From positions 2,272,001-2,336,000 of the forward strand of contig CAVUSO010000001.1 in NCBI GenBank assembly GCA_963744145.1: 64,000 nt of DNA. The letters run 5' to 3'. The translations under genes were made by a program, and so were the position numbers. Below the pieces are notes generated by a model. That model saw nothing but the letters and a program-made list of their open reading frames with translations. It made no database searches and had not been told where the DNA came from. Source of the DNA: an uncultured cyanobacterium. GTDB lineage: Bacteria > Cyanobacteriota > Cyanobacteriia > Cyanobacteriales > CAWUOF01. Below, piece by piece: positions 1 through 64,000 of this stretch; position 1 is the stretch's first letter, and every line of letters starts with the position of its first letter.

Positions 1-1157
1 TGACTATTATTTCTAGAGCTATTGTTGTTATTAATAGTGCTATTAGTTATAGTCATAGATGCACTATTGCGGTTGGCTATCCCACTACCATAATAACCAG
101 AATTATCAGTGATGCTGCTATTAGTTATTGTTAATTTACTTGATTTATTGTAAATCCCACCACCGTAATTATTAGATAAATTACCAGAAATTGTGCTATT
201 AGTAATAGTAGCATTACTATTATTGTCGATCGCAATTCCACCACCGTTAAAAGTACCTGATGCTGTACCATTACTCACCGTACTCTGATTCAAAGTTAAG
301 GTACTACCACCAGTAACCCAGATATTTGCACCAGTCCCAGCAATCTTACCCTCAGTAATGGTCAGATCACTCAGGTTGACTGTTACTCCTGACCCAGATA
401 TATTTAAGACACGATCAGTTTTGTTACCACTAATTTTTAACTCACTTGAACCTGTTCCTGCGATCGTGAGGTTCTGGTTGATTGTCAAATTTGATGCTAA
501 TGTGATCGTTTGAGGTGTGGCAAATATCCCACTGGTATCAAAAACAATTGTATCTCCTGGTGCTGCTGCGGCAATTTGGTCTCTTAAGGAACCCGTACCA
601 CTATCATTTGTATTAGTAACTATTAATGTATCCAGTCGATGTTTATATCCTGCTACTGATGGATTGAAGATTCCTAATGGTTGAATTGGTCCGGTGCTAT
701 ATTCTAAATTCCAGTTACCACCTACCACTTGACCACCAGTTACATCTGTGGAAGCAGCAACATTGGTTTTGGTTAAATTCGCTAATGCTTGTACTAAAGA
801 TTGACCTGGTTTTGTGGCAGCGATATTACAACCATAGAGTAAAATATCTGCATCTGGTGCTAAATCTTTCTGCCATGCTTGCAATTGTCCAGTATAATTA
901 CTCAGACTGCTCAAATTTAATTTTGATGAACTAAAATCTAATTCTCCAGCCCGACCGTGAGAGATAATATTTACGCTCTGGATATTGTGATATTGTGCTA
1001 GTGTTTTGGTGATTTGAGCGATCGCATCTGCTTGGGGTTTGAGGATGACAACTGCTGTACTGGGCAATATATCATTTACCAATGTTTCATAGTCTGGTAC
1101 ACTAGGGTCGATGAAAGCGATACTGGTAGGATCTAGATCGGTTTTAAAATTGTTCAT
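1..1157 (-). CDS. DUF4347-domain large secreted/surface protein, N-terminal part (runs off the window edge)
   Basis: Manual translation from ATG at 1157 gives MNNFKTDLDPTSIAFIDPSVPDYETLV...IISHGRAG...ILLYGCNIAA...VAASTDVTGG...WNLEYSTG (DUF4347 pattern), followed by VTNTNDSGTGSLR and Asn/Gly/Thr-rich beta-helix-like repeats. Not in the ORF track because there is no stop in the window. Confidence 0.85.
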   Translation of the reverse strand, partial: MNNFKTDLDPTSIAFIDPSVPDYETLVNDILPSTAVVILKPQADAIAQITKTLAQYHNIQSVNIISHGRAGELDFSSSKLNLSSLSNYTGQLQAWQKDLAPDADILLYGCNIAATKPGQSLVQALANLTKTNVAASTDVTGGQVVGGNWNLEYSTGPIQPLGIFNPSVAGYKHRLDTLIVTNTNDSGTGSLRDQIAAAAPGDTIVFDTSGIFATPQTITLASNLTINQNLTIAGTGSSELKISGNKTDRVLNISGSGVTVNLSDLTITEGKIAGTGANIWVTGGSTLTLNQSTVSNGTASGTFNGGGIAIDNNSNATITNSTISGNLSNNYGGGIYNKSSKLTITNSSITDNSGYYGSGIANRNSASMTITNSTINNNNSSRNNS

Positions 1158-1264
1158 GGTTAATAAAGCTATGCTTAATAAATTATTCGGGTTTTATTTC
1201 TCTAGAAAAATCTCTAGAATATAATTGCAATTTTACAATTATTTTCTATAATACAATTAATTTT

Positions 1265-1356
1265 GGCGTTGCTGATTTACGGTATGAATAAAGAATTTGT
1301 AGGGGCGTATGGCCATACGCCCCTACAGGATTTTTATACCCTGATTAAGCAACGCC
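1265..1356. repeat. Nested palindromic REP-like element
   Basis: Outer arms GGCGTTGCT/AGCAACGCC enclose the perfect hairpin GTAGGGGCGTATGGCCATACGCCCCTAC (1299-1326). Confidence 0.8.
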
Positions 1357-1410
1357 TTAACTTTCAGTGAAACTTATTTTTCAATTCTGGAAATATCTCC
1401 CCAAAAAGGA

Positions 1411-3741
1411 TCAAAAATGCTTCTGGGTCTCTTCCCTTAGATATTCTTTTAAGGCAACAATAACACGATTAAATACTCCTTTCCAGTCTCCTGGTTCTGA
1501 TTGACGAAATAATCTCATGGTCGGATACCAAGGAGTATCAACTCGCTCTAACATCCATCTCCAATCTGGATAAGTGGACAACAAAACCCAAACTGGTTTA
1601 CCTAATGCTCCAGCTAAGTGAGCAACAGATGTATCGACACTAATTACTAAATCTAATTGAGCGATCGCATGGGCTGTATCGCTATAATTATTCAAGTAAG
1701 GACTTAAATCGGAGACATTAAATTCCTGTAATTTAGCTAAGTCTCCTGATGAAATTGGTTTTTGCAAACTATAAAAACTGATCTGCTGAGTTTTAACAAT
1801 TGGCTCAAAATCTGCAAATTGACAGGAACGATGATGATTATCGCGATGAGTAGAACTACCTGCCCAAACAATACCAACTTTAAACTTTTTCACGGATTTA
1901 ATGAACGAGAAGATCGAAAAATTTTCTGGTACTTTTAAATAGGGTATTTGAGCAGGAATTGTAGCTAAAGTTGTCTGAAAAATATAGGGTAAGCTCATTA
2001 AGGGAATATAAACATCAAAATCAGAAATAAGAATATCACCAGGAGGAATAATTCGCTCAATCTCAGGAATAGTAGTAAAGAGAGATATTAAATCGGGTAT
2101 GCAAACTAAAATAATCCGGCAATCGGACTGTGCAACTAAAGGAATATAGCGAATAAATTGAATTGCATCTCCTGCACCTTGTTCAGTATGAATGAGAATA
2201 GTTTTTCCGCTAAGATCATGACCATCCCATAAAGGTTGAGGACAAATAAAAGGTTTAAAATTATTAGTTTTCCAGCGCCACTCACTTTCAGCAAAACCAT
2301 TCAGTAAGTCTCCCATTTGTAAGAATGCTAGACCTAAATTAAAGTGAGCATCGGGGAAATCAGCTTGAATACTAATTGCTCTTTGATAATAACCGATCGC
2401 TAAGGATAAAAGATGTTGACGCTGATAAGCTATTCCTAAATTATGATAAGCTTGAGCATAGTTTGGATCGGTATCAATTACTTGTTGGAGTTGAGCGATC
2501 GCCTCTGTCCAGTCTTCTTGTTCAATATAAACAACACCTAAGTTATACCGAGCGATTAAATAGTCTGGGTTTAAATTTAAACATTGTTGATATTGCAGTG
2601 CTGCTTGTGGTAAGTTGCGTTGATGATAAAAATCATTGCCTAAATTTAGAAAATATTCAGCATCATCAGCTTCAGAAATTCTTTCAGTTAATACTAATTC
2701 TTGTAATACTTCATCAGGTAATACATAAGAACTTCCTAATAATTTTTCATCCCAGTCAATCACTTCGGGAAAATAATAACCAGGGAGAATGCTAATGGCA
2801 AAAATTTCCTGAACAGCATCTTCAAATTTCAAGAAAGCGATAATTTCCCCAGTATGAATATGTACAACCCAGATACCACAATTGGGTTCGGTTAATCTTT
2901 CTGTAATTGGAAGACCACTAAAAATCGCCGTTTCGCGAACTTGGGAAAGACCAATAAAAGCTAAGTTTCCATAAAAATCTATTCCACGAGTAAAACCAGG
3001 AAGTTGAGTAACTGTGATTAACTTACCAGAATTGAGATCGACTTTGGCTAGACTACCATTACCTGATTCTAAAATCCAAACTTGCTCTTGATACCAACGA
3101 GGTGAATGGGGCATTGATAAACCCTGACAGATAATTTCATGACTAGGAATATCGATTAAAATACCACCATTAACTTTATTTTTTCTCCATCCAACTGCTG
3201 TATCGGTTTCTCCTAAAGCTGTAACATATTGTGCTTGATCATCTCGAACCGCAAAACCATTGAGATGACAGCGATCGCTTAAATCATAAGCACTGATAAA
3301 TTTCGGTTTCCATTGAGGTCTAAAATTATGGATCTGATCAAGAGTACATAAACAAGAAAACTTAGTATTAACAAACCATAATTCATCTTGAATATAAGCC
3401 ATTTCATGAATATCAATATCGCCCGTAATATGAGTACGACGGGGTAGATAACAAGCATCATGTTTACCCAGAGGTTCAAGCTTTTCTGCTACTGCTGGAA
3501 TATTGCGAAGTTCCCAAATTTGATAAGTCGTACCGATCGCTAACTTTTCCCGATTTGCGGCTATTCCCATCGGGCGATCGAACATCCGAAAATGAGTATT
3601 AATTTTATCTCCATCTGCCCGAATCACAATTAGTTTTCCCGCTTGATAAGTAGAAACAACTAAAGAGATCCCTAACTGGGAGAGGAGATTCGGAAGGTTC
3701 GTAGTGTGAACACTTTGTAAAGATAAATTTGGGTCATTCAT
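1411..3741 (-). CDS. TIGR03032 (DUF4915)-family domain fused to TPR repeats and a GT9-like glycosyltransferase domain
   Basis: N-terminal STYQAGKL...TGDIDIHEM...DRCHLNG...MPHSPRW...PGFTRG; central TPRs; C-terminal EQGAGDAIQF...DLVISVDTSVAHLAGALG...DWRW...PWYPTMRLFRQ. Confidence 0.85.
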   Translation of the reverse strand: MNDPNLSLQSVHTTNLPNLLSQLGISLVVSTYQAGKLIVIRADGDKINTHFRMFDRPMGIAANREKLAIGTTYQIWELRNIPAVAEKLEPLGKHDACYLPRRTHITGDIDIHEMAYIQDELWFVNTKFSCLCTLDQIHNFRPQWKPKFISAYDLSDRCHLNGFAVRDDQAQYVTALGETDTAVGWRKNKVNGGILIDIPSHEIICQGLSMPHSPRWYQEQVWILESGNGSLAKVDLNSGKLITVTQLPGFTRGIDFYGNLAFIGLSQVRETAIFSGLPITERLTEPNCGIWVVHIHTGEIIAFLKFEDAVQEIFAISILPGYYFPEVIDWDEKLLGSSYVLPDEVLQELVLTERISEADDAEYFLNLGNDFYHQRNLPQAALQYQQCLNLNPDYLIARYNLGVVYIEQEDWTEAIAQLQQVIDTDPNYAQAYHNLGIAYQRQHLLSLAIGYYQRAISIQADFPDAHFNLGLAFLQMGDLLNGFAESEWRWKTNNFKPFICPQPLWDGHDLSGKTILIHTEQGAGDAIQFIRYIPLVAQSDCRIILVCIPDLISLFTTIPEIERIIPPGDILISDFDVYIPLMSLPYIFQTTLATIPAQIPYLKVPENFSIFSFIKSVKKFKVGIVWAGSSTHRDNHHRSCQFADFEPIVKTQQISFYSLQKPISSGDLAKLQEFNVSDLSPYLNNYSDTAHAIAQLDLVISVDTSVAHLAGALGKPVWVLLSTYPDWRWMLERVDTPWYPTMRLFRQSEPGDWKGVFNRVIVALKEYLREETQKHF

Positions 3742-3904
3742 GCGAGCAAAAAGACTCTGTCAGTAGGGAAAATACTATCCTATTTTAGTTAAAAACCAGA
3801 TCCTCTACCCAGAAAATAAATCTTTCTAATTATGGCGATCGGCAACCAGAAGCGATACGGCGGATGACCTATTGATGAAGTACAGTCAGTTATCTCGTTT
3901 GGTT

Positions 3905-4156
3905 GGGCGGGTTTATGATGGGGATCGATTTGGATCAGAATTATTGGTGAACCCGCCCCTACAAATCCTGGTTAATTCTGAAACCGAGCAGATTTGATTA
4001 ATCTGACGGGCAGAAAATCTGTTTAAACATCGGAAATTCGATCACCTGTAGGGGCGGGTTCACCGATGAATCTGTCACACACAAATAACCCTTGTGCCGA
4101 GCGCTTGCCCTGAGTGTAGTCGAAGGGTAGTCGAGGTATTAATGAACCCGCCCCAC
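3905..4156. repeat. Cluster of GTAG-type REP-like inverted repeats
   Basis: GGGCGGGTT...AACCCGCCCCTAC (3905-3962) and GTAGGGGCGGGTTCA...TGAACCCGCCCCCAC (4048-4156), the second with nested CTGAGTGTAGTCGAAG-type repeats. Confidence 0.7.
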
Positions 4157-4258
4157 CCCACAGATCACCTGAATGAACTCCTCAAATACATCCCATCGCA
4201 TTAATCTCAACCAGAAGAATAGGGAGTTGCATAAGTGCAACTCCCCATAATTTTTGAG

Positions 4259-5707
4259 TTAATTGTGTGATCCTAAAAGTTGAAATTGTTGTTCATTTAA
4301 ACGACCTGATTCATATAAAGTTTGGGCAATTTCCGACATAGTTAAAACGGAATGACTACAATAACCATTTTGTTCAAGTTTACCTTTCACTCCTTTTTCG
4401 TGATCAATAAATACCACAATATCGCGCACATTTAAACCCACAGATTTAATTTTTTCAGCTCCTTCCATCACACTGTTACCGCTGATCATAATATCATCAA
4501 CAACTACCACTGTTTCTCCAGCATGAAAATGACCTTCGATCGCGCGACGAGTCCCGTGAGCTTTAATTTCTTTGCGGGGAAAAATCATCGGACGATCTAA
4601 ACGTAGAGCTAAACCAGTTGCGGTTGGTAAAGCTCCATAGGGAATACCCGCAATGCGATCGAATTCTAAATTTTTGAGAATTTCTGCATAAGCACTGACT
4701 ACTTGATGGAAAATTTGGGGATGGGAGATAATTTTGCGGAGATCTATATAATAAGGAAAGATCGCTCCCGATGCTTGCACGTAACTACCAAACATAATAC
4801 AGCCGAGATCATAAAGCTGTAAAATTAAGTCTAAATGTGGGGAGCCATTTAATAAGCATAGATCTGGTAACCACAGATCACAACTAGATCCCTCAACTGC
4901 TAAACGAGTTCTTTCTTGATTAATTTCATCCCGGAGCAACTCGATCTCTTTTCCCGAGCGATCGCTAGTTAATAAATATTGGGGTATAGGAATAATCAAA
5001 CCATCACCTTGGGAATTTAACCCAGCTTCTAAGGTTTTGGATAAATCTCCACCTTTGTTCCAAATTCCACGGACTAAAATTAGTCGTTCTGGAGCGATCG
5101 CGCGAATCCGAGCTAGAATTTCCGGTTTAGTCGTTCCTACTTCTAATCCTAACTCTTCAGGTGGTGCCAAAGTTTTCGCTTCTTTTACCACTTGTAAATA
5201 AACAGGTGCTGTGGTGGTGGGATATTCTTGGAAAACCGCACCAGAAGGATTAGCGGTACAACAGACAATAAAAACCGCTTTATTAGGATAGACCAAAAAC
5301 GGTGCTACTAATTCCTGTCCTGCATAAATATTCAGAGTAACAGCATCTACCCCCCAATCAGCAAAAATTGTTTCTGCAAAAACACTACTACTGGCAAGAT
5401 CGCTATGCTTTGCATCTAAAATGATCGGAATGTGATCAGGGATGAGGGATAAAGTTTTTTGCAGTAATTCTAATCCGGGCGCACCTAATGCCTGGTAAAA
5501 TCCTAAAGTTGGCTTATAGGCACATACCAAATTAACAGTTTGAGCGATTTGGAATTTCCACCAGTCCCAGAGATCGTTAATCAGTTTACTTTTGTCCCCT
5601 TCTTCATAGTTATAGTTGGGAAGGGTTTCGGGATCGGGATCGAGTCCTAAGCACAAAAGACTGCGATTACGGTCAATTGCGGCATTTAGTTTATCAAAAA
5701 AGTTCAT
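4259..5707 (-). CDS. pyrF-pyrE: Bifunctional orotidine-5'-phosphate decarboxylase / orotate phosphoribosyltransferase
   Basis: LCLGLDP, AYKPTLGFY and ILDAKHSD (OMPDC); YIDLR, RKEIKAHG and VVVDDIMISGNS (PRTase PRPP-binding motif). Confidence 0.9.
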   Translation of the reverse strand: MNFFDKLNAAIDRNRSLLCLGLDPDPETLPNYNYEEGDKSKLINDLWDWWKFQIAQTVNLVCAYKPTLGFYQALGAPGLELLQKTLSLIPDHIPIILDAKHSDLASSSVFAETIFADWGVDAVTLNIYAGQELVAPFLVYPNKAVFIVCCTANPSGAVFQEYPTTTAPVYLQVVKEAKTLAPPEELGLEVGTTKPEILARIRAIAPERLILVRGIWNKGGDLSKTLEAGLNSQGDGLIIPIPQYLLTSDRSGKEIELLRDEINQERTRLAVEGSSCDLWLPDLCLLNGSPHLDLILQLYDLGCIMFGSYVQASGAIFPYYIDLRKIISHPQIFHQVVSAYAEILKNLEFDRIAGIPYGALPTATGLALRLDRPMIFPRKEIKAHGTRRAIEGHFHAGETVVVVDDIMISGNSVMEGAEKIKSVGLNVRDIVVFIDHEKGVKGKLEQNGYCSHSVLTMSEIAQTLYESGRLNEQQFQLLGSHN

Positions 5708-6416
5708 TTTTTATTTACAGGATTGTCTGTAATAACTATTTTATGACTGAAGGCACCCACAAATATCACCAATCTGACTGGATGTCCTGCTCTAGCTCCC
5801 CCGACCAGATCATGACCCCAACTTGGTAAAAGTAGCTGTCCATCCGACATCAAGCTAATCCCGACGTTGGTACTGTCTACTTTTTCTGCGATCGTCACAT
5901 ATTTATTTGCGATCGCACCAAAGGGTATGGTTTTGAGTTCTTCAGCACCAGATTGAGAACGTGATCCTTCAATCTGATTGGTACGTGGATATTTATAAAT
6001 TTCCGCGATCATTGATCCAAGTGATCGGGGAGCTGCTCTAGTTGGTATATAATTTAACATCCTCACATCTCCGGGATAAAATCAGGATGCTGAACGTCTG
6101 ATTTTGGTTTCCCCGATCGCTCAAACCCTGAACCACTCAGCTCATTGGTGCGATCGCGATTGACCAGCAGAAAACTAGACAACTGACAGATCATGCTATC
6201 TATCTTTACAATTTGATTCTGGTTAAACTAAACTTCTTTAGTATCAACAGACGATCAGTAGGTGAATAACATTTACCTGATTTTTCAGGTGAGGCGTTGG
6301 CTAAACTTGCTGCTATAGTAGACAAGATTAGGATTGACTCCATCTTTGCCAAAATTACCCTACTGTTGAGTAAACCCAAAAATGTCTCTAGTTTTAATTG
6401 TCATAAGTAATCGCGT

Positions 6417-7160
6417 ATGATCAGGAAAAATAGTCAGATCCATAGGTCAATGTCAACAAAATCAATTACATTGAGATTCTCCGCAGAATTAATAAGTGCG
6501 ATCGATGCACAAGTCCGGTCTACCGGTAGTAACCGCAATGAAGTAGTAGTTAACGCTCTCCAACAAGCTTTCCAACAAGCTGAGGAAATAGATCTCCTTA
6601 CCGATGACGATGATGATCTGAGCAATCGTTTAGACCTACTTGCTCAACAAGTAGCGGATCTAGAAGAAAGACTAGATGAGGATGTTCTGGAAAGTCTGAT
6701 CAAAAGAATTACTATTCTCGAAAAAATCGTGGATTCTCAAAAAGATCCGATCGACCCAGTACCAGCAATTGCAGCAAGTCAGTCAAAATCCCAGAAAAAA
6801 AATCCACCAGCTGCTGAACGTAGTCGTCAGGGGAAAACCTTAACTACTACTTCAACCAAATCAACCCAAACCAAAACTAAACCGGAATCAAAGTCATCAG
6901 CTAAAACAGCTAAAACTGTTTCAAATTCGACTCCAACTCCGGCAAAAATTGATGAATGGTTGAGCGTTAAAGAAGCATTTACCTGGTTGGGTGGTAATCC
7001 CAATCAAAGTAATTCCACCGTCAGCAGTCGAGATGGTTCTCGCTCGATCACATTTAATCGTTTCCGAGTATTAAATGCTTCTGATTATAAGTTGTTTGGG
7101 TTAGAATTCAAACAAGATCGTCGTCAACGCAAACTACCCTGTTTAAGACCAATGGGGTAG
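6417..7160 (+). CDS. Ribbon-helix-helix (CopG-like) domain protein with coiled coil and low-complexity linker
   Basis: KSITLRFSAELISAIDAQVRSTGSNRNEVVVNAL is RHH-like. The start may be the second Met at 6450. Confidence 0.6.
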   Translation: MIRKNSQIHRSMSTKSITLRFSAELISAIDAQVRSTGSNRNEVVVNALQQAFQQAEEIDLLTDDDDDLSNRLDLLAQQVADLEERLDEDVLESLIKRITILEKIVDSQKDPIDPVPAIAASQSKSQKKNPPAAERSRQGKTLTTTSTKSTQTKTKPESKSSAKTAKTVSNSTPTPAKIDEWLSVKEAFTWLGGNPNQSNSTVSSRDGSRSITFNRFRVLNASDYKLFGLEFKQDRRQRKLPCLRPMG

Positions 7161-8555
7161 TTTAAGCACACTCTTTTTCGGGTCAGGAATCCAAGTAGCG
7201 TGAAAACCGTATGGTACTCTTTGGGGAATCAGCACTCGCGCTACAGGTTCATTGGTAATATTTTTAGCACTGACTACTACCAATTCAGAAGTTTTCTGAT
7301 TTTGATCATAAACAAAAGTCATCAACCAACCATCATCTTCGCTTTGGGCTCCTAAAGCGGAAACAAATACAGATTCACCACCATAACGTCCCTCACCAAA
7401 TAGATGAGTTTGAGATTGATTGGTATGGAAATCATGCTTAATTATCCCCTTAAATAAAGGTACATCACTAGACTCCTCCTGTGCAGTATAGCCGTAGCGA
7501 TTACTTCTACCTAAAAATTTCTCGTTAATGCGGGGAAATTCCGAGGGAAGATCATCTAATTGTTCCTCCTTTACATGACCCGTATTGAGGTTAAACCTCC
7601 AACGATATAAGTAAGGTATATCGTAATCTCCTACCCTTGATATTGATGTATCTAACACATTAGTACCCTTCATCCGACAAGCGATTAAAATGATTTCATC
7701 ACCTAGTTCATACGCGTTTAAAGTATGAAAAATATAGCAAGCTGGTGTTTCAAACCAACGAATACTGCTGTTATTTTCATACCTGGGTAAAATCCCAAAT
7801 CGACTAGCGCGATCGCTGACAAATATTAATCCTGGTTCACCTTTTTGCATCCGTTCACCGCTAAAAATTAACGGTAAATCCATAAAAATAGTATAATGTT
7901 CAGTGATCGCAAAATCGTGCATCATCACTCCCATCGGTAAGTCAATGGGTACGGTTTGTAATAGCTTTCCCGTCGGGGAAACTATGCCATAATATAGATA
8001 AGGAGGTTGAAAAACAGAGTAACCAAAAAAGATCATTTCCCCAGTTTCAGGATCAACTTTGGGATGAGCTGTAAATGGTGATGTTAATTGACCTTGATAA
8101 TTGTAAAGACCAACGGTTTCTAGTTCTGGTACTTTGATCTCATAAGGTGCACCTCCTTCCCAAAGAGCTAACAGCCGATCAGCATGATATACTAAGGCGG
8201 TATTAGCGGTATTTTTTACTGGACCATAAGGATGATCATTGACAAACGGTTCTAATATTCCTGTCCAAATCCCTCGATGAGCTTGATGCTCAATTTGAAA
8301 ACCTTGGGTTTGCACATAGCGGTTACGATAGGATGCTTTACCATTACTCAATAACACTCCATGTAACATTCCATCTCCATCAAACCAATGGTATTTCCCT
8401 TGGGGTGGAAATTGGGGATTAGGTCCGTTCCGGATGAACATTCCTGACAATTCGGTCGGTAATGTACCAATCACTTGCAGTTCAGGAGTGCTAATTTCCT
8501 CTGATACTGGAGCAAAGTTACCCGTGAGAAAGGGATTGACTGTGGTAGGGGTCAT
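7143..8555 (-). CDS. Carotenoid oxygenase family protein (RPE65/CCD)
   Basis: RNGPNP, HWFDGDGM, TAHPKVDP, MMHDF, FHTLNA, EFPRIN, EDDGWL, VPYGFH; all four Fe-binding His present. Confidence 0.93.
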   Translation of the reverse strand: MTPTTVNPFLTGNFAPVSEEISTPELQVIGTLPTELSGMFIRNGPNPQFPPQGKYHWFDGDGMLHGVLLSNGKASYRNRYVQTQGFQIEHQAHRGIWTGILEPFVNDHPYGPVKNTANTALVYHADRLLALWEGGAPYEIKVPELETVGLYNYQGQLTSPFTAHPKVDPETGEMIFFGYSVFQPPYLYYGIVSPTGKLLQTVPIDLPMGVMMHDFAITEHYTIFMDLPLIFSGERMQKGEPGLIFVSDRASRFGILPRYENNSSIRWFETPACYIFHTLNAYELGDEIILIACRMKGTNVLDTSISRVGDYDIPYLYRWRFNLNTGHVKEEQLDDLPSEFPRINEKFLGRSNRYGYTAQEESSDVPLFKGIIKHDFHTNQSQTHLFGEGRYGGESVFVSALGAQSEDDGWLMTFVYDQNQKTSELVVVSAKNITNEPVARVLIPQRVPYGFHATWIPDPKKSVLKLPHWS

Positions 8556-8945
8556 TTTTTGTTAGTGGAGAGTAAATAGAGTTACTTTTGTAACAAAACT
8601 TTACTTTTTTTAGCCATATTAGTCAAGTGTCTAGTAACTATGACTGGTTTTTTTCAGGAAAATTGGGTCATGAACTAGGACGAGCAGTCGGACATTCAAA
8701 ACTAGATAAATTTACGGATATTAGCTTTTTTTGCAGGAAAGATATTAATTTTTTTTACAAAAAAGGACTAATTTTCAATAGTTACGTCAGAATTAGATAA
8801 TGATCAATTTCCTAGTTAAATAAGAAAGAACCTTTTCCCAATTAATTATTCTCCAGCAGCGATCGCGGGTACGATTTTTTAAGCAGAAGAAGGGTGAAGC
8901 ATTGACCTTTAGAAAAAAGCTTTTGGCAAAAACAGGAGAAAGAAG

Positions 8946-9341
8946 ATGAAAAGTGCAAATGAGATAGACAGTCATAGATCATTAGCTCCAATTGGTTGTA
9001 AACAACTAGCTGTATATTTGCTAGAGTCGGGTTTATTAACAGAAGCGCAAATGATGGTAGCAACCTATGACAAAAAAGCAACGGGAATGAGCTTGTCAGA
9101 AATTGTCGTAGCTAGGGGGTGGATTCAGCAAGAAATGCTTGATGATTTGTATGAAAAAGTGATCATCCCCGAGCGGATGAACCTTCAAAAAGGAGTGACT
9201 TATTATCAATTAGATCGGGGGTATCATCGAATGTCATTACCAGATTGGTTAAAGAGTAAGGGATTATTGAGGGAAACCAACAAAGAAGAACTAACAGTAG
9301 CTGGACGATCGAACGATCTAGTGGAATGGACTATAGATTAA
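8946..9341 (+). CDS. Hypothetical protein with GSPII/MshEN-like N-terminal motif
   Basis: LAVYLLESGLLTEAQ...LSEIVVARGWI pattern, common in cyanobacteria. Confidence 0.6.
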   Translation: MKSANEIDSHRSLAPIGCKQLAVYLLESGLLTEAQMMVATYDKKATGMSLSEIVVARGWIQQEMLDDLYEKVIIPERMNLQKGVTYYQLDRGYHRMSLPDWLKSKGLLRETNKEELTVAGRSNDLVEWTID

Positions 9342-9405
9342 GAGGAAATCGTCGATCGTTGCTTGTCAATTCTCAAATATTGACCAAATCCAGGTGAATT
9401 TTCTC

Positions 9406-10626
9406 CTACAAATCTGGACGTTCTAGGAGAGGAACGAGGATAGCTCCTAAACCTTGTTTTCCATGAGATCCACCCCCAAATCCAGATAACCGTCGGTGAG
9501 GTTCTTGAGGTAAGTAACCAGCTGGACATTCGTATCGATCGACCCTGAAGTTGACATTGACCGAATCCCACCGATACCATCCTACTCTTTCGCGGAAGCT
9601 ATCTTCATTAGCACTAACACTTTGCCAGATTTGCTTTTGGACACTTAAAGCATAATGTCCATATGAGTATTTTAACCACAGATTGTCAATTATCGTTAAA
9701 TCAGAACTGGGAAATTGGGCAATTTCTTCTGGTTGCAATTCTTCCCCACCATAGTCAGTTGCTTTACCAGCGGCTAAAAACATGACTCTAGCTGTTTCAG
9801 CATCAGCTTCTTGCCACTTTCTTGCTACTAATAAATCCCGTAATATTGTATAATCTATGCCAGCCGGAGACAGAAAAGGATTGTATTTTTGCAAAGCTTG
9901 CTTGGCTTTGGGATCAGCTCTTTCGGCAATTAGCTCATAAGCTACACATTGAATCGCCCAAGATTCATTTTTTAAAGCATGAATTACCAATTTTAATCCT
10001 TCTTTTCCATATTTTATTGCTTCTTGAAGAGCTGCAATCTTTAGCTCTTCAGATTCATGATCTAGACGCAATTTAATCTCTTCTAATCCTCCCCAATCTT
10101 GACGTTCAGCCAAAAGATTTTCATCAGTTACTTGAGCATCATCGGACAAATGTAGGTCATGTTTTTTAGACAGTTCAAATTTGGGCGTCAAAGCCTCATT
10201 AATTAGGGATACTTGATGTTCTTGTAACTCTTCAAACACCGGTTCTACATCCAACATGATTTGGTTATTGGCATCTTCTTCTACTACACCAGCAGACTCA
10301 GACAGTTGATCCAAAAGAGCTTGGAGAACATCAAAGACCTTGAGAAATAGTAACTCTAGCTTTTGGTCAACCCTAACTGACTGAAAAGTATCTTGAAAAA
10401 CTATGAAACAGTCTTCTAATCGATGGGCTGTTTTTTGAATGCTGTTGAAACCGAGCATGGCAGCCCCTCCTTTAATTGAGTGTGCTGCCCGGAAAAGCTC
10501 ATACAACATTTCTGGGTCTTCAATTGTGCTTTGCAGATTCAGCAAACCCTGCTCAATAGTTTCGAGGTGATCTTTAGCCTCTTGAAGGAAGTATCCTATG
10601 ATTCGCTGTTCTTGATCCGCCGTCAT
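9406..10626 (-). CDS. Hpt (CheA P1-like) + HEAT-like + GUN4-domain fusion protein
   Basis: FRAAHSIKGGAAMLG (Hpt His); YGKEGLKLVIHAL (HEAT-like); DYTILRDLLVARKWQEADAET...FPSSDLTIIDNLWLKYSYGHYALSVQKQIW (GUN4). ATG at 10626 preferred over the GTG at 10689. Confidence 0.8.
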   Translation of the reverse strand: MTADQEQRIIGYFLQEAKDHLETIEQGLLNLQSTIEDPEMLYELFRAAHSIKGGAAMLGFNSIQKTAHRLEDCFIVFQDTFQSVRVDQKLELLFLKVFDVLQALLDQLSESAGVVEEDANNQIMLDVEPVFEELQEHQVSLINEALTPKFELSKKHDLHLSDDAQVTDENLLAERQDWGGLEEIKLRLDHESEELKIAALQEAIKYGKEGLKLVIHALKNESWAIQCVAYELIAERADPKAKQALQKYNPFLSPAGIDYTILRDLLVARKWQEADAETARVMFLAAGKATDYGGEELQPEEIAQFPSSDLTIIDNLWLKYSYGHYALSVQKQIWQSVSANEDSFRERVGWYRWDSVNVNFRVDRYECPAGYLPQEPHRRLSGFGGGSHGKQGLGAILVPLLERPDL

Positions 10627-11624
10627 AGCTTTGTCCCTGGTAAATGCGCTGTTCTCATCTTTCTCTTTCCCAAAACCAGGTAAAATCACTGGTTGGTTCT
10701 ACTCTGTGGGTCGGTCAGGATCGCCCAGACAATTCGACCCACCTGGTTAGAGCTTTGCCAAAATGCGATCGCCAAACTGTTTCCACTGAGATTTATTTTT
10801 TTAATTAGCATTGGTAGTAATTTAATTGTTGGCATAATGCAAATTAATTCTGGTTGATTGTTGTCAAAATCTAACTGTTAAAATTGGCAGTTTTTGCTAT
10901 CCTTTATTTACAGGTATTTATTTTTAATCTCCTTTCCAGTAATAATTTAAACACATTTAATATTTCTAGTAAGTAGAAATTGGCTCGACTGGGTGATCAC
11001 TCCAGATTTTTCAGTCTCCCCAAGTCAGATTAACCGATTTATTTAGATATCGATCTTACCACCAGAGATGAGGGATAAAGACATTTTTCCCCAGTTTGAC
11101 CCAAATCTTTCTGGGCTATAAGGTGGGCAACTGCGCGAGAATTTTGATGCAGTTGGTTAGATCCCATCATCTTTTTGCCCTAGTCAGACTTGTGCCTGAG
11201 ATAATTTTCCCTCACTGATAGCTATTTGACCCCTAGCAGGCTTGCTGAAAAATCCTCCCCAGACTAAAGGCATAATAATCTCTTTTACTGTGTTAGTCGT
11301 AAACTTGTCTGGATCAACCCAATGATCATTTAATTTATCGGGGGTATGCCTCCTTAAATCTCAAAATATAGCCTATGTTCAAACTTAATGTAATTAGGCG
11401 ATGATAGAAAAATTTCAACAAAAATCTTTATTCCCAAGTAGTTGAGCCATTTTTCACTGGATAATAGCCAATGACGATCCGAAATGTGCATCTGACTAAC
11501 TATTCCTACCCCTCCTTTCGTCCCATGATGCTGGGGAAAAGGGGGGCGGTTGCTACCAGTCAACCTTTAGCGAGTTTAGCTGGGATGGAAATGCTGCACC
11601 AGGGAGGAAATGCAGTCGATGCGG

Positions 11625-12095
11625 CTATCCGCTAAACACGCTTTCAGATCTGGACAACCAGTACATAAAGTGTAGAGATGGCCAGTCTCAGTAGGGGCGT
11701 ATTGCAATACGCCCCTGCTACGTTACTTGGGTCATGGCACCCTTCGACTCCGCTCAGGGTAAACCTGCGAGTGCTTTCCAGCTTGTAGCTCTGCCGTTCA
11801 ACTTTAAACATCCCTATAAAGCTCAAGGAAGTGAGTTGAGCCGAACAAGCCTAAGTAACATTGACGAGGAAACAATTACCATTCGACTACGCTCACGGTC
11901 AGCCTGAGCAATCAGAGTTTTAAACGCCCCAAGCGAGGCGGGTCTGAAAAGAACAATATCGTAGCTTCTATCTGTAATGCCAGCAGATATGCCAGAGAGA
12001 ATCACCACTTTTGAGGCGCAAAGGTGTTCTTTTTTTTTGATTAAGATCGCAAGAGTCCACATTTGTCCACATATTCGGCGATTAGAGGTGATCCG
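11625..12095 (+). mobile_element. ~469-bp non-coding insertion in ggt, probably a non-autonomous IS200/IS605 (IscB-type) derivative
   Basis: Removing it restores the DAAIAM reading frame of ggt. It contains an omegaRNA-like scaffold and no credible ORF. The ends are ambiguous by a few bases. Confidence 0.75.
11652..11880 (+). ncRNA. omegaRNA / HEARO-like structured RNA scaffold
   Basis: Ordered motifs CCAGTCTCAG..CTACGTTA..GTCATGGCACC..GAGTGC..CCAGCTTGTAGCTCTGCCG..TTAAACA..AGTG..TAACATTGACGAGG. Visible pairings: GTTACTTGGG/CCTAAGTAAC, TTCAACT/AGTTGAG, TGCGAG/CTTGTA. Confidence 0.75.
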
Positions 12096-12383
12096 ATCGC
12101 GATGGCAATTACCCTAACAGTAGTAGAGCCTACCTGCAATGGGATTGGCTCCGATGCTTTTGCTTTATTTTGGGATAGTCAATTACATGGGCTCAATGCT
12201 GCGGGCAAAAGTCCGCAAAATTTGACAAAAAACTATGGTTCTGATCTGAAAGAATTACCCATCTATGGGTGGACAACAGTAACCGTACCTGGAGCAGTTT
12301 CTGCTTGGCGATCGCTGTGGCAAAAATGGGCTGCATCTGAATCCCGTGCTGATGGAATTGCTTTAGCTTGGTAGGTTGAACAT

Positions 12384-12412
12384 AAAAAAACCCCCCACAG
12401 CGGTGGGAGGGG
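12384..12412 (-). terminator. Intrinsic terminator
   Basis: GC-rich stem CCCCCCAC-AGCG-GTGGGAGGGG followed on the minus strand by T7, just downstream of 12440..12670. Confidence 0.7.
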
Positions 12413-12439
12413 AGCCAGTAAGCGACTATTTAATTATTT

Positions 12440-12670
12440 TTACGAGTTTTGTAAAGTGCTGCTAGCGTAAGCATCCATCCCATAAGCAGGCACCCGCTCG
12501 TTATAATCCATTTTGCTACCAGTAATAGACTCAGATAGTCGTTCAAAAGATGCAGAGCGCCAATTGCGTTCGTGGATAGGTTTAGTTTGTTCACCCCGGA
12601 AATAAGCTTGAGTACCCAGTAATGCTGCTGCTACCCAACCAATGATAAATAAGGCGATTAGAAGTGTCAT
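12440..12670 (-). CDS. Small single-TM cyanobacterial protein (Psb35-like family)
   Basis: TM helix followed by GTQAYFRGEQTKPIHERNWRS, a motif recalled from a conserved cyanobacterial family; the Psb35 assignment is tentative. Confidence 0.65.
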   Translation of the reverse strand: MTLLIALFIIGWVAAALLGTQAYFRGEQTKPIHERNWRSASFERLSESITGSKMDYNERVPAYGMDAYASSTLQNS

Positions 12671-12898
12671 TTGTTTAATCCTTTAACTTTTATTGCTTTA
12701 TGTAAATAAATATAACAAACTATTTTCAAAAATGACAAGATGGGTTATAGGGTATTAACCTCCTCTGGAGATAGGGTAATCCACACTGTTCATCCTTGGG
12801 AAAAAACAAGTAAGACCAAACCAGAAACCATGGGTTTAGCTCTAGACAATCGTTGGCAAATTTTTTAAGCTAGATGTGAACTTGTTGAGGATAGATGT

Positions 12899-13084
12899 AT
12901 GATGTTCGTAAATCTAAAATTAGTTAAAGCCAAAAAACTCCTCTCCTTTGTGCCATCTGTAGTAGGAATATTGCTGATTTTTGGGTTTATATTTACTATA
13001 TTATTGCCGGATTTTTTAGCTCAACCAGCAAAAAATAAGCAAGCTCACTTCCCAGCTAATGAGATAAAATCCAAGTGCGACTAA
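12899..13084 (+). CDS. Possible small membrane protein
   Basis: 61 aa with one hydrophobic helix and a GAGG upstream; no family recognised. Confidence 0.3.
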   Translation: MMFVNLKLVKAKKLLSFVPSVVGILLIFGFIFTILLPDFLAQPAKNKQAHFPANEIKSKCD

Positions 13085-13397
13085 CTGAATAGTTCATTAA
13101 TATTTTTATCCGATCGCGATTCAATTGGTTAAAAATTAAGCGAGTTGAGGATATCAAACATTTAGATAATCTGGTGGATTGGCGATCGCATTGTCAATGG
13201 GTGAGTTCTGGGCAAAAATTGTTTCACAATGAAGATATATTAATTAAGATTGATCTGTAGGTGGGGGTGGGTTTTTATGATTAGTGGGTAAGTCTCAAAA
13301 ATCTGGGTGAACCCACCCCTACAAAAATCCGCAAATTGAGGATAAAATATGTGATTCAATTGGTATGGACAGTTTCACCAATTAAGTCCTGTAGGTA

Positions 13398-14306
13398 CTA
13401 ATTTACTGTCTCGGTTATCCTTTGAGTCACTTCCAGATAAATATGTTCTAATCGGACTGGTTGACGAGCGATCGCATCGATTTTAATCCCCGGAAACTGA
13501 GCAATGATTTCTGATAATTCTAAAGCTGTTGGTAACCAAAAAGCCAAATCACTACCATAACGACGATAGGTAAAACCACAAGTTTCACCCCGAGCGATCG
13601 CACCTGGTTCATCGGGAGTATTGATGACGACAATTTCTTCAGCGGGAATTAGTTGTCGTAATTGTGCTAAACTACCTTCAGCTAAAATTTTCCCATGTTT
13701 AAGAATCCCAATGCGATCGCAAAGTCGTTCAGCTTCATCTAATAAATGAGTGGTAAGTAAAACCGTAGTTCCTTGTGCTTTTAATTGTCGAATTAACTCC
13801 CAAATTTCATAACGTGCTTCAATATCTAACCCGGTTGTCGGTTCATCTAAAATTACTAATTTAGGTTGATGAACTAACGCAACAGCAATATTTAACCGTC
13901 GTTTCATTCCACTACTGAGAGTTTCGACCGGAGATTGAGCGCGATCGGTTAAATTAACAGCATTTAAACAAATTTTAATGCGTTCTCGTCTCTGCTGATG
14001 ATTTAGACCATAGATTTGAGCATAAAAATTCAAATTCTCGGTACAAGTTAGAGTTTGATAGAGTAAATTTTCCTGGGGAGCAACTCCGAGTAAATATTTA
14101 GTTTTTTGGGAAATCGGTTGATCATTAATCCCGATCGTCCCCCGATCGGGTTGAAGTAAATTACAAATAATATTAATGGTCGTAGTTTTTCCAGCTCCAT
14201 TCGGTCCTAATAATCCATAAATTTCTCCAGGAGCAATCTGTAAAGATAAATTATCTAAAACCGAGACTTTACCATAAGCTTTACTAAGCTGATTGATTTG
14301 CAGCAT
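13398..14306 (-). CDS. ABC-2 type exporter ATP-binding protein
   Basis: GPNGAGKTT, LSSGMKRR, ILDEPTTGLD, TTH. Confidence 0.95.
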   Translation of the reverse strand: MLQINQLSKAYGKVSVLDNLSLQIAPGEIYGLLGPNGAGKTTTINIICNLLQPDRGTIGINDQPISQKTKYLLGVAPQENLLYQTLTCTENLNFYAQIYGLNHQQRRERIKICLNAVNLTDRAQSPVETLSSGMKRRLNIAVALVHQPKLVILDEPTTGLDIEARYEIWELIRQLKAQGTTVLLTTHLLDEAERLCDRIGILKHGKILAEGSLAQLRQLIPAEEIVVINTPDEPGAIARGETCGFTYRRYGSDLAFWLPTALELSEIIAQFPGIKIDAIARQPVRLEHIYLEVTQRITETVN

Positions 14307-14323
14307 CCTGAACTTACCTAAAA

Positions 14324-15097
14324 TTATAATCTACTTTCTCGTCGCAACATTCGTTGATAAGACAACCACCCACAAACTACCATAAAAACAGCAAATCCAC
14401 AGAGAAACCAAAAATGCTCAGTCACATCAGCAAATTCATCCCCATTAGCAGAAATTTTCACCAATGCTTCATTCATATGATAGATTGGATTAAATTTGGC
14501 AATTTCTCGTAAAACTTTCGGAAACAAAAATGTCGGGATAAAAGCACCTCCAAGAATTAGTAAAGGAACACCAAAAGCAGCTACTAAAGCATTAACATCC
14601 TCAGTTCGACGAGCTAACTGAGTACCCAAAACAAACCCAACCCCCACATAAGAAATAATACTAAGGAAAATAATCAAGACGACTAACCACAGAGAACCAT
14701 GAAACTCAGCACCTAAAAAAACCGCTAGGGTATAAACTAGGAGAGTTTGACCTATCCCAATCCAACTGTGGGCTAAAAAAATGCCCAAAAAATAGGAAGT
14801 TCCACTTAAAGGAGAAATAAATAGACGTTTAAGAGTTTGTTGCTCTCTTTCTGCTACCACTGTAGCTACACTACCACCCAAACAGCTAAAAAACAGAGCA
14901 GCACCAACTAAACTAGAGGGTGCAGCACGTTGAAAAGCTTGAGCAGTTGACAATTGAGCGCGTTCTGCAAAAATTAATCCGTTGAGTAACAAGACAAAGA
15001 TCGGAAAAATCACCCAAAAAATCAAACTACGTCGTCTTCGTAACAATTCCAGCAGAATTCGTTGTGCTACTGCTATCGTTTCGTACCAATATTTCAT
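14324..15097 (-). CDS. ABC-2 type exporter permease
   Basis: About six TM segments with an EREQQTLKRL motif; directly upstream of the ATPase. Confidence 0.9.
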   Translation of the reverse strand: MKYWYETIAVAQRILLELLRRRRSLIFWVIFPIFVLLLNGLIFAERAQLSTAQAFQRAAPSSLVGAALFFSCLGGSVATVVAEREQQTLKRLFISPLSGTSYFLGIFLAHSWIGIGQTLLVYTLAVFLGAEFHGSLWLVVLIIFLSIISYVGVGFVLGTQLARRTEDVNALVAAFGVPLLILGGAFIPTFLFPKVLREIAKFNPIYHMNEALVKISANGDEFADVTEHFWFLCGFAVFMVVCGWLSYQRMLRRESRL

Positions 15098-15121
15098 CTT
15101 GAGAAATTAGCTAAACTACAA

Positions 15122-17065
15122 ATGAGTCAATTACCACAATATACTTTTTCCCACCCCATCTCACGACGGACATTATTAAAATTCTTCGGAGTTGGTACAA
15201 TTGGTGGTTTAATCGGATATTCCCGTTTAGTCAAACCCCAACCAACAATTTTTCAGCAGGATCGGTTTGATTTACCCAAATTATTAAATAAATCTCTAAG
15301 TGTCGTCGTGGTGGGAGGGGGACTAGCTGGGTTAGCAGCTGCGTATGAACTGAGTCAAAGGGGTTTTAACGTTACTCTGTTAGAAAAAGCACCTCAATTA
15401 GGAGGAAAAATTGCCAGTTGGTTGATCCAAATGGACAATGAGACTTTTATGATGGAGCATGGTTTTCATGGCTTTTTTCCCCAATATTATAATCTGAATA
15501 ACTTAGTCAAAGAACTCAATATCGTTGATAATTTTCTGGATTTAAAATTCTATTCCGTTGTGTTCCGCAATCACCAATATCAGCCCGAAGTATTTCGTCC
15601 GACTCATTCAGCATTTCCTTGGAATATAATTGATTTAGCGATCGCATCTCCTAATCGTTTAGATTGGGGAATTAATCTGACCAAATGGGACCATTGGCAA
15701 GTTTTTCGAGCTATTACTGGTTTTCAAATTCAAAAAACTTTCCAACGTCTCGATCATCTATCTGTTGCTGAATGGGTAAAAACGGATTTCCCCAAGGGAT
15801 TATATGATTTGTATTTTCTTCCTTTTGCTAGATCAAGTCTGAATGCACCAGATTTAATGAGTGTAGGAGAATTAATGCAATTTTTCCACTTCTACTTTTT
15901 TGGAAATCCGGAAGGATTAGCTTTTCATGGTACTAAACAAGACATGGGTACTTCCCTAGTCCAACCGATAGTCAAAGCGATCGAAAATCAAGGTGGGAGA
16001 ATTATTACTGGAGCTAATATCAGTGCTATTAATACGACTAATGGTAAAATTGATTCTCTCAATTATTACCAAGGAAATGCTAGTAATAGAGTACCTTTTT
16101 GGGTCCAGCGTCAGACACTAACTAATAGTAACCAGATGGAATATTTTGGTGCTGGGGATGAAGTTTTTGCGGTTGAAGCTGGAGCAAAAGAAGCTATTTC
16201 TCTGACTTGTACTCATCAAGGATGTACTGTACAATTTCAAGATGATGGTAAATTTCACTGTCCTTGTCATGGTGCTGTTTTTGATGCTCAAGGTAAAGTA
16301 TTAACAGGTCCAGCTCAACGAGATTTATTACGGTTTAATATTAAAGAGCGTCAAAACAATCAAGTCCAATTAGTTGCAGAAATTAATCATGCTTCTGAGC
16401 AACCGGAAATAATTCAAGCTGACTATTATGTGTTTGCGACTGATGTTCCCGGAGTAAAAAGATTGTTTAATTTAATTAATGGTGAAATTAATCAACAAGT
16501 GCGATCGCAGGTAGAAAAATTAGCAGTTGCTGATCCTTTTGCGGTTGTCCGGTTTTGGTTTGATCGGGATTTTGAATGGAAACATAGTTGGTTTACTTCT
16601 TTATCTGGGTATCGTTTGACCGATAGCATCACCCTCTATCACCGGATTCAGGATCAGTTTATCAAATGGCATGAAAAAACTGGCGGTAGTGTGGTAGAAT
16701 TACACGCATACTGTTATAAAGAGCAAGAATTCCCTAACCAAGCAGTTTTGCTCACAACCTTTGAGCAGGAATTGTATGAAATTGTACCAGAATTACAGCA
16801 AGCAAAAATCCTCCATCGGGAATTAGTCAATCAAAAGAATTTTGCTGGATATCCACCCGGAAGTTATCGCGATCGACCTGAAACTAGCACGGGTATTCCA
16901 AATTTATTATTTGCTGGTGATTGGGTGAAAATGCCTTTTCCTTGTGGTTTAATGGAAAGAGCAATTAGTAGTGGATTATTAGCAGCTAATGAAATTTTAC
17001 ATCGTCAAGGATTACAGAGACGATCTCTTTTTTCGGTCAATCCAGAAGGGGTACTAAAAATTTGA
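15122..17065 (+). CDS. cruE: FAD-dependent carotenoid desaturase/methyltransferase with inserted Rieske domain (CrtU/CruE-like)
   Basis: GGGLAGL FAD motif, EHGFHGFFPQYYN, Rieske CTHQGC...CPCHG, FAGDWV...LMERA. ATG at 15122. Confidence 0.75.
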   Translation: MSQLPQYTFSHPISRRTLLKFFGVGTIGGLIGYSRLVKPQPTIFQQDRFDLPKLLNKSLSVVVVGGGLAGLAAAYELSQRGFNVTLLEKAPQLGGKIASWLIQMDNETFMMEHGFHGFFPQYYNLNNLVKELNIVDNFLDLKFYSVVFRNHQYQPEVFRPTHSAFPWNIIDLAIASPNRLDWGINLTKWDHWQVFRAITGFQIQKTFQRLDHLSVAEWVKTDFPKGLYDLYFLPFARSSLNAPDLMSVGELMQFFHFYFFGNPEGLAFHGTKQDMGTSLVQPIVKAIENQGGRIITGANISAINTTNGKIDSLNYYQGNASNRVPFWVQRQTLTNSNQMEYFGAGDEVFAVEAGAKEAISLTCTHQGCTVQFQDDGKFHCPCHGAVFDAQGKVLTGPAQRDLLRFNIKERQNNQVQLVAEINHASEQPEIIQADYYVFATDVPGVKRLFNLINGEINQQVRSQVEKLAVADPFAVVRFWFDRDFEWKHSWFTSLSGYRLTDSITLYHRIQDQFIKWHEKTGGSVVELHAYCYKEQEFPNQAVLLTTFEQELYEIVPELQQAKILHRELVNQKNFAGYPPGSYRDRPETSTGIPNLLFAGDWVKMPFPCGLMERAISSGLLAANEILHRQGLQRRSLFSVNPEGVLKI

Positions 17066-17094
17066 TCTGATCCTCATTATCACTAGAAATAATC

Positions 17095-17808
17095 ATGAAT
17101 AGATGGCTAAATCGAAAAAATCTCGCGATCGCGACGATAATTGCAGTATTCATTTTTCTGGGTATCGCGATTATTAATCATGAGGAAAATGGCTGTTTAC
17201 TATCATCATCTCCCTTATGTCAATCCATGGCAAAAATTCCGACTACTGGTAAAGAAGCATCAGCGATCGGCACCAATTATACTAAACTAGCCCAGTTATT
17301 AACTAGACAGCAATTTGTCTTAGCGGATCAAGAAACAACTGATAAATTGGTATGGATCTACGATCCCAAATCAGTGGAACTGGGAAGAATCGATAATGTT
17401 AATCAATTACCTTGTCAGGACTTAAAAACTATTGATAAATTATGGACTACTGCTAGTGGTGGGAAGTATGGATTTACTATTCAAACTAAAATCTATCAAG
17501 AAATTATTCAGAAAGAAAAAAATAAACCACCATATCAAGACATTGACAAAATTTACCAAACTTTTGCCAAACAAGTAGGATGGAAAGTTGGAAAAGATTT
17601 ACAGCATTTAGAAGAATTAAGTTTTGATCCAGGAGCAGGAAAGGGACATCTACCTATGACCTATGTTACATTAGGAGTAGCAAGTTGCTGTCGAGACTTC
17701 ACTTTAAAAAATATATTTAAATTATGCTTCATGTGTTCACCATGGCAATCTGCTGCACCTGGTTTTTTGCCATCAATGTTAAATAGAATTAAATTATGTA
17801 AAATATAA
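17095..17808 (+). CDS. Membrane-anchored GUN4-domain protein
   Basis: N-terminal TM helix; NYTKLAQLL...ADQET...PCQDLKTIDKLW...GKYGFTIQ...VGW...GHLP. Confidence 0.75.
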   Translation: MNRWLNRKNLAIATIIAVFIFLGIAIINHEENGCLLSSSPLCQSMAKIPTTGKEASAIGTNYTKLAQLLTRQQFVLADQETTDKLVWIYDPKSVELGRIDNVNQLPCQDLKTIDKLWTTASGGKYGFTIQTKIYQEIIQKEKNKPPYQDIDKIYQTFAKQVGWKVGKDLQHLEELSFDPGAGKGHLPMTYVTLGVASCCRDFTLKNIFKLCFMCSPWQSAAPGFLPSMLNRIKLCKI

Positions 17809-17831
17809 CTCTTGGAATCAGACAATTAATT

Positions 17832-18905
17832 ATGTCCAACCAAACGATTGCTAATTTATCGATCAATACAGAAATTAACAATATTCGTCAACTGGGAATT
17901 AACCCCCATCACTGGTATGTAGTTGCTCGTAGTTCGGAGGTACAAACTGAGCCATTAGGAATTGTATTGTGGGATCAGCCCATCGTATTATATCGCGATC
18001 GCACTGGAAAAATCTATGCTTTAGAAGATAGATGTCCCCACCGTCAAGTTAAATTAAGTCATGGTAAAATCATCCTTGATCAACTAGAATGTGCTTATCA
18101 TGGCTGGCGATTTAAGTCAAGTGGAGAATGTGCAGAAGTACCTTATTTAGCGACTAATCAAAAACTACCTAATTGTCAAATTCGGGTATATCCAGTGAGA
18201 GAACAAGACGGATTTATCTGGATCTTTCCTGGAAATGAGCATTTATCAACCAAGGTTTCTCCTCTGAGCATTCCCGAATGGGAACATCTTAATTATATTG
18301 CCACCGTAGCAATCATTGAATGTCAAGCTCATTATTCTTATTTAATCGAAAACTTGATGGATATGTATCACGGGCACTTACATCAAAATTGGCAAGCTTG
18401 GGCAGATGCAAAATTAGAAAATTTAGTGGAAAATGAAAATCAAGTTGATGCTTATTATCAAGCCCAAAGTTATTATAAAATTGATCAAATCTGGTCAATC
18501 TCTCAATTATTTTTTCCCGGATTGCGCCAACTCCATCCTGAACCTTTAAAGGTAAGTTATATTTATCCTCATTGGTGTTCAACTTTAGGTCAAGACTTTA
18601 AAATTTACTGTCTGCTAGCTCCCATAAATGAAACTGCAACCCGTGCTTATTTAATTCACTTTACCTCTTTAAATGCCTTTTCGCGCTTGCACAAATTACC
18701 AATAGCATTCAGAAGATTTATCAAAAATAGCCTATTTGGCTCTGCTCAAAAATTACTAAATGGTTTAGTCAGTCAAGATGTGCAAATGATTGAAGAAGAA
18801 CAACAAGCTTATCTCAAAAATCCGCAAATTAGTAATTATGAATTAAACCGAGCTTTAGTAAGTGTGCAAAGATTAATGAAAATTCAATCCCAGAGCAAAA
18901 TTTAG
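17832..18905 (+). CDS. Rieske non-heme iron oxygenase (CruH-like)
   Basis: DRCPHR...CAYHGW Rieske motif; ENLMDMYHGHLH mononuclear Fe motif. Confidence 0.85.
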   Translation: MSNQTIANLSINTEINNIRQLGINPHHWYVVARSSEVQTEPLGIVLWDQPIVLYRDRTGKIYALEDRCPHRQVKLSHGKIILDQLECAYHGWRFKSSGECAEVPYLATNQKLPNCQIRVYPVREQDGFIWIFPGNEHLSTKVSPLSIPEWEHLNYIATVAIIECQAHYSYLIENLMDMYHGHLHQNWQAWADAKLENLVENENQVDAYYQAQSYYKIDQIWSISQLFFPGLRQLHPEPLKVSYIYPHWCSTLGQDFKIYCLLAPINETATRAYLIHFTSLNAFSRLHKLPIAFRRFIKNSLFGSAQKLLNGLVSQDVQMIEEEQQAYLKNPQISNYELNRALVSVQRLMKIQSQSKI

Positions 18906-19075
18906 CTCCTCTCCAAGGGAACCTGAGAAATTAGTTTTCTGTCTTTATCTAAAAGGAGGTCTGAATCACCATCTATTTCTTGGTCATCCAATCGGGTGAT
19001 CCGAATGATGGTAAATCCAGACTTCAACAAGCTAATCTAGGGTTAAAAACACAGGTTTGGGATTCAGAAAGCAAT

Positions 19076-19615
19076 ATGAAACCTATACTTTTGGGAACTA
19101 CAGCATTAATACTTATTCTGGGTATTGTGACTCCTGTCAAAGCCCAACTTGGTATGACTGGGAATAATGGTACTTTGATCGCTCGGGATGACTCCAGAAA
19201 TGATTACTATCGCGATCGCCAAAATGATCGTTACTATAGCGATCGCGATGATGACAATACTCAAAATGATTACTACTCCGACTCCAGCGATCGCAGTAAT
19301 CAAGAAAACCATTACAATGATATTGATCAAGTTTTTCGTGCAGTTATCGGTCGAAATGCTGATCGCAGTGGGCTCCGTTTCTATTCCAGACGGATGGACT
19401 CAGGTTGGTCGATCGATCAAGTCCGTGAACATCTTGCTTATAGTCCAGCAGCCCAACGAGCAATTAACGAAATTTATCGGGAAATACTCGGTCGAAATGC
19501 TGAACCTGAAGGGCTAGATTTATATAGTAGACGTTTAGCTAGAGATTGGTCACTCAGACAAGTTCGTCACGAAATTGCTGATAGTAAAGAAGCTAAAAAT
19601 AGAAGACATCATTGA
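19076..19615 (+). CDS. Secreted protein with DUF4214-like repeats
   Basis: Signal peptide from Met at 19076, Asp/Arg-rich linker, two I..YR..LGR.AD..GL..Y-type repeats. Confidence 0.7.
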   Translation: MKPILLGTTALILILGIVTPVKAQLGMTGNNGTLIARDDSRNDYYRDRQNDRYYSDRDDDNTQNDYYSDSSDRSNQENHYNDIDQVFRAVIGRNADRSGLRFYSRRMDSGWSIDQVREHLAYSPAAQRAINEIYREILGRNAEPEGLDLYSRRLARDWSLRQVRHEIADSKEAKNRRHH

Positions 19616-19872
19616 GCAACTAGATCCCCTTAAATCAGCAAGATTTAGGGGGAATTAAGAATTTTAGGATTAAGATATATAATTGAGAATCTTTAGATTA
19701 TACCACCAAAATAGTCCTGACTAATACCAATTAACCATGAAATTGCACTTAATCTGAGGTTGATCTGTTAGGTCAGGGCAGGTTTATAATAGTGACCTGT
19801 TGGTGACAGAATTGACTGGTGAACCTGCCCCTACCAATTTTATCTTCTATTTACGGGTTTTTGTAGTAGGGG

Positions 19873-20023
19873 CGGGTTCGCCCAGATTTTTGAAATTTAC
19901 CAATTAATTAGAAAAACCCGCCCGGGTTCGCCCAGATTTTTGAAATTTACCAATTAATTAGAAAAACCCGTCCGGGTTCACCGAGATGTTTGAGATTTAC
20001 CGACTAATCATCAAAACCCACCC
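19873..20023. repeat. Three tandem 50-bp units derived from a REP-like element
   Basis: CGGGTTCGCCCAGATTTTTGAAATTTACCAATTAATTAGAAAAACCCG at 19873 and 19923 (near identical), with a degenerate copy at 19973. Confidence 0.9.
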
Positions 20024-20078
20024 TCACCCACAGATCAATATACATCAATGTATCTTCATGGTGAATTGGGATAATTCA

Positions 20079-21158
20079 CTATTTGCGGATATTTCTGTCA
20101 AGATCAGGTTTTTGATCTGCGTAATTTTTTTTGACTTGCCAAATCTTGATAGTTTCATCAGAGCTAGCACTAGCAAGAGTATTGCCATGAGGATTGAAAG
20201 CAATAGACCAAACTGCTTTACTATGACCGATAAAAGTATTGATTAATTGCCCAGTATTAGTATTCCACAATCTAACTTTTTTGTCGTAACTGCCAGTAGC
20301 AAAAGTTTTTCCATCTGCACTAAAAGAAACAGAAAAAATTGCGTTATTATGTCCTTGAATAGTGCGAATTAACTGATCATTTTGCATATTCCAAAGTCTA
20401 ATTATCCCATCATAGCTACCACTAACTAAAATTTTTCCATTGGGACTAAAAGCAATAGAGCGAACTGCTTTTTCATCTGCTGCTAATGGAACTTTTAACT
20501 TACCTGTATTTAACTGCCAAATATTAATTTCGCCATTTTCAGTACCACTTGCAACCAAACGTCCATCAGGACTAATTGCCACAGTTCTGACTGGATTATT
20601 ATTATGTAAAGTATAAATTTCTAAACCAGTTTGTATATTCCACAATTTTACTGTATTATCCCAACTACCACTAGCTAAAGTTTTACCATCAGAACTAATA
20701 GATATTGACTTAACATCATCTAAATGTCCGTCAAGAGTAAGAATAAGTTTACCAGTTTTAAGATTCCATAGTTTAATTCTTCTATCCCAACTACCACTAG
20801 CAAGAATTTGGTTATTAGGACTTATAGCAAGAGCATCAACAGCTTCAGGATGAGCATTAATACTGTGAATCAATTTATTATTTCTCAGATTATAAATATT
20901 AATCATACCCTGATAATTACCGCTTACTAAAGTTTGACCATCTCGGCTAATTGCTAGAGCAAATATCCAGGCAGAATCTGGTTTAAGAGTAAGATTTTTT
21001 TGAGTGACTAATAAAGAATTTCCAGCGGTAGAATCTAGCTCTTTGTTTGATAAAAACGTTGCTATACTTAATCCAATCCCAATTGCTATAATTGCTAGGG
21101 CACTAATTTTTAAAGCTAAGGAAACTTTTTGATAGAATGGCATAAATTTTATGATCAA
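20079..21158 (-). CDS. WD40-repeat protein with N-terminal TM anchor
   Basis: Seven GH...LASGSWD..IKLW-type repeats. Confidence 0.93.
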   Translation of the reverse strand: MIIKFMPFYQKVSLALKISALAIIAIGIGLSIATFLSNKELDSTAGNSLLVTQKNLTLKPDSAWIFALAISRDGQTLVSGNYQGMINIYNLRNNKLIHSINAHPEAVDALAISPNNQILASGSWDRRIKLWNLKTGKLILTLDGHLDDVKSISISSDGKTLASGSWDNTVKLWNIQTGLEIYTLHNNNPVRTVAISPDGRLVASGTENGEINIWQLNTGKLKVPLAADEKAVRSIAFSPNGKILVSGSYDGIIRLWNMQNDQLIRTIQGHNNAIFSVSFSADGKTFATGSYDKKVRLWNTNTGQLINTFIGHSKAVWSIAFNPHGNTLASASSDETIKIWQVKKNYADQKPDLDRNIRK

Positions 21159-21172
21159 ATATTTGGGGTTGG

Positions 21173-21700
21173 TTAGTTTAGTTTATTTTGTTTGCTCGCC
21201 CGGGTTTCAATCCAAATTCTGATCATAAAAGAGACTGTCGTGACCAGAATAAATACAATTCCAATCGGTGTCAAATATGTCCAATGACCTAACATTTTGC
21301 CCCAAATATGCCAAGTTAAAAGAAACATCGCCAAATAAGTTAATTTATGTAACTTTTTCCAATCAGCTTTTAGTTTTTTGACACTCCAATCGTTTGAAGT
21401 AGCTGCTAGAATAGTAAAAATTGCGAAGGTGGATAATCCTTGAAAATAGACACTATAAGTTTTAAAATCAAAAAAATCAACATCTCTCTTACTAATTAAC
21501 AGAAAAGCATGACCGATCGTAAAAAAGAAAGCCAATATCCCAATTAAACGACGGTGTTTCAGCAAATTTTGAGGAATTTTAGTTACTTTTGTTACCGGAA
21601 ATACAATTTTCAGAATTGTCGGAAGTACTGTCACTATGTAGCTAATTAATGCCAAAAATCCTAGAAAGTTAGCTAGTACCGGCATATCCATTGTCAGCAT
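21173..21700 (-). CDS. Ferric reductase-like transmembrane (MsrQ/YedZ-like) protein
   Basis: HRRLIGI...H...TSNDWSVKKL..WKKLHKLTY...H heme-ligand pattern. Confidence 0.85.
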   Translation of the reverse strand: MLTMDMPVLANFLGFLALISYIVTVLPTILKIVFPVTKVTKIPQNLLKHRRLIGILAFFFTIGHAFLLISKRDVDFFDFKTYSVYFQGLSTFAIFTILAATSNDWSVKKLKADWKKLHKLTYLAMFLLTWHIWGKMLGHWTYLTPIGIVFILVTTVSFMIRIWIETRASKQNKLN

Positions 21701-21766
21701 ATTTTCAAATCATAAATATGTTTAATCGCAATTTGCGCCAAAATAGACTAACTAGCAGATATCTTC

Positions 21767-21782
21767 TGTGATTAAGATCACA
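21767..21782. promoter_or_regulatory. CRP-family binding site
   Basis: Perfect TGTGA-N6-TCACA (TGTGATTAAGATCACA), 67 bp upstream of the 21700 start. Confidence 0.65.
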
Positions 21783-21844
21783 TCCTGATTTTGTGATCAC
21801 AGAAAAACAGCTAGGATACGCCCCGTATTATAACTATAATAGTT

Positions 21845-22100
21845 TTATCGCTCCAAAATTTTGATTAGAATGCGAATTAGACTTTCTAGTTCATTAGGAA
21901 CGCGATAAAGGGTAAGCCCCTGTTGAATTTGCTTTTGCTCTCGGTGTATAATACCAAATTGCCAAATATCACCTGTGGAAACGGCTCCTTGCAGGATTGG
22001 TTGCTCATGATCTGTCCACTGGTCTAAAGCGATTAGCTCCACTGCAAGTTGGGTAAATCCTTTAGCTAAGTCGGCATTTTTTGCTTCAATCACAAGGAGT
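21845..22100 (-). pseudogene. 3' fragment of a PD-(D/E)xK-like protein, paralogue of 57297..57917
   Basis: IEAKNADLAKGFTQLAVELIALDQW...GAVSTGDIWQFG matches the C-terminal half of the 206-aa ORF. Confidence 0.75.
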
Positions 22101-22166
22101 TTGTCCGGGTTGGAGAATAGGGCGTTTGGACATGGTAGGATGGGATTTATTACAGATCAGCCCAGC

Positions 22167-22540
22167 ATGGTACAAGTATCCTCGAAAATATTAACATTGG
22201 CAGAGTTTCTAGAATTACTAGAAACCAAACCTGCAACTGAATACATTAATGGGCAAATTATCCAGAAACCTATACCACATTTGCGATCGCTCCAGATTGG
22301 ACAATTGAAATATTGTCTCCTGATCAAAGCCAAACAAAAGTCACCAAAAATATTCTTCATTGTCTGAAATATGGTACTGAAATGGGTTGGTTGATCGATC
22401 CAGATGAGCAAACTGTGTTTGTCTATCGTCTCCAAGCAGGAATTGAAGTGTTTGATGCTCCAGATAATCTTATTCCTGTACCATCCTTTGCGAAGGAATT
22501 GCAACTTACAATTAAAGATTTGTTTGCTTGGTTATTATAG
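22167..22540 (+). pseudogene. Uma2-family endonuclease pseudogene (internal deletion with frameshift)
   Basis: LTLAEFLELLETKPATEYINGQIIQKP continues in another frame as APDWTIEILSPDQSQTKVTKNILHCL; the middle is missing. Confidence 0.85.
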
Positions 22541-22561
22541 CACAATACAGTTAAATATACT

Positions 22562-22780
22562 GTAGGGGCGAAGCATTCGGGCGACAATTTATTGCTCAAG
22601 TCCGTTAATATTGTATCCGAATGCTTCGCCCTTCTTTGCCGATATCTCCCAAAACATCCTTAAATGAACCGTATTGCAATATAGTTTAGCATCAAACAAT
22701 GAAAAAGAAGGGCGAAGCATTCCGGGAATAAATCACTCGTTGTAACCAATAACTGATCTGCCGGAATGCTTCGCCCCTAC
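22562..22780. repeat. Two GTAG-type REP-like hairpin elements
   Basis: GTAGGGGCGAAGCATTCGG...CCGAATGCTTCGCCC and GGGCGAAGCATTCCGG...CCGGAATGCTTCGCCCCTAC. Confidence 0.8.
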
Positions 22781-23047
22781 AAAAACATTCACATTATGTT
22801 AATTTTGTCAATGAGCAACACAGAAATCTTTATTGTGTTTCTTCACTTAGATCAAGCAGTGGTTTTAATAAGTTGCGTTCTTCGATCGGAAGTTCTAATA
22901 AGACACGGCGATCGCTTTTAGTCTCCCGATACCTAACATCCATACAAAAGCACATCAGTGGCTCTCTCAGCTCATAATAAGACTCGCGTCCAATTGCTTC
23001 AGAATAAACATAACCCATATCTCGTAAATTCTTTAATTGACTACTAG
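22688..23047 (-). pseudogene. Deleted remnant of a paralogue of the ATPase-wHTH-TPR gene (41918..44314) plus its downstream flank
   Basis: 22688-22937 aligns by eye to 41773-42026, and 22933-23047 to ~43207-43317; the two parts are joined at the microhomology TAACA. Confidence 0.9.
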
Positions 23048-23423
23048 TCTGCGGCGTAAGTTCGGATACCCTTTTTAAGCTGTTAGCGCTTTCCCCTTGT
23101 AAGTCCACTGAAAGGGTTTGGCCATCGTGCGGTTGAAATAATCAATGAACTCAACAATGCGAGTTTTTAAGTCAGCTTGACTGAGAAAATTGCCCCGTCT
23201 GAGTAACTTCCGCATTAAGATCCCGAACCAAATTTCAATTTGATTGAGCCAAGAGCAATGCTTGGGAGTGAAGTGAAAGACGATGCGATGGGTTGGATCT
23301 TTTAGAAACGCCGCTCGGGTTGCCATCGATTGGAGAATGCCACTCTTGCCCTTGATGCCCAGATCCATCTCCAATCCCTCTGCGGTTGCCAAATAGCGCA
23401 CCAGCGATTCCGACTGATGAGTC
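23045..23423 (-). mobile_element. IS630-family transposase 3' remnant with one end
   Basis: [17 protein letters not shown]...[15 protein letters not shown]; non-coding end abuts TA at ~23045. Confidence 0.85.
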
Positions 23424-23650
23424 GGTTTTAGCATCGGTCGGCGGCGATCGCTTCCATTTTCCTTTATGCTACATTCGCGAATAGCGAATAATCAAAATGT
23501 GGCTCTAATCCTTAAGAAAAACTAATTATTCCTCAGTTCATCTTGACTTACTAATAAAAAATTATGTATTATCTCATTTAAGTAAGAGATTGACTTGGCT
23601 GACCCGATCGCATTTTCAGATTGGGCTGTTCTTCATCAAGTTTTTTAGTC
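23424..23650. repeat. Conserved ~227-bp block, copy 1
   Basis: Starts at the MLKP start codon (minus strand), contains HIP1, the ATTCGCGAAT palindrome and TCTCATTTAAGTAAG, and ends TTAGTC. Homologous to 30669-30898 and 40220-40449. Confidence 0.9.
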
Positions 23651-23710
23651 TTTGCTGTGAAAAATTGCGATCGCACGGGTAAATCAACCATATCACCAGG
23701 TTAAGACGCC

Positions 23711-26044
23711 ATGAATTTAGAGTCACTCAAGCCCAACGTTCAAGATCTGCAAGAGGATGTTATTCTTCTGCTCAATAATATCAGTAATTTGATGAGTAGT
23801 GCTAGTACAATACTAGGTTCTGATGCTGGTAAGAAATATAAAGAATTTCAGCAAGACGTTACCAAGGAAGTTAACAAAGTAAAGAATCTAGAATTAAGAA
23901 TGGCCATTGTCGCACCAATGAAAGCAGGTAAATCTACAATCATCAATGCCATTGTCGGACATGATTTTTTGCCTAGTCGCAATACGGCAATGACGACACT
24001 CCCTACAGAGATTATTTTTAATGATCAAAAAACCGATCCAAAGCTAACATTAAGCGACAAAATATGTTCAGCTTTTCAACGAACAATTAAAGCTTTACAA
24101 GACGAAATTAAGAAATTAGGAACTGAGGCAACACAAGAGAAGATAAGTAAACAAGGGAAGCAAGAATATTTAGTAAATCTGGCACAGAAAATACAAGATA
24201 CAGCCAATTTTCCAATAAATGCTGAAACCTATGGATTTAAAGAAATTAAAAATACTCTGACTGATTTAAACGATATTATCCGTTTGTGTAGCTTACTAGA
24301 ACCTTCTAAAGACCCGTTGCGTGAGCTGATCGAGTTTCCCTGTATAGAGACACCATTTTGCAAATTACAAAAAAACGATCATTTACAGATGTTAGGAAAT
24401 TTGGTGATTGTCGATACCCCAGGGCCAAATGAAGCGGGACAAAACCAGATATTAGAGGAAGTGGTTAAAGAACAACTAAAGAACAGTTCCATTGTATTGA
24501 TTGTTTTGAACTTTACAGCACTGAACACAAAAGCTGATGAGGATGTTAAGAAGGAAGTTGACAAGGTTATTAAGCTACGGGGTAAGGACAGCTTATATGT
24601 TCTAGTTAACAAAGTTGATCAGCGTCAAAAAGGTGACATGACCTCTGAAGATGTCAGCGAATTCGTTGCATCTAAATTTAATATAGGTGATTCAGATGAT
24701 ACCGAGCGCGTGTTTGAAATATCGGCGAGACAGGCATTATATGCTACCAAATTTCTGCTGGAATTCCAGCAGAATCAAGATGTTGATATTACTGAAATGG
24801 AAACCGTAGAGGAACTAGCACAGGAAGCACTTGGCCCAAGGTGGAAAGACAAATTGAAAAAGAAAAGTGTAGAAGATATGCAAGAAGAAGCTGAGTATCT
24901 TTGGGAAGAATCAGGTTTTGTACCATTTCTGGAAAAAGCTATTAATGCACTTATGGAAAGTGCTGCACCTCGGTGTATAAAGTCTGCACTAAATCTTAGT
25001 CGTAATTATTTAGAACAGCTAAGTAAAGATGTTGAATTTCGTAGCAATGCCATTGCCAAAGAAGCAACTGGACTACAAGTTCAAGTTGCTGCTTTAGAAG
25101 CTGATTTAGAACATCTTGATTTATGTCGTAGTCGTCTTAATCAAGTGGATAAAATTAAGGCAGACCTTAAAACAAATCTTGAGAAAATATTTAACTTGCT
25201 AAAGAAAAAATCCAAAGTGAGTATTGAAGATTATTTTGAAAAAGAAGAGTTTAATAACGCTAAACTTGCCGAGAAAGTGTTTATTGTAATGACTAAGATT
25301 TTTCAAGGTAAAGATTATAAAAGTTCTGGCATAATTGAATTTAAAAATCTTCAAGATGCAAAAGAGTTTAGTGATCTAGCATTGGCTTACCCAAAAGATA
25401 AAATAAATCGTTTATTAGCGGATAATCGCGAACAAGTTACAAAGCAGATTAAACAATCATGTAAAACATTGCTTAATTCGTTGGAAAGTCAAACTAACGA
25501 AATTATTGAACGTGCGCGTATTCGTTTGAAAGAAAATTTTCATGTAGATCTATCCCCACCACCGATCCCAGACTGGAAACCTGTGGATTTTGTTGGATAT
25601 CAATTTTCGAGCCAGACAAGAGAAACAACTGAATTTCAGACAAGAAAATACAGACCTTGGTGGCTCCTTTGGCTAATTGAGCTAGAAGAAAAAGTCCCAA
25701 TTAACAAAACTGAAGATTACTATACTGTCTCCTTAGAAGAGTTAATTGATAAGATAAATAAATCAATTGATGCTAATTTAAAAAAAATAGATCAAGAGAT
25801 AAATAACTATCTTGATGAAGATTTTCAGCAACGAATTGATATCTTTTTTGAAAATCTTGATCGTTACCTTCGTAACTATAGAGATAGTTTAAGGCAAGCA
25901 CAGGAAGATAAAAAACTATCACTTGATGACAAAAAAAAATTAGAATGTGAACTTAGTTCATTAGTTTTAGATGCCGCTTCACAAATTGAAAAAATAGATA
26001 CCTATCTCCAATGGACAAACTCATTAATACCAGACAAGCGATGA
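23711..26044 (+). CDS. Bacterial dynamin-like GTPase (CrfC/YjdA-like)
   Basis: G1 APMKAGKS, PSRNTAMT, G3 DTPG, G4 NKVD; long helical C-terminus with a hydrophobic PWWLLWL tip. Confidence 0.85.
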   Translation: MNLESLKPNVQDLQEDVILLLNNISNLMSSASTILGSDAGKKYKEFQQDVTKEVNKVKNLELRMAIVAPMKAGKSTIINAIVGHDFLPSRNTAMTTLPTEIIFNDQKTDPKLTLSDKICSAFQRTIKALQDEIKKLGTEATQEKISKQGKQEYLVNLAQKIQDTANFPINAETYGFKEIKNTLTDLNDIIRLCSLLEPSKDPLRELIEFPCIETPFCKLQKNDHLQMLGNLVIVDTPGPNEAGQNQILEEVVKEQLKNSSIVLIVLNFTALNTKADEDVKKEVDKVIKLRGKDSLYVLVNKVDQRQKGDMTSEDVSEFVASKFNIGDSDDTERVFEISARQALYATKFLLEFQQNQDVDITEMETVEELAQEALGPRWKDKLKKKSVEDMQEEAEYLWEESGFVPFLEKAINALMESAAPRCIKSALNLSRNYLEQLSKDVEFRSNAIAKEATGLQVQVAALEADLEHLDLCRSRLNQVDKIKADLKTNLEKIFNLLKKKSKVSIEDYFEKEEFNNAKLAEKVFIVMTKIFQGKDYKSSGIIEFKNLQDAKEFSDLALAYPKDKINRLLADNREQVTKQIKQSCKTLLNSLESQTNEIIERARIRLKENFHVDLSPPPIPDWKPVDFVGYQFSSQTRETTEFQTRKYRPWWLLWLIELEEKVPINKTEDYYTVSLEELIDKINKSIDANLKKIDQEINNYLDEDFQQRIDIFFENLDRYLRNYRDSLRQAQEDKKLSLDDKKKLECELSSLVLDAASQIEKIDTYLQWTNSLIPDKR

Positions 26045-26150
26045 CTGAGTTTTTATATTAACCATAAATTTAACTGGCTAGGATAAAATTTAGATATTAT
26101 TAGCCAATAAATCTGTGTAGAATAGATAGTAAATAGGATATGCTTATGAT

Positions 26151-27287
26151 ATGATTACAGCCATCACGATTGAAGGATTCAAAAGTTTAGAACAGGTTAA
26201 CTTAAACCTAGGTAACCTTAATCTATTTATTGGTACAAATGCTAGCGGAAAGTCTAACTTCTTTGATGCTTTGCGGGTATTGCAGGGAATTGGTTATGGA
26301 TTTACCATTGATGAAATATTCAATGGTAAACCAAAAAGTGCTAGTAGTGAAGTTTGGGAACAAATTCGCGGTGGAAGCAGTAAAGCAGACTTCGTAAGAC
26401 GCGGTGATTTAAACCCTAACTTAGAAGAACGAGTAATTCGCTTGTCTGTTCACTTGCAATTACGAGATGAATCTACTACTCAGATTCAATATTCTATCAG
26501 TATCTCAGCCCAGTTTAGTTGTGTTCGTAGCGAAAAACTTCAGGTTGGCGATCGCCTAATTTTCGATTCTGAGCCAATTACTAATTTACCAACAAGTCCA
26601 GTTTTAGAAATTCGGTACTACACAGGTAAACCAGGACAACAACCACACCTAAAATTTGAAAACTCTAGACCAATTTTACATCAATTACTGCGCGATCGCC
26701 ATTGTGATCCAGAACACGCTGAATATATAGAAAATTGTATTCATGCACTCAGTAACAGTCAACATCTCGATCCATCTCCTAGTATTTTACGCAATTATTC
26801 TCAGGCAAATATTGTCAAAAGAATGGGAGAAAAAGGCGAGAATTTTGCCGGATTAGTGAAAAATATTATCGCCGATGAAAAAGAAAAAGACGCTTTTGTC
26901 TCTTGGCTGAAAGAATTGACACCTAATGAACTTGATGATATCCGTATTTTGCATGGTGCAGTAGGAGAGGCATTATTTGCATTAAAAGATGGAGAACAAA
27001 TTCATCCAGCCACAATTTTATCAGATGGTACACTAAGATTTTCAGCAATTACCGCCGCATTTTTTCAGCCAGATCTGCCAGATATTATCACTAATGAGGA
27101 TGATTATCAAACAACATTTATTTGCGATCGCGATAAAGAAACAGGTGCGACAAACCTAGTACCACTAATCAAATTACCGCATTTATTAAAGAGTATTCAG
27201 AAACAGTCAATTACCGAATTATTTGCGGAGGGTTGGTTTGAGCGTCTGTCCTCAAGGATTTACAAAACCGCATTCAAAATTTATTAA
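26151..27287 (+). pseudogene. AAA_21/ABC-type ATPase with apparent in-frame loss of the Walker B/H-loop segment
   Basis: GTNASGKSN and LSDGTLRF are present, but the expected hhEE..N..H and TTHS motifs are absent after PDIIT. Confidence 0.6.
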
Positions 27288-27308
27288 AATCTGAATAATA
27301 TTAAACTT

Positions 27309-28346
27309 ATGAATTTTCTCAGTCCCTCTACTCGTCGTCTTCAAGAACTACAACGCCAAGTTCCTATTGTTGGCGATCGAGCCTTAATTGATCTAGTTAA
27401 CGGTATTCAGGTTAGTAAAGACATTATTAGATTTCGCAAAAATCGTGGTTTCTTCGGACAATTACTAGATACATTAGACGGTAGTAATCAGCAACGTCAA
27501 CTCTTATTAGATGGTAACTTACTGGCTGGACAAGAAGCTTTATATCAATGGGTATTAGAGATAACCGATTCACTCCGTATTAGTCAAGTTGCTTTAGAAA
27601 TTACTCAACAATCTTTATTAGAAGCAAGGGCAGCTATTCGCCATCAAAAAGAAAGATTACAAAATCAAGAAACTGCTTTTTTACGGCTAATTGAAGTTGT
27701 ATCTAATCTGGAACGAGAAGTTAATCATAGAATTGATTTATTAGAAGCACGGGTACGGAATTTAGAAATTCGGGTAGCTGCTAATGAAGATTTAGATAGA
27801 ATTATAACTGCCTGGACCGCAGCACAAACCTATAATAATCTTCCTTGGGTTTTTCAAGTTGCCTTACTTACTAGGGAGGCATTTACTAGCTCTGTCGCAA
27901 TTTATGAACTCGCAACAGGGGATCTCAATAAATTTCGTAACCTACTGGTAAATAAAATCCTATCTCATAGTCATTCAATCCCTAAAAGCTTTTTTGGATT
28001 TGCTGATTTGCTCGATCGCTCTTGTGCAGAAATGAAAGCAAACGATTCATTTGCTCGCGATCGCTTCTCTTTACAAGAATTAACCACAGCTTTACTCGAA
28101 GTTCGTTCCATCCCGCTTCAACGTCTGCAAAATACACCTGTACTATTTACCATTGGGACAAGTTTAGAACTAGCGATCTTACCGGAAAATGCTAAACCAA
28201 GCAAAATAGGTGAATGCGCGATCGCTCTTTGTTGTTCACAAATTTATCCGATATACCGCACTACTGACGCAAGAGAATTAGTCACTGCTATAGTAACAGA
28301 AACCGCCAATGATTGTTTAGAAACACTTAGTAGGAGTTCGCGCTAA
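27309..28346 (+). CDS. YjcZ/RdcB-like coiled-coil protein
   Basis: DRALIDLVNGI...GFFGQLLDTLDG...RQ...L..WVLE pattern recalled for YjcZ-like partners of CrfC-type dynamins; context agrees. Confidence 0.6.
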   Translation: MNFLSPSTRRLQELQRQVPIVGDRALIDLVNGIQVSKDIIRFRKNRGFFGQLLDTLDGSNQQRQLLLDGNLLAGQEALYQWVLEITDSLRISQVALEITQQSLLEARAAIRHQKERLQNQETAFLRLIEVVSNLEREVNHRIDLLEARVRNLEIRVAANEDLDRIITAWTAAQTYNNLPWVFQVALLTREAFTSSVAIYELATGDLNKFRNLLVNKILSHSHSIPKSFFGFADLLDRSCAEMKANDSFARDRFSLQELTTALLEVRSIPLQRLQNTPVLFTIGTSLELAILPENAKPSKIGECAIALCCSQIYPIYRTTDARELVTAIVTETANDCLETLSRSSR

Positions 28347-29353
28347 TGAAATCTAGTCATCCCCAATTTGGACTGGTGCTAACGGGCGGTGGTGCAAAAG
28401 GAGCTTATCAAGCTGGTGCTTTGCAGTATCTCGCTGAATTAGGATTAGAACCACAAATAATTGCTGGTACAAGTATTGGCGCTTTGAACGGTGCTGTTTT
28501 ATCATCCTATCAGCCTTTTTCCTACGCTGTCCATCGTTTAAATGAACTTTGGGAGGAATTAGGTGATGCACCAATCCTACGGTCAAATCCTAATGGATTA
28601 CTACCAATTATTAGTTATGCTACCCAAACTTTCGTGCCTACTTTCAGAGAGTGGATGCTAGATTTCTTGATTAACCAAGGACTATTGAAAAACCGTAAAG
28701 CTATATATGACCCAACCGCAATTGAACAGTTGTTAAGAGAAAAAGTTAATCCCTCAGCACTGCGACAAGGTATCGAATTATGGGTGACAGTCTTTCCCTC
28801 TCTCAAAATTCCTGGTTTAGATTGTGACTGGTTGATTGATTTTATTCGCGCTAAGACTGGAACGGGCGCACATTGGCTTTGCGCTCAAGATATTACTAAT
28901 GATGCTAATCTGTACAATGTACTCCTAGCTAGTGCAGCCATTCCTTTATTATTTCCCAGCCGAGAAGTTAATGGGCAGTTTTATGTAGATGGAGCTTTAG
29001 CTGATAATGTACCTCTAAGGGCACTGGCAAAGTGTGGGTGTCGTTATGTTATAGTTATTCATCTGCAAAATGGATCTGTTTGGAATCGTCATAATTTTCC
29101 AGAGCAAACCATTATTGAAATTAGACCTGAAACAGCAATTAATAAGTCTGATACACCGTTACTAGGTCAAATTAGTAGTTTACTAGATTTTAGTGCTGAA
29201 CGAATTGCCGAACTTAAACAGTGTGGTTATGAAGATGCTAGACGGTGTTTAGAACCAATTATCCAAACCTTTAGCACTGTTTATGAGCAACGGCGATCGC
29301 AAAACTCACTACTTGAATCAACATGGGAACTTATGAACGATCCAAAGCTATAA
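28346..29353 (+). CDS. Patatin-like phospholipase
   Basis: GGGAKG, GTSIG (GxSxG), ASAAIP, VDGA; TAATG stop/start overlap with the upstream gene. Confidence 0.9.
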   Translation: MKSSHPQFGLVLTGGGAKGAYQAGALQYLAELGLEPQIIAGTSIGALNGAVLSSYQPFSYAVHRLNELWEELGDAPILRSNPNGLLPIISYATQTFVPTFREWMLDFLINQGLLKNRKAIYDPTAIEQLLREKVNPSALRQGIELWVTVFPSLKIPGLDCDWLIDFIRAKTGTGAHWLCAQDITNDANLYNVLLASAAIPLLFPSREVNGQFYVDGALADNVPLRALAKCGCRYVIVIHLQNGSVWNRHNFPEQTIIEIRPETAINKSDTPLLGQISSLLDFSAERIAELKQCGYEDARRCLEPIIQTFSTVYEQRRSQNSLLESTWELMNDPKL

Positions 29354-29423
29354 TATCAACCACATCATGTTAGATGTAGAAGATTTTCAATCCGATGTTA
29401 AAACACTAGAATCACTGGCATTG

Positions 29424-29726
29424 CTATTGTTTGTCGTCTAAATCTAGTGGGTAAGGAAGCGGTTTCCCACGTCCCTGCAACTGATAACGCACAAGCACAT
29501 TAAAGGAACGCTTTGGTGGTATGGGGTGATAGCTAGTTTCAGTAATATCTTCGGGAGATTCTAGTGATTGTTCAACAGATGTCAAGTGCTGCCATATAGT
29601 ATCTGTTAATTCAGCCAGTTTCTGTCTCTCTAAACTTCTTGGTTGAGTTGCAACTGTTGATTCTCGCACCAATAATTTTGATGAGGTGGTGATGCTGTTA
29701 AGACTTTGTGAGTAAATAGTAGCCAT
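29424..29726 (-). CDS. Hypothetical protein coupled to the TIGR04255 gene
   Basis: TAATG overlap with 29726..30472. Confidence 0.6.
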   Translation of the reverse strand: MATIYSQSLNSITTSSKLLVRESTVATQPRSLERQKLAELTDTIWQHLTSVEQSLESPEDITETSYHPIPPKRSFNVLVRYQLQGRGKPLPYPLDLDDKQ

Positions 29727-30472
29727 TAGTCGATTAACTCCCTAGTGCGATCGGTAATACAAGCTTCAAAGACTTGATCTATGCAGGTGTGTAGTTGTTC
29801 TAGAATATACCAGAGTGCTGAATCATCATCGGGGAGATCGATGTCTCGAACTAGCTCAATATCCAAAAGGATAGAAACTACATCTGGGCTAGGTGGTGGA
29901 ATAATTGCCTGATTGAGAATCAACTGGGATCTTAAATCCTCTTGGGGAATTTGTAATTGCATGAAGTAACCACTTAGACCTTGCGGTAAGTCAGATGAAA
30001 CTTCAGGTACTGTCCGTAGGTAGTCTTTGAAGTCTTCAAAAGGAAAAGGTAGATCGAGTCGGTTAATATATCGCAAAGCCAATCGAATAATGCGCTTTGG
30101 GTTGATAGTTGATTGATAAATCTTCCAGAGTCGCTGTGCTTCATCTCGGAATGTCTCCCATCGATCATAGGGAGCAAGTCTACTGAAGGTAAAACCATCC
30201 AATCGAGACTGAAAAATCTGCTTTTGATCACTGCTTGAGAAGATGTAGCCTACTTGATTTTGACTGATTGTACTCCCTAAACTAGCACCAACTACCATTT
30301 GACTCTGAAAAATCATGATTTCCTGACGGTTTGGGTAGTCTGTTTTAATATTTGAATGTATATCCAATATGGTGGCAAGTGTCACTTCTTCAGACAGTTC
30401 AGTCCGGAGGTCAATTATAGCTTCGGTGAGCGGTGCGTGTGAGTAGTGTTTCGATAATGGCATAGCAATCAT
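29726..30472 (-). CDS. TIGR04255-family protein
   Basis: YSHAPLTEAIIDLR...PYDRWETF...RLALRYINR...LLDI...FEACIT. Confidence 0.8.
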   Translation of the reverse strand: MIAMPLSKHYSHAPLTEAIIDLRTELSEEVTLATILDIHSNIKTDYPNRQEIMIFQSQMVVGASLGSTISQNQVGYIFSSSDQKQIFQSRLDGFTFSRLAPYDRWETFRDEAQRLWKIYQSTINPKRIIRLALRYINRLDLPFPFEDFKDYLRTVPEVSSDLPQGLSGYFMQLQIPQEDLRSQLILNQAIIPPPSPDVVSILLDIELVRDIDLPDDDSALWYILEQLHTCIDQVFEACITDRTRELID

Positions 30473-30532
30473 TATATTTCTAGTCCCATCATAAACCTGT
30501 TAACACCGCCAATATTAAATTCCTAAGTATTC

Positions 30533-30679
30533 AGCCTGCTGCTTCACATCTAGCCAGAGCAGGATGAACTTCTGATGTACTCATGTCCAATCTTTGAGCG
30601 AGGGTACTGTAAGTCCACCTTGGCTGAAACGCCAACTGTGGACTTTGAGGATGGCAACGATATCTTGCGGTTTTAGTAT
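30533..30679 (-). pseudogene. 5' fragment of the MLKPQD HTH gene with its start codon mutated to ATA
   Basis: Near-identical to 40087-40230; truncated after CEAAG. Confidence 0.85.
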
Positions 30680-30898
30680 CGGTCAGCAGCGATCGCTTTT
30701 ATTTTCCTTTATTCTACATTCGCGAATAGGGAATAATCAAAATATGGCTCTAATCCTTAAGAAAAACTAATTATTTCTCAGCTTATCTTGACTTATTGAT
30801 AAAAAACAGGTATTATCTCATTTAAGTAAGTGAAAGATTTACTTGGCTGACCCGATCGCCTTTTCAGATGGGGCTTTTCTCAAACAAGTTTCTTAGTC
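30669..30898. repeat. Conserved ~227-bp block, copy 2
   Basis: Nearly identical to 40220-40449; ends TTAGTC. Confidence 0.9.
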
Positions 30899-30979
30899 AC
30901 TCTGGTTTCGATCACGGGGATGAGGGGGACTTATGTCTGTAGGATATCAGCAGAGAAATAATCTCAGTTTGGGACATCA

Positions 30980-31256
30980 GTAATGTTACTGATTCTGGCT
31001 GATTTGCATAATTTTCTGATTTTGGTCTGGTTAATGTTAATAGTCAAACACTAAACAAAAACTGGGGAAATTCAACTAGCGAGGTTATTTAAGAAAAAAA
31101 CAGAAACAAAAAGAAGAAGCGATCGCCGATTTTCAGCAAGCAATTAAACTCTTTTATAAAGAATCAATGCTTAAGGAAATTCGTAGTCTTCAGAGAGAGA
31201 TTAAAACCCTAAAATCTGAAATTAAGAATACTCATTGGTGGCAGATACGACTCTGA
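30980..31256 (+). pseudogene. Eroded remnant of a possible kinase-TPR gene
   Basis: A stop-interrupted ...TDSG*FA*FSDFGLV (DFG-like), then RGYLRKKQKQKEEAIADFQQAIKL (TPR-like) ending at TGA 31256. Confidence 0.35.
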
Positions 31257-34200
31257 TAGAGTATGATTAAATTCATTATCTTCGCGTCTGTAAGCTTTTT
31301 GGCTGCACCCTTGATGGTTTGTTTGATTTTTTCGGTTAAGATTTGCTATATTGCTATAGAATGAGGGAGTTTAGTTTAACGATTCACCCCATTGGTTGAG
31401 GAGTTGCCTGATCAACTAAATGGAATTTTACTTATTTTACAGGATCATAAAAATCATGAGATTAACAAAAGAACAAAAAGAACTTTTTGATTTATTGTAT
31501 GAAGATCGCCAAGAAACTGCAAAAGTTTTAGAAAAGCAATCAATGAGAGGAGTAAAGATCAGTGCCACCGAGAAATATTCAGAACAGGCTCATTTTATCT
31601 ATGAATTATTACAAAATGCCGATGACGTAAAAGCTACAAATGCAAAATTTATCTTAGAAGAAAATAGATTAATCTATATACATAATGGTTCAATTGGTTT
31701 TACGATTAGTGACGTAAGAACGGAGAAACAAGATACCGATAATCATTGTTTAGGTCATATAAATTCAATCACATCTATTGGTAATTCAAATAAATATGGC
31801 GCTCAAATAGGTAAATTTGGTGTTGGGTTTAAAGCCATTTTTCAATATACAGAAACTCCTCATATATACGATGATGTGTTTTCATTTAAAATAGAGAAAT
31901 TTATAGTACCTATATTACTTAATCAAGACTTTCAAGACAGAAATAAAGGAGAAACTGTATTTTACTTTCCTTTTGATAAATTAGAAAAAAAGCCAGATGA
32001 ATGTTTTACAGAAATATTTAAAGGATTTAAAAAATTGTCTCATCCTTTACTCTTTCTCAGAAATTTAAAAAAGATTGAATGGAAAACAGCCCAAATGTCA
32101 GGAACTTATGAAAAGCAACTTTTATCAGAGTTTGAACAAGATAGCATTCTTGTTCAAGAGATTAGACTTATTCAACAGATAGAGCAAGAAACTAAAGAGT
32201 CAAATTTAAGTAAACAAAAATTATATATTTTTTCAAGGGAAACAAAGTATCCAAAACATTTATATAGCATTGCATATCGTGTTACTGAAAATAATCAGGT
32301 TTTATATGATCAAGAGCTACCTGCATATTGCTTTTTTGCTACCAAAGAAATAACCAAGTTAAAATTTTTTATACAAGCACCTTTCTTACTGACTGATAGT
32401 AGAGAAGGGATTAAGCAAGGAGAAAAATGGAATAAGGATCTGATTGATTTGATAGCAACCTTATCTGCTGATAGTTTAAAAATCTGTAAAAATATAGGAT
32501 TAATAAATGATAATTTTTTTAATGTCTTACCAATAAATCACATTGACTTTTTAAATAACTTCATAAAAAATCAATTCAAACCAATCTATGATAGAGTTTT
32601 AGAAAAATTAAAAATAGATGAACTATTACCCGTTGATAATGGTAAAAGTTTTACTACAAGCCAAAATGCTTATTTGGGAAGTGGAAAGAAATTAATTGAA
32701 TTACTAAATATGGAATCGGAAAATGAGATTAAAGTCCTAACCATTTTGACAAACAATAATAATGCAAAATGGGTATTTTCAACTATTACGGATAGTCAGA
32801 GAAACTTATGGAATTATATTAAAACTAATTTAGTAAAGGATGTAATTGACTCTGAAAAATTTGCTAACAAGATTACCAAAGAGTTTATAGAAAAACAAAC
32901 TGATCTTTGGTTAATAGAGTTCTATTCATTTATTTTAGATGTTCCTAGATTGTGGAAGAAAAGTCGCTTCACTTTTAATAATGATGAACCTATTTTAAGA
33001 AAAAAAGAGATCATTAGTCTAGAAGGAAAAAATAAAAATATTGTAGCCGCTTTTGATTTAGATGATAATCCTTTAGTTTTTTTACCTACATCTCTAAAAT
33101 CAACATATCCAACTGTAAAGAAATGCTTTATTAGTAATCCTAGATCTCTACAATTTCTCAAGGAGTTAGGAATTGATAAGCCAAATGAAAAAGATGAGAT
33201 TTACCAAAAAATAATCCCAAAATATGAAAAAAATAATCTCCTAACTATGGATGCTTTTGAAAAGCAAAATGATGTATTAATAGATTTTGAAAAAATGTTA
33301 ATATACTCGCGAAATTGCCCATCTAGTGAAAAAGAAAGTTTTATTGCAAGATTAAAAAAAATTTCTTTTTGTTTAGGTAATGATAGTTGTCTGCATCAGC
33401 CAAACAGTCTTTATTTATCAAATAATAAATTGGAGCATTATTTTGAAGGTTATAAAAATGTATTATGGTTCAATAAAACTTTTTATAAATCTATTTATGA
33501 AAAATATGGCAATGAAACAGTCAATAAATTTTTAAAAGAAGTAGGAGTTGAGGATAAACCTAGAATTATCAGAATCAACGATGTTTTAATAGATAAGCAA
33601 TTACTCCAAAATATAGGCTTTTCTGATTATAATACCTATAGCTTCTCTATTGTTGATTATAATTTAGAAGGCTTAGACAATTTATTGGATCATGTTAATA
33701 AAGATAAATCTTTATTTATTTGGAATTACTTGATAGAACTCTTAAATAATTTTCCTTATTACTATGTTTTAGATGGAAGTTTAAATTTTAATTATAAAAG
33801 AAAGCCTCAGAAATATAACTTTGCATCGATTTATTTTTTAAGAAAGCTCAGGAATACTGCTTGGATTTACGACAAAAATGGTATTATTTCTAAACCTTCA
33901 GAAATATGTTTAAAAAATTTAGCAGAAGAATATGATACTAGCAATAGTAAGAGTTTAATTAGTAAACTAGAATTTAAACTTCCAGATGCTTCTATAAAAG
34001 ATACATTAGAAGATAAGATTCGTCAAAAATTCCCTAATATTACTGATGAGAAAATAATTCAAGCTTTAGAAAAGTATATTAATTCTCAAAATTATTCTAG
34101 CAATACTAATTCAAAATCTGATCATGCAGAATCCAACAATAAAGAAACTTCTTTACAAAAGCTTAGTCGAGAGCTTGCTGAGGGTGCTAGTAAGAAATTT

Positions 34201-35795
34201 ACAGCAGATGTCTCAAATTTATCCAAATTAAATCAAACTGAAGCAGTACAGACTGAAGAAGATGATGATGACTTTTCACCAAAAACCAGAGTAATAGAAG
34301 AACAAGTACAAAAGCTTAGAGATAAGTTAGAATCTGAAATTGCTGAACTTAATAGGAAAGAAGAACTTAGAAATATTATTGCTAATTCTGAAAAATATTC
34401 TTTTGCTTGGTTTAAAGCATTGCTAGCTTTAGAGTATGAGAGTACCGTTGAAAATCCAATTAGGAAAAATCCAATTCAAGTAAAATTTAAGAAAGTTGAA
34501 TGGGATAGAGAATCAAAGGATATTCTTATTCTTTCTGAAACAGGCTACATTCCATACAGTATAGAGGATAATGGAGAGCTATCGCTGATTTTAAATTTTA
34601 AAAATGATCGTAAAACTATTTTGATTGAAGTAGTTAGCCCTCAAAAAAACATCCTAAAAGTAAAACTTAAATCTCGTGAGGATGTCCAAAATATAGAACT
34701 TTCTGAAGTTGAAAATGCAGTAATTGAAGTTAAAAATCCAGATTTTATTTTAGAAAAGCTTAAAAATGGTTTTAATCAATTTAATTTTTCTGATGATTAT
34801 AACTTTCAGAAAAACTTAACCAATCAGATAAAATTTATATTTGGCCCTCCGGGTACAGGAAAAACAACTTATTTAGCTACTCAAGAAATTATTCCAATGA
34901 TAAAAGAAAAAAAGACCAAAATATTGGTACTTACTCCTACCAATAAAGCTGGTGATGTTTTAGTAGAAAAAATCATCGAAGAGTGTGATAAAGATAATGA
35001 TCCTTCATACTATAATTGGTTATTCAGATATGGAATTACTCATAGTTCAGAATCTAGAAAACACGGTATTAGCTAAAAGTAAGTATTTACCAAAGAGTAT
35101 TTTTAGTGAGGTTGTACTTGTAACGACAATTGCTCGCTTTCCTTATGATAACTTCAAAGTAGAAACTTATAAAGATCAAGACTGGGAGTTTAAAATCAAA
35201 GATTTTGATTGGGACTATATTATATTTGATGAAGCTTCAATGATTAGTTTGGCAAGTATTGTCTACGTCCTTTGCTATGTCACAAATCGCAACCCCAATT
35301 GTCAATTTATTGTTGGAGGTGATCCATTTCAAATTAACCCTGTTATTCAAATTGACCAAGATGGTTGGAAAGATGGAAATATTTATACTCTGGTTGGTCT
35401 TGATCGAGAAGATAGCTTTACACAACCGCAAACAACACCTCATAATTTTGAAATCGTGAAGTTGCTAACGCAATACAGGAGTATTTTACAGCTAGGTACT
35501 TTATTTAGTGAGTTTAGCTATAATGGAGTTTTGCAGCACAATAGATCAAATGCTGACATTAAATCTATTGCAGTAAAGAATCTACCTCTCAAACCAATAA
35601 CAATTATCAATTTTAAAGTCAATCAGTTTGAGAGTATTTATAAACCGCGCCGAATCAAAGGTAGTCCTTATCAAATTTATTCAGCCATATTAACGATAGA
35701 ATTAGTTAAATATATTGTTGAAAACATTACTTTTAATAAAGATCTTCTGTATAAGATAGGTATTATTTGTCCCTATCGCATACAGCAAAGCATTG

Positions 35796-37250
35796 CAGGG
35801 TAAGAGCATCTCAATTAGGCTTGACACAAGGATTAAGAAGGATCTAATGTAGACTCAGAGAAACAAGAAAGGAGGATTTGGAGCATATAATTATTATCCA
35901 TAGCAGCGCGTTTACTTTTCTGGCGTAAACTGCGTTTGTAAGTTGACTCGCGATTAAGAGCGTTGAGAGCTAATCGTCTGAGCAGAGAAAAGTTACGAGG
36001 ACTGTGAAAAGAACGAATGCGACAGCTATCTTCAAAAAAAGTACAATCTAAAGTCCAGTGTGCAGAATTTTCGATTTCCCAATGTTGACGAATAGCTCGA
36101 CCTATGAATTCAGCATTGTTGTCTAAAGAAGTAAGATAGTATTGAGTCTCGCAAGTAGTTTTGTTCCAAAGATGACGGATACGATGAATGATGACAATAC
36201 TTTTTAAACCTGCCCATAATTTGGGTTGGTAAAGGTCAGGAATGGCCGTAATAGGGAGCACCGAAACTTCACGAATTTCCACCCGATGATGCCCTTTCTC
36301 AATCCGTTTGTCATGAGTGAAATCAATTCCTGAAAAATTATTTTTCTGTGCAGTTTGGAAGAATTGTTGTACCTGATTATGTAAAGTTGGATGATTGGCT
36401 TTAAGTGTCAGAATATAATCAGCTTTTTTATCAATAATCTTTTGAGCAATTTCGGTTTGGGTCCCCATCGCATCAATAGTAATAATTGAGCCAGCGATAT
36501 CAAGTAACTCTAGTAATGCTGGAATAGCTGTAATTTCATTGGATTTATCTTGGACTTTCATTTGTGCTAAAACTAATCGTTGTTCACTAGCCCACGCACT
36601 AATCAAATGTAATGCTGATTGTCCTTGATTTCGGTCATAGGAACCTCTGACAGTCTTCCCATCTATGGCAATTACTTCTCCTCCCATTTGAGTAACTAAG
36701 GTGTTTACCCAAGCTTGAAAACATTGCTCCAATTGGTTGGGGTTAATACTTTCAAATACTCGACGAAAGGTATCATCTGAGGGAATACCATTGGGTAATT
36801 CTAAAAACTCTTCTAGCCAAATTTGTTTACTAATCCCATAATTCTCAATGTCTTCCCAGCCTTGTGCTCCAGCTATTATGGCCAGAATTGCCATCACTAA
36901 AATGTCTATCAATAAGTGTTTTTTTGTTCGGTTTACTCTCGGGTCTTCAACATCTTCAAAATGCTTGACTAAACTCTGTTGTATTTCCATCAAGTCAGCT
37001 ACTACTTGGTTTTTCCTAGCAGAATGGGAGTTTTGTTTAGCATTAGCTATATTGATATCGAACCCTTGAGACATTTGAATATTCCTGGAGATTATGAGTT
37101 GGACGGTATAGTTTTTCACCTACCACTCTCTATGCTCTTTTGTCAACTATTTTCTCTACCAGATTTGTGATGTTCTATCTCGATGGCTATATTTCATATT
37201 TGATGAAAATATTCTGTATCCTCGGTGACAAAATTAGATGCGCTAACCCG
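35796..37250 (-). mobile_element. ISAs1-family insertion sequence with 10-bp target duplication
   Basis: TSD CAAAGCATTG at 35786-35795 and 37251-37260; imperfect IRs CAGGGTAAGAGCATC / GATGCGCTAACCCG. Confidence 0.93.
35833..37074 (-). CDS. ISAs1-family transposase
   Basis: DPR, GIPSDDTF, AIDGKT, KSNEITAIP, IDAMG, RQHWEIEN..HW.LD. Start uncertain (37119, 37074 or 36990). Confidence 0.93.
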   Translation of the reverse strand: MSQGFDINIANAKQNSHSARKNQVVADLMEIQQSLVKHFEDVEDPRVNRTKKHLLIDILVMAILAIIAGAQGWEDIENYGISKQIWLEEFLELPNGIPSDDTFRRVFESINPNQLEQCFQAWVNTLVTQMGGEVIAIDGKTVRGSYDRNQGQSALHLISAWASEQRLVLAQMKVQDKSNEITAIPALLELLDIAGSIITIDAMGTQTEIAQKIIDKKADYILTLKANHPTLHNQVQQFFQTAQKNNFSGIDFTHDKRIEKGHHRVEIREVSVLPITAIPDLYQPKLWAGLKSIVIIHRIRHLWNKTTCETQYYLTSLDNNAEFIGRAIRQHWEIENSAHWTLDCTFFEDSCRIRSFHSPRNFSLLRRLALNALNRESTYKRSLRQKSKRAAMDNNYMLQILLSCFSESTLDPS

Positions 37251-37752
37251 CAAAGCATTGTAGATAAGCTAATTTCAAAATTTTCAAAGGGAAATAATAT
37301 TGATATAATAACAGAAACAATTCATGGCTTACAAGGGGATGAGTGTGATATGATTATCAATTTGCTGAATCCTCCTCCTTATATTGGTGAAAATGAAAAT
37401 ATTTTTCTCAACAAAAAAAACATCCTTAATGTATCTATTAGTAGGGCTAAAGATTATCTAATTTTATTACTTCCTTACGATGATACTAGACATATAGCAA
37501 CTCAAAAGCTTTTTCACATTGAAAAAATTAAAGACCTGATTTTTAAACATAGCAGTATAGCTCATAACTGCCAACAATTTTCTAGTGATGAAATAGAAAC
37601 AATAATTTTTGAAAAAAAGGGAATGATTGAAGAATTTTCATTTCCTACAAGTCATCAGAGCGTCAATGTATATGCGAATCCTGATAAAAAATATGAAATT
37701 AGATATGATGAGAATGCTATTGATATACAACTTAGATTAGGTCCTTAGTCTA

Positions 37753-38903
37753 ATACCAATTCTCTAAATACCGACTACAGATAGTGCCTCTAATATATAG
37801 GCTCGTCCCGTAATTGAGGCAATTACTTTTGAATTCATCTTTTCTAGTTCTTTACTAATTAAAAGTCTTAATTCATCTAAGTTTCTTGGTAATTCCCATC
37901 TCAATCCCTTTTTGAGATACTGCCATACCTGTTCGATTGGATTTGATTCAGGACAATGGGATGGTTGAAACATTAAAATAACGTTTTTAGGAATTACCAA
38001 CTTTTTAGCTTTATGAAAACCACCATTGTCTAACTGAATGATCAAAATACTATCCGAAAAATGCGCGGCTACTAAGTCTAAAAATATCTGAAAGCATTGA
38101 CTATTGAGATGAGTAAACTCGTAAAAGAAATGTTCCCCTGTCTTTGGCTCTACTACGCCATAAATATAAGTCGCTTGAAATTTCCACTGCACTTTACCAA
38201 TTGGTTTTACCCCACGAATGGTAATTTTTCTCCCACTAATCGTTTTCATGCCGATCCGCGTTTCATCTTGACATAAAAATCTGACTTTATCTCCTAAACT
38301 CATTACTGTTATGGCAAACCAACTCAGCATAGCTAGGTCCTCTGCCAAGTGATTTCTAAAATTATCTAACTTTTTTTTTGACTGTTCTGTACTTTTCGGC
38401 CTGGCGATTTTTGGTGAGGCTTTTAGTTTATAATGCACTAATTGATGAACGGTTTTATATTTAGCTTCTATCCCAAGGGTGGATGATAGCCATTGACAAA
38501 TTTCCCCATAACTATTAAATCCTTCCTCTTCATTTAGTCGTTTTTCTAAACTTTTTACCGCCCAGTCAGGAATTTTTCTCGGTCGGTCCTGTACCCACTT
38601 TTTTCCCCAGATATTTGGCCAATCCTCCTTGACGGTATTTGGCTAACCAATCTTGAACGGTAACTCGATTTCTGCCCAAGATTTCAGCAACTTCTGTGAC
38701 TGTTTTAGCTTTGTTTATCTTGAGTAGATATAATGCTTGTAATCGTTCTTTTCCTGGACCAGTTTTTTCCACTGCGAGCAATTTCTTCAGCTCGGCTTCA
38801 CTTTCCTTAATGTCTAGGTGATAAACTCCTGCCATATTTTTCCTTCAACTCTACTCAAATTATACTCTACACTATCTGTAGTCAAAGTTGCAAGAATTGG
38901 TAT
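37753..38903 (-). mobile_element. IS630-family element, transposase in split frames
   Basis: IRs ATACCAATTCT / AGAATTGGTAT. HTH part 38566..38835 has an apparent extra frameshift; A8G slippery run at ~38371; DDE part QDETR...LDNGGFH...PESNPIEQVW at 37764..38438. Confidence 0.9.
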
Positions 38904-39031
38904 AAGTCAATATCATCGGGATATTTCGCTTCTATGCCCAGCAAATTTAATCGTTGTCAAGCTAAATTAGAAAAGAGGGAATAACTCGCGATCGCTATGG
39001 GTACAACTTTTTGACTTTTTGCCCTCTATTA

Positions 39032-39724
39032 TTAGTCATCAACTAGCATGGCCAACTTTTCCAGTCTTTGCCATAACAAGTTGGTGCGACCTGAATTTCT
39101 AGCAACGGGCGAAAGGAAAGCTGGTCCAATTTCCCACAGATTTTCAAGCTCGGCTTGAAACCATCTTGATAAAAATGCTTTGACTTCTCCATCAGCTTGC
39201 TGCACTTCCTCAAACAAACTAAAACGTCCGTCGAGTACTGCCACGATGTCTTCAATATCGGAACTAAAATAAAAGTTACCTCCACCTCTATTTGTGAAAG
39301 CTTCTATTTTGGAAGCAAGCAAATAAGGCGTTGAAAAAATTAAAATTTGCCGACCACTTGGAAGGTGGTAGCGAATAGAATTAGCAAAACCAGGTCTGTA
39401 CCAACGGTTGGAAAAACCCAGCACCGATTCATCGCATGGCATCACATCAATGGAAATTTTCTCGTAGCGCCAGCGACATAGTGGTGCGCCTGATTCTGTA
39501 CTTTCTTGAAGCCCAAAGGTTCGCAACAAGTCTGATAGTCGGTAGTATTCAGCCCTAGATGTAATTTCGACAACACAATCAACATCATCGGTAGGTCGAA
39601 TGTCGGGAGCTGCAATTTCATCCAGGTAAAGCGATATGGTTGCTCCTCCGGTAAAGACGATGGTAATGGGTACTTGAGAAAGTACCCTAGCAACTGTTTC
39701 CAGCATGAATATCTGCGGATTCAT
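39032..39724 (-). CDS. Nucleotidyltransferase, AbiEii-like toxin candidate
   Basis: FTGGA...RPTDDVD...SKIEAF..RG...DIEDI pol-beta-like motif set. Confidence 0.75.
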   Translation of the reverse strand: MNPQIFMLETVARVLSQVPITIVFTGGATISLYLDEIAAPDIRPTDDVDCVVEITSRAEYYRLSDLLRTFGLQESTESGAPLCRWRYEKISIDVMPCDESVLGFSNRWYRPGFANSIRYHLPSGRQILIFSTPYLLASKIEAFTNRGGGNFYFSSDIEDIVAVLDGRFSLFEEVQQADGEVKAFLSRWFQAELENLWEIGPAFLSPVARNSGRTNLLWQRLEKLAMLVDD

Positions 39725-40230
39725 GGAGTGACAATCCTGTTTTCAAGCTCGCTCACCGCCAAACGTTGCTCCCGCACCCGACCTACCCTCAACGCATCAA
39801 TTAGACTTAACAAGGCGTAGAGTTCTGGATCATTCTTGGCAGCTTGAGGGACACAACGGTACAGAGGTGCGATCGCTTGCCCTCTCACAACACCTTGAGG
39901 GTCTGGCCAGACATAAACCTCAGAATTTGAGGTAACCAGCTGGCTTTTTAAAGGTTCAGCAGAATGCGCCGTTGGGAGTCCTCGACTTAATGGGCCGGGT
40001 GCGGTGTAGAATACATAGCGCAGCCCGTGAACCAAAAATTCTAGTAGTGCTTGCTTCAAAATCCTCCGATTCTCAGCATCATAAAGACCTGCTGCTTCAC
40101 ATCGAGCTAGAGCAGCATGAACTTCTGATGTACTCATGCCCAAGCTTTGAGCGAGGGTGCTGTAGGTCCATCTAGCTGAAGGCCAACTGTGGACTTTGAG
40201 GATGGCAACGATATCTTGGGGTTTTAGCAT
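39721..40230 (-). CDS. HTH-containing partner protein (AbiEi-like antitoxin/regulator candidate)
   Basis: MLKPQD...WTYSTLAQSLGMSTSEVHAALAR (HTH)...EFLVHGLRYVF...RGLPTAHS...DALRVGRVRE; ATGA overlap with the NTase gene. Confidence 0.7.
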   Translation of the reverse strand: MLKPQDIVAILKVHSWPSARWTYSTLAQSLGMSTSEVHAALARCEAAGLYDAENRRILKQALLEFLVHGLRYVFYTAPGPLSRGLPTAHSAEPLKSQLVTSNSEVYVWPDPQGVVRGQAIAPLYRCVPQAAKNDPELYALLSLIDALRVGRVREQRLAVSELENRIVTP

Positions 40231-40449
40231 CGGTCGGCGGCGATCGCTTTTATTTTCCTTTATTCTACATTCGCGAATAGGGAATAATCAAAATATGGCT
40301 CTAATCCTTAAGAAAAACTAATTATTTCTCAGCTTATCTTGACTTATTGATAAAAAACAGGTATTCTCTCATTTAAGTAAGTGAGAGATTTACTTGGCTG
40401 ACCCGATCGCCTTTTCAGATGGGGCTTTTCTCAAACAAGTTTCTTAGTC
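40220..40449. repeat. Conserved ~227-bp block, copy 3 (upstream region of the intact HTH/NTase pair)
   Basis: ATTCGCGAAT palindrome at ~40269 and the dyad TCTCTCATTTA-AG-TAAGTGAGAGA at 40365-40388; ends TTAGTC. Confidence 0.9.
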
Positions 40450-40506
40450 CACTCCACTCCTGTAAGTAAGGATTCTTGTGCCTTGGAAACTTTTGCAAGA
40501 GGTTTA

Positions 40507-41005
40507 TTATGAATCTGAGAAAATACTATTAAATATAGAGATAGAAATTCTAAAATTAATATCTAATAGTTTCTGATAAAACTCATCCAAATCAGTTATC
40601 TCAATTTTACCAGATTGGGTTAAATTTTTAATAATTGCTAAAATTCCCTTAACATTTAATCCTAAATTGCTAGCTGCTTTCCGTGCTACTAAATCATCCA
40701 AAATTACATCCATCAGCTTGCAATTCTGTGGCTAGAGCTATTGTCTCTGATTCTCCTAAACCTAAGCTGAAAGTAAGGTGATTAAACAAAGAACCTAAAT
40801 TGGTAGTTGTGACAATAAGTTTTTTATTAGTAATTAGTGGCACCAGTGCCGAATTAATTTCATCGCTTTTAGCGCGAATTTCATGCAAAACTGATTGGGG
40901 TAAATAAACTTGATCATTTGTTTCTAAAAATAACTCTAAAAACTGTAGACGAATTAGAAAAATTAGTGGTGATGAATTAATAACTATTTTCACCATTCTT
41001 ACCAC
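40507..41005 (-). pseudogene. PIN-domain (DUF3368-type) toxin, frameshifted
   Basis: VINSSPLI...LPQSVLHE...LGLGESETIALA, then ILDD..AR..A..LGL...G.L in a second frame (shift near 40710). Confidence 0.85.
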
Positions 41006-41235
41006 TCCTTTTCCTGTTCTACATCTTCTTGAGAAAGATCAGAAAAATCAATTCCCAATAAATCAAAAATTTGTAATAATTCTTCAGAGTCAATATTCAT
41101 CATCTCAGCAGCTTTTCTCAAACTAATCAGCCTGGCGGTCAATGCTCCTAAAATAAATAAGAACTGTTCTTTTAGTTCTCGCTTAGTAAAGATTGGCAAT
41201 GTAGACGCTATATTTTGGATTGTTGTAGTTGTCAT
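40999..41235 (-). CDS. UPF0175-like antitoxin
   Basis: ISLRKAAEMM...LGI motif directly upstream of the PIN gene. Confidence 0.75.
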   Translation of the reverse strand: MTTTTIQNIASTLPIFTKRELKEQFLFILGALTARLISLRKAAEMMNIDSEELLQIFDLLGIDFSDLSQEDVEQEKEW

Positions 41236-41326
41236 TGTTATTTGCCTTAAGAGTTTTAAACCATTCAAAAAATTCTCAATCTAGTCGGTTGTCTACTACA
41301 TATATAATATCCCTGTCTGTTAAAGT

Positions 41327-41656
41327 TCATAGAGTAACGATCCTGTTTTCAAACTCGCTCACCGCCAAACGTTGCTCCCGCACCCGACCTACCCTCAACG
41401 CATCAATTAGACTTAATGGGCCGGGTGTGGTGTAGAATACATAGCGCAACCCGTGAACCAAAAATTCTAGTAGTGCTTGCTTCAAAATCCTCCGATTCTC
41501 AGCATTATAAAGACCTGCTGCTTCACATCGAGCTAGAGCAGCATGAACTTCTGATGTACTCATGCCCAAGCTTTGAGCGAGGGTGCTGTAGGTCCATCTA
41601 GCTGAGGGCCAACTGTGGACTTTGAGGATGGCAACGATATCTTGGGGTTTTAGCAT
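41327..41656 (-). pseudogene. Second copy of the MLKPQD HTH gene with a 180-bp in-frame deletion
   Basis: Near-identical to 39721..40230 apart from loss of the segment between the GACTTAA repeats (39804-39810 and 39984-39990). The NTase partner is absent. Confidence 0.9.
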
Positions 41657-41917
41657 CGGTCGGCGGCGAAGCATGAGGGCAAGTTAGCGATCGCTAGCAC
41701 GGAAAATTTATTACCCTCATGCTTCACCCTTTGCCCTGATTGTCTTAAACTAACTATATCAAAAAATGAGAAAGCATCAAACAATGAAAAAGAAGGGCGA
41801 AGCATTCCGGGAATAAATCACTCGTTGTAACCAATAACTGATCTGCCGGAATGCTTCGCCCCTACTACAAAACCATTCACATTATGTTAATTTTGTCAAC
41901 GAGCAACACAGAAATTT

Positions 41918-44314
41918 TTATTGTGTTCCTTCACTTAAATCAAGCAGTGGTTTTAATAAGTTGCGTTCTTCGATCGGAAGTTCTAGTAAGATACGGCGAT
42001 CGCTTTTACTTTCCCGATACCTAACAGCTATATTGAGAAAACGGATAGGGATTTGGAATTCGGAGCGATCGCTTGTTAGTTTCTGCCATACTTCTAACCA
42101 CGTTCTTACTGCTTTATCGTTGACTACTTCTGACATTAACATGGGGATACTTGCTACAAGTCCCTGTCCTAATGTGGAGATAACTTTGTAACGCTCATAA
42201 AGCGATATCAGTGTTTTAATTAGAGTTTTCCATATCTCTCTATCTTGCTCAAAATTGAACAGATTGTTGAGAATTGCTTTGGTGTTGTCGATGTTGAGAA
42301 CATCTACATCTGCAAAATAACTGAGTGCCTTTTCTAAAGCTAGGATACCTTCATCCCAACGACTTAGTACTAGTAAACACCCAGCACGGTTAAGGAAAAC
42401 ATACCGATCTCGATAACCAAGATTTATTGCTTTTTCAAGAGATATTAATGCTTGTTCATAGCGTCCGAGCTGACATAACACCCAGGCTCGATTATTCCAA
42501 ATAGTTGCGTAATAAGGTGGAAATTCTTCGGAAAATTGATCTTCAAGTTCAATTACTTTGTTGAAGGACTCTAAAGATTCCTCATAACGCCCTAATTTGA
42601 CAAGTAAATAGCCTCGTTCCAACCAAACTTCTGTTTCATTCGGGTTTAACTCAACAACCTTTTGATAACATTCCCAAGCTTCCTCATTTCGTCCTAGGTT
42701 TACTAAGATTTTGCCCATTTGAAACCAGACTAAAGCTTCTTGGGGATCGAGTTCAATTACCTTAGTAATAAATTTTAATGCTTCTTCATAGCGCTCCAGA
42801 TCGACTGATATAAGAATTTGGCCATACCAAGCCCATATATTTTTTGCATCCATCTCAATTGCTTTGTCAAGAGACACTTGTGCTTCCTTGCAATGTCCAA
42901 GAATTTTTAAGCAGTATCCCTGTAATATCCATTCCAACGTTTGACCGCGAAATTTTACCAATTTTTGGGTTACTTCCAGAGCCTGAATAAAATCGTTTTT
43001 ATGCAAGTAATTTTCATACTCATATAAATAGGCCATTACCCGTGGATCTTCTCCATCTTCTTTTGCAATTTCTAATGCTTTCAGCAGATATTCTCGCTCT
43101 AGTACGTCATCTGGTAACACTTCTAATCGCTGTTGCAACTCTGTTTGCGAATACCAGCATCGCAAAAAGTCTACAAATAAGCGAATTGGCTCACGTCGCT
43201 GCTTCTTAACATCCATACAAAAGCGCATCAGTGGCTCTTTCAGCTCATAATAAGACTCGCCTCCAATTGATTCAGCATAAACATAACCCATCTCTCGTAA
43301 ATTCTTTAACTGACTAGATGCTGTTTGGTGAGTGATAAAACAACATTGGGCAATTTCTTTGACAGTAACAGCATAGCGACGATCACACAAAAAGTCCACA
43401 ATTCCTCGCTGCTGAGGTGAAAGATGCACCATCCTTGACTGATAATAAGGTGTCAAATTATCCAGTGTTCGCATAAATGGTTCTACCAGTTCATCTAGCA
43501 ACTCGCGGGTTAGGAATTGGGAGAAAATAACATAGACGCGGGGGTTGCCCCCAGCTAGGTGATGAACTGCTTTAATTCGAGCTTGTCCAGTTGGAGTTTG
43601 AATGAAAGATTCTAATTCGCGATCGCTTTCTAATTTAGCTACATTTATCAATAGTTGGGTGGCATCTTCTGGTGTCAAATCCTTAAGCTCACGGATGCGA
43701 AAAAAGCCATAAAAGGGATTTTTTCGCAGTTTTACCCCATTAAACAAACTTGGCGATGTTGCCACAATTGTAAAAAAATCATTCTGTTGCAAAAAAGCAC
43801 GGAATCGTTTCTGACCAGACTCTCCTAATCCAGCAAATACCTCATCTAAGTTTTCTATAAGTAGGAGTAAAGTACGATTTTCAATAAATTCTTTAAGTAA
43901 GTCTGCGGCTGTATATTCAGCAGTCTCTGGCGATTGATAAAGCGCCTCTACCTTTTGCTTCAGCTTGGTATTATATTCTTCTGGATATTCTTTCTCGATC
44001 GCCGCAAAAATCCTTAACAACAACTTTAAAAATGACGTGATACTCCATTCTTCCTCTCGTAACCAGGCAATAAGAAGGCGATCACGCAAATCCTCCATTT
44101 TCGATATGCGGTGATAAATTAGTGAAACTAGATGGGTTTTGCCAATTCCACGGGGACCAATGAGTAGGGTGTAATGCTTTGCTGGTGTAATCGCACTGTC
44201 CCGAATCAGTTCAACCAGATGCTGTGCTAGCTGTTGACGCTGGACAAAAATTCCTTCCAACACTTCTGGTGTCATTGAACTAGGAGTGAAGCGAGAAATA
44301 AAAGTTGCTTTCAT
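41918..44314 (-). CDS. P-loop ATPase + winged HTH + TPR protein (STAND-like)
   Basis: GPRGIGKT; atypical Walker B LLIENLD; GGNPR; HTH VKEIAQ...QTASSQLKNL; several TPRs. ATG at 44314 overlaps the upstream stop (ATGA). Confidence 0.8.
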   Translation of the reverse strand: MKATFISRFTPSSMTPEVLEGIFVQRQQLAQHLVELIRDSAITPAKHYTLLIGPRGIGKTHLVSLIYHRISKMEDLRDRLLIAWLREEEWSITSFLKLLLRIFAAIEKEYPEEYNTKLKQKVEALYQSPETAEYTAADLLKEFIENRTLLLLIENLDEVFAGLGESGQKRFRAFLQQNDFFTIVATSPSLFNGVKLRKNPFYGFFRIRELKDLTPEDATQLLINVAKLESDRELESFIQTPTGQARIKAVHHLAGGNPRVYVIFSQFLTRELLDELVEPFMRTLDNLTPYYQSRMVHLSPQQRGIVDFLCDRRYAVTVKEIAQCCFITHQTASSQLKNLREMGYVYAESIGGESYYELKEPLMRFCMDVKKQRREPIRLFVDFLRCWYSQTELQQRLEVLPDDVLEREYLLKALEIAKEDGEDPRVMAYLYEYENYLHKNDFIQALEVTQKLVKFRGQTLEWILQGYCLKILGHCKEAQVSLDKAIEMDAKNIWAWYGQILISVDLERYEEALKFITKVIELDPQEALVWFQMGKILVNLGRNEEAWECYQKVVELNPNETEVWLERGYLLVKLGRYEESLESFNKVIELEDQFSEEFPPYYATIWNNRAWVLCQLGRYEQALISLEKAINLGYRDRYVFLNRAGCLLVLSRWDEGILALEKALSYFADVDVLNIDNTKAILNNLFNFEQDREIWKTLIKTLISLYERYKVISTLGQGLVASIPMLMSEVVNDKAVRTWLEVWQKLTSDRSEFQIPIRFLNIAVRYRESKSDRRILLELPIEERNLLKPLLDLSEGTQ

Positions 44315-45483
44315 CCTAAACCTCTGTGTTGTCGCCAGTAGCGTTGAATTAGCTGATATCGAAAGCAAAATGTGCCATCAGATTTCTGAATAATGTAGTG
44401 ATCCCGCTGGATTAGCGTCAAAACATCCCGTACTTTTTCAATATTGGCATTAGCTAGACAAGCTAAAAGCTGATTGTATAGATCATTAAAAGATAGTGGT
44501 ACTAATGCCAAAGCCAAAATGTCCAACAAGTTTAGTGCTAGCGGTATTTCATCACTCAGATAGTAATTGTCAATGCGATCGCGATAGTGGCGTAAATCCC
44601 AACGATCTTGGGGATCGCTGAGGTAATTATTAACGATCTGATCGGCAATAATTGAGTCAACTGGATTATCCTGCTGCACCATCTCGTCAACAATGTGGTG
44701 AATGAAGTAGGGTATACAGTCAGCCGCATTAGCGATCGCCTTCGCAGTTATGATTAGATCATCGGTCTGAATGTTTTCTCCTTCAAGTAATCGCCGTGCT
44801 AAATCTTGAGCATCAGCATCTGACAGAGGTGGCACATCCTCTTTCTGCATATCATTAGTTGGAGCGTTTTTATATCCTGCTCTTTTCAGGGAAGTGAGGA
44901 CGTTGTGCAAACCAATTGAACCTGTAAAAACCATCCTTAAGCTGTCGTAAGTTTGCCGGAGCGATCGCAAAGTATCTAGCACTTCCATTGCTACTGTTTC
45001 ACCCGAATCTTGCTTAATGTTATCAAGCATTAGTGGCATCTCATCCCAGAAAAAAACTACCGTGCGGTCTTTTTGATTCTCTACCAGGTCTGCGATAGTT
45101 TTGGTTAGCAGAATTTTCCATTGGTCAGCAACCTCATTTGGAAATTTGATGATGCCACCAATCTCTACACCTTTCATAATTTTCAGCCATTCTCGTGCTT
45201 TGCCCTTAGTTTGTCCTAAAACAGTTAAATGTCCTTCTAAATCATTAAAAACTGTCTGAGCAAATTCCAGTGGCGATCGTACTCCCTCCAGTTCTCGGTA
45301 AATTGGTAACTTATCGGATGGTGGTTCCGCAGTCATTTTCTTGATAATGCTTGTTTTACCCATCCGTCGCTCTGCACTCAGAACAAGACTTTGCCGCTCC
45401 AGAATTCGCCACAAGCGTTGAATCAGTTTCTCTCTTCCTACAACTTCAGACGGAGGAATTTTGCCTCCTGGATTGACTCTCAT
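44311..45483 (-). CDS. P-loop ATPase (archaeal-ATPase/STAND-like)
   Basis: VGRE, AERRMGKTS, FFWDE, FTGSIG, PYFIH; C-terminal wHTH-like segment. Confidence 0.8.
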   Translation of the reverse strand: MRVNPGGKIPPSEVVGREKLIQRLWRILERQSLVLSAERRMGKTSIIKKMTAEPPSDKLPIYRELEGVRSPLEFAQTVFNDLEGHLTVLGQTKGKAREWLKIMKGVEIGGIIKFPNEVADQWKILLTKTIADLVENQKDRTVVFFWDEMPLMLDNIKQDSGETVAMEVLDTLRSLRQTYDSLRMVFTGSIGLHNVLTSLKRAGYKNAPTNDMQKEDVPPLSDADAQDLARRLLEGENIQTDDLIITAKAIANAADCIPYFIHHIVDEMVQQDNPVDSIIADQIVNNYLSDPQDRWDLRHYRDRIDNYYLSDEIPLALNLLDILALALVPLSFNDLYNQLLACLANANIEKVRDVLTLIQRDHYIIQKSDGTFCFRYQLIQRYWRQHRGLG

Positions 45484-45748
45484 TTTTTATGCTACCTTTT
45501 AATCCATATTTTTTTATTATACGTCAAAAATAACGTAGATAGTAGGGGCGTTGCTGACAAATTATAACAACAAAAATGCGATCGAGTGAATAATTCAGTT
45601 AAGCGTAGTGTGCGAGTCAGAAACTGGGATTGTAGACTATATATTGAGGTAGATTTAAAGAGCAACATTGGAGATAAATGGGATAACATCGCTACTACTA
45701 GATTTGTTAGACGAGGTTGGCGGTTTTAGGATCATATTGAGGGTAGCA

Positions 45749-47887
45749 TTAGCGGATAAAAAGATTACATCTAGGGCAATTTTGTCCACTTTTACCTTGT
45801 CCTGTACAAGCTCCACAATAAGGACAAATTTCTCTGATTCGTCCCGATTCTGGCACTTCATTAGACTCACATAGTGCTGAAAGTTGATCTCGTCCCAACA
45901 ATTGTTCTCGTGCCATCGCATGAACAGCGTCGTATGAAGACACATCTGCTTTTGATGTTGGTGGTTTCATTTTTAATGGTTCAAGTTTGGGAATAGGATT
46001 CTTACACTTGTCACATTCTCGCCAACTCCATTTAGCTGCACACTTGGGACATTTGCCTTCATTATCCTTAAATTTCGATCGCACACTGCTAAGGTCAGCA
46101 TCACATACCGGACACAAAGACGGATGGATACCATAAAGTAAATCCACCCCTAAAGTATGAAAGCGGAAAAACCGTTGGAATCGCTCCAATGTACTTAAAT
46201 CCAACGGACTAGCAGGCATCATACCAACACGATAACCAGCATTATGATTAACAAATAACTTATAATCCTCTGAAGTCATAAATTTTTCACCAATATTTAG
46301 CATTCGTTGAATTGACTCTGGTGCTACCTTCCTCATTTTTCGATCGCGCGGATCGGTTGGGTGTACGAGCAACACGGAAATCCTCTTCTGGTTATGATTG
46401 CGGTTTTGTTGTTTGGCAACTTTATTAGTTGGAACGACTAGGGTTTTGCCATTATGATAAAGAGTATCTACAGTCTTTTTGACTTCATCATGATTACCAA
46501 AAAGCGATCGCGCTACTGGAATTATTACCAGTTGAATATGAGTTGGATGAGATGGCGATCGCTGATTACCATTAGATTGCCAGATTAAATCTATATTTAT
46601 ATTCAAAGTTCTTTGATCGGGAGGTTGCACTACAACAGTCCACCCTTCCCACTGTAATGCTTGATTAAACTCTAACTCTGGTGGGAAATTCTCAGGTTTA
46701 GTATTTGCACTATCAAACCCAATCCAACGCAGAGCTAACAGCACACAGCCATAGATATACTTGGCATAATCTAACTGGATGCTACACCGACTCGGACTTT
46801 GTTCTGCTAAGTTAGGATTTTGAACTCCTGCAATTATCTCCCATAACTGGCTGATGCGCCGATAATCCGAATCCATTTTCAAAATATTGGTCGGTTTTAA
46901 AGGTGATACCACATCCGGTTTACTAGATAGACTTTTATAAAGAACTGAGTCTAAACAACTGCTGACCTCAGTATATAAACGGCTAATTTTAGCTCTCAGT
47001 TCCTTGGATTTTTCGTATTCTTGTGAATGGTCTTGTTCAAGTATTGTATCTAGATTTTTCCAGAGTTTCTTGAGCCTCTGATCTCGGAGCCAATTGTATT
47101 GATATCCGGTAAATAAATTTTCATGTAGTGTCTCTATTTGATAATAGGCACGATTTACTTCACGAAGTCGCTCTTCTAACCATCCGAGTAACCGTCGAAT
47201 TAGGGTGGCGACCACCCGATTTTCATACAAGTCTAGTGTTTCTTCAGGTACTTCACTGATAATTCGAGCAGGAGTAATGCGTGTTGCAGTACGAGACTGC
47301 CATAATTCTGGTCGAGACGCTAAATGTTCGATGGCATTTGGTGGAATACGTCTAGCGCGGTCGATCGGCATTACTCGACGTTCTACTATCAATGTCCGCC
47401 TGGGTTTACTACATATTCTAATTAAAGAAGGTAAAGTTTCTGCGATCGCATCGTCGATGTTCAATGCTTTCTGATCCGTCAGAGAATCGCGAATAGTACC
47501 GGGAGAAAAAAACGGCAGACATAATAGTTCTTCTTTTGATAAGCTGGGCGAAAGTTTGTTAGCTTGATTTGCAAAAAGAACCAAAGCATCTACCATCACT
47601 TCATCAAGAAGTGTCTGCGATGGCACCTCAAACTTATACCGCCCAATAATTATTCCGACCGGTTGAGAAATCCGCACAGAGCAGCATCCCTCAGCATCAA
47701 CTAAAATTGGCAAATCGCCAGTATGTTCTTGCTTATTGTCGTTGAATGCAATTTCTATTTCGCCATCTTCAGTAGTGCAGTTAATCCGTATTCGGTAGTC
47801 GTCAATACTATCTAAATGACGACGTTCCCCAGGTTGAACAACTTCTAACTCACCAGTCCACCGATTAACTAAAGAAAGAGTTACCAT
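45749..47887 (-). CDS. McrC-like DUF2357 protein with C-terminal Cys-rich Zn/FeS-binding region (CnuCD-like)
   Basis: PRRTL...DLYENRVV...PTNILKMDSDYR (DUF2357-like); CPVC, CPKC, CDKC, CPYC, CPRC; no clear DAKY catalytic motif. Confidence 0.7.
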   Translation of the reverse strand: MVTLSLVNRWTGELEVVQPGERRHLDSIDDYRIRINCTTEDGEIEIAFNDNKQEHTGDLPILVDAEGCCSVRISQPVGIIIGRYKFEVPSQTLLDEVMVDALVLFANQANKLSPSLSKEELLCLPFFSPGTIRDSLTDQKALNIDDAIAETLPSLIRICSKPRRTLIVERRVMPIDRARRIPPNAIEHLASRPELWQSRTATRITPARIISEVPEETLDLYENRVVATLIRRLLGWLEERLREVNRAYYQIETLHENLFTGYQYNWLRDQRLKKLWKNLDTILEQDHSQEYEKSKELRAKISRLYTEVSSCLDSVLYKSLSSKPDVVSPLKPTNILKMDSDYRRISQLWEIIAGVQNPNLAEQSPSRCSIQLDYAKYIYGCVLLALRWIGFDSANTKPENFPPELEFNQALQWEGWTVVVQPPDQRTLNINIDLIWQSNGNQRSPSHPTHIQLVIIPVARSLFGNHDEVKKTVDTLYHNGKTLVVPTNKVAKQQNRNHNQKRISVLLVHPTDPRDRKMRKVAPESIQRMLNIGEKFMTSEDYKLFVNHNAGYRVGMMPASPLDLSTLERFQRFFRFHTLGVDLLYGIHPSLCPVCDADLSSVRSKFKDNEGKCPKCAAKWSWRECDKCKNPIPKLEPLKMKPPTSKADVSSYDAVHAMAREQLLGRDQLSALCESNEVPESGRIREICPYCGACTGQGKSGQNCPRCNLFIR

Positions 47888-47890
47888 AGC

Positions 47891-50242
47891 CTACCGTTTA
47901 AATTTATTAATCTCGCGATCGAGCAAATCAAGAGATATAGCAGGATTGTCCAGGGAATTATCATTAAAATGCTGCTTAATTGTATCTCTTACTTCTTGCA
48001 GCCTAGAGCGCACATTAGGATCAGTTCGATTTTGGACTTGCCAAAGTAACTTCCTAGCTATAAAGTGATCTAACCCGTTGCTTAATGAACCCCCTGTTGC
48101 TTTATAAGCAGGAAGAAAGATCAACAATTGATCCAATAAACGTTGTCCGTAACCTACTTGGAAATATTCATCCAGTTTTGCACCAATCTTCTTAATACAA
48201 TCATTAGTAGTTGCTCGCTCTTTTGGGGAAAAACTTTCGATCGCATTCTTCACAGCTTTGCGAAAGTCTAAAATATTTAGGCTAGCTGCTTGTGTAGAAG
48301 ATAATTTTTCTTGTTGGGGTGCTTTATCTATTTGCAGAATTTGGGCACGATCATATACTTTGCGAGTAATTTCGTAAGTGGACTCATCTGTATTAGCGGT
48401 GCCAATAAACCAAACATTATCAGGAATCGGTAGGTTCACAGCCCCATTTTTCAATTTCAGTCCTTTAGGAAGATTACCGCTTGTAGGGTCGTGATTTAGA
48501 AGTTCAATCTCTCTATCTTCTAGACGACCTTCCATAATCGAGAGCAGATCAGCAAAATAGTATTCTACCCGCGATAAATTCATTTCATCTAATACAATAA
48601 AATAGGGATAATCACGATAGGATTTGGTTCCAGCTTCATAAAGCGCTCTCGAAAAGGGAGATTCATTAAAAACCCGGAAGAAAGAATTGTAAGACCCTAG
48701 TAAATCCAGTTTATCTCGCCAACTAGACTGCACCTCGATTCTGGCAAATTTTCCACCGACTGCGTAAGAAAAATATTCTGGTAAGCTAGTCTTACCTGTA
48801 CCACTCACCCCTTGGATAATAATTAATTTGGAAGATGCCATTGAAGCAATAAATGCCTGAATTATATGCACATCATAATAGTGGGCAAAAAGCGAACTTT
48901 CAGCTTGCCCTGTTTCTAATTCTTCGCGAGTTGGTAAACTTGCCATCCAAGTACGAGTTTGATGAGCCAACTTATTAAGGGTATTAACATTTTCCCTCTC
49001 AATATTGTCAGGGACATGATTAGTTTCACTATCAATTTCAGCAAAGTTTGCAAAGGCTTGAATTTTCTTATCTTTAAGAGTCCCCAGCATTCGCTCTAAG
49101 TCTTCTATTTGTTCTTTCCAATATTCATTAAGTAGTTTGAGTCTATCTCTTTCTTTGCGGAGATTTTCAGTTTCTTCTCTTCCTCTTTCTTGCTGGCGGC
49201 GGATGCGTTCTAAATCATCGACTTTAGCTTGTAAATCCCGATACATTGCCTCGAAATCGATTGCAGCTTCAGCACGACGACGCAATTCAGTAAGTTCCGC
49301 TTCTGACGGATATTGCTCAAGAATTTGCTCGTACTCTCGCAGCTTATTCTCCAGTATTGTATTCTCTTGCAACAGTCTTTCTGGTGAACCTGATGTAGAT
49401 TGAAGAATATTTTTACTTTGTTGTAATTCTTCTATAAGCCGATAATTTTGTTGTTCGATAACTTCAATCCGTTGCTGAATACCTTTTTTTTCAGCTGTTA
49501 ATCTATTGACCGCATCTTCTGAGCAATTACGCTCACGTTCAGCTATTTCTCGTTCCTTCTGTTGCAATTTTTTCTTTTGTTCAGTAAGCCGGTTATTTTC
49601 ATCTTTAATGTCTTGCTCTCGATCTTCAATGTCTTGTTCTCGGCGTTTAACTTGCCTTTGTAAATTGCGAATATTATCTTCTCTTGTTTGAATTGACTTT
49701 TCTTTCTCATCGGCTTCTTGGCGACGTAATTCTAGCTCCTGAAGCGTTTTTTCTCTGGTTCTTTGGCGGTGTTCACTTGCTAGAGATTGTGCGTCTTCAA
49801 TAATTTTATCAGCTTCATTCTGAGCATTACTCTTAATATTTTGAGCTTCACTGATTATTTCTTCTGCTTGTATCTTTGCAGCTTGAACAATCCGTTCTCG
49901 CTCTTTTTTAATTTCCTGTTCTTTTTGGATTTTCCACCCTTGACGAGCAGATGCTTCTAACTCTTTAAATCCATTGATAGCTTGTTGTTCCTTATTATCC
50001 AATTCCTCCCTTCTTTTAAGAAATTCATCTTCTTCTGCTTTATATTTTTCTAATTCGGATTCTAGTTCCTTGATTTTTTTTTGAAGCTGTTGTGGATCTT
50101 GAGACTGAGCATTAACATTGACTGGATTTTGAATAGATGCAACAGGACTAGTAGGTTTCACAGTAGATTCAACCTTTGCTGGTGGTTGCGAAGGTAGATT
50201 AGAGCGAGTTTGATTTACATTTCTTCTATTCTTATTAGCCAT
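47891..50242 (-). CDS. Coiled-coil McrB-family AAA+ GTPase (CnuB-like)
   Basis: About 340-aa coiled coil; GVSGTGKT; LDEMNLSRVEYYFADLLS; GTANTDEST...KVYDRA (NxD signature). Confidence 0.85.
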   Translation of the reverse strand: MANKNRRNVNQTRSNLPSQPPAKVESTVKPTSPVASIQNPVNVNAQSQDPQQLQKKIKELESELEKYKAEEDEFLKRREELDNKEQQAINGFKELEASARQGWKIQKEQEIKKERERIVQAAKIQAEEIISEAQNIKSNAQNEADKIIEDAQSLASEHRQRTREKTLQELELRRQEADEKEKSIQTREDNIRNLQRQVKRREQDIEDREQDIKDENNRLTEQKKKLQQKEREIAERERNCSEDAVNRLTAEKKGIQQRIEVIEQQNYRLIEELQQSKNILQSTSGSPERLLQENTILENKLREYEQILEQYPSEAELTELRRRAEAAIDFEAMYRDLQAKVDDLERIRRQQERGREETENLRKERDRLKLLNEYWKEQIEDLERMLGTLKDKKIQAFANFAEIDSETNHVPDNIERENVNTLNKLAHQTRTWMASLPTREELETGQAESSLFAHYYDVHIIQAFIASMASSKLIIIQGVSGTGKTSLPEYFSYAVGGKFARIEVQSSWRDKLDLLGSYNSFFRVFNESPFSRALYEAGTKSYRDYPYFIVLDEMNLSRVEYYFADLLSIMEGRLEDREIELLNHDPTSGNLPKGLKLKNGAVNLPIPDNVWFIGTANTDESTYEITRKVYDRAQILQIDKAPQQEKLSSTQAASLNILDFRKAVKNAIESFSPKERATTNDCIKKIGAKLDEYFQVGYGQRLLDQLLIFLPAYKATGGSLSNGLDHFIARKLLWQVQNRTDPNVRSRLQEVRDTIKQHFNDNSLDNPAISLDLLDREINKFKR

Positions 50243-50260
50243 TTATACCTCTGACTATCA

Positions 50261-51910
50261 TTAGCTGATTAGTAAGCGCCATGCTTTGATAACAGAACGG
50301 ACAATTTGATAGGTTTTTGCAACTAAATCCTGAACCAAAATGATGGGATCATTGTGACTTTCACCTGCATGAGCGCCGAACTGGTTACGGTTTTGAGTAA
50401 TCTGGTCTAAATCTGATAAAAAAGCAGGATTTTCTTGTAGTAGGTGTTCAAGAATGCGTCGATGTAAGCTAGATTTTCGACTAGATGACAATAGAAATGT
50501 AGCAATGTATGGACGTAAGGAATTTGGATCACCATCAAGGACACTACGAATTGCTCCTAGTTTAGTACATAAAATTCGCTCAGGGATCTCGCTTGTGGAA
50601 CAAGCTTGAACTGTATCGCTCAAACATTGTTTTAACGCATTTTCCTTTTTGTAGGATTCCCAAATATTATCAGGTATTGTATCAACTTTTAGTAAAGATA
50701 TCATTAATTGCTCTAAAACCCTTTGAACTCGTGTGAGCGTTGTATCTATCTCATTAAATCCACTTTCTAAAAACGATCGCGATTGTTCCATCCGTTCAAT
50801 TTCTTCCCAAACTGGCTCCCATAATGGATCAGGAGGTTGTCCAATCTCCAAAACTACTTTATTGTAAACTTGACGTGCTACAGTAACAGGTTCAAGATTG
50901 GGAGGTTGTTTAGATTTCCAGATTTGACGGCTATGAGATTGTAAATCTTCTACAATTTTCTTACCCTCTTCACATTGGGATGTGGCAAAATTTAGTAAGC
51001 GGACCCAACGAAAACCATCGGGAAGCCCAAAGGGACAACGGATCGAAAATAAACCATCATAAGATCCTGTAATAATGCAAGATACTAACAAATAAAAACG
51101 TTGCGATCGCTTATTCAAAAAGCGTACTCTAAATTTTTCTCCTAGTTCGGCTTTTTTAGGTTTTTTAATTGGTAAGTTATCGATTTCACGAATTTTAATA
51201 AACTCACCGACATCAACTGAAGGATGATCATCGTTAGTTGGCTCTTGAACTCGTTTGAACAAACGGCGGTATGTTTCTATTGCCAATATAACATTAGAAG
51301 TATTAGGAGGAGTTAAATTTTGCTTAATCCAAGGTAGTTGAAAAGCTTGGGTAATATTCGAGCGATTGGGGTCAGCAAAATAGAGATTTTCTGTATAAAA
51401 AAAAGGAAGCAACTCTCCTGCTGTAGCATCTTGAAAAATCCAACCATAGCTGGTTCTTTCTTCCTCCCCTTCACCTTCCTGTTGGAGAATTTTTTCTCCT
51501 TTTTCAGTCAGACGACCATGATTATCAAGATAGTCTTGATTTTTCAAGTCCATCATAACATTAAAGAGGAAATCTTTGTGCTGTCCCATTAATTTTGCTT
51601 GCTCTTGATGGCTGATGATTCCAGCACGAGCTAAACGTAAAGAAGTCAGTTGTAGTAAATCTAATTGCCGATCTGTCACTTGAGGAGCAGCAATTCTCCA
51701 TCCATAAACGGGCCATAAAATAGTCTGCTGGTAATCATTCTGAGCTTCATCTGGTCGAATAAATCTGAGAATTCCCACATTTGGCTCTCTAGGTTCTCCA
51801 TCTGAACCGCGATCGCTAGACAAAGGTAGAGGAAATTCATCCTCAAAAAGTAGTTCCTCATCGTCAAATTCAAAGGACATATTGTTATCTTCGCGTTCAG
51901 ATGTCTGCAT
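50261..51910 (-). CDS. wHTH + HEPN-like effector (CnuE-like)
   Basis: N-terminal wHTH ending GRLTEKG; FQDATAGELLP; C-terminal RNQFGAH (Rx5H HEPN motif). Start at 51910 or 51880. Confidence 0.65.
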   Translation of the reverse strand: MQTSEREDNNMSFEFDDEELLFEDEFPLPLSSDRGSDGEPREPNVGILRFIRPDEAQNDYQQTILWPVYGWRIAAPQVTDRQLDLLQLTSLRLARAGIISHQEQAKLMGQHKDFLFNVMMDLKNQDYLDNHGRLTEKGEKILQQEGEGEEERTSYGWIFQDATAGELLPFFYTENLYFADPNRSNITQAFQLPWIKQNLTPPNTSNVILAIETYRRLFKRVQEPTNDDHPSVDVGEFIKIREIDNLPIKKPKKAELGEKFRVRFLNKRSQRFYLLVSCIITGSYDGLFSIRCPFGLPDGFRWVRLLNFATSQCEEGKKIVEDLQSHSRQIWKSKQPPNLEPVTVARQVYNKVVLEIGQPPDPLWEPVWEEIERMEQSRSFLESGFNEIDTTLTRVQRVLEQLMISLLKVDTIPDNIWESYKKENALKQCLSDTVQACSTSEIPERILCTKLGAIRSVLDGDPNSLRPYIATFLLSSSRKSSLHRRILEHLLQENPAFLSDLDQITQNRNQFGAHAGESHNDPIILVQDLVAKTYQIVRSVIKAWRLLIS

Positions 51911-54900
51911 ATCCTTCCTCACTGCGACAGAGATCAATAAAAGCTTTTAGTATCTTAGACCAGGGTGTACCATCGGAGCGCATTCCCGCAACACAGGTAG
52001 CATCTCCTACTCCAATTAAAACACATCGAGCGCGGCTAAATGCAACACAAAGCCGATTGGGTAATGCGGTAAACCCAAGACGCTGTTCAATTGATGAGTT
52101 CTGATTACTACGAACTGTGGAGAGATATACTATATCATACTCGCGTCCCTGAAAAGCATCAACAGTACCAACACGCACCCGCTCTTGGAGATGCTCAGGT
52201 AAACCGTTACGCTGATCTGCGATCGCATCTTTAAGTGCTTCTTCTTGAGCAGAGTAAAATGCAATCACTCCCACCATTCCAGTAGGTTGATTTGGATCAA
52301 AATTAGGATATTTTTCCTCAATTCGTGGTAAAATACGGCGCAGTTCAGCCATAATCCGAATAACTTCAGCAGGTCTTTCCCAGCTCGATTTACCAGACCG
52401 CTTTTCACCTCCTTGATGATCTGGGATATTCAACCAAACTACAGGTTTTTGATTGTACTCTCCTGTGTAATTCGGTCGTGCTTCTGGTTTGACAAAATTG
52501 GAATTAAGGGGGCTTTCCGGATAAAAATAATCACTAATAAATTTACCAATTGTTGGGTGCATCCGAAACTGATCTGTCAATTGAGCAGTCCGTTCAATCC
52601 CATCTATTGCTGTTTGTTGAGGCAGAGATGCCCAGAGTCTTTCAAATAAACTCTTTCCATAAACTTCTCTTAGCTTTTCATCACCTTCTTTGGCTAAACT
52701 CTGCGCTATTTCTCGCTCCAAAACATGGGGAAGTTGTTTGTGATCACCAACTAAGATAATTCTTCGTCCTTTCACCATTGGTATTAGTAAATCTAGTGGG
52801 TTTGCTCTTGCTGCTTCATCTACTATCACTAGGGTAAATGTTCGATCATTCATTCCTAGGTGCTTCGAGTCTGCTTGTCCACAACTAGCAGCTTGAACTG
52901 GTGAATATTTCCGAATAACTTCTCTAACGTGATTGGGGGATTCCTCTAAATCTCGCACAAATAGTTCAAGGGTATCTTGTACCCCTTCCTCACTTTTAAC
53001 GCGAACTGCTTCGACTTCCTCAATAGCAGCTAGGAGACATCGTTCTATTTTCTCATCAGAAACATCCTGTTCAGCAATGGCTTGGGTAATAGGAATCTCT
53101 AGCAATTGTTGGCGAATACCAATACAGGCATTTTTCAAAGAAAGCCAAGGTTCTAGATTAACTGTATTTTCTTCACTCCACAATATCGCGACTTCCACAG
53201 CTTCAATAATATCATGAGAAAGATGATCTAAATAAGGATCTAAAAAACGTCGCAGCCTTCGAGCTTGCCGATTTCCATCCTCTTTGAAACTTTCTGCTGT
53301 AATACATTGCTGATTGAGTCGTCGCTCCAGTTCATCTCGATCATCAGCATCTTCAATTATTGGCTGATTTTGCGCTTGAATGACTGGAACAGTACCTGCA
53401 AGATGATCGATTTCAGCAACTCGTTGAGCAGATAAAAAGGTTTCTGCTACATTACGAAAATCTAAAAGGATTTCACGAGTTCCTTCACGTCCACCTGCTG
53501 AGGTGCGCCAATGGGAAAGATAACCTTTGAGTTTGTCAATTAACACCAGAGTTGGAGATGGTTCGGTAGAGAGGTGAGAACGAACTACTTGAATAACTTG
53601 GTTTCTCCAAGTTTGAATGGTTTCAGCACCTCGATCTTCCCCTTTTTTGCCTCCTAATCTATCTACCGGAAGTCCACCAATACTCATACTAGCGATCGCA
53701 TTATCTACTGCTTCATGCTGAAGACTTGTTACCAAAACAGTTTCCAACACTTCACCTGGATCTCGTCCATCATTAAGCATCATCAGCAGTGCTTGAATTA
53801 CTCTGGTCTTTCCCGTTCCCGGAGGTCCCTGAATCAGCGCAATATCCGGTGTACTCAGTGCAATTCTCAGCGCTTTTTCCTGAGCAGGTGTTGGTCCATT
53901 TTCACCAAAAATCTTGCGTGCAGTTTTAGTTAGTAGTTGCTTTTTCCGGGGAGGAATTACTCTATCAAAGGATTTACCTTCTAGAATTAAACCCAAATAA
54001 GGAAGACCAGAACGTGCCGATTCTAAAGTAGTTAGTGCTTTTTCACGTCTTTGAATTCGAGATTTTTCCAGACCCATTGAGGGATAGATTTCCCCATCTT
54101 TGTTAGGATATTCCTGCTGACCTTCCCAAACCAAAGTTAGGCAATGGGTATTAAGATTGTATCCTGATACTGATCCTTCAGGCATACCGATGTTATCTTG
54201 AATGGTTACAGGGATACCATCTCCTGAAATATGTTTAAGCCAAGGTGTTATGTTGGCAGATGGTTTTAAATAAAAATTTAGTAAATTTCTATTACCATCG
54301 TTAGAAATAAGACTTTGTATTCCGTTGTATGGTAAAGGAGATAGCAGCCCAAAACGCTCTTCTAAAATTCGATTTTCTTCAGCATTATACTCTTTCCAAC
54401 TCGCAATCCAACTATTATTTTCCTGAACAGCTTTGCTCAATGCTGAAATAGCCGCCGATCGCATTGTGCTAGCAACGGTTTGATCACAAAACTCTAATGA
54501 TTCCCGCATCAAATAAATAGAGCGATCGCTCAAGTTACGCCCTAGTCGCTTCATAGCTTCTGCTACAATCTGCCCGTCTTTTTGGGGAACTAAATTGAGT
54601 GACCAAGACTTTCCTAACACAGAAAATCCCTTCTGAAAATCTGGATCTTTGACCCCTGATGTTACAAACCAATAACCTAAGTGATTAAGTATAAATTCTT
54701 CTTTTAATTGGCGTTTAGCATCTTGAAAGTTTTTGACTTTACGCCAATTCTTACTAACAACTGTTTCAATAAACTCGTCAGTGATAGCAACTTCTAATTG
54801 AACTGGGATTTCGGAATTAGGTACATTAAAAGAACGCCCATCAATTTCAATTGTATTGTCTGTCGCTTTCATAATGCAACCTACAATTAAAGTGTGCCCT

Positions 54901-55124
54901 GATTGCAGTTCTGCCAACAGTATTTTAGCATCAGGTGAATCTGGTTTAATTTCAATGATTGTCTCATCATCCCTACCGTTAGGAATTTGAAAGCATAGAG
55001 TGTTTTCATCAATTCGCTTTAATTCAACAATCTTATCCTCCCAATTATCATTATTTCTTAGGTTGAAGCTATGTAAAAAATGCCCACCTACTTGTTTGCC
55101 AAATTTGAGGTCAAATAATTTCAT
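51897..55124 (-). CDS. SF1 UPF1/DNA2-like helicase (CnuH-like)
   Basis: QGPPGTGKT, IVDEAARA, LVGDHKQLP, QFRMHP, GTVDAFQGRE, NRLCVAFSRAR. Confidence 0.9.
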   Translation of the reverse strand: MKLFDLKFGKQVGGHFLHSFNLRNNDNWEDKIVELKRIDENTLCFQIPNGRDDETIIEIKPDSPDAKILLAELQSGHTLIVGCIMKATDNTIEIDGRSFNVPNSEIPVQLEVAITDEFIETVVSKNWRKVKNFQDAKRQLKEEFILNHLGYWFVTSGVKDPDFQKGFSVLGKSWSLNLVPQKDGQIVAEAMKRLGRNLSDRSIYLMRESLEFCDQTVASTMRSAAISALSKAVQENNSWIASWKEYNAEENRILEERFGLLSPLPYNGIQSLISNDGNRNLLNFYLKPSANITPWLKHISGDGIPVTIQDNIGMPEGSVSGYNLNTHCLTLVWEGQQEYPNKDGEIYPSMGLEKSRIQRREKALTTLESARSGLPYLGLILEGKSFDRVIPPRKKQLLTKTARKIFGENGPTPAQEKALRIALSTPDIALIQGPPGTGKTRVIQALLMMLNDGRDPGEVLETVLVTSLQHEAVDNAIASMSIGGLPVDRLGGKKGEDRGAETIQTWRNQVIQVVRSHLSTEPSPTLVLIDKLKGYLSHWRTSAGGREGTREILLDFRNVAETFLSAQRVAEIDHLAGTVPVIQAQNQPIIEDADDRDELERRLNQQCITAESFKEDGNRQARRLRRFLDPYLDHLSHDIIEAVEVAILWSEENTVNLEPWLSLKNACIGIRQQLLEIPITQAIAEQDVSDEKIERCLLAAIEEVEAVRVKSEEGVQDTLELFVRDLEESPNHVREVIRKYSPVQAASCGQADSKHLGMNDRTFTLVIVDEAARANPLDLLIPMVKGRRIILVGDHKQLPHVLEREIAQSLAKEGDEKLREVYGKSLFERLWASLPQQTAIDGIERTAQLTDQFRMHPTIGKFISDYFYPESPLNSNFVKPEARPNYTGEYNQKPVVWLNIPDHQGGEKRSGKSSWERPAEVIRIMAELRRILPRIEEKYPNFDPNQPTGMVGVIAFYSAQEEALKDAIADQRNGLPEHLQERVRVGTVDAFQGREYDIVYLSTVRSNQNSSIEQRLGFTALPNRLCVAFSRARCVLIGVGDATCVAGMRSDGTPWSKILKAFIDLCRSEEGYADI

Positions 55125-56512
55125 AATTGATCTACCATAGATTGATTACGCACCTTTGCTCTAATTCCTGAAGGGAAGACAATCAATATTTTATCAAATA
55201 GCCAGACAAATTCACCTGGAGCGCAAGTTCGTTGATGATTTCTAACATCTTTAGTATCCCAAGTATCTTGGCTTAAGTTCTTAAGGCAATAAATTTTATC
55301 ATTGCTACTATTGCGTTGAAACCCAAACTGTGCTAATGTGCCGATTACTTCTGAATTTTCACTGATCAGACGCAAGGGAATAATTCGCTGTTCTTTGTCC
55401 AATACAAACCGATAGGATTTTTTAACTCTTTTAAGTTCCTTTATTTCGTTTTCATCCAAGTTATCAATAGGTGGATCGGAATCAAAGAAACCAAGTTCAA
55501 TCGGGCGATCGCTTGTTTGACCACACCAATCACAAACCAGTGAGGCTCCTCGGATATCTGGTAAATAGGAAGTAGCACCACATGGGCACAATGCTGTTTG
55601 ATCGGCAGCTTCTTCTAATGCACATAACCATTCTTCTGAAGAAGGTCGTACCCAAGGATCTAATATACCCGGTTCAAATGCTTGTCTACAAAGTTCTTGT
55701 AGTCTCCTAGTTAATACTTTTCCCCTTGGTAAACCATAGCTAGAGTAATTTTGCTTGTTCTCTTTTGAATCAATAAATGGTAACTCTCCTTGTAGAGCAA
55801 TCTCCTCCATTTCTGGCTCACCATCGATTACTTGATCACCAAAAAAGGGATGATTTAGCACTAATAAGTAAAAAATTGCTACTGCTAAAGACCAGCGATC
55901 GGATGCGTGATTAGGAAAACGAGACTCTTTCAGGATCTCTGGAGCAATAAATTGTTCTGTTCCAATCACTTCTGCTAAAGATGTTCCTGGAATAATTAAG
56001 TTATCAGGATCGATGAGTTTAATAGATGTTTGTTTGCGATCTGATGGGACAAGGACGTTTTCCCAGGATAAATCCACATAACATAATCCATTACGGTGAA
56101 TTTGCTCAAAGGTTCTAGCTAACTCGGCACAAATTCTTAAACGACGACGTAACCCACCTGTGGAAATGTGCCAGTTGGGATCGCGATCGCGTGGACAAAC
56201 TAACTCAGATAAGGGTATAGAATCTTTAACTCGATCCATTACATAGCCTAAATGTGGCTGATCTAAAACAGCGATCGGCAATACTAATGAGTCGATCTTC
56301 AAGTTTCGTCTTGTCAGCAAGCGAAGTTGCTTGCGAGCATCATCAGTATGTCTAGAGTTGGGTGGTAGACAAACTTTTACTAAAATATTAGCATCCTCAG
56401 TAGTAAATACAATTCCTTGTCTACCCTGATTTAGCTGTTCAACTAGCCTGTAGCGTCTTCCCTCTAAATCTCGAACAATTTCACCTGGTATTGGCAAAGA
56501 GAATTTAGTCAT
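55121..56512 (-). CDS. Ser/Thr kinase with Zn-ribbon (TerY-P-type)
   Basis: GRQGIVF, VK, YVDLSWENV, IDPDN, GTEQFIAPE, SDRWS; CPCG...CDWC. Confidence 0.85.
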   Translation of the reverse strand: MTKFSLPIPGEIVRDLEGRRYRLVEQLNQGRQGIVFTTEDANILVKVCLPPNSRHTDDARKQLRLLTRRNLKIDSLVLPIAVLDQPHLGYVMDRVKDSIPLSELVCPRDRDPNWHISTGGLRRRLRICAELARTFEQIHRNGLCYVDLSWENVLVPSDRKQTSIKLIDPDNLIIPGTSLAEVIGTEQFIAPEILKESRFPNHASDRWSLAVAIFYLLVLNHPFFGDQVIDGEPEMEEIALQGELPFIDSKENKQNYSSYGLPRGKVLTRRLQELCRQAFEPGILDPWVRPSSEEWLCALEEAADQTALCPCGATSYLPDIRGASLVCDWCGQTSDRPIELGFFDSDPPIDNLDENEIKELKRVKKSYRFVLDKEQRIIPLRLISENSEVIGTLAQFGFQRNSSNDKIYCLKNLSQDTWDTKDVRNHQRTCAPGEFVWLFDKILIVFPSGIRAKVRNQSMVDQL

Positions 56513-56526
56513 GTTTAATCTTTTAC

Positions 56527-57186
56527 TTAAAACTCCAGATCATCATCATTAAGCAAGTGAAATGGTAAATTACTGGATGAGTTAGGATTTTTAGCAGTTG
56601 AACGGGCCATAACTGACATAGTAACAAATCGAAAGAAGTCCATTAGTTTGACAACTTCTGTCGCACGCACAACTGGAATTTCTGAATGATTAACGAAACG
56701 TTTAAGGACATCAAAATCGCAATCATTTCCAATCCCAACAGCTAAACGAACTGCTCGTCCTCCTCGGTCGGAATCTAACAATTCTTGAAGCGGTTCTTCC
56801 CAATCATCATTGGGCTGACCGTCACTAACCAAAACGATACTAGGTAGATAAGAGCGTTTCGGGATCTGTTGTTCATCTTTCAACAACTGGAGAGCTATTT
56901 TAAATGCTGCTCCCATCGCTGTAGTACCCCTAGCAACCAAAGTAGGTAAATGAACGTTTTCGATCGGAGTCAAAGGAAGAAGTAGCTGAGCATTACTGTC
57001 AAATGTGATAATGCTAGTATGCAGATGACTGCGAGGATCATGTACATCTTTGAATTTTTGGTGCATTTCCGTCAGTGCAGCGTTAAGAGTATCAATTTTC
57101 TCGCCCTCCATACTGGTACTGACATCTGCTAGTACAATAACTGGTAGTGGTCGTCTCTGGGGCAGAAAGTCATTAAGGTCTTGCAT
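56527..57186 (-). CDS. TerY-like vWA-domain protein
   Basis: RRPLPVIVLADVSTSM (MIDAS DxSxS), GTTAMG, LVSDGQPND, FFRFVTMSV. Confidence 0.9.
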   Translation of the reverse strand: MQDLNDFLPQRRPLPVIVLADVSTSMEGEKIDTLNAALTEMHQKFKDVHDPRSHLHTSIITFDSNAQLLLPLTPIENVHLPTLVARGTTAMGAAFKIALQLLKDEQQIPKRSYLPSIVLVSDGQPNDDWEEPLQELLDSDRGGRAVRLAVGIGNDCDFDVLKRFVNHSEIPVVRATEVVKLMDFFRFVTMSVMARSTAKNPNSSSNLPFHLLNDDDLEF

Positions 57187-57296
57187 ACATTTGTTAATCA
57201 GACTTTGTGAGCAGCTATGGCATTGCAGTTCATATAGACTACAAAAATGGGATCATATTTTCTATTTTATAGTTCCCATTAGTTCTTGCAAAATCA

Positions 57297-57917
57297 CTAT
57301 GTTTTAGGTTCAATAATTTTGACTAAAATTCGCAAAAGGTCTTCTAGATCAGCAGGAACACGATAGAGATCGAGGTTTTGAGTTACTTGACGAGATTGTC
57401 GATCAAACTGACCAAATTGCCAAATATTCCCAGTTGAAATTGCACCTGGTAAGATCGGTTGTTCAGAATCTATCCATTGATCGAGGGCAATTAATTCAAT
57501 AGCTAGCTGCACAAAACCACGTTCTAGGTCTTCATTTTTGGCTTCAATTACGAGAAAAGTTTGGTGATTTTGGAGGAGATAGTCTAGGGAACCTTTGAGT
57601 TGATTACTAACAGCAATAGGATATTCGACGTTAAGAGTAGCTTGGGTATAGTGCAACAGATCAGTTAACACTGGAGCAATCAGAAATTCTCGTCTTGCTA
57701 TTTCACTGGTGAGACTAAGACGAGGTAGACTTTCTTCAATTCTAGCTTTAAGATCAGTAAGGCGATCGAGGGTGCCCATATATTTAGGCAGATTTAAGGA
57801 GCAACGTTGGAGAGAAACGTTAAAATATGCTAGAATATCTTGCGGTGCAAAGTTGAGTTTAAAGTAGTCAGCAAAAGTGTAAGACTGATCAGGTTGAATA
57901 ATCTTCGTTCTAAGCAT
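57297..57917 (-). CDS. Cyanobacterial PD-(D/E)xK-fold (restriction endonuclease-like) protein
   Basis: SEIARREFLIAP...GSLDY...VIEAK...QL; common expanded family in cyanobacteria. Confidence 0.75.
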   Translation of the reverse strand: MLRTKIIQPDQSYTFADYFKLNFAPQDILAYFNVSLQRCSLNLPKYMGTLDRLTDLKARIEESLPRLSLTSEIARREFLIAPVLTDLLHYTQATLNVEYPIAVSNQLKGSLDYLLQNHQTFLVIEAKNEDLERGFVQLAIELIALDQWIDSEQPILPGAISTGNIWQFGQFDRQSRQVTQNLDLYRVPADLEDLLRILVKIIEPKT

Positions 57918-58258
57918 AATTATGTGATGGCTCCCAAGTTTTGATCAAAATGAAAATCAGACTTTTGCTAACCAAATTTTCAAGGGGAGCAGCTATTGGC
58001 AAAAAGAACCGGATCAAATCGGCAAAGTCAAGCTCTTATATGTCTTTCCCAGGACTAGAGAATTCTGGTTGAGGCTGGTTCATCTATGATCATAAATGCT
58101 CCGATCTCATCTTAGCAAATTTGCTGAAATTATGCTAGGATTTTTTAGTCCTAGTTCCGATCGCGCGATCACCAAAAAGACTGAGTTAATCCTAAATACC
58201 GTCAAGGGATTTTGATGATCGTGAAAGCATTGTATAGCAGGGCAATCAACCTACTCAA

Positions 58259-58543
58259 TTATTCTGCTATTACTTCTTGATTTCTTTTCTTTAATAAAGT
58301 CAGCAGTTTTCTCGTTTCTAAGTCCATCAATACTGCGGCATAATTTTTACCTTCTTTTAACTGAGTTATTTCATCTATCCCTAATTTTTTTTTATTGATT
58401 ATTGTCTCTCCAGCAGGTTCACGCACATCCACTAACATAGGTCGATCGCTTGTCAACAGGCTTTTTAAGTCTGTCACATTCGCGATCGCGTAATACCCTG
58501 GTGGAATCGACTTGAGAAAGCGATCAGAGATGGGAACTGACAC
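58259..58543 (-). pseudogene. Chimera of a rhodanese-domain fragment and an ISL3 transposase fragment
   Basis: FLKSIPPGYY...LVDVREP (rhodanese) joined to LGIDE...KNYAAVLMDLE (ISL3). Confidence 0.7.
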
Positions 58544-58566
58544 TAGGTATTTCTGGCACCTTCAAC

Positions 58567-59568
58567 TCAAGGTGTAACTGATCGAATGACACCCAGAGAA
58601 GCTATGCTGATCAAGATCCACAGCACTACTCCCTGTAACATTGGCTTCCAACCCACAGCCTTCAATAGTCGTTGGGATAGTCCCGCACCAATCAAAAATA
58701 ATGTTAGGGTCAATCCTGTGGTGGAAAGAGCAGTCAGGACAGGCGACCAAGAAGCAATAGTAGGGACAAACGTTCTGACCACCGAAGCAAGCATAAAGAA
58801 TCCAATAAACCAGGGAACTTGAGGTTTACTGGGCACCACTTGATCAGGTTGAGGATGTTGAAATAGATAACTTGCTGCAACTGAAACCGGAATAATCCAC
58901 AATGCACGAGAGAGTTTTACCGCAGTCGCAGTTAATAGAGCTGCTTGACCATAGTGAGCAGCAGCACCGACTACACTAGAAATATCATGGATCGCAACAC
59001 CTGACCAAATCCCAAATTGGGTTTGGGACAAATGTAGCAGATGACCAAGGGGCGGAAATACCAACAGGGCGATCGCATTTAGCACAAATACCGTCCCCAT
59101 TGCTATGGAGATTTCACTTTCTGCTGCGTTAATGACAGCACTAACCGCAGCGATCGCCGATCCTCCACAGATTGCTGTACCAGAGGAAATCAAGATCGAC
59201 GCTTTGATCGGAATCTTGAGCCATTTTCCGAAAAAGTAACCAATCACAAAGGTCGCGGTAATGCTACCCATTGCCAACAAAGCACCACTTGTCCCTGCCT
59301 GAAGCATAACAGTCAAATCCATCCCAAAGCCGAGCAAAATCACCGAGACTTGCAGCAAGTGCCGAGCTGTCAGACGAAAAATTCGCTGAAAAGGGTTTTC
59401 GTGAGTTAGAGCTAGAAATATACCGAGCAAGAGTGCAACAGGTGGTGAAGCCCAGGGGGTCAAACAGAATCCAGCCCCTCCGAGAAATAAAGCTTGGGCG
59501 TAGTTAGATGGTGGGTTTTGCTGATCAGGATTAGGAGTCCTAATTGAGAGAGCATTGGTTGGTTTCAT
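58567..59568 (-). CDS. YeiH-family (putative sulfate exporter) membrane protein
   Basis: GTAICGGSAIAA, FGIWSGVAIHDISSVVGA, AVKLSR, VPWFI. Confidence 0.9.
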   Translation of the reverse strand: MKPTNALSIRTPNPDQQNPPSNYAQALFLGGAGFCLTPWASPPVALLLGIFLALTHENPFQRIFRLTARHLLQVSVILLGFGMDLTVMLQAGTSGALLAMGSITATFVIGYFFGKWLKIPIKASILISSGTAICGGSAIAAVSAVINAAESEISIAMGTVFVLNAIALLVFPPLGHLLHLSQTQFGIWSGVAIHDISSVVGAAAHYGQAALLTATAVKLSRALWIIPVSVAASYLFQHPQPDQVVPSKPQVPWFIGFFMLASVVRTFVPTIASWSPVLTALSTTGLTLTLFLIGAGLSQRLLKAVGWKPMLQGVVLWILISIASLGVIRSVTP

Positions 59569-59644
59569 AAAACTATGAGTGAGTGAGTTAATTCCACTCT
59601 AGGAAACCTAATTGATAGAAGCAAATGTTCTTTTTTGTCAAAAC

Positions 59645-59661
59645 AATAGACTCACTCTATT
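59645..59661. promoter_or_regulatory. LysR-type T-N11-A dyad operator
   Basis: AATAGA-CTCAC-TCTATT in the divergent yeiH-like/lysR intergenic region. Confidence 0.55.
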
Positions 59662-59695
59662 AAACTAAAGTAGTTCCAAGCAATCCAAAACTCCA

Positions 59696-60622
59696 ATGAC
59701 CTTTGAACAACTCCGCGTCTTTCTAGCTGTCGCGCAACATCTGCACTTTACCCGCGCTGCTGAAGCACTTTACTTGACACAACCCTCAGTTAGTGCTGCA
59801 ATTCAAAGTTTGGAAGAGGAAATTGGAATGCTCCTGTTCCATCGCATTGGTCGCCGGATTGAGATCACACAAGCAGGCGAACTGTTGCAAGGAGAAGCAC
59901 AGAAGATTCTGGATCAGGTCGCTTTGACCAAACGGGGATTGCAGGAATTGAGAGAACTGCAACGAGGGGAACTGAATTTAGGAGCTAGTCAAACAATTGG
60001 TAACTACTGGCTACCTCGTTTTATCAGTCAATTCAAGAGCCAGTATTCGGGGATTAAAGTTAACTGTATCTTGGGCAATACTCAGGAGATCAGCACAGGA
60101 ACCGTCGCAGGAAAGTTTGATTTGGGTCTGGTTGAAGGGATTGTGCCCGAATCTGCTTCAGCTTGTTTAGATCAACAGGTGATTGGGGGCGATCGCTTAC
60201 AAGTGGTAGTTGGGCAATCTCATCTCTGGTTTGAACGTAAGACAATTTCTTTATTAGAGCTTTCAACCACCGACTGGGTAATGCGCGAAGCCGGATCGGG
60301 AACTCGTGATATCTTTGAGCAAACATTACAGAAGTGGGGTATTGACCCAAGAACACTAAACGTCATCCTAGAGATGACTACGGGTGAAATGATTAAAGCA
60401 GTCGTTGAAAATGGGATTGGGGCAACAGCAATTTCAGAATGGATGGTAAATAAAGAAGTTCATTGGGGCATCTTGCGAACTGTCGCCATCACTGATGCAA
60501 CCCAACTCATCACTTTACCTGCCATGATGCGCTCATTCAAGTTACTCAAGCATCGGGAGCGGTTTCAAACTCGCATTGCTCAGAGTTTTGAGCAGTTGTT
60601 GCTTTCTCAAATGCAAATTTAG
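59696..60622 (+). CDS. LysR-family regulator (YeiE/CysL-like)
   Basis: FTRAAEALYLTQPSVS HTH; GASQTIGNY; REAGSGTR; divergent from the YeiH-like gene. Confidence 0.92.
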   Translation: MTFEQLRVFLAVAQHLHFTRAAEALYLTQPSVSAAIQSLEEEIGMLLFHRIGRRIEITQAGELLQGEAQKILDQVALTKRGLQELRELQRGELNLGASQTIGNYWLPRFISQFKSQYSGIKVNCILGNTQEISTGTVAGKFDLGLVEGIVPESASACLDQQVIGGDRLQVVVGQSHLWFERKTISLLELSTTDWVMREAGSGTRDIFEQTLQKWGIDPRTLNVILEMTTGEMIKAVVENGIGATAISEWMVNKEVHWGILRTVAITDATQLITLPAMMRSFKLLKHRERFQTRIAQSFEQLLLSQMQI

Positions 60623-60639
60623 CCTGACCCATATCTTGA

Positions 60640-61227
60640 CTAAACTGCTTCAAACTGAATATTTTCATATAAATCTGCAAGGGTAAACTCTAAAGGAATA
60701 GTTGATAACTTGATGCGATCGCCTAGATTTTTGGATTCTCTAAAAATCCATTCCTGCTCATTTGTCTTTACATAATGCTCAATACAAACCGTATATTGAT
60801 CGATCAATAAATACTCCTGAAAACTGGGAACAGTACGATAAGCTGCAAATTTACCATCCTTGTCATAACTCCTTGTTCCCTGAGAAAGCACCTCCGCAAT
60901 CAGCAACGGATTTGTCACCGTATCAGTCCGTCCCGTCTGTAACTGCAAAGGTTGCGATACTACCATTATATCAGGATAGGTAAACTTATTTAACTGTGGA
61001 ATCCATAGCCTTTGATCCATAATGAAACAACGATAGGGTTTTCCCCTCAGAGCAAGTTTAAGGATTACCATAAAATTACTCGCAATATCGTTATGATTTG
61101 GTGTTCCCCCACTCATCGGTCTAATTTCCCCATCAATATATTCATGGCGTTCCTCAGCATTAACCTCAAACTCCAGATATTCTTCGATAGTAGAAAATTT
61201 TGACTGGGTTAGAGCAATCATGATCAA
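60640..61227 (-). CDS. Uma2-family endonuclease
   Basis: EYIDGEI..M.GG...H, YPD, EVLS..T..YD...KF..Y. Confidence 0.9.
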   Translation of the reverse strand: MIMIALTQSKFSTIEEYLEFEVNAEERHEYIDGEIRPMSGGTPNHNDIASNFMVILKLALRGKPYRCFIMDQRLWIPQLNKFTYPDIMVVSQPLQLQTGRTDTVTNPLLIAEVLSQGTRSYDKDGKFAAYRTVPSFQEYLLIDQYTVCIEHYVKTNEQEWIFRESKNLGDRIKLSTIPLEFTLADLYENIQFEAV

Positions 61228-61255
61228 CTCCTATACCTAATTGATAAATCCTAGC

Positions 61256-64000
61256 TTAAATAATAAGAAGAAAGAATATAATAGTTAAACTAACAAATAG
61301 CAATAAGTGAGGAAGATTGCTAATTAAGGAGCGTTTGGTAATTCGCAACAAGGGATAGATGCTGAAAATCAGAGCAGAGAGGATTGTTACACCCTGAAGG
61401 AAAGCTGCAACATCTGTACTCCAGGTGAGAGTCGGTAAGCTAGTCCGACTCAAGCCCAAGGTTCGCGCTAAAATAGGTAGAATTTGACCCGCTTCAGTGA
61501 CTGCCGCAGGGATGTAGTGTGTCAGGTTTCCTGCTAGGGTAAAAGGCAGATAGGCATAGATAACGGTGAGATAGTTAGGTTGTTTGGGATCAAAAAGACG
61601 GGCGATCGCATGAGTCAGATAGGTCAATAGAAAGGGAATGCTCAGAAAAGCGAGGGCGATCGGTGTACTGGTCAGTAAATGGTCAGCATCAATCGGAATA
61701 TCCTGGTAACCTAACCATCCTAAAATCCGTTGGGCATGATGCAGAAATACCCCACCAAACAGTAGCAATAGGAGCGCAACTTCTGCCCAAAATCCTTGGT
61801 GATTGTCTAGTAGATCTGATGTAGGAAACCGCAGATTGAGCTGAACTGAGCGATGGGGACAAGCTTTGATGCAGGTCATACATAGCACACAGTCCCGGTT
61901 ATCCTGCAATTGAGCTGGGTGGGAGTAGAGGGGACATCCACCCGTTGTCTGTGCTTCATTGGGTAGTGCATCAATAAAGGTAACTGGGGTAGTATCACTG
62001 CCTTTATAACAGCCAAAGGTACTGCATTGGCTACCGCATACCTGTTGGGTCGATCGCAATTCCACCATTGCTAGTTTGGCAAACATCCCATTCATCCCGC
62101 CGATCGGACAGAGATAGCGACACCAGAGCCGTCGTTCATAAATCAGACTAAAAATTACTGCTCCCACCGTAATCGTTAACAGCAACCAGGCAGAGAGAAC
62201 CGCATGGTGTGGCAAATCCCAGAGCTGTTCCCAGAGATAAATTGCCACAAAGCCACCAAACAAAATCCAGGCTCCCCAATGGTTTAGCCATTTAGTATTC
62301 CAGGTAAGTTGTTGACGAGGAAACAACCAGAGGGAGAAACGGCGTATCCATTCGGCTGTAATCATAAAGGGGCAGACTGCACACCAGATCCGACCCACAA
62401 AGACAAAGAAAAATAGATAACCAGGCCACCACCACGCCCAAAAGAGATTGAGGGTTACACTGCTGTCTCTGGTTTGAGGACCGATGAACCCAGCGATCGT
62501 GATCGGTACAAAAATCGCCATCATCACGATCCAGATGCCCTCTGGATACCAGCGACTTAGCAACAATTGTCGCAGCCAAGGTACATGAGTGAGTAAATCC
62601 ACTCGAAAGGCATTTTTGGCAGACTGCACTGACCATAGGACTTGTTCTGAAATCACAGTCTGTCCTGGTGGGGTCATGATCACCGCTCGATGCAGAATTT
62701 CGGCTAGTTCTGTCAGGTTACCAGGATATTCATAACTAATCAAACGGCGTAAATCCGACTGATCTAGGTCGAGCAGGGGGCGATTTTGTTCTTGACAAAA
62801 CTGGGTTAAGAAATAACGGGCAAAAGCTGGAATATCTGCCTTGCGCTGGGGCAAGCTAAACAGTTTGATCGTAATTGGATCTACATCTGGTAGCTCTAAT
62901 TTGTGAGGAGAAGCTAGGATTAAGCGGACCCAAGACTGGACAGGTTGGGGCGGTTCGGTGGTCAGGATGTTGAGTCCGCTCAGTCCATGATTAGGTAGGA
63001 TATTATTGGTTTGGTAGTAATGGATGAGGCGATCGCGATCGCCCCCACTCAATACCTGGACATTACTCAGCAGAAGCGTTCCCCTCTCCAACAGTTCAAT
63101 GATGCCCGGTTGTCCACCGATTCGACCAAATAAAAAGTCGGTATTGAGCCTACCATCTTCTGAGCGAGGCAACTTGGCACAATCTAACTCAGCAAAGGGG
63201 TGGTCAGCGAGCCCAGAATGGGCGTGGATTAGCCCAGCGAGAAAGGTTTTTCCAGTTCCCGGTTGTGCTTGAAATAAGACAGGTTTCAGAGTGGCTGCGG
63301 CTTGATCAATTTGTTCTACCAGTTTTTGACTGGCTTTGCTATTACCAATAATCGTTTTTTCGGTGGGAATGGCTTTAATGTAGGGCTGTAAACCTTGAAT
63401 ACGACGTTGTTCGTGAGCAACGCGATGAATGAAAGCGTTTAAGTCTTGTGCTAACAAAGTGTTGAACAGATGTTCGATTTCAACATACTGCTCGATCAAC
63501 TGACGAAACTGAGCCTGGGGCAAAAACCAGATTTCGCTAGCAGTTAGGGCGATCGCCTGAGTCTGGTGCCGACCGTTTTCCAGGTTTACCATCAGGGAGA
63601 CATGACCAAATAGCTCTCCAGCACTACAATAGCGAATCAGAGATTTGCCAATCGGAGAAAGCCGCTGAATCTCGACTGTGCCCGACTTTAATAGATATAG
63701 CCCAATATTTTTTTGTCCTTCTTGGTAGATCAGTGTTTGGGGTTCTAGGTGAAAGTAATTAAATGACTGGGCGATCGCTGTTAAGATTTGCCCTGGAAGT
63801 TGTCCCCAAAGCCGATGAGAACTGAGCCAATTGTTACATTCAAGAACTGAATGCTCGTTCAAAGCCACTATAGTGGTTAGAGCGTTTCCTAGAGGCAATG
63901 ATTGCTCTGGATTTACTAAAACTGACTCAGACTGAAGACTCTTAGTCAAGATCACTCCCAAATTAATATTGTCGTTTATGGCTAATAGACAAGAAAGCAA
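61256..64000 (-). CDS. cNMP-binding + degenerate sigma54-type AAA + membrane 4Fe-4S (Fer4_5/NosR-like) protein; start uncertain, frame open to the window edge
   Basis: cNMP GELFG; PGTGKT, YEYPGN; GRIWCAVCP, WCRYLCP, CVLCMTCIKACP; many TM helices. Confidence 0.85.
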   Translation of the reverse strand: MLSCLLAINDNINLGVILTKSLQSESVLVNPEQSLPLGNALTTIVALNEHSVLECNNWLSSHRLWGQLPGQILTAIAQSFNYFHLEPQTLIYQEGQKNIGLYLLKSGTVEIQRLSPIGKSLIRYCSAGELFGHVSLMVNLENGRHQTQAIALTASEIWFLPQAQFRQLIEQYVEIEHLFNTLLAQDLNAFIHRVAHEQRRIQGLQPYIKAIPTEKTIIGNSKASQKLVEQIDQAAATLKPVLFQAQPGTGKTFLAGLIHAHSGLADHPFAELDCAKLPRSEDGRLNTDFLFGRIGGQPGIIELLERGTLLLSNVQVLSGGDRDRLIHYYQTNNILPNHGLSGLNILTTEPPQPVQSWVRLILASPHKLELPDVDPITIKLFSLPQRKADIPAFARYFLTQFCQEQNRPLLDLDQSDLRRLISYEYPGNLTELAEILHRAVIMTPPGQTVISEQVLWSVQSAKNAFRVDLLTHVPWLRQLLLSRWYPEGIWIVMMAIFVPITIAGFIGPQTRDSSVTLNLFWAWWWPGYLFFFVFVGRIWCAVCPFMITAEWIRRFSLWLFPRQQLTWNTKWLNHWGAWILFGGFVAIYLWEQLWDLPHHAVLSAWLLLTITVGAVIFSLIYERRLWCRYLCPIGGMNGMFAKLAMVELRSTQQVCGSQCSTFGCYKGSDTTPVTFIDALPNEAQTTGGCPLYSHPAQLQDNRDCVLCMTCIKACPHRSVQLNLRFPTSDLLDNHQGFWAEVALLLLLFGGVFLHHAQRILGWLGYQDIPIDADHLLTSTPIALAFLSIPFLLTYLTHAIARLFDPKQPNYLTVIYAYLPFTLAGNLTHYIPAAVTEAGQILPILARTLGLSRTSLPTLTWSTDVAAFLQGVTILSALIFSIYPLLRITKRSLISNLPHLLLFVSLTIIFFLLII

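Follow-up and report, generated by a model that had tools for sequence, protein, structure and literature searches.

Layout of the locus

The locus is chromosomal (7.6-Mb contig) and consists of six co-oriented minus-strand genes, at positions 57186-45749 of the window, i.e., of the whole 64,000-nucleotide stretch that was analyzed (Table 1). The sequence-only reading had described six co-oriented genes with gaps under 20 bp or overlaps, and without frameshifts, and the ORF coordinates agree: all frames are open in the ORF listing, and the six ORFs are free of internal stops. The vWA and kinase genes are separated by 14 nt, the kinase and CnuH genes overlap by 4 nt, and gaps of 18 nt and 3 nt lie between CnuE and CnuB and between CnuB and CnuC, respectively. 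CnuH and CnuE overlap by 41 nt with the TTG start of CnuE, or are 16 nt apart with the ATG start at 51880, which agrees with the N-termini of the homologues in the alignment. The flanks of the operon are wider (110 nt upstream, 265 nt downstream). A scan for promoters and terminators gave sites no commoner than in shuffles (29 vs 34.5 expected), so that the limits of the operon are drawn solely from gene spacing. An upstream PD-(D/E)xK gene (57297-57917) and the downstream AAA_22 and AAA_16-wHTH-TPR genes were considered as parts of the system and left out, since they recur in no related locus.

Table 1. Genes of the operon, in order along the minus strand
Product	Position in the window	Strand	Length
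TerY-like vWA protein	56527..57186	-	219 aa
Ser/Thr kinase, C-terminal Zn-ribbon (STK-ZnR)	55121..56512	-	463 aa
CnuH, UPF1-like SF1 helicase	51897..55124	-	1075 aa
CnuE, wHTH and C-terminal RNxxxxH motif	50261..51880 from ATG (to 51937 from TTG)	-	539 aa from ATG; 558 aa from TTG
CnuB, coiled-coil-like NxD McrB-like AAA+ GTPase	47891..50242	-	783 aa
CnuC, DUF2357 McrC-like protein with CPxC Zn knuckles	45749..47887	-	712 aa

Domain content of the six proteins

Domains were called with Pfam, PADLOC (PADLOC 2.0) and NCBIfam, and motifs were read directly from the sequence. On these matches and motifs the six domain assignments made earlier are right, with the HEPN fold of CnuE kept as putative. 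The vWA protein matched Pfam VWA_2 (2.1e-11) and VWA (1.5e-10) and has an intact MIDAS motif (DVSTS at residue 21); D21-x-S23-x-S25, T89 and D122 are invariant in 10/10 rows from PP2C-less and PP2C-containing loci. The kinase matched Pfam Pkinase (5.6e-15), and its residues K46, D147, N152, D168/D170/N171 and APE 190-192 are invariant across nine rows from both lineages. Of its two Zn knuckles, CPC (309) and CDWC (327), the former is one residue shorter than the CPKC or CSKC of seven relatives, a deletion that might impair the kinase. The kinase also matched the N-terminal STK part of the PADLOC MkoA model (9e-7); the idea that PP2C-less kinases are specially Mokosh-like was dropped, since PP2C-containing kinases give the same MkoA match in PADLOC. 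The TerY-P models of PADLOC 2.0 matched no vWA protein, PP2C or kinase from either lineage.

CnuH matched Pfam AAA_11 (1.8e-27) and AAA_12 (3.7e-37), the NCBIfam IGHMBP2-family helicase (4e-42) and PADLOC MkoA (5.1e-102), with Walker A (GPPGTGKT) at 433 and DEA at 769. Its N-terminus is extended by ~410 aa and Walker A is followed by a long insert, and the AAA_11 match stretches over residues 414-800 against 257 model positions. The operon thus has, upstream, a UPF1-like SF1 helicase with an insert after Walker A, as Type II CoCoNuTs do, in which this insert is described as helical.

CnuB matched Pfam AAA_5 (8e-6), NCBIfam McrB (0.004) and PADLOC PDC-M26A (6.6e-43, residues 265-585). Walker A (GVSGTGKT) is at 478, Walker B (DEMN) at 552 and NTDE at 617-620, so that this McrB-like GTPase has the shortened NxD signature of Type II, in which E or D usually comes next. 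Its N-terminal region of ~440 aa is charged and, judged by composition, coiled-coil-like: E, K, R and Q together account for 48% of residues 50-440, vs 23% of the GTPase part. Type II CnuB is described as a GTPase with a long coiled coil fused to its N-terminus (PMC11090510).

CnuC matched Pfam DUF2357 (7e-11, residues 154-251) and no Hsp70 or HEAT family of Pfam at E<=0.01, and has Zn knuckles at 592 (CPVC), 613 (CPKC), 625 (CDKC), 688 (CPYC) and 704 (CPRC). Type II CnuC is described as DUF2357 with an inactivated PD-(D/E)xK and a CPxC Zn-ribbon, without Hsp70/HEAT parts (PMC11090510). The lack of an obvious catalytic motif, which had been presented as an oddity of this protein, is real, in that the 12 closest homologues share no invariant Lys within residues 340-600, but it is published as the norm for CnuC throughout Types II and III (PMC11090510). 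Since D512, E568 and D582 are invariant among these 12 homologues, CnuC may retain some catalysis.

In CnuE, a MarR-like wHTH precedes a C-terminal domain that is all-alpha. The RNQFGAH motif reported earlier was found again at 517 in TTG numbering (R498-N-x4-H504 in ATG numbering); it is the single conserved R..H motif of the protein, lies near the C-terminus and is invariant among homologues. Type II CnuE is described as an elongated wHTH with one HEPN domain and an Rx4-6H motif (PMC11090510), and the HHpred support given for that domain is E = 9.2 (Supplementary file 1 of that paper). Here, CnuE matched no Pfam family at E<=0.01, its C-terminal part used as a profile matched no PDB sequence, and the profile of the whole protein gave PDB matches only at the level of the wHTH or of chance. 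Against 16 genuine cyanobacterial HEPN_RiboL-PSP/MAE_28990 proteins, hhalign aligned no more of the C-terminal profile than the 16 columns at the motif (E 0.19, probability 0.3%). The AF2 model has a mediocre mean pLDDT of 61.6, and Foldseek with this model found no PDB match at E<=0.001; the 50 rows listed in a wider set of matches included no named HEPN nuclease, which is not evidence against the fold. As leads only, ESM Atlas placed the C-terminal part at 0.79 to HEPN_RnaseLS/LsoA clusters, and a whole CnuE homologue at 0.95-0.97 to unnamed clusters. CnuE is a putative HEPN RNase, a label that for Type II CnuE comes mainly from a short motif, so that RNA targeting as a model for the entire family is putative as well.

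A CnuC with DUF2357 and Zn-ribbons but no Hsp70 part, together with one R..H motif in CnuE, assigns the locus to Type II.

Related loci and the absence of PP2C

Related loci were scanned for with single proteins as queries (scans with proteins P0063 and P0065 found nothing). The syntenic relatives comprise five complete six-gene loci and partial ones, at 60-81% protein identity, and the recurrence of this gene order in other genomes, with proteins 60-80% identical, is far beyond chance. Two of the related loci, AP018224.1 (L004, a Nostoc linckia plasmid) and JADEXV010000213.1 (L007), are author-classified: across the six proteins they are 61-81% identical to the window locus, and Supplementary file 3 of PMC11090510 lists them in its Type II sheet with six genes and PP2C as "Gene not present". 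That the locus is a CoCoNuT-like system, as first proposed, is thus borne out by gene content, by motifs and by orthology to tabulated CoCoNuTs. The orthologues that carry this PP2C entry include those of Nostoc linckia NIES-25 plasmid 2, Nostocales LEGE 12452, Calothrix FACHB-156, Nostoc FACHB-87, FACHB-973, Planktothrix FACHB-1355 and FACHB-1375 (PMC11090510); PP2C-less rows are tabulated also in Actinomycetota and P. aeruginosa, and the window genome's own copy was not found in the portion of Supplementary file 3 covered here, with 202 Type II rows.

The sequence-only reading had called the missing PP2C unusual. The absence itself stands: vWA and kinase are only 14 nt apart, where a TerY-P triad would have vWA, PP2C and kinase together, and no PP2C_2 (Pfam) match falls within the 64-kb window, the nearest being ~270 kb away. 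It is not unusual, since PP2C is absent in 7/7 related Nostocales loci with a visible vWA-kinase junction (ORF gaps of 0-15 nt) and this form of Type II is already tabulated in Supplementary file 3 of PMC11090510. None of 33 flanking ORFs carried PP2C either. The PP2C-less state is lineage-wide rather than an oddity of the window copy. Likewise, a kinase without an off-switch is a fair description of the operon but not of the genome, which in other places has seven PP2C_2 matches above the cut-off of Pfam.

Seven-gene, PP2C-containing forms were found in six cyanobacterial loci and one of Paenibacillus, and in 7/7 of them (L010-L012, L014, L019-L021) the vWA and kinase genes have a PP2C_2 match (E 1e-30 to 1e-35) between them. 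The PP2C-less rows are set apart by a branch with 100/100 support in the CnuB tree (12 rows) and by one with 100 SH-aLRT support in the CnuH tree (13 rows), and within the PP2C-less clade as sampled the window locus branches deepest. The dN/dS of vWA, STK, CnuE and CnuC was 0.06-0.30 (16 pairs), i.e., purifying selection. The conservation of the six-gene clade under such selection shows that a Type II CoCoNuT can be kept without the TerY-P phosphatase.

Interpretation and proposed working

We read the locus as an anti-phage operon of a filamentous cyanobacterium, namely a Type II CoCoNuT (coiled-coil nuclease tandem) that is complete and present in a single copy, from an established sub-lineage with a PP2C-less vWA-kinase pair, and give this reading a probability of about 0.88. 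The locus could instead be two independent systems placed side by side, a Mokosh-like vWA-STK-CnuH-CnuE and a McrBC-like CnuB-CnuC: PADLOC MkoA is matched by CnuH (5e-102) and, in its N-terminal STK part, by the kinase, Mokosh type I operates without McrBC (10.1101/2022.05.11.491447), CnuH-CnuE-like pairs are known outside CoCoNuTs (PMC11090510), and the related locus L008 is reduced to vWA-STK-CnuH, without CnuB and CnuC. However, unrelated housekeeping genes follow this three-gene remnant, so that it looks truncated; the two halves are adjacent, in the same order and with short or no gaps, in 5/5 complete relatives and 7/7 seven-gene loci; and Type II/III CnuB is nearly always associated with CnuH (PMC11090510). 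Since CnuC lacks a canonical nuclease motif, the McrBC half would moreover have no recognisable effector of its own. We regard two systems as improbable.

A seven-gene system that recently lost its PP2C and is heading to inactivation would fit the presence of seven-gene forms in the same cyanobacterial order, the visible degradation of two relatives (L001, with a CnuH-CnuE fusion, and L008), and the shortened Zn knuckle of the window kinase. Against such decay, the 7/7 PP2C-less loci come from several genera and form one deep, fully supported clade, vWA, kinase, CnuE and CnuC are under the purifying selection described above, the window copy keeps six open frames with catalytic residues retained, and PP2C-less rows occur also in Actinomycetota and P. 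aeruginosa (PMC11090510); we find this explanation very improbable.

The assignment to Type III made in the sequence-only reading, which has in its favour that vWA, kinase, CnuH, CnuE, CnuB and CnuC are also the general gene set of Type III-A (PMC11090510), is refuted already on defining features: in Type III-A, Hsp70-like NBD/SBD and HEAT repeats are fused to CnuC, which has lost the nuclease fold and the Zn-ribbon, and CnuE has two HEPN domains, with RxxxxH and C-terminal RxH motifs (PMC11090510), whereas here CnuC has no Hsp70-like/HEAT part and ends in CPxC Zn-ribbons, and CnuE has one conserved R..H motif and, at 539 aa, belongs to the Type II size class; Type III-B and III-C have a separate CnuD gene (Hsp70-like) and Vsr or PLD effectors, in the form of either a helicase-fused Vsr nuclease or a CnuE of the PLD type (PMC11090510), whereas the operon has no extra gene, hence no separate CnuD, and no Vsr or PLD family match in Pfam; and the authors of PMC11090510 themselves file the orthologues under Type II.

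As a Type II CoCoNuT, the locus is closest to the PP2C-less form of Bell, Sahakyan, Makarova, Wolf and Koonin (eLife 2024, PMC11090510), with the same six genes in the same order, and differs by the CPC first knuckle of the kinase, which is CPxC in the relatives. With the TerY-P triad of vWA, PP2C and Ser/Thr kinase (Anantharaman et al. 2012 and Gao et al. 2020, cited in PMC11090510) it shares a MIDAS-bearing TerY-like vWA directly upstream of a Zn-ribbon Ser/Thr kinase, but not the PP2C member. Mokosh type I comprises MkoA (STK and UPF1-like helicase) and MkoB (a PLD nuclease) (Millman et al. 2022, 10.1101/2022.05.11.491447), and resembles the locus in coupling a kinase and a UPF1-like helicase to a nuclease (putative in the window) without a phosphatase; the window kinase and helicase, both matching MkoA, are encoded by genes that overlap by 4 nt. 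Unlike in Mokosh, these are separate genes and not a fused MkoA, the effector is a wHTH protein with a putative HEPN domain instead of a PLD protein (no PLD match in Pfam), and vWA, CnuB and CnuC genes are added. Canonical McrBC shares the Walker A/B AAA+ GTPase and the DUF2357 McrC N-domain partner encoded immediately downstream, but has an NxxD signature, a DNA-reader domain and a competent PD-(D/E)xK McrC, where the window proteins have NxD (NTDE), a coiled coil (by composition) and a partner without the canonical PD-(D/E)xK lysine.

From the families involved, we infer how the system might work. CnuB would form a McrB-type GTPase ring held via its coiled coil, with CnuC as a McrC-type partner that would have lost its nuclease chemistry and act as an adaptor or nucleic-acid binder. 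CnuH, the UPF1-like helicase, would load on RNA, and CnuE, the wHTH protein and probable HEPN RNase, would be the effector, cutting RNA of the virus and/or of the host. The vWA protein with its MIDAS and the kinase with its intact catalytic residues may constitute an upstream sensing or licensing module, which would make this the kinase-gated RNase suggested earlier. Lacking a cognate PP2C, phosphorylation would be either reset by a host PP2C or a one-way commitment (abortive infection). It is conceivable, if rather unlikely, that PP2C-less Type II CoCoNuTs are a distinct, non-resettable version, in which licensing of the CnuH-CnuE RNase by the vWA-kinase pair is final and leads to abortive infection, in the manner of Mokosh type I with its kinase-helicase unit, and that the seven-gene forms use PP2C to return to rest.

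The locus is one more intact chromosomal member of a published family, and as such changes little. The natural six- and seven-gene forms within the same cyanobacterial order nevertheless make the role of phosphorylation testable, and the non-resettable version, if true, would offer a ready-made comparison for the function of the TerY-P phosphatase. The seven-gene Type II CoCoNuTs, including Obs of P. aeruginosa, have the same core and accessory genes as the window but carry a PP2C_2 gene between vWA and kinase, and their proteins are only ~20-35% identical to those of the window. Obs is the only Type II member for which we found experimental evidence of defence: it protected P. aeruginosa against PP7 and LeviOr01, which are RNA phages, and the DNA phage MPK7 (10.64898/2026.04.06.716636).

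A Type II CoCoNuT operon

The operon consists of six ORFs without internal stops, all co-oriented on the minus strand from 57186 to 45749. From first to last, the genes are spaced by a 14 nt gap, a 4 nt overlap, a 41 nt overlap, an 18 nt gap and a 3 nt gap; the junction between CnuH (the helicase) and CnuE becomes a 16 nt gap if CnuE starts at the ATG at 51880, which agrees with the N-termini of its homologues. The intergenic flanks are wider (110 nt upstream, 265 nt downstream), and the genome has a single copy of the operon. By motif reading, the vWA protein has the MIDAS motif DVSTS, the McrB-like GTPase CnuB carries both Walker motifs (A and B) along with NTDE, which is the McrB signature in its NxD form, RNQFGAH lies close to the C-terminus of the 558-aa CnuE ORF, and the McrC-like CnuC ends with four CPxC and one CDKC. 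The locus is real and intact, and the sequence-only reading had described its content correctly: six unbroken co-oriented ORFs, with their domains and motifs, were all recovered.

Features of the operon and its immediate neighbours
Feature	Position	Strand	Length and assignment
vWA gene	57186-56527	-	219 aa; VWA_2/VWA by profile search
Kinase gene	56512-55121	-	463 aa; Pkinase by profile search
CnuH gene	55124-51897	-	1075 aa; AAA_11/AAA_12, IGHMBP2-family helicase, PADLOC MkoA 5e-102
CnuE gene	51937-50261	-	558 aa counted from TTG; no family by profile search
CnuB gene	50242-47891	-	783 aa; AAA_5, weak McrB match, PADLOC PDC-M26A 6.6e-43
CnuC gene	47887-45749	-	712 aa; DUF2357 by profile search
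AAA_22 ATPase	within 41918-45483	-	390 aa
AAA_16 NTPase + MarR-like wHTH + TPR repeats	within 41918-45483	-	816 aa, STAND-like layout
PD-(D/E)xK protein	57297-57917	-	206 aa, upstream of operon; PADLOC PD_DExK 2.8e-27

Type II CoCoNuTs are described (PMC11090510, eLife 2024) by four proteins: CnuB is of the NxD type with a coiled coil, CnuC retains a CPxC Zn-ribbon and an inactivated PD-(D/E)xK fold, CnuH is UPF1-like, and CnuE combines a wHTH with a single HEPN domain. In Type III-A, Hsp70-like and HEAT parts are fused to CnuC, and CnuE has two HEPN domains (PMC11090510). The operon fits Type II for every feature that could be tested, and the Type III features are not found. Supplementary file 3 of that paper lists under “Type II CoCoNuT” both AP018224.1 (Nostoc linckia NIES-25 plasmid) and JADEXV010000213.1 (Nostocales LEGE 12452), our related loci L004 and L007, which share 61-81% identity with all six window proteins; no entry for the CnuC of the window turned up among the 202 rows of the file that were covered. 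The initial assignment as CoCoNuT-like therefore holds, but Type III has to be replaced: the locus is a Type II CoCoNuT, from a PP2C-less sub-lineage already tabulated in print.

CnuC had also been singled out as unusual for having no obvious catalytic motif. No lysine is invariant at residues 340-600 among the 12 closest homologues, but the lack of a canonical PD-(D/E)xK is the published state for all Type II and III CnuC (PMC11090510). H509, T511, D512, R514, E568, R569, Q571 and D582 (window 46140-46365) are invariant in the same homologues; the overall pattern fits “no canonical PD-(D/E)xK”, and some other chemistry may be possible.

The missing phosphatase

With 14 nt between the vWA and kinase genes, the operon does lack the PP2C, but this is not unusual. 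In all seven related loci showing both genes (L003-L009), the two ORFs are 0-15 nt apart, leaving no space for a gene, so it is not the case that all homologous loci carry a PP2C. No PP2C domain was found in the 33 flanking ORFs (≥120 aa) of the related loci; flanking genes vary between genomes, and the six-gene block is therefore a mobile unit. Supplementary file 3 (PMC11090510) has “Gene not present” in at least 98 cells of its PP2C columns, counted over 202 Type II rows. The 17 such rows inspected (8 Actinomycetota, 7 Cyanobacteriota, 2 P. aeruginosa) have two such cells each, both PP2C, which would give 49 PP2C-less rows among the 202 if the pattern holds throughout. Since these rows are published, the PP2C-less form is already in print as a table entry, without discussion there. 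The claim that the kinase has no off-switch is limited to the operon, because PP2C_2 is matched above the Pfam cut-off at seven other places in the genome, of which the closest is about 270 kb away.

Three Pseudanabaena loci (L010-L012) were found with one distant CnuE representative as query, and a second such representative brought up a locus in Paenibacillus (L014). When 401 cyanobacterial genomes were scanned with a CnuE profile, four matched: the window's own and three more (L019-L021). The system is sparse, occurring in about 1% of the species genomes sampled. In all seven of these loci a PP2C_2 gene (240-272 aa; E 1e-30 to 1e-35) separates the vWA gene from the kinase, and after it come the same five genes as in the six-gene form. 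Because seven-gene loci are found alongside PP2C-less ones, both forms coexist in cyanobacteria.

Two trees, one for CnuB (12 rows, from a careful search) and one for CnuH (13 rows, from a quick search), each have a long, fully supported branch that sets the PP2C-less rows apart, with the window as their deepest member. In this small sample with long branches, the group is placed with the Paenibacillus locus and not with the five cyanobacterial seven-gene loci; for that reason we draw no conclusion about a donor. Between PP2C-less loci (16 pairs), vWA, kinase, CnuE and CnuC have Nei-Gojobori dN/dS values of 0.06-0.30. Both lineages keep the MIDAS residues of vWA unchanged, as well as K46, D147, N152, D168/D170/N171 and APE of the kinase. 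Low dN/dS and invariant catalytic residues together argue that the six-gene form is a maintained working variant and no wreck.

In the window's kinase, the first Zn knuckle (residues 309-311, window 55580-55590) reads CPC. Seven related loci have CPKC or CSKC here, as do the Planktothrix rows tabulated in PMC11090510; the one-codon deletion is particular to this copy.

CnuE and the proposed working

The wHTH of CnuE is solid in the AF2 model, where residues 70-141 reach pLDDT 80-91 (mean 61.6, pTM 0.43), and the wHTH model PF24409 matches 26 of 36 family members. The C-terminal half is modelled as all-alpha (helices 290-538). R498 and H504 are kept in 11/11 rows from both lineages, spaced as Rx5H in the window's lineage versus Rx4H in the seven-gene lineage, and Rx4-6H occurs within the last 120 residues in 103 of 128 full-length representatives taken from the best 150 matches. 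CnuE matches no Pfam family at E≤0.01, HEPN_RiboL-PSP matches 3/36 family members weakly, and a PDB profile search with the C-terminal domain gave no matches. Against 16 genuine cyanobacterial HEPN proteins, hhalign aligned the motif alone (E 0.19). No sequence method puts this domain into a HEPN family. A structural match to Roquin, in whose N-terminal region a ROQ domain interrupts a HEPN domain (PMC4346627), is suggestive, although Z values of this size arise by chance between helical bundles. Published HHpred support for Type II CnuE is E = 9.2 for HEPN and E = 0.26 for wHTH (PMC11090510 Supplementary file 1), and the RNase label of the family is based mostly on the short motif and AF2 models unpublished in detail. 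We consider the C-terminal domain a putative HEPN, an assignment that is probably right.

Parts, gene order, conservation and wHTH fold are the demonstrated portion of the mechanism; its working can be proposed from family knowledge (McrBC, UPF1-like helicases, HEPN, vWA, kinases) and the model in PMC11090510. CnuB would form a GTPase ring with CnuC as its non-catalytic partner, CnuH and CnuE would act as an RNA-directed helicase-nuclease effector, and vWA and kinase would serve as upstream sensor or licence. The seven-gene homologue Obs protects P. aeruginosa from two RNA phages and one DNA phage (10.64898/2026.04.06.716636). In Mokosh type I, a kinase, a UPF1-like helicase and a nuclease work without a phosphatase (10.1101/2022.05.11.491447). 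The operon resembles Mokosh in that the PADLOC MkoA model is matched by both CnuH and the window's kinase; the word “Mokosh” is absent from the main text of Bell et al. (PMC11090510). Since kinases with and without an accompanying PP2C match MkoA equally, the likeness reflects general kinship and is no speciality of the six-gene form.

Decayed relatives and neighbours

Two related loci are degraded. In L001 (Iningainema MAG, 1181-3379), a 732-aa ORF fuses CnuH residues 1-453 in frame to CnuE residues 285-558, without helicase core and wHTH, and the CnuB match is in two pieces. L008 (Calothrix MAG, 9290-14592) is a truncated remnant with vWA, kinase and CnuH alone, followed by an unrelated LRV/HEAT protein, a RecQ-like helicase, PheS and SurE.

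Directly downstream of the window's operon, the two genes at 41918-45483 (minus strand) overlap by 58 nt, with a promoter-like site (10/12 matches, with TG) at 45590-45561; the pair was not found adjoining related CoCoNuT loci. Upstream, the PD-(D/E)xK protein has 12 more tblastn matches in the genome, one in the window near 21851-22156, and is a multi-copy family outside the operon. At 31420-37119, where GC is low (26-32%), a 1218-aa Sacsin-like/AAA_11 protein and a 272-aa AAA_12 ORF overlap and look like a single SF1 helicase gene broken in two by a frameshift. A DDE_Tnp_1 transposase gene abuts it, and a DDE_3 transposase lies at 37764-38438. A possible further defence cluster of the same island is the run of four co-oriented genes at 23711-29353 (plus strand), which encode a dynamin-like GTPase, an AAA_15/AAA_21 ATPase, a YjcZ-like protein and a patatin-like phospholipase.
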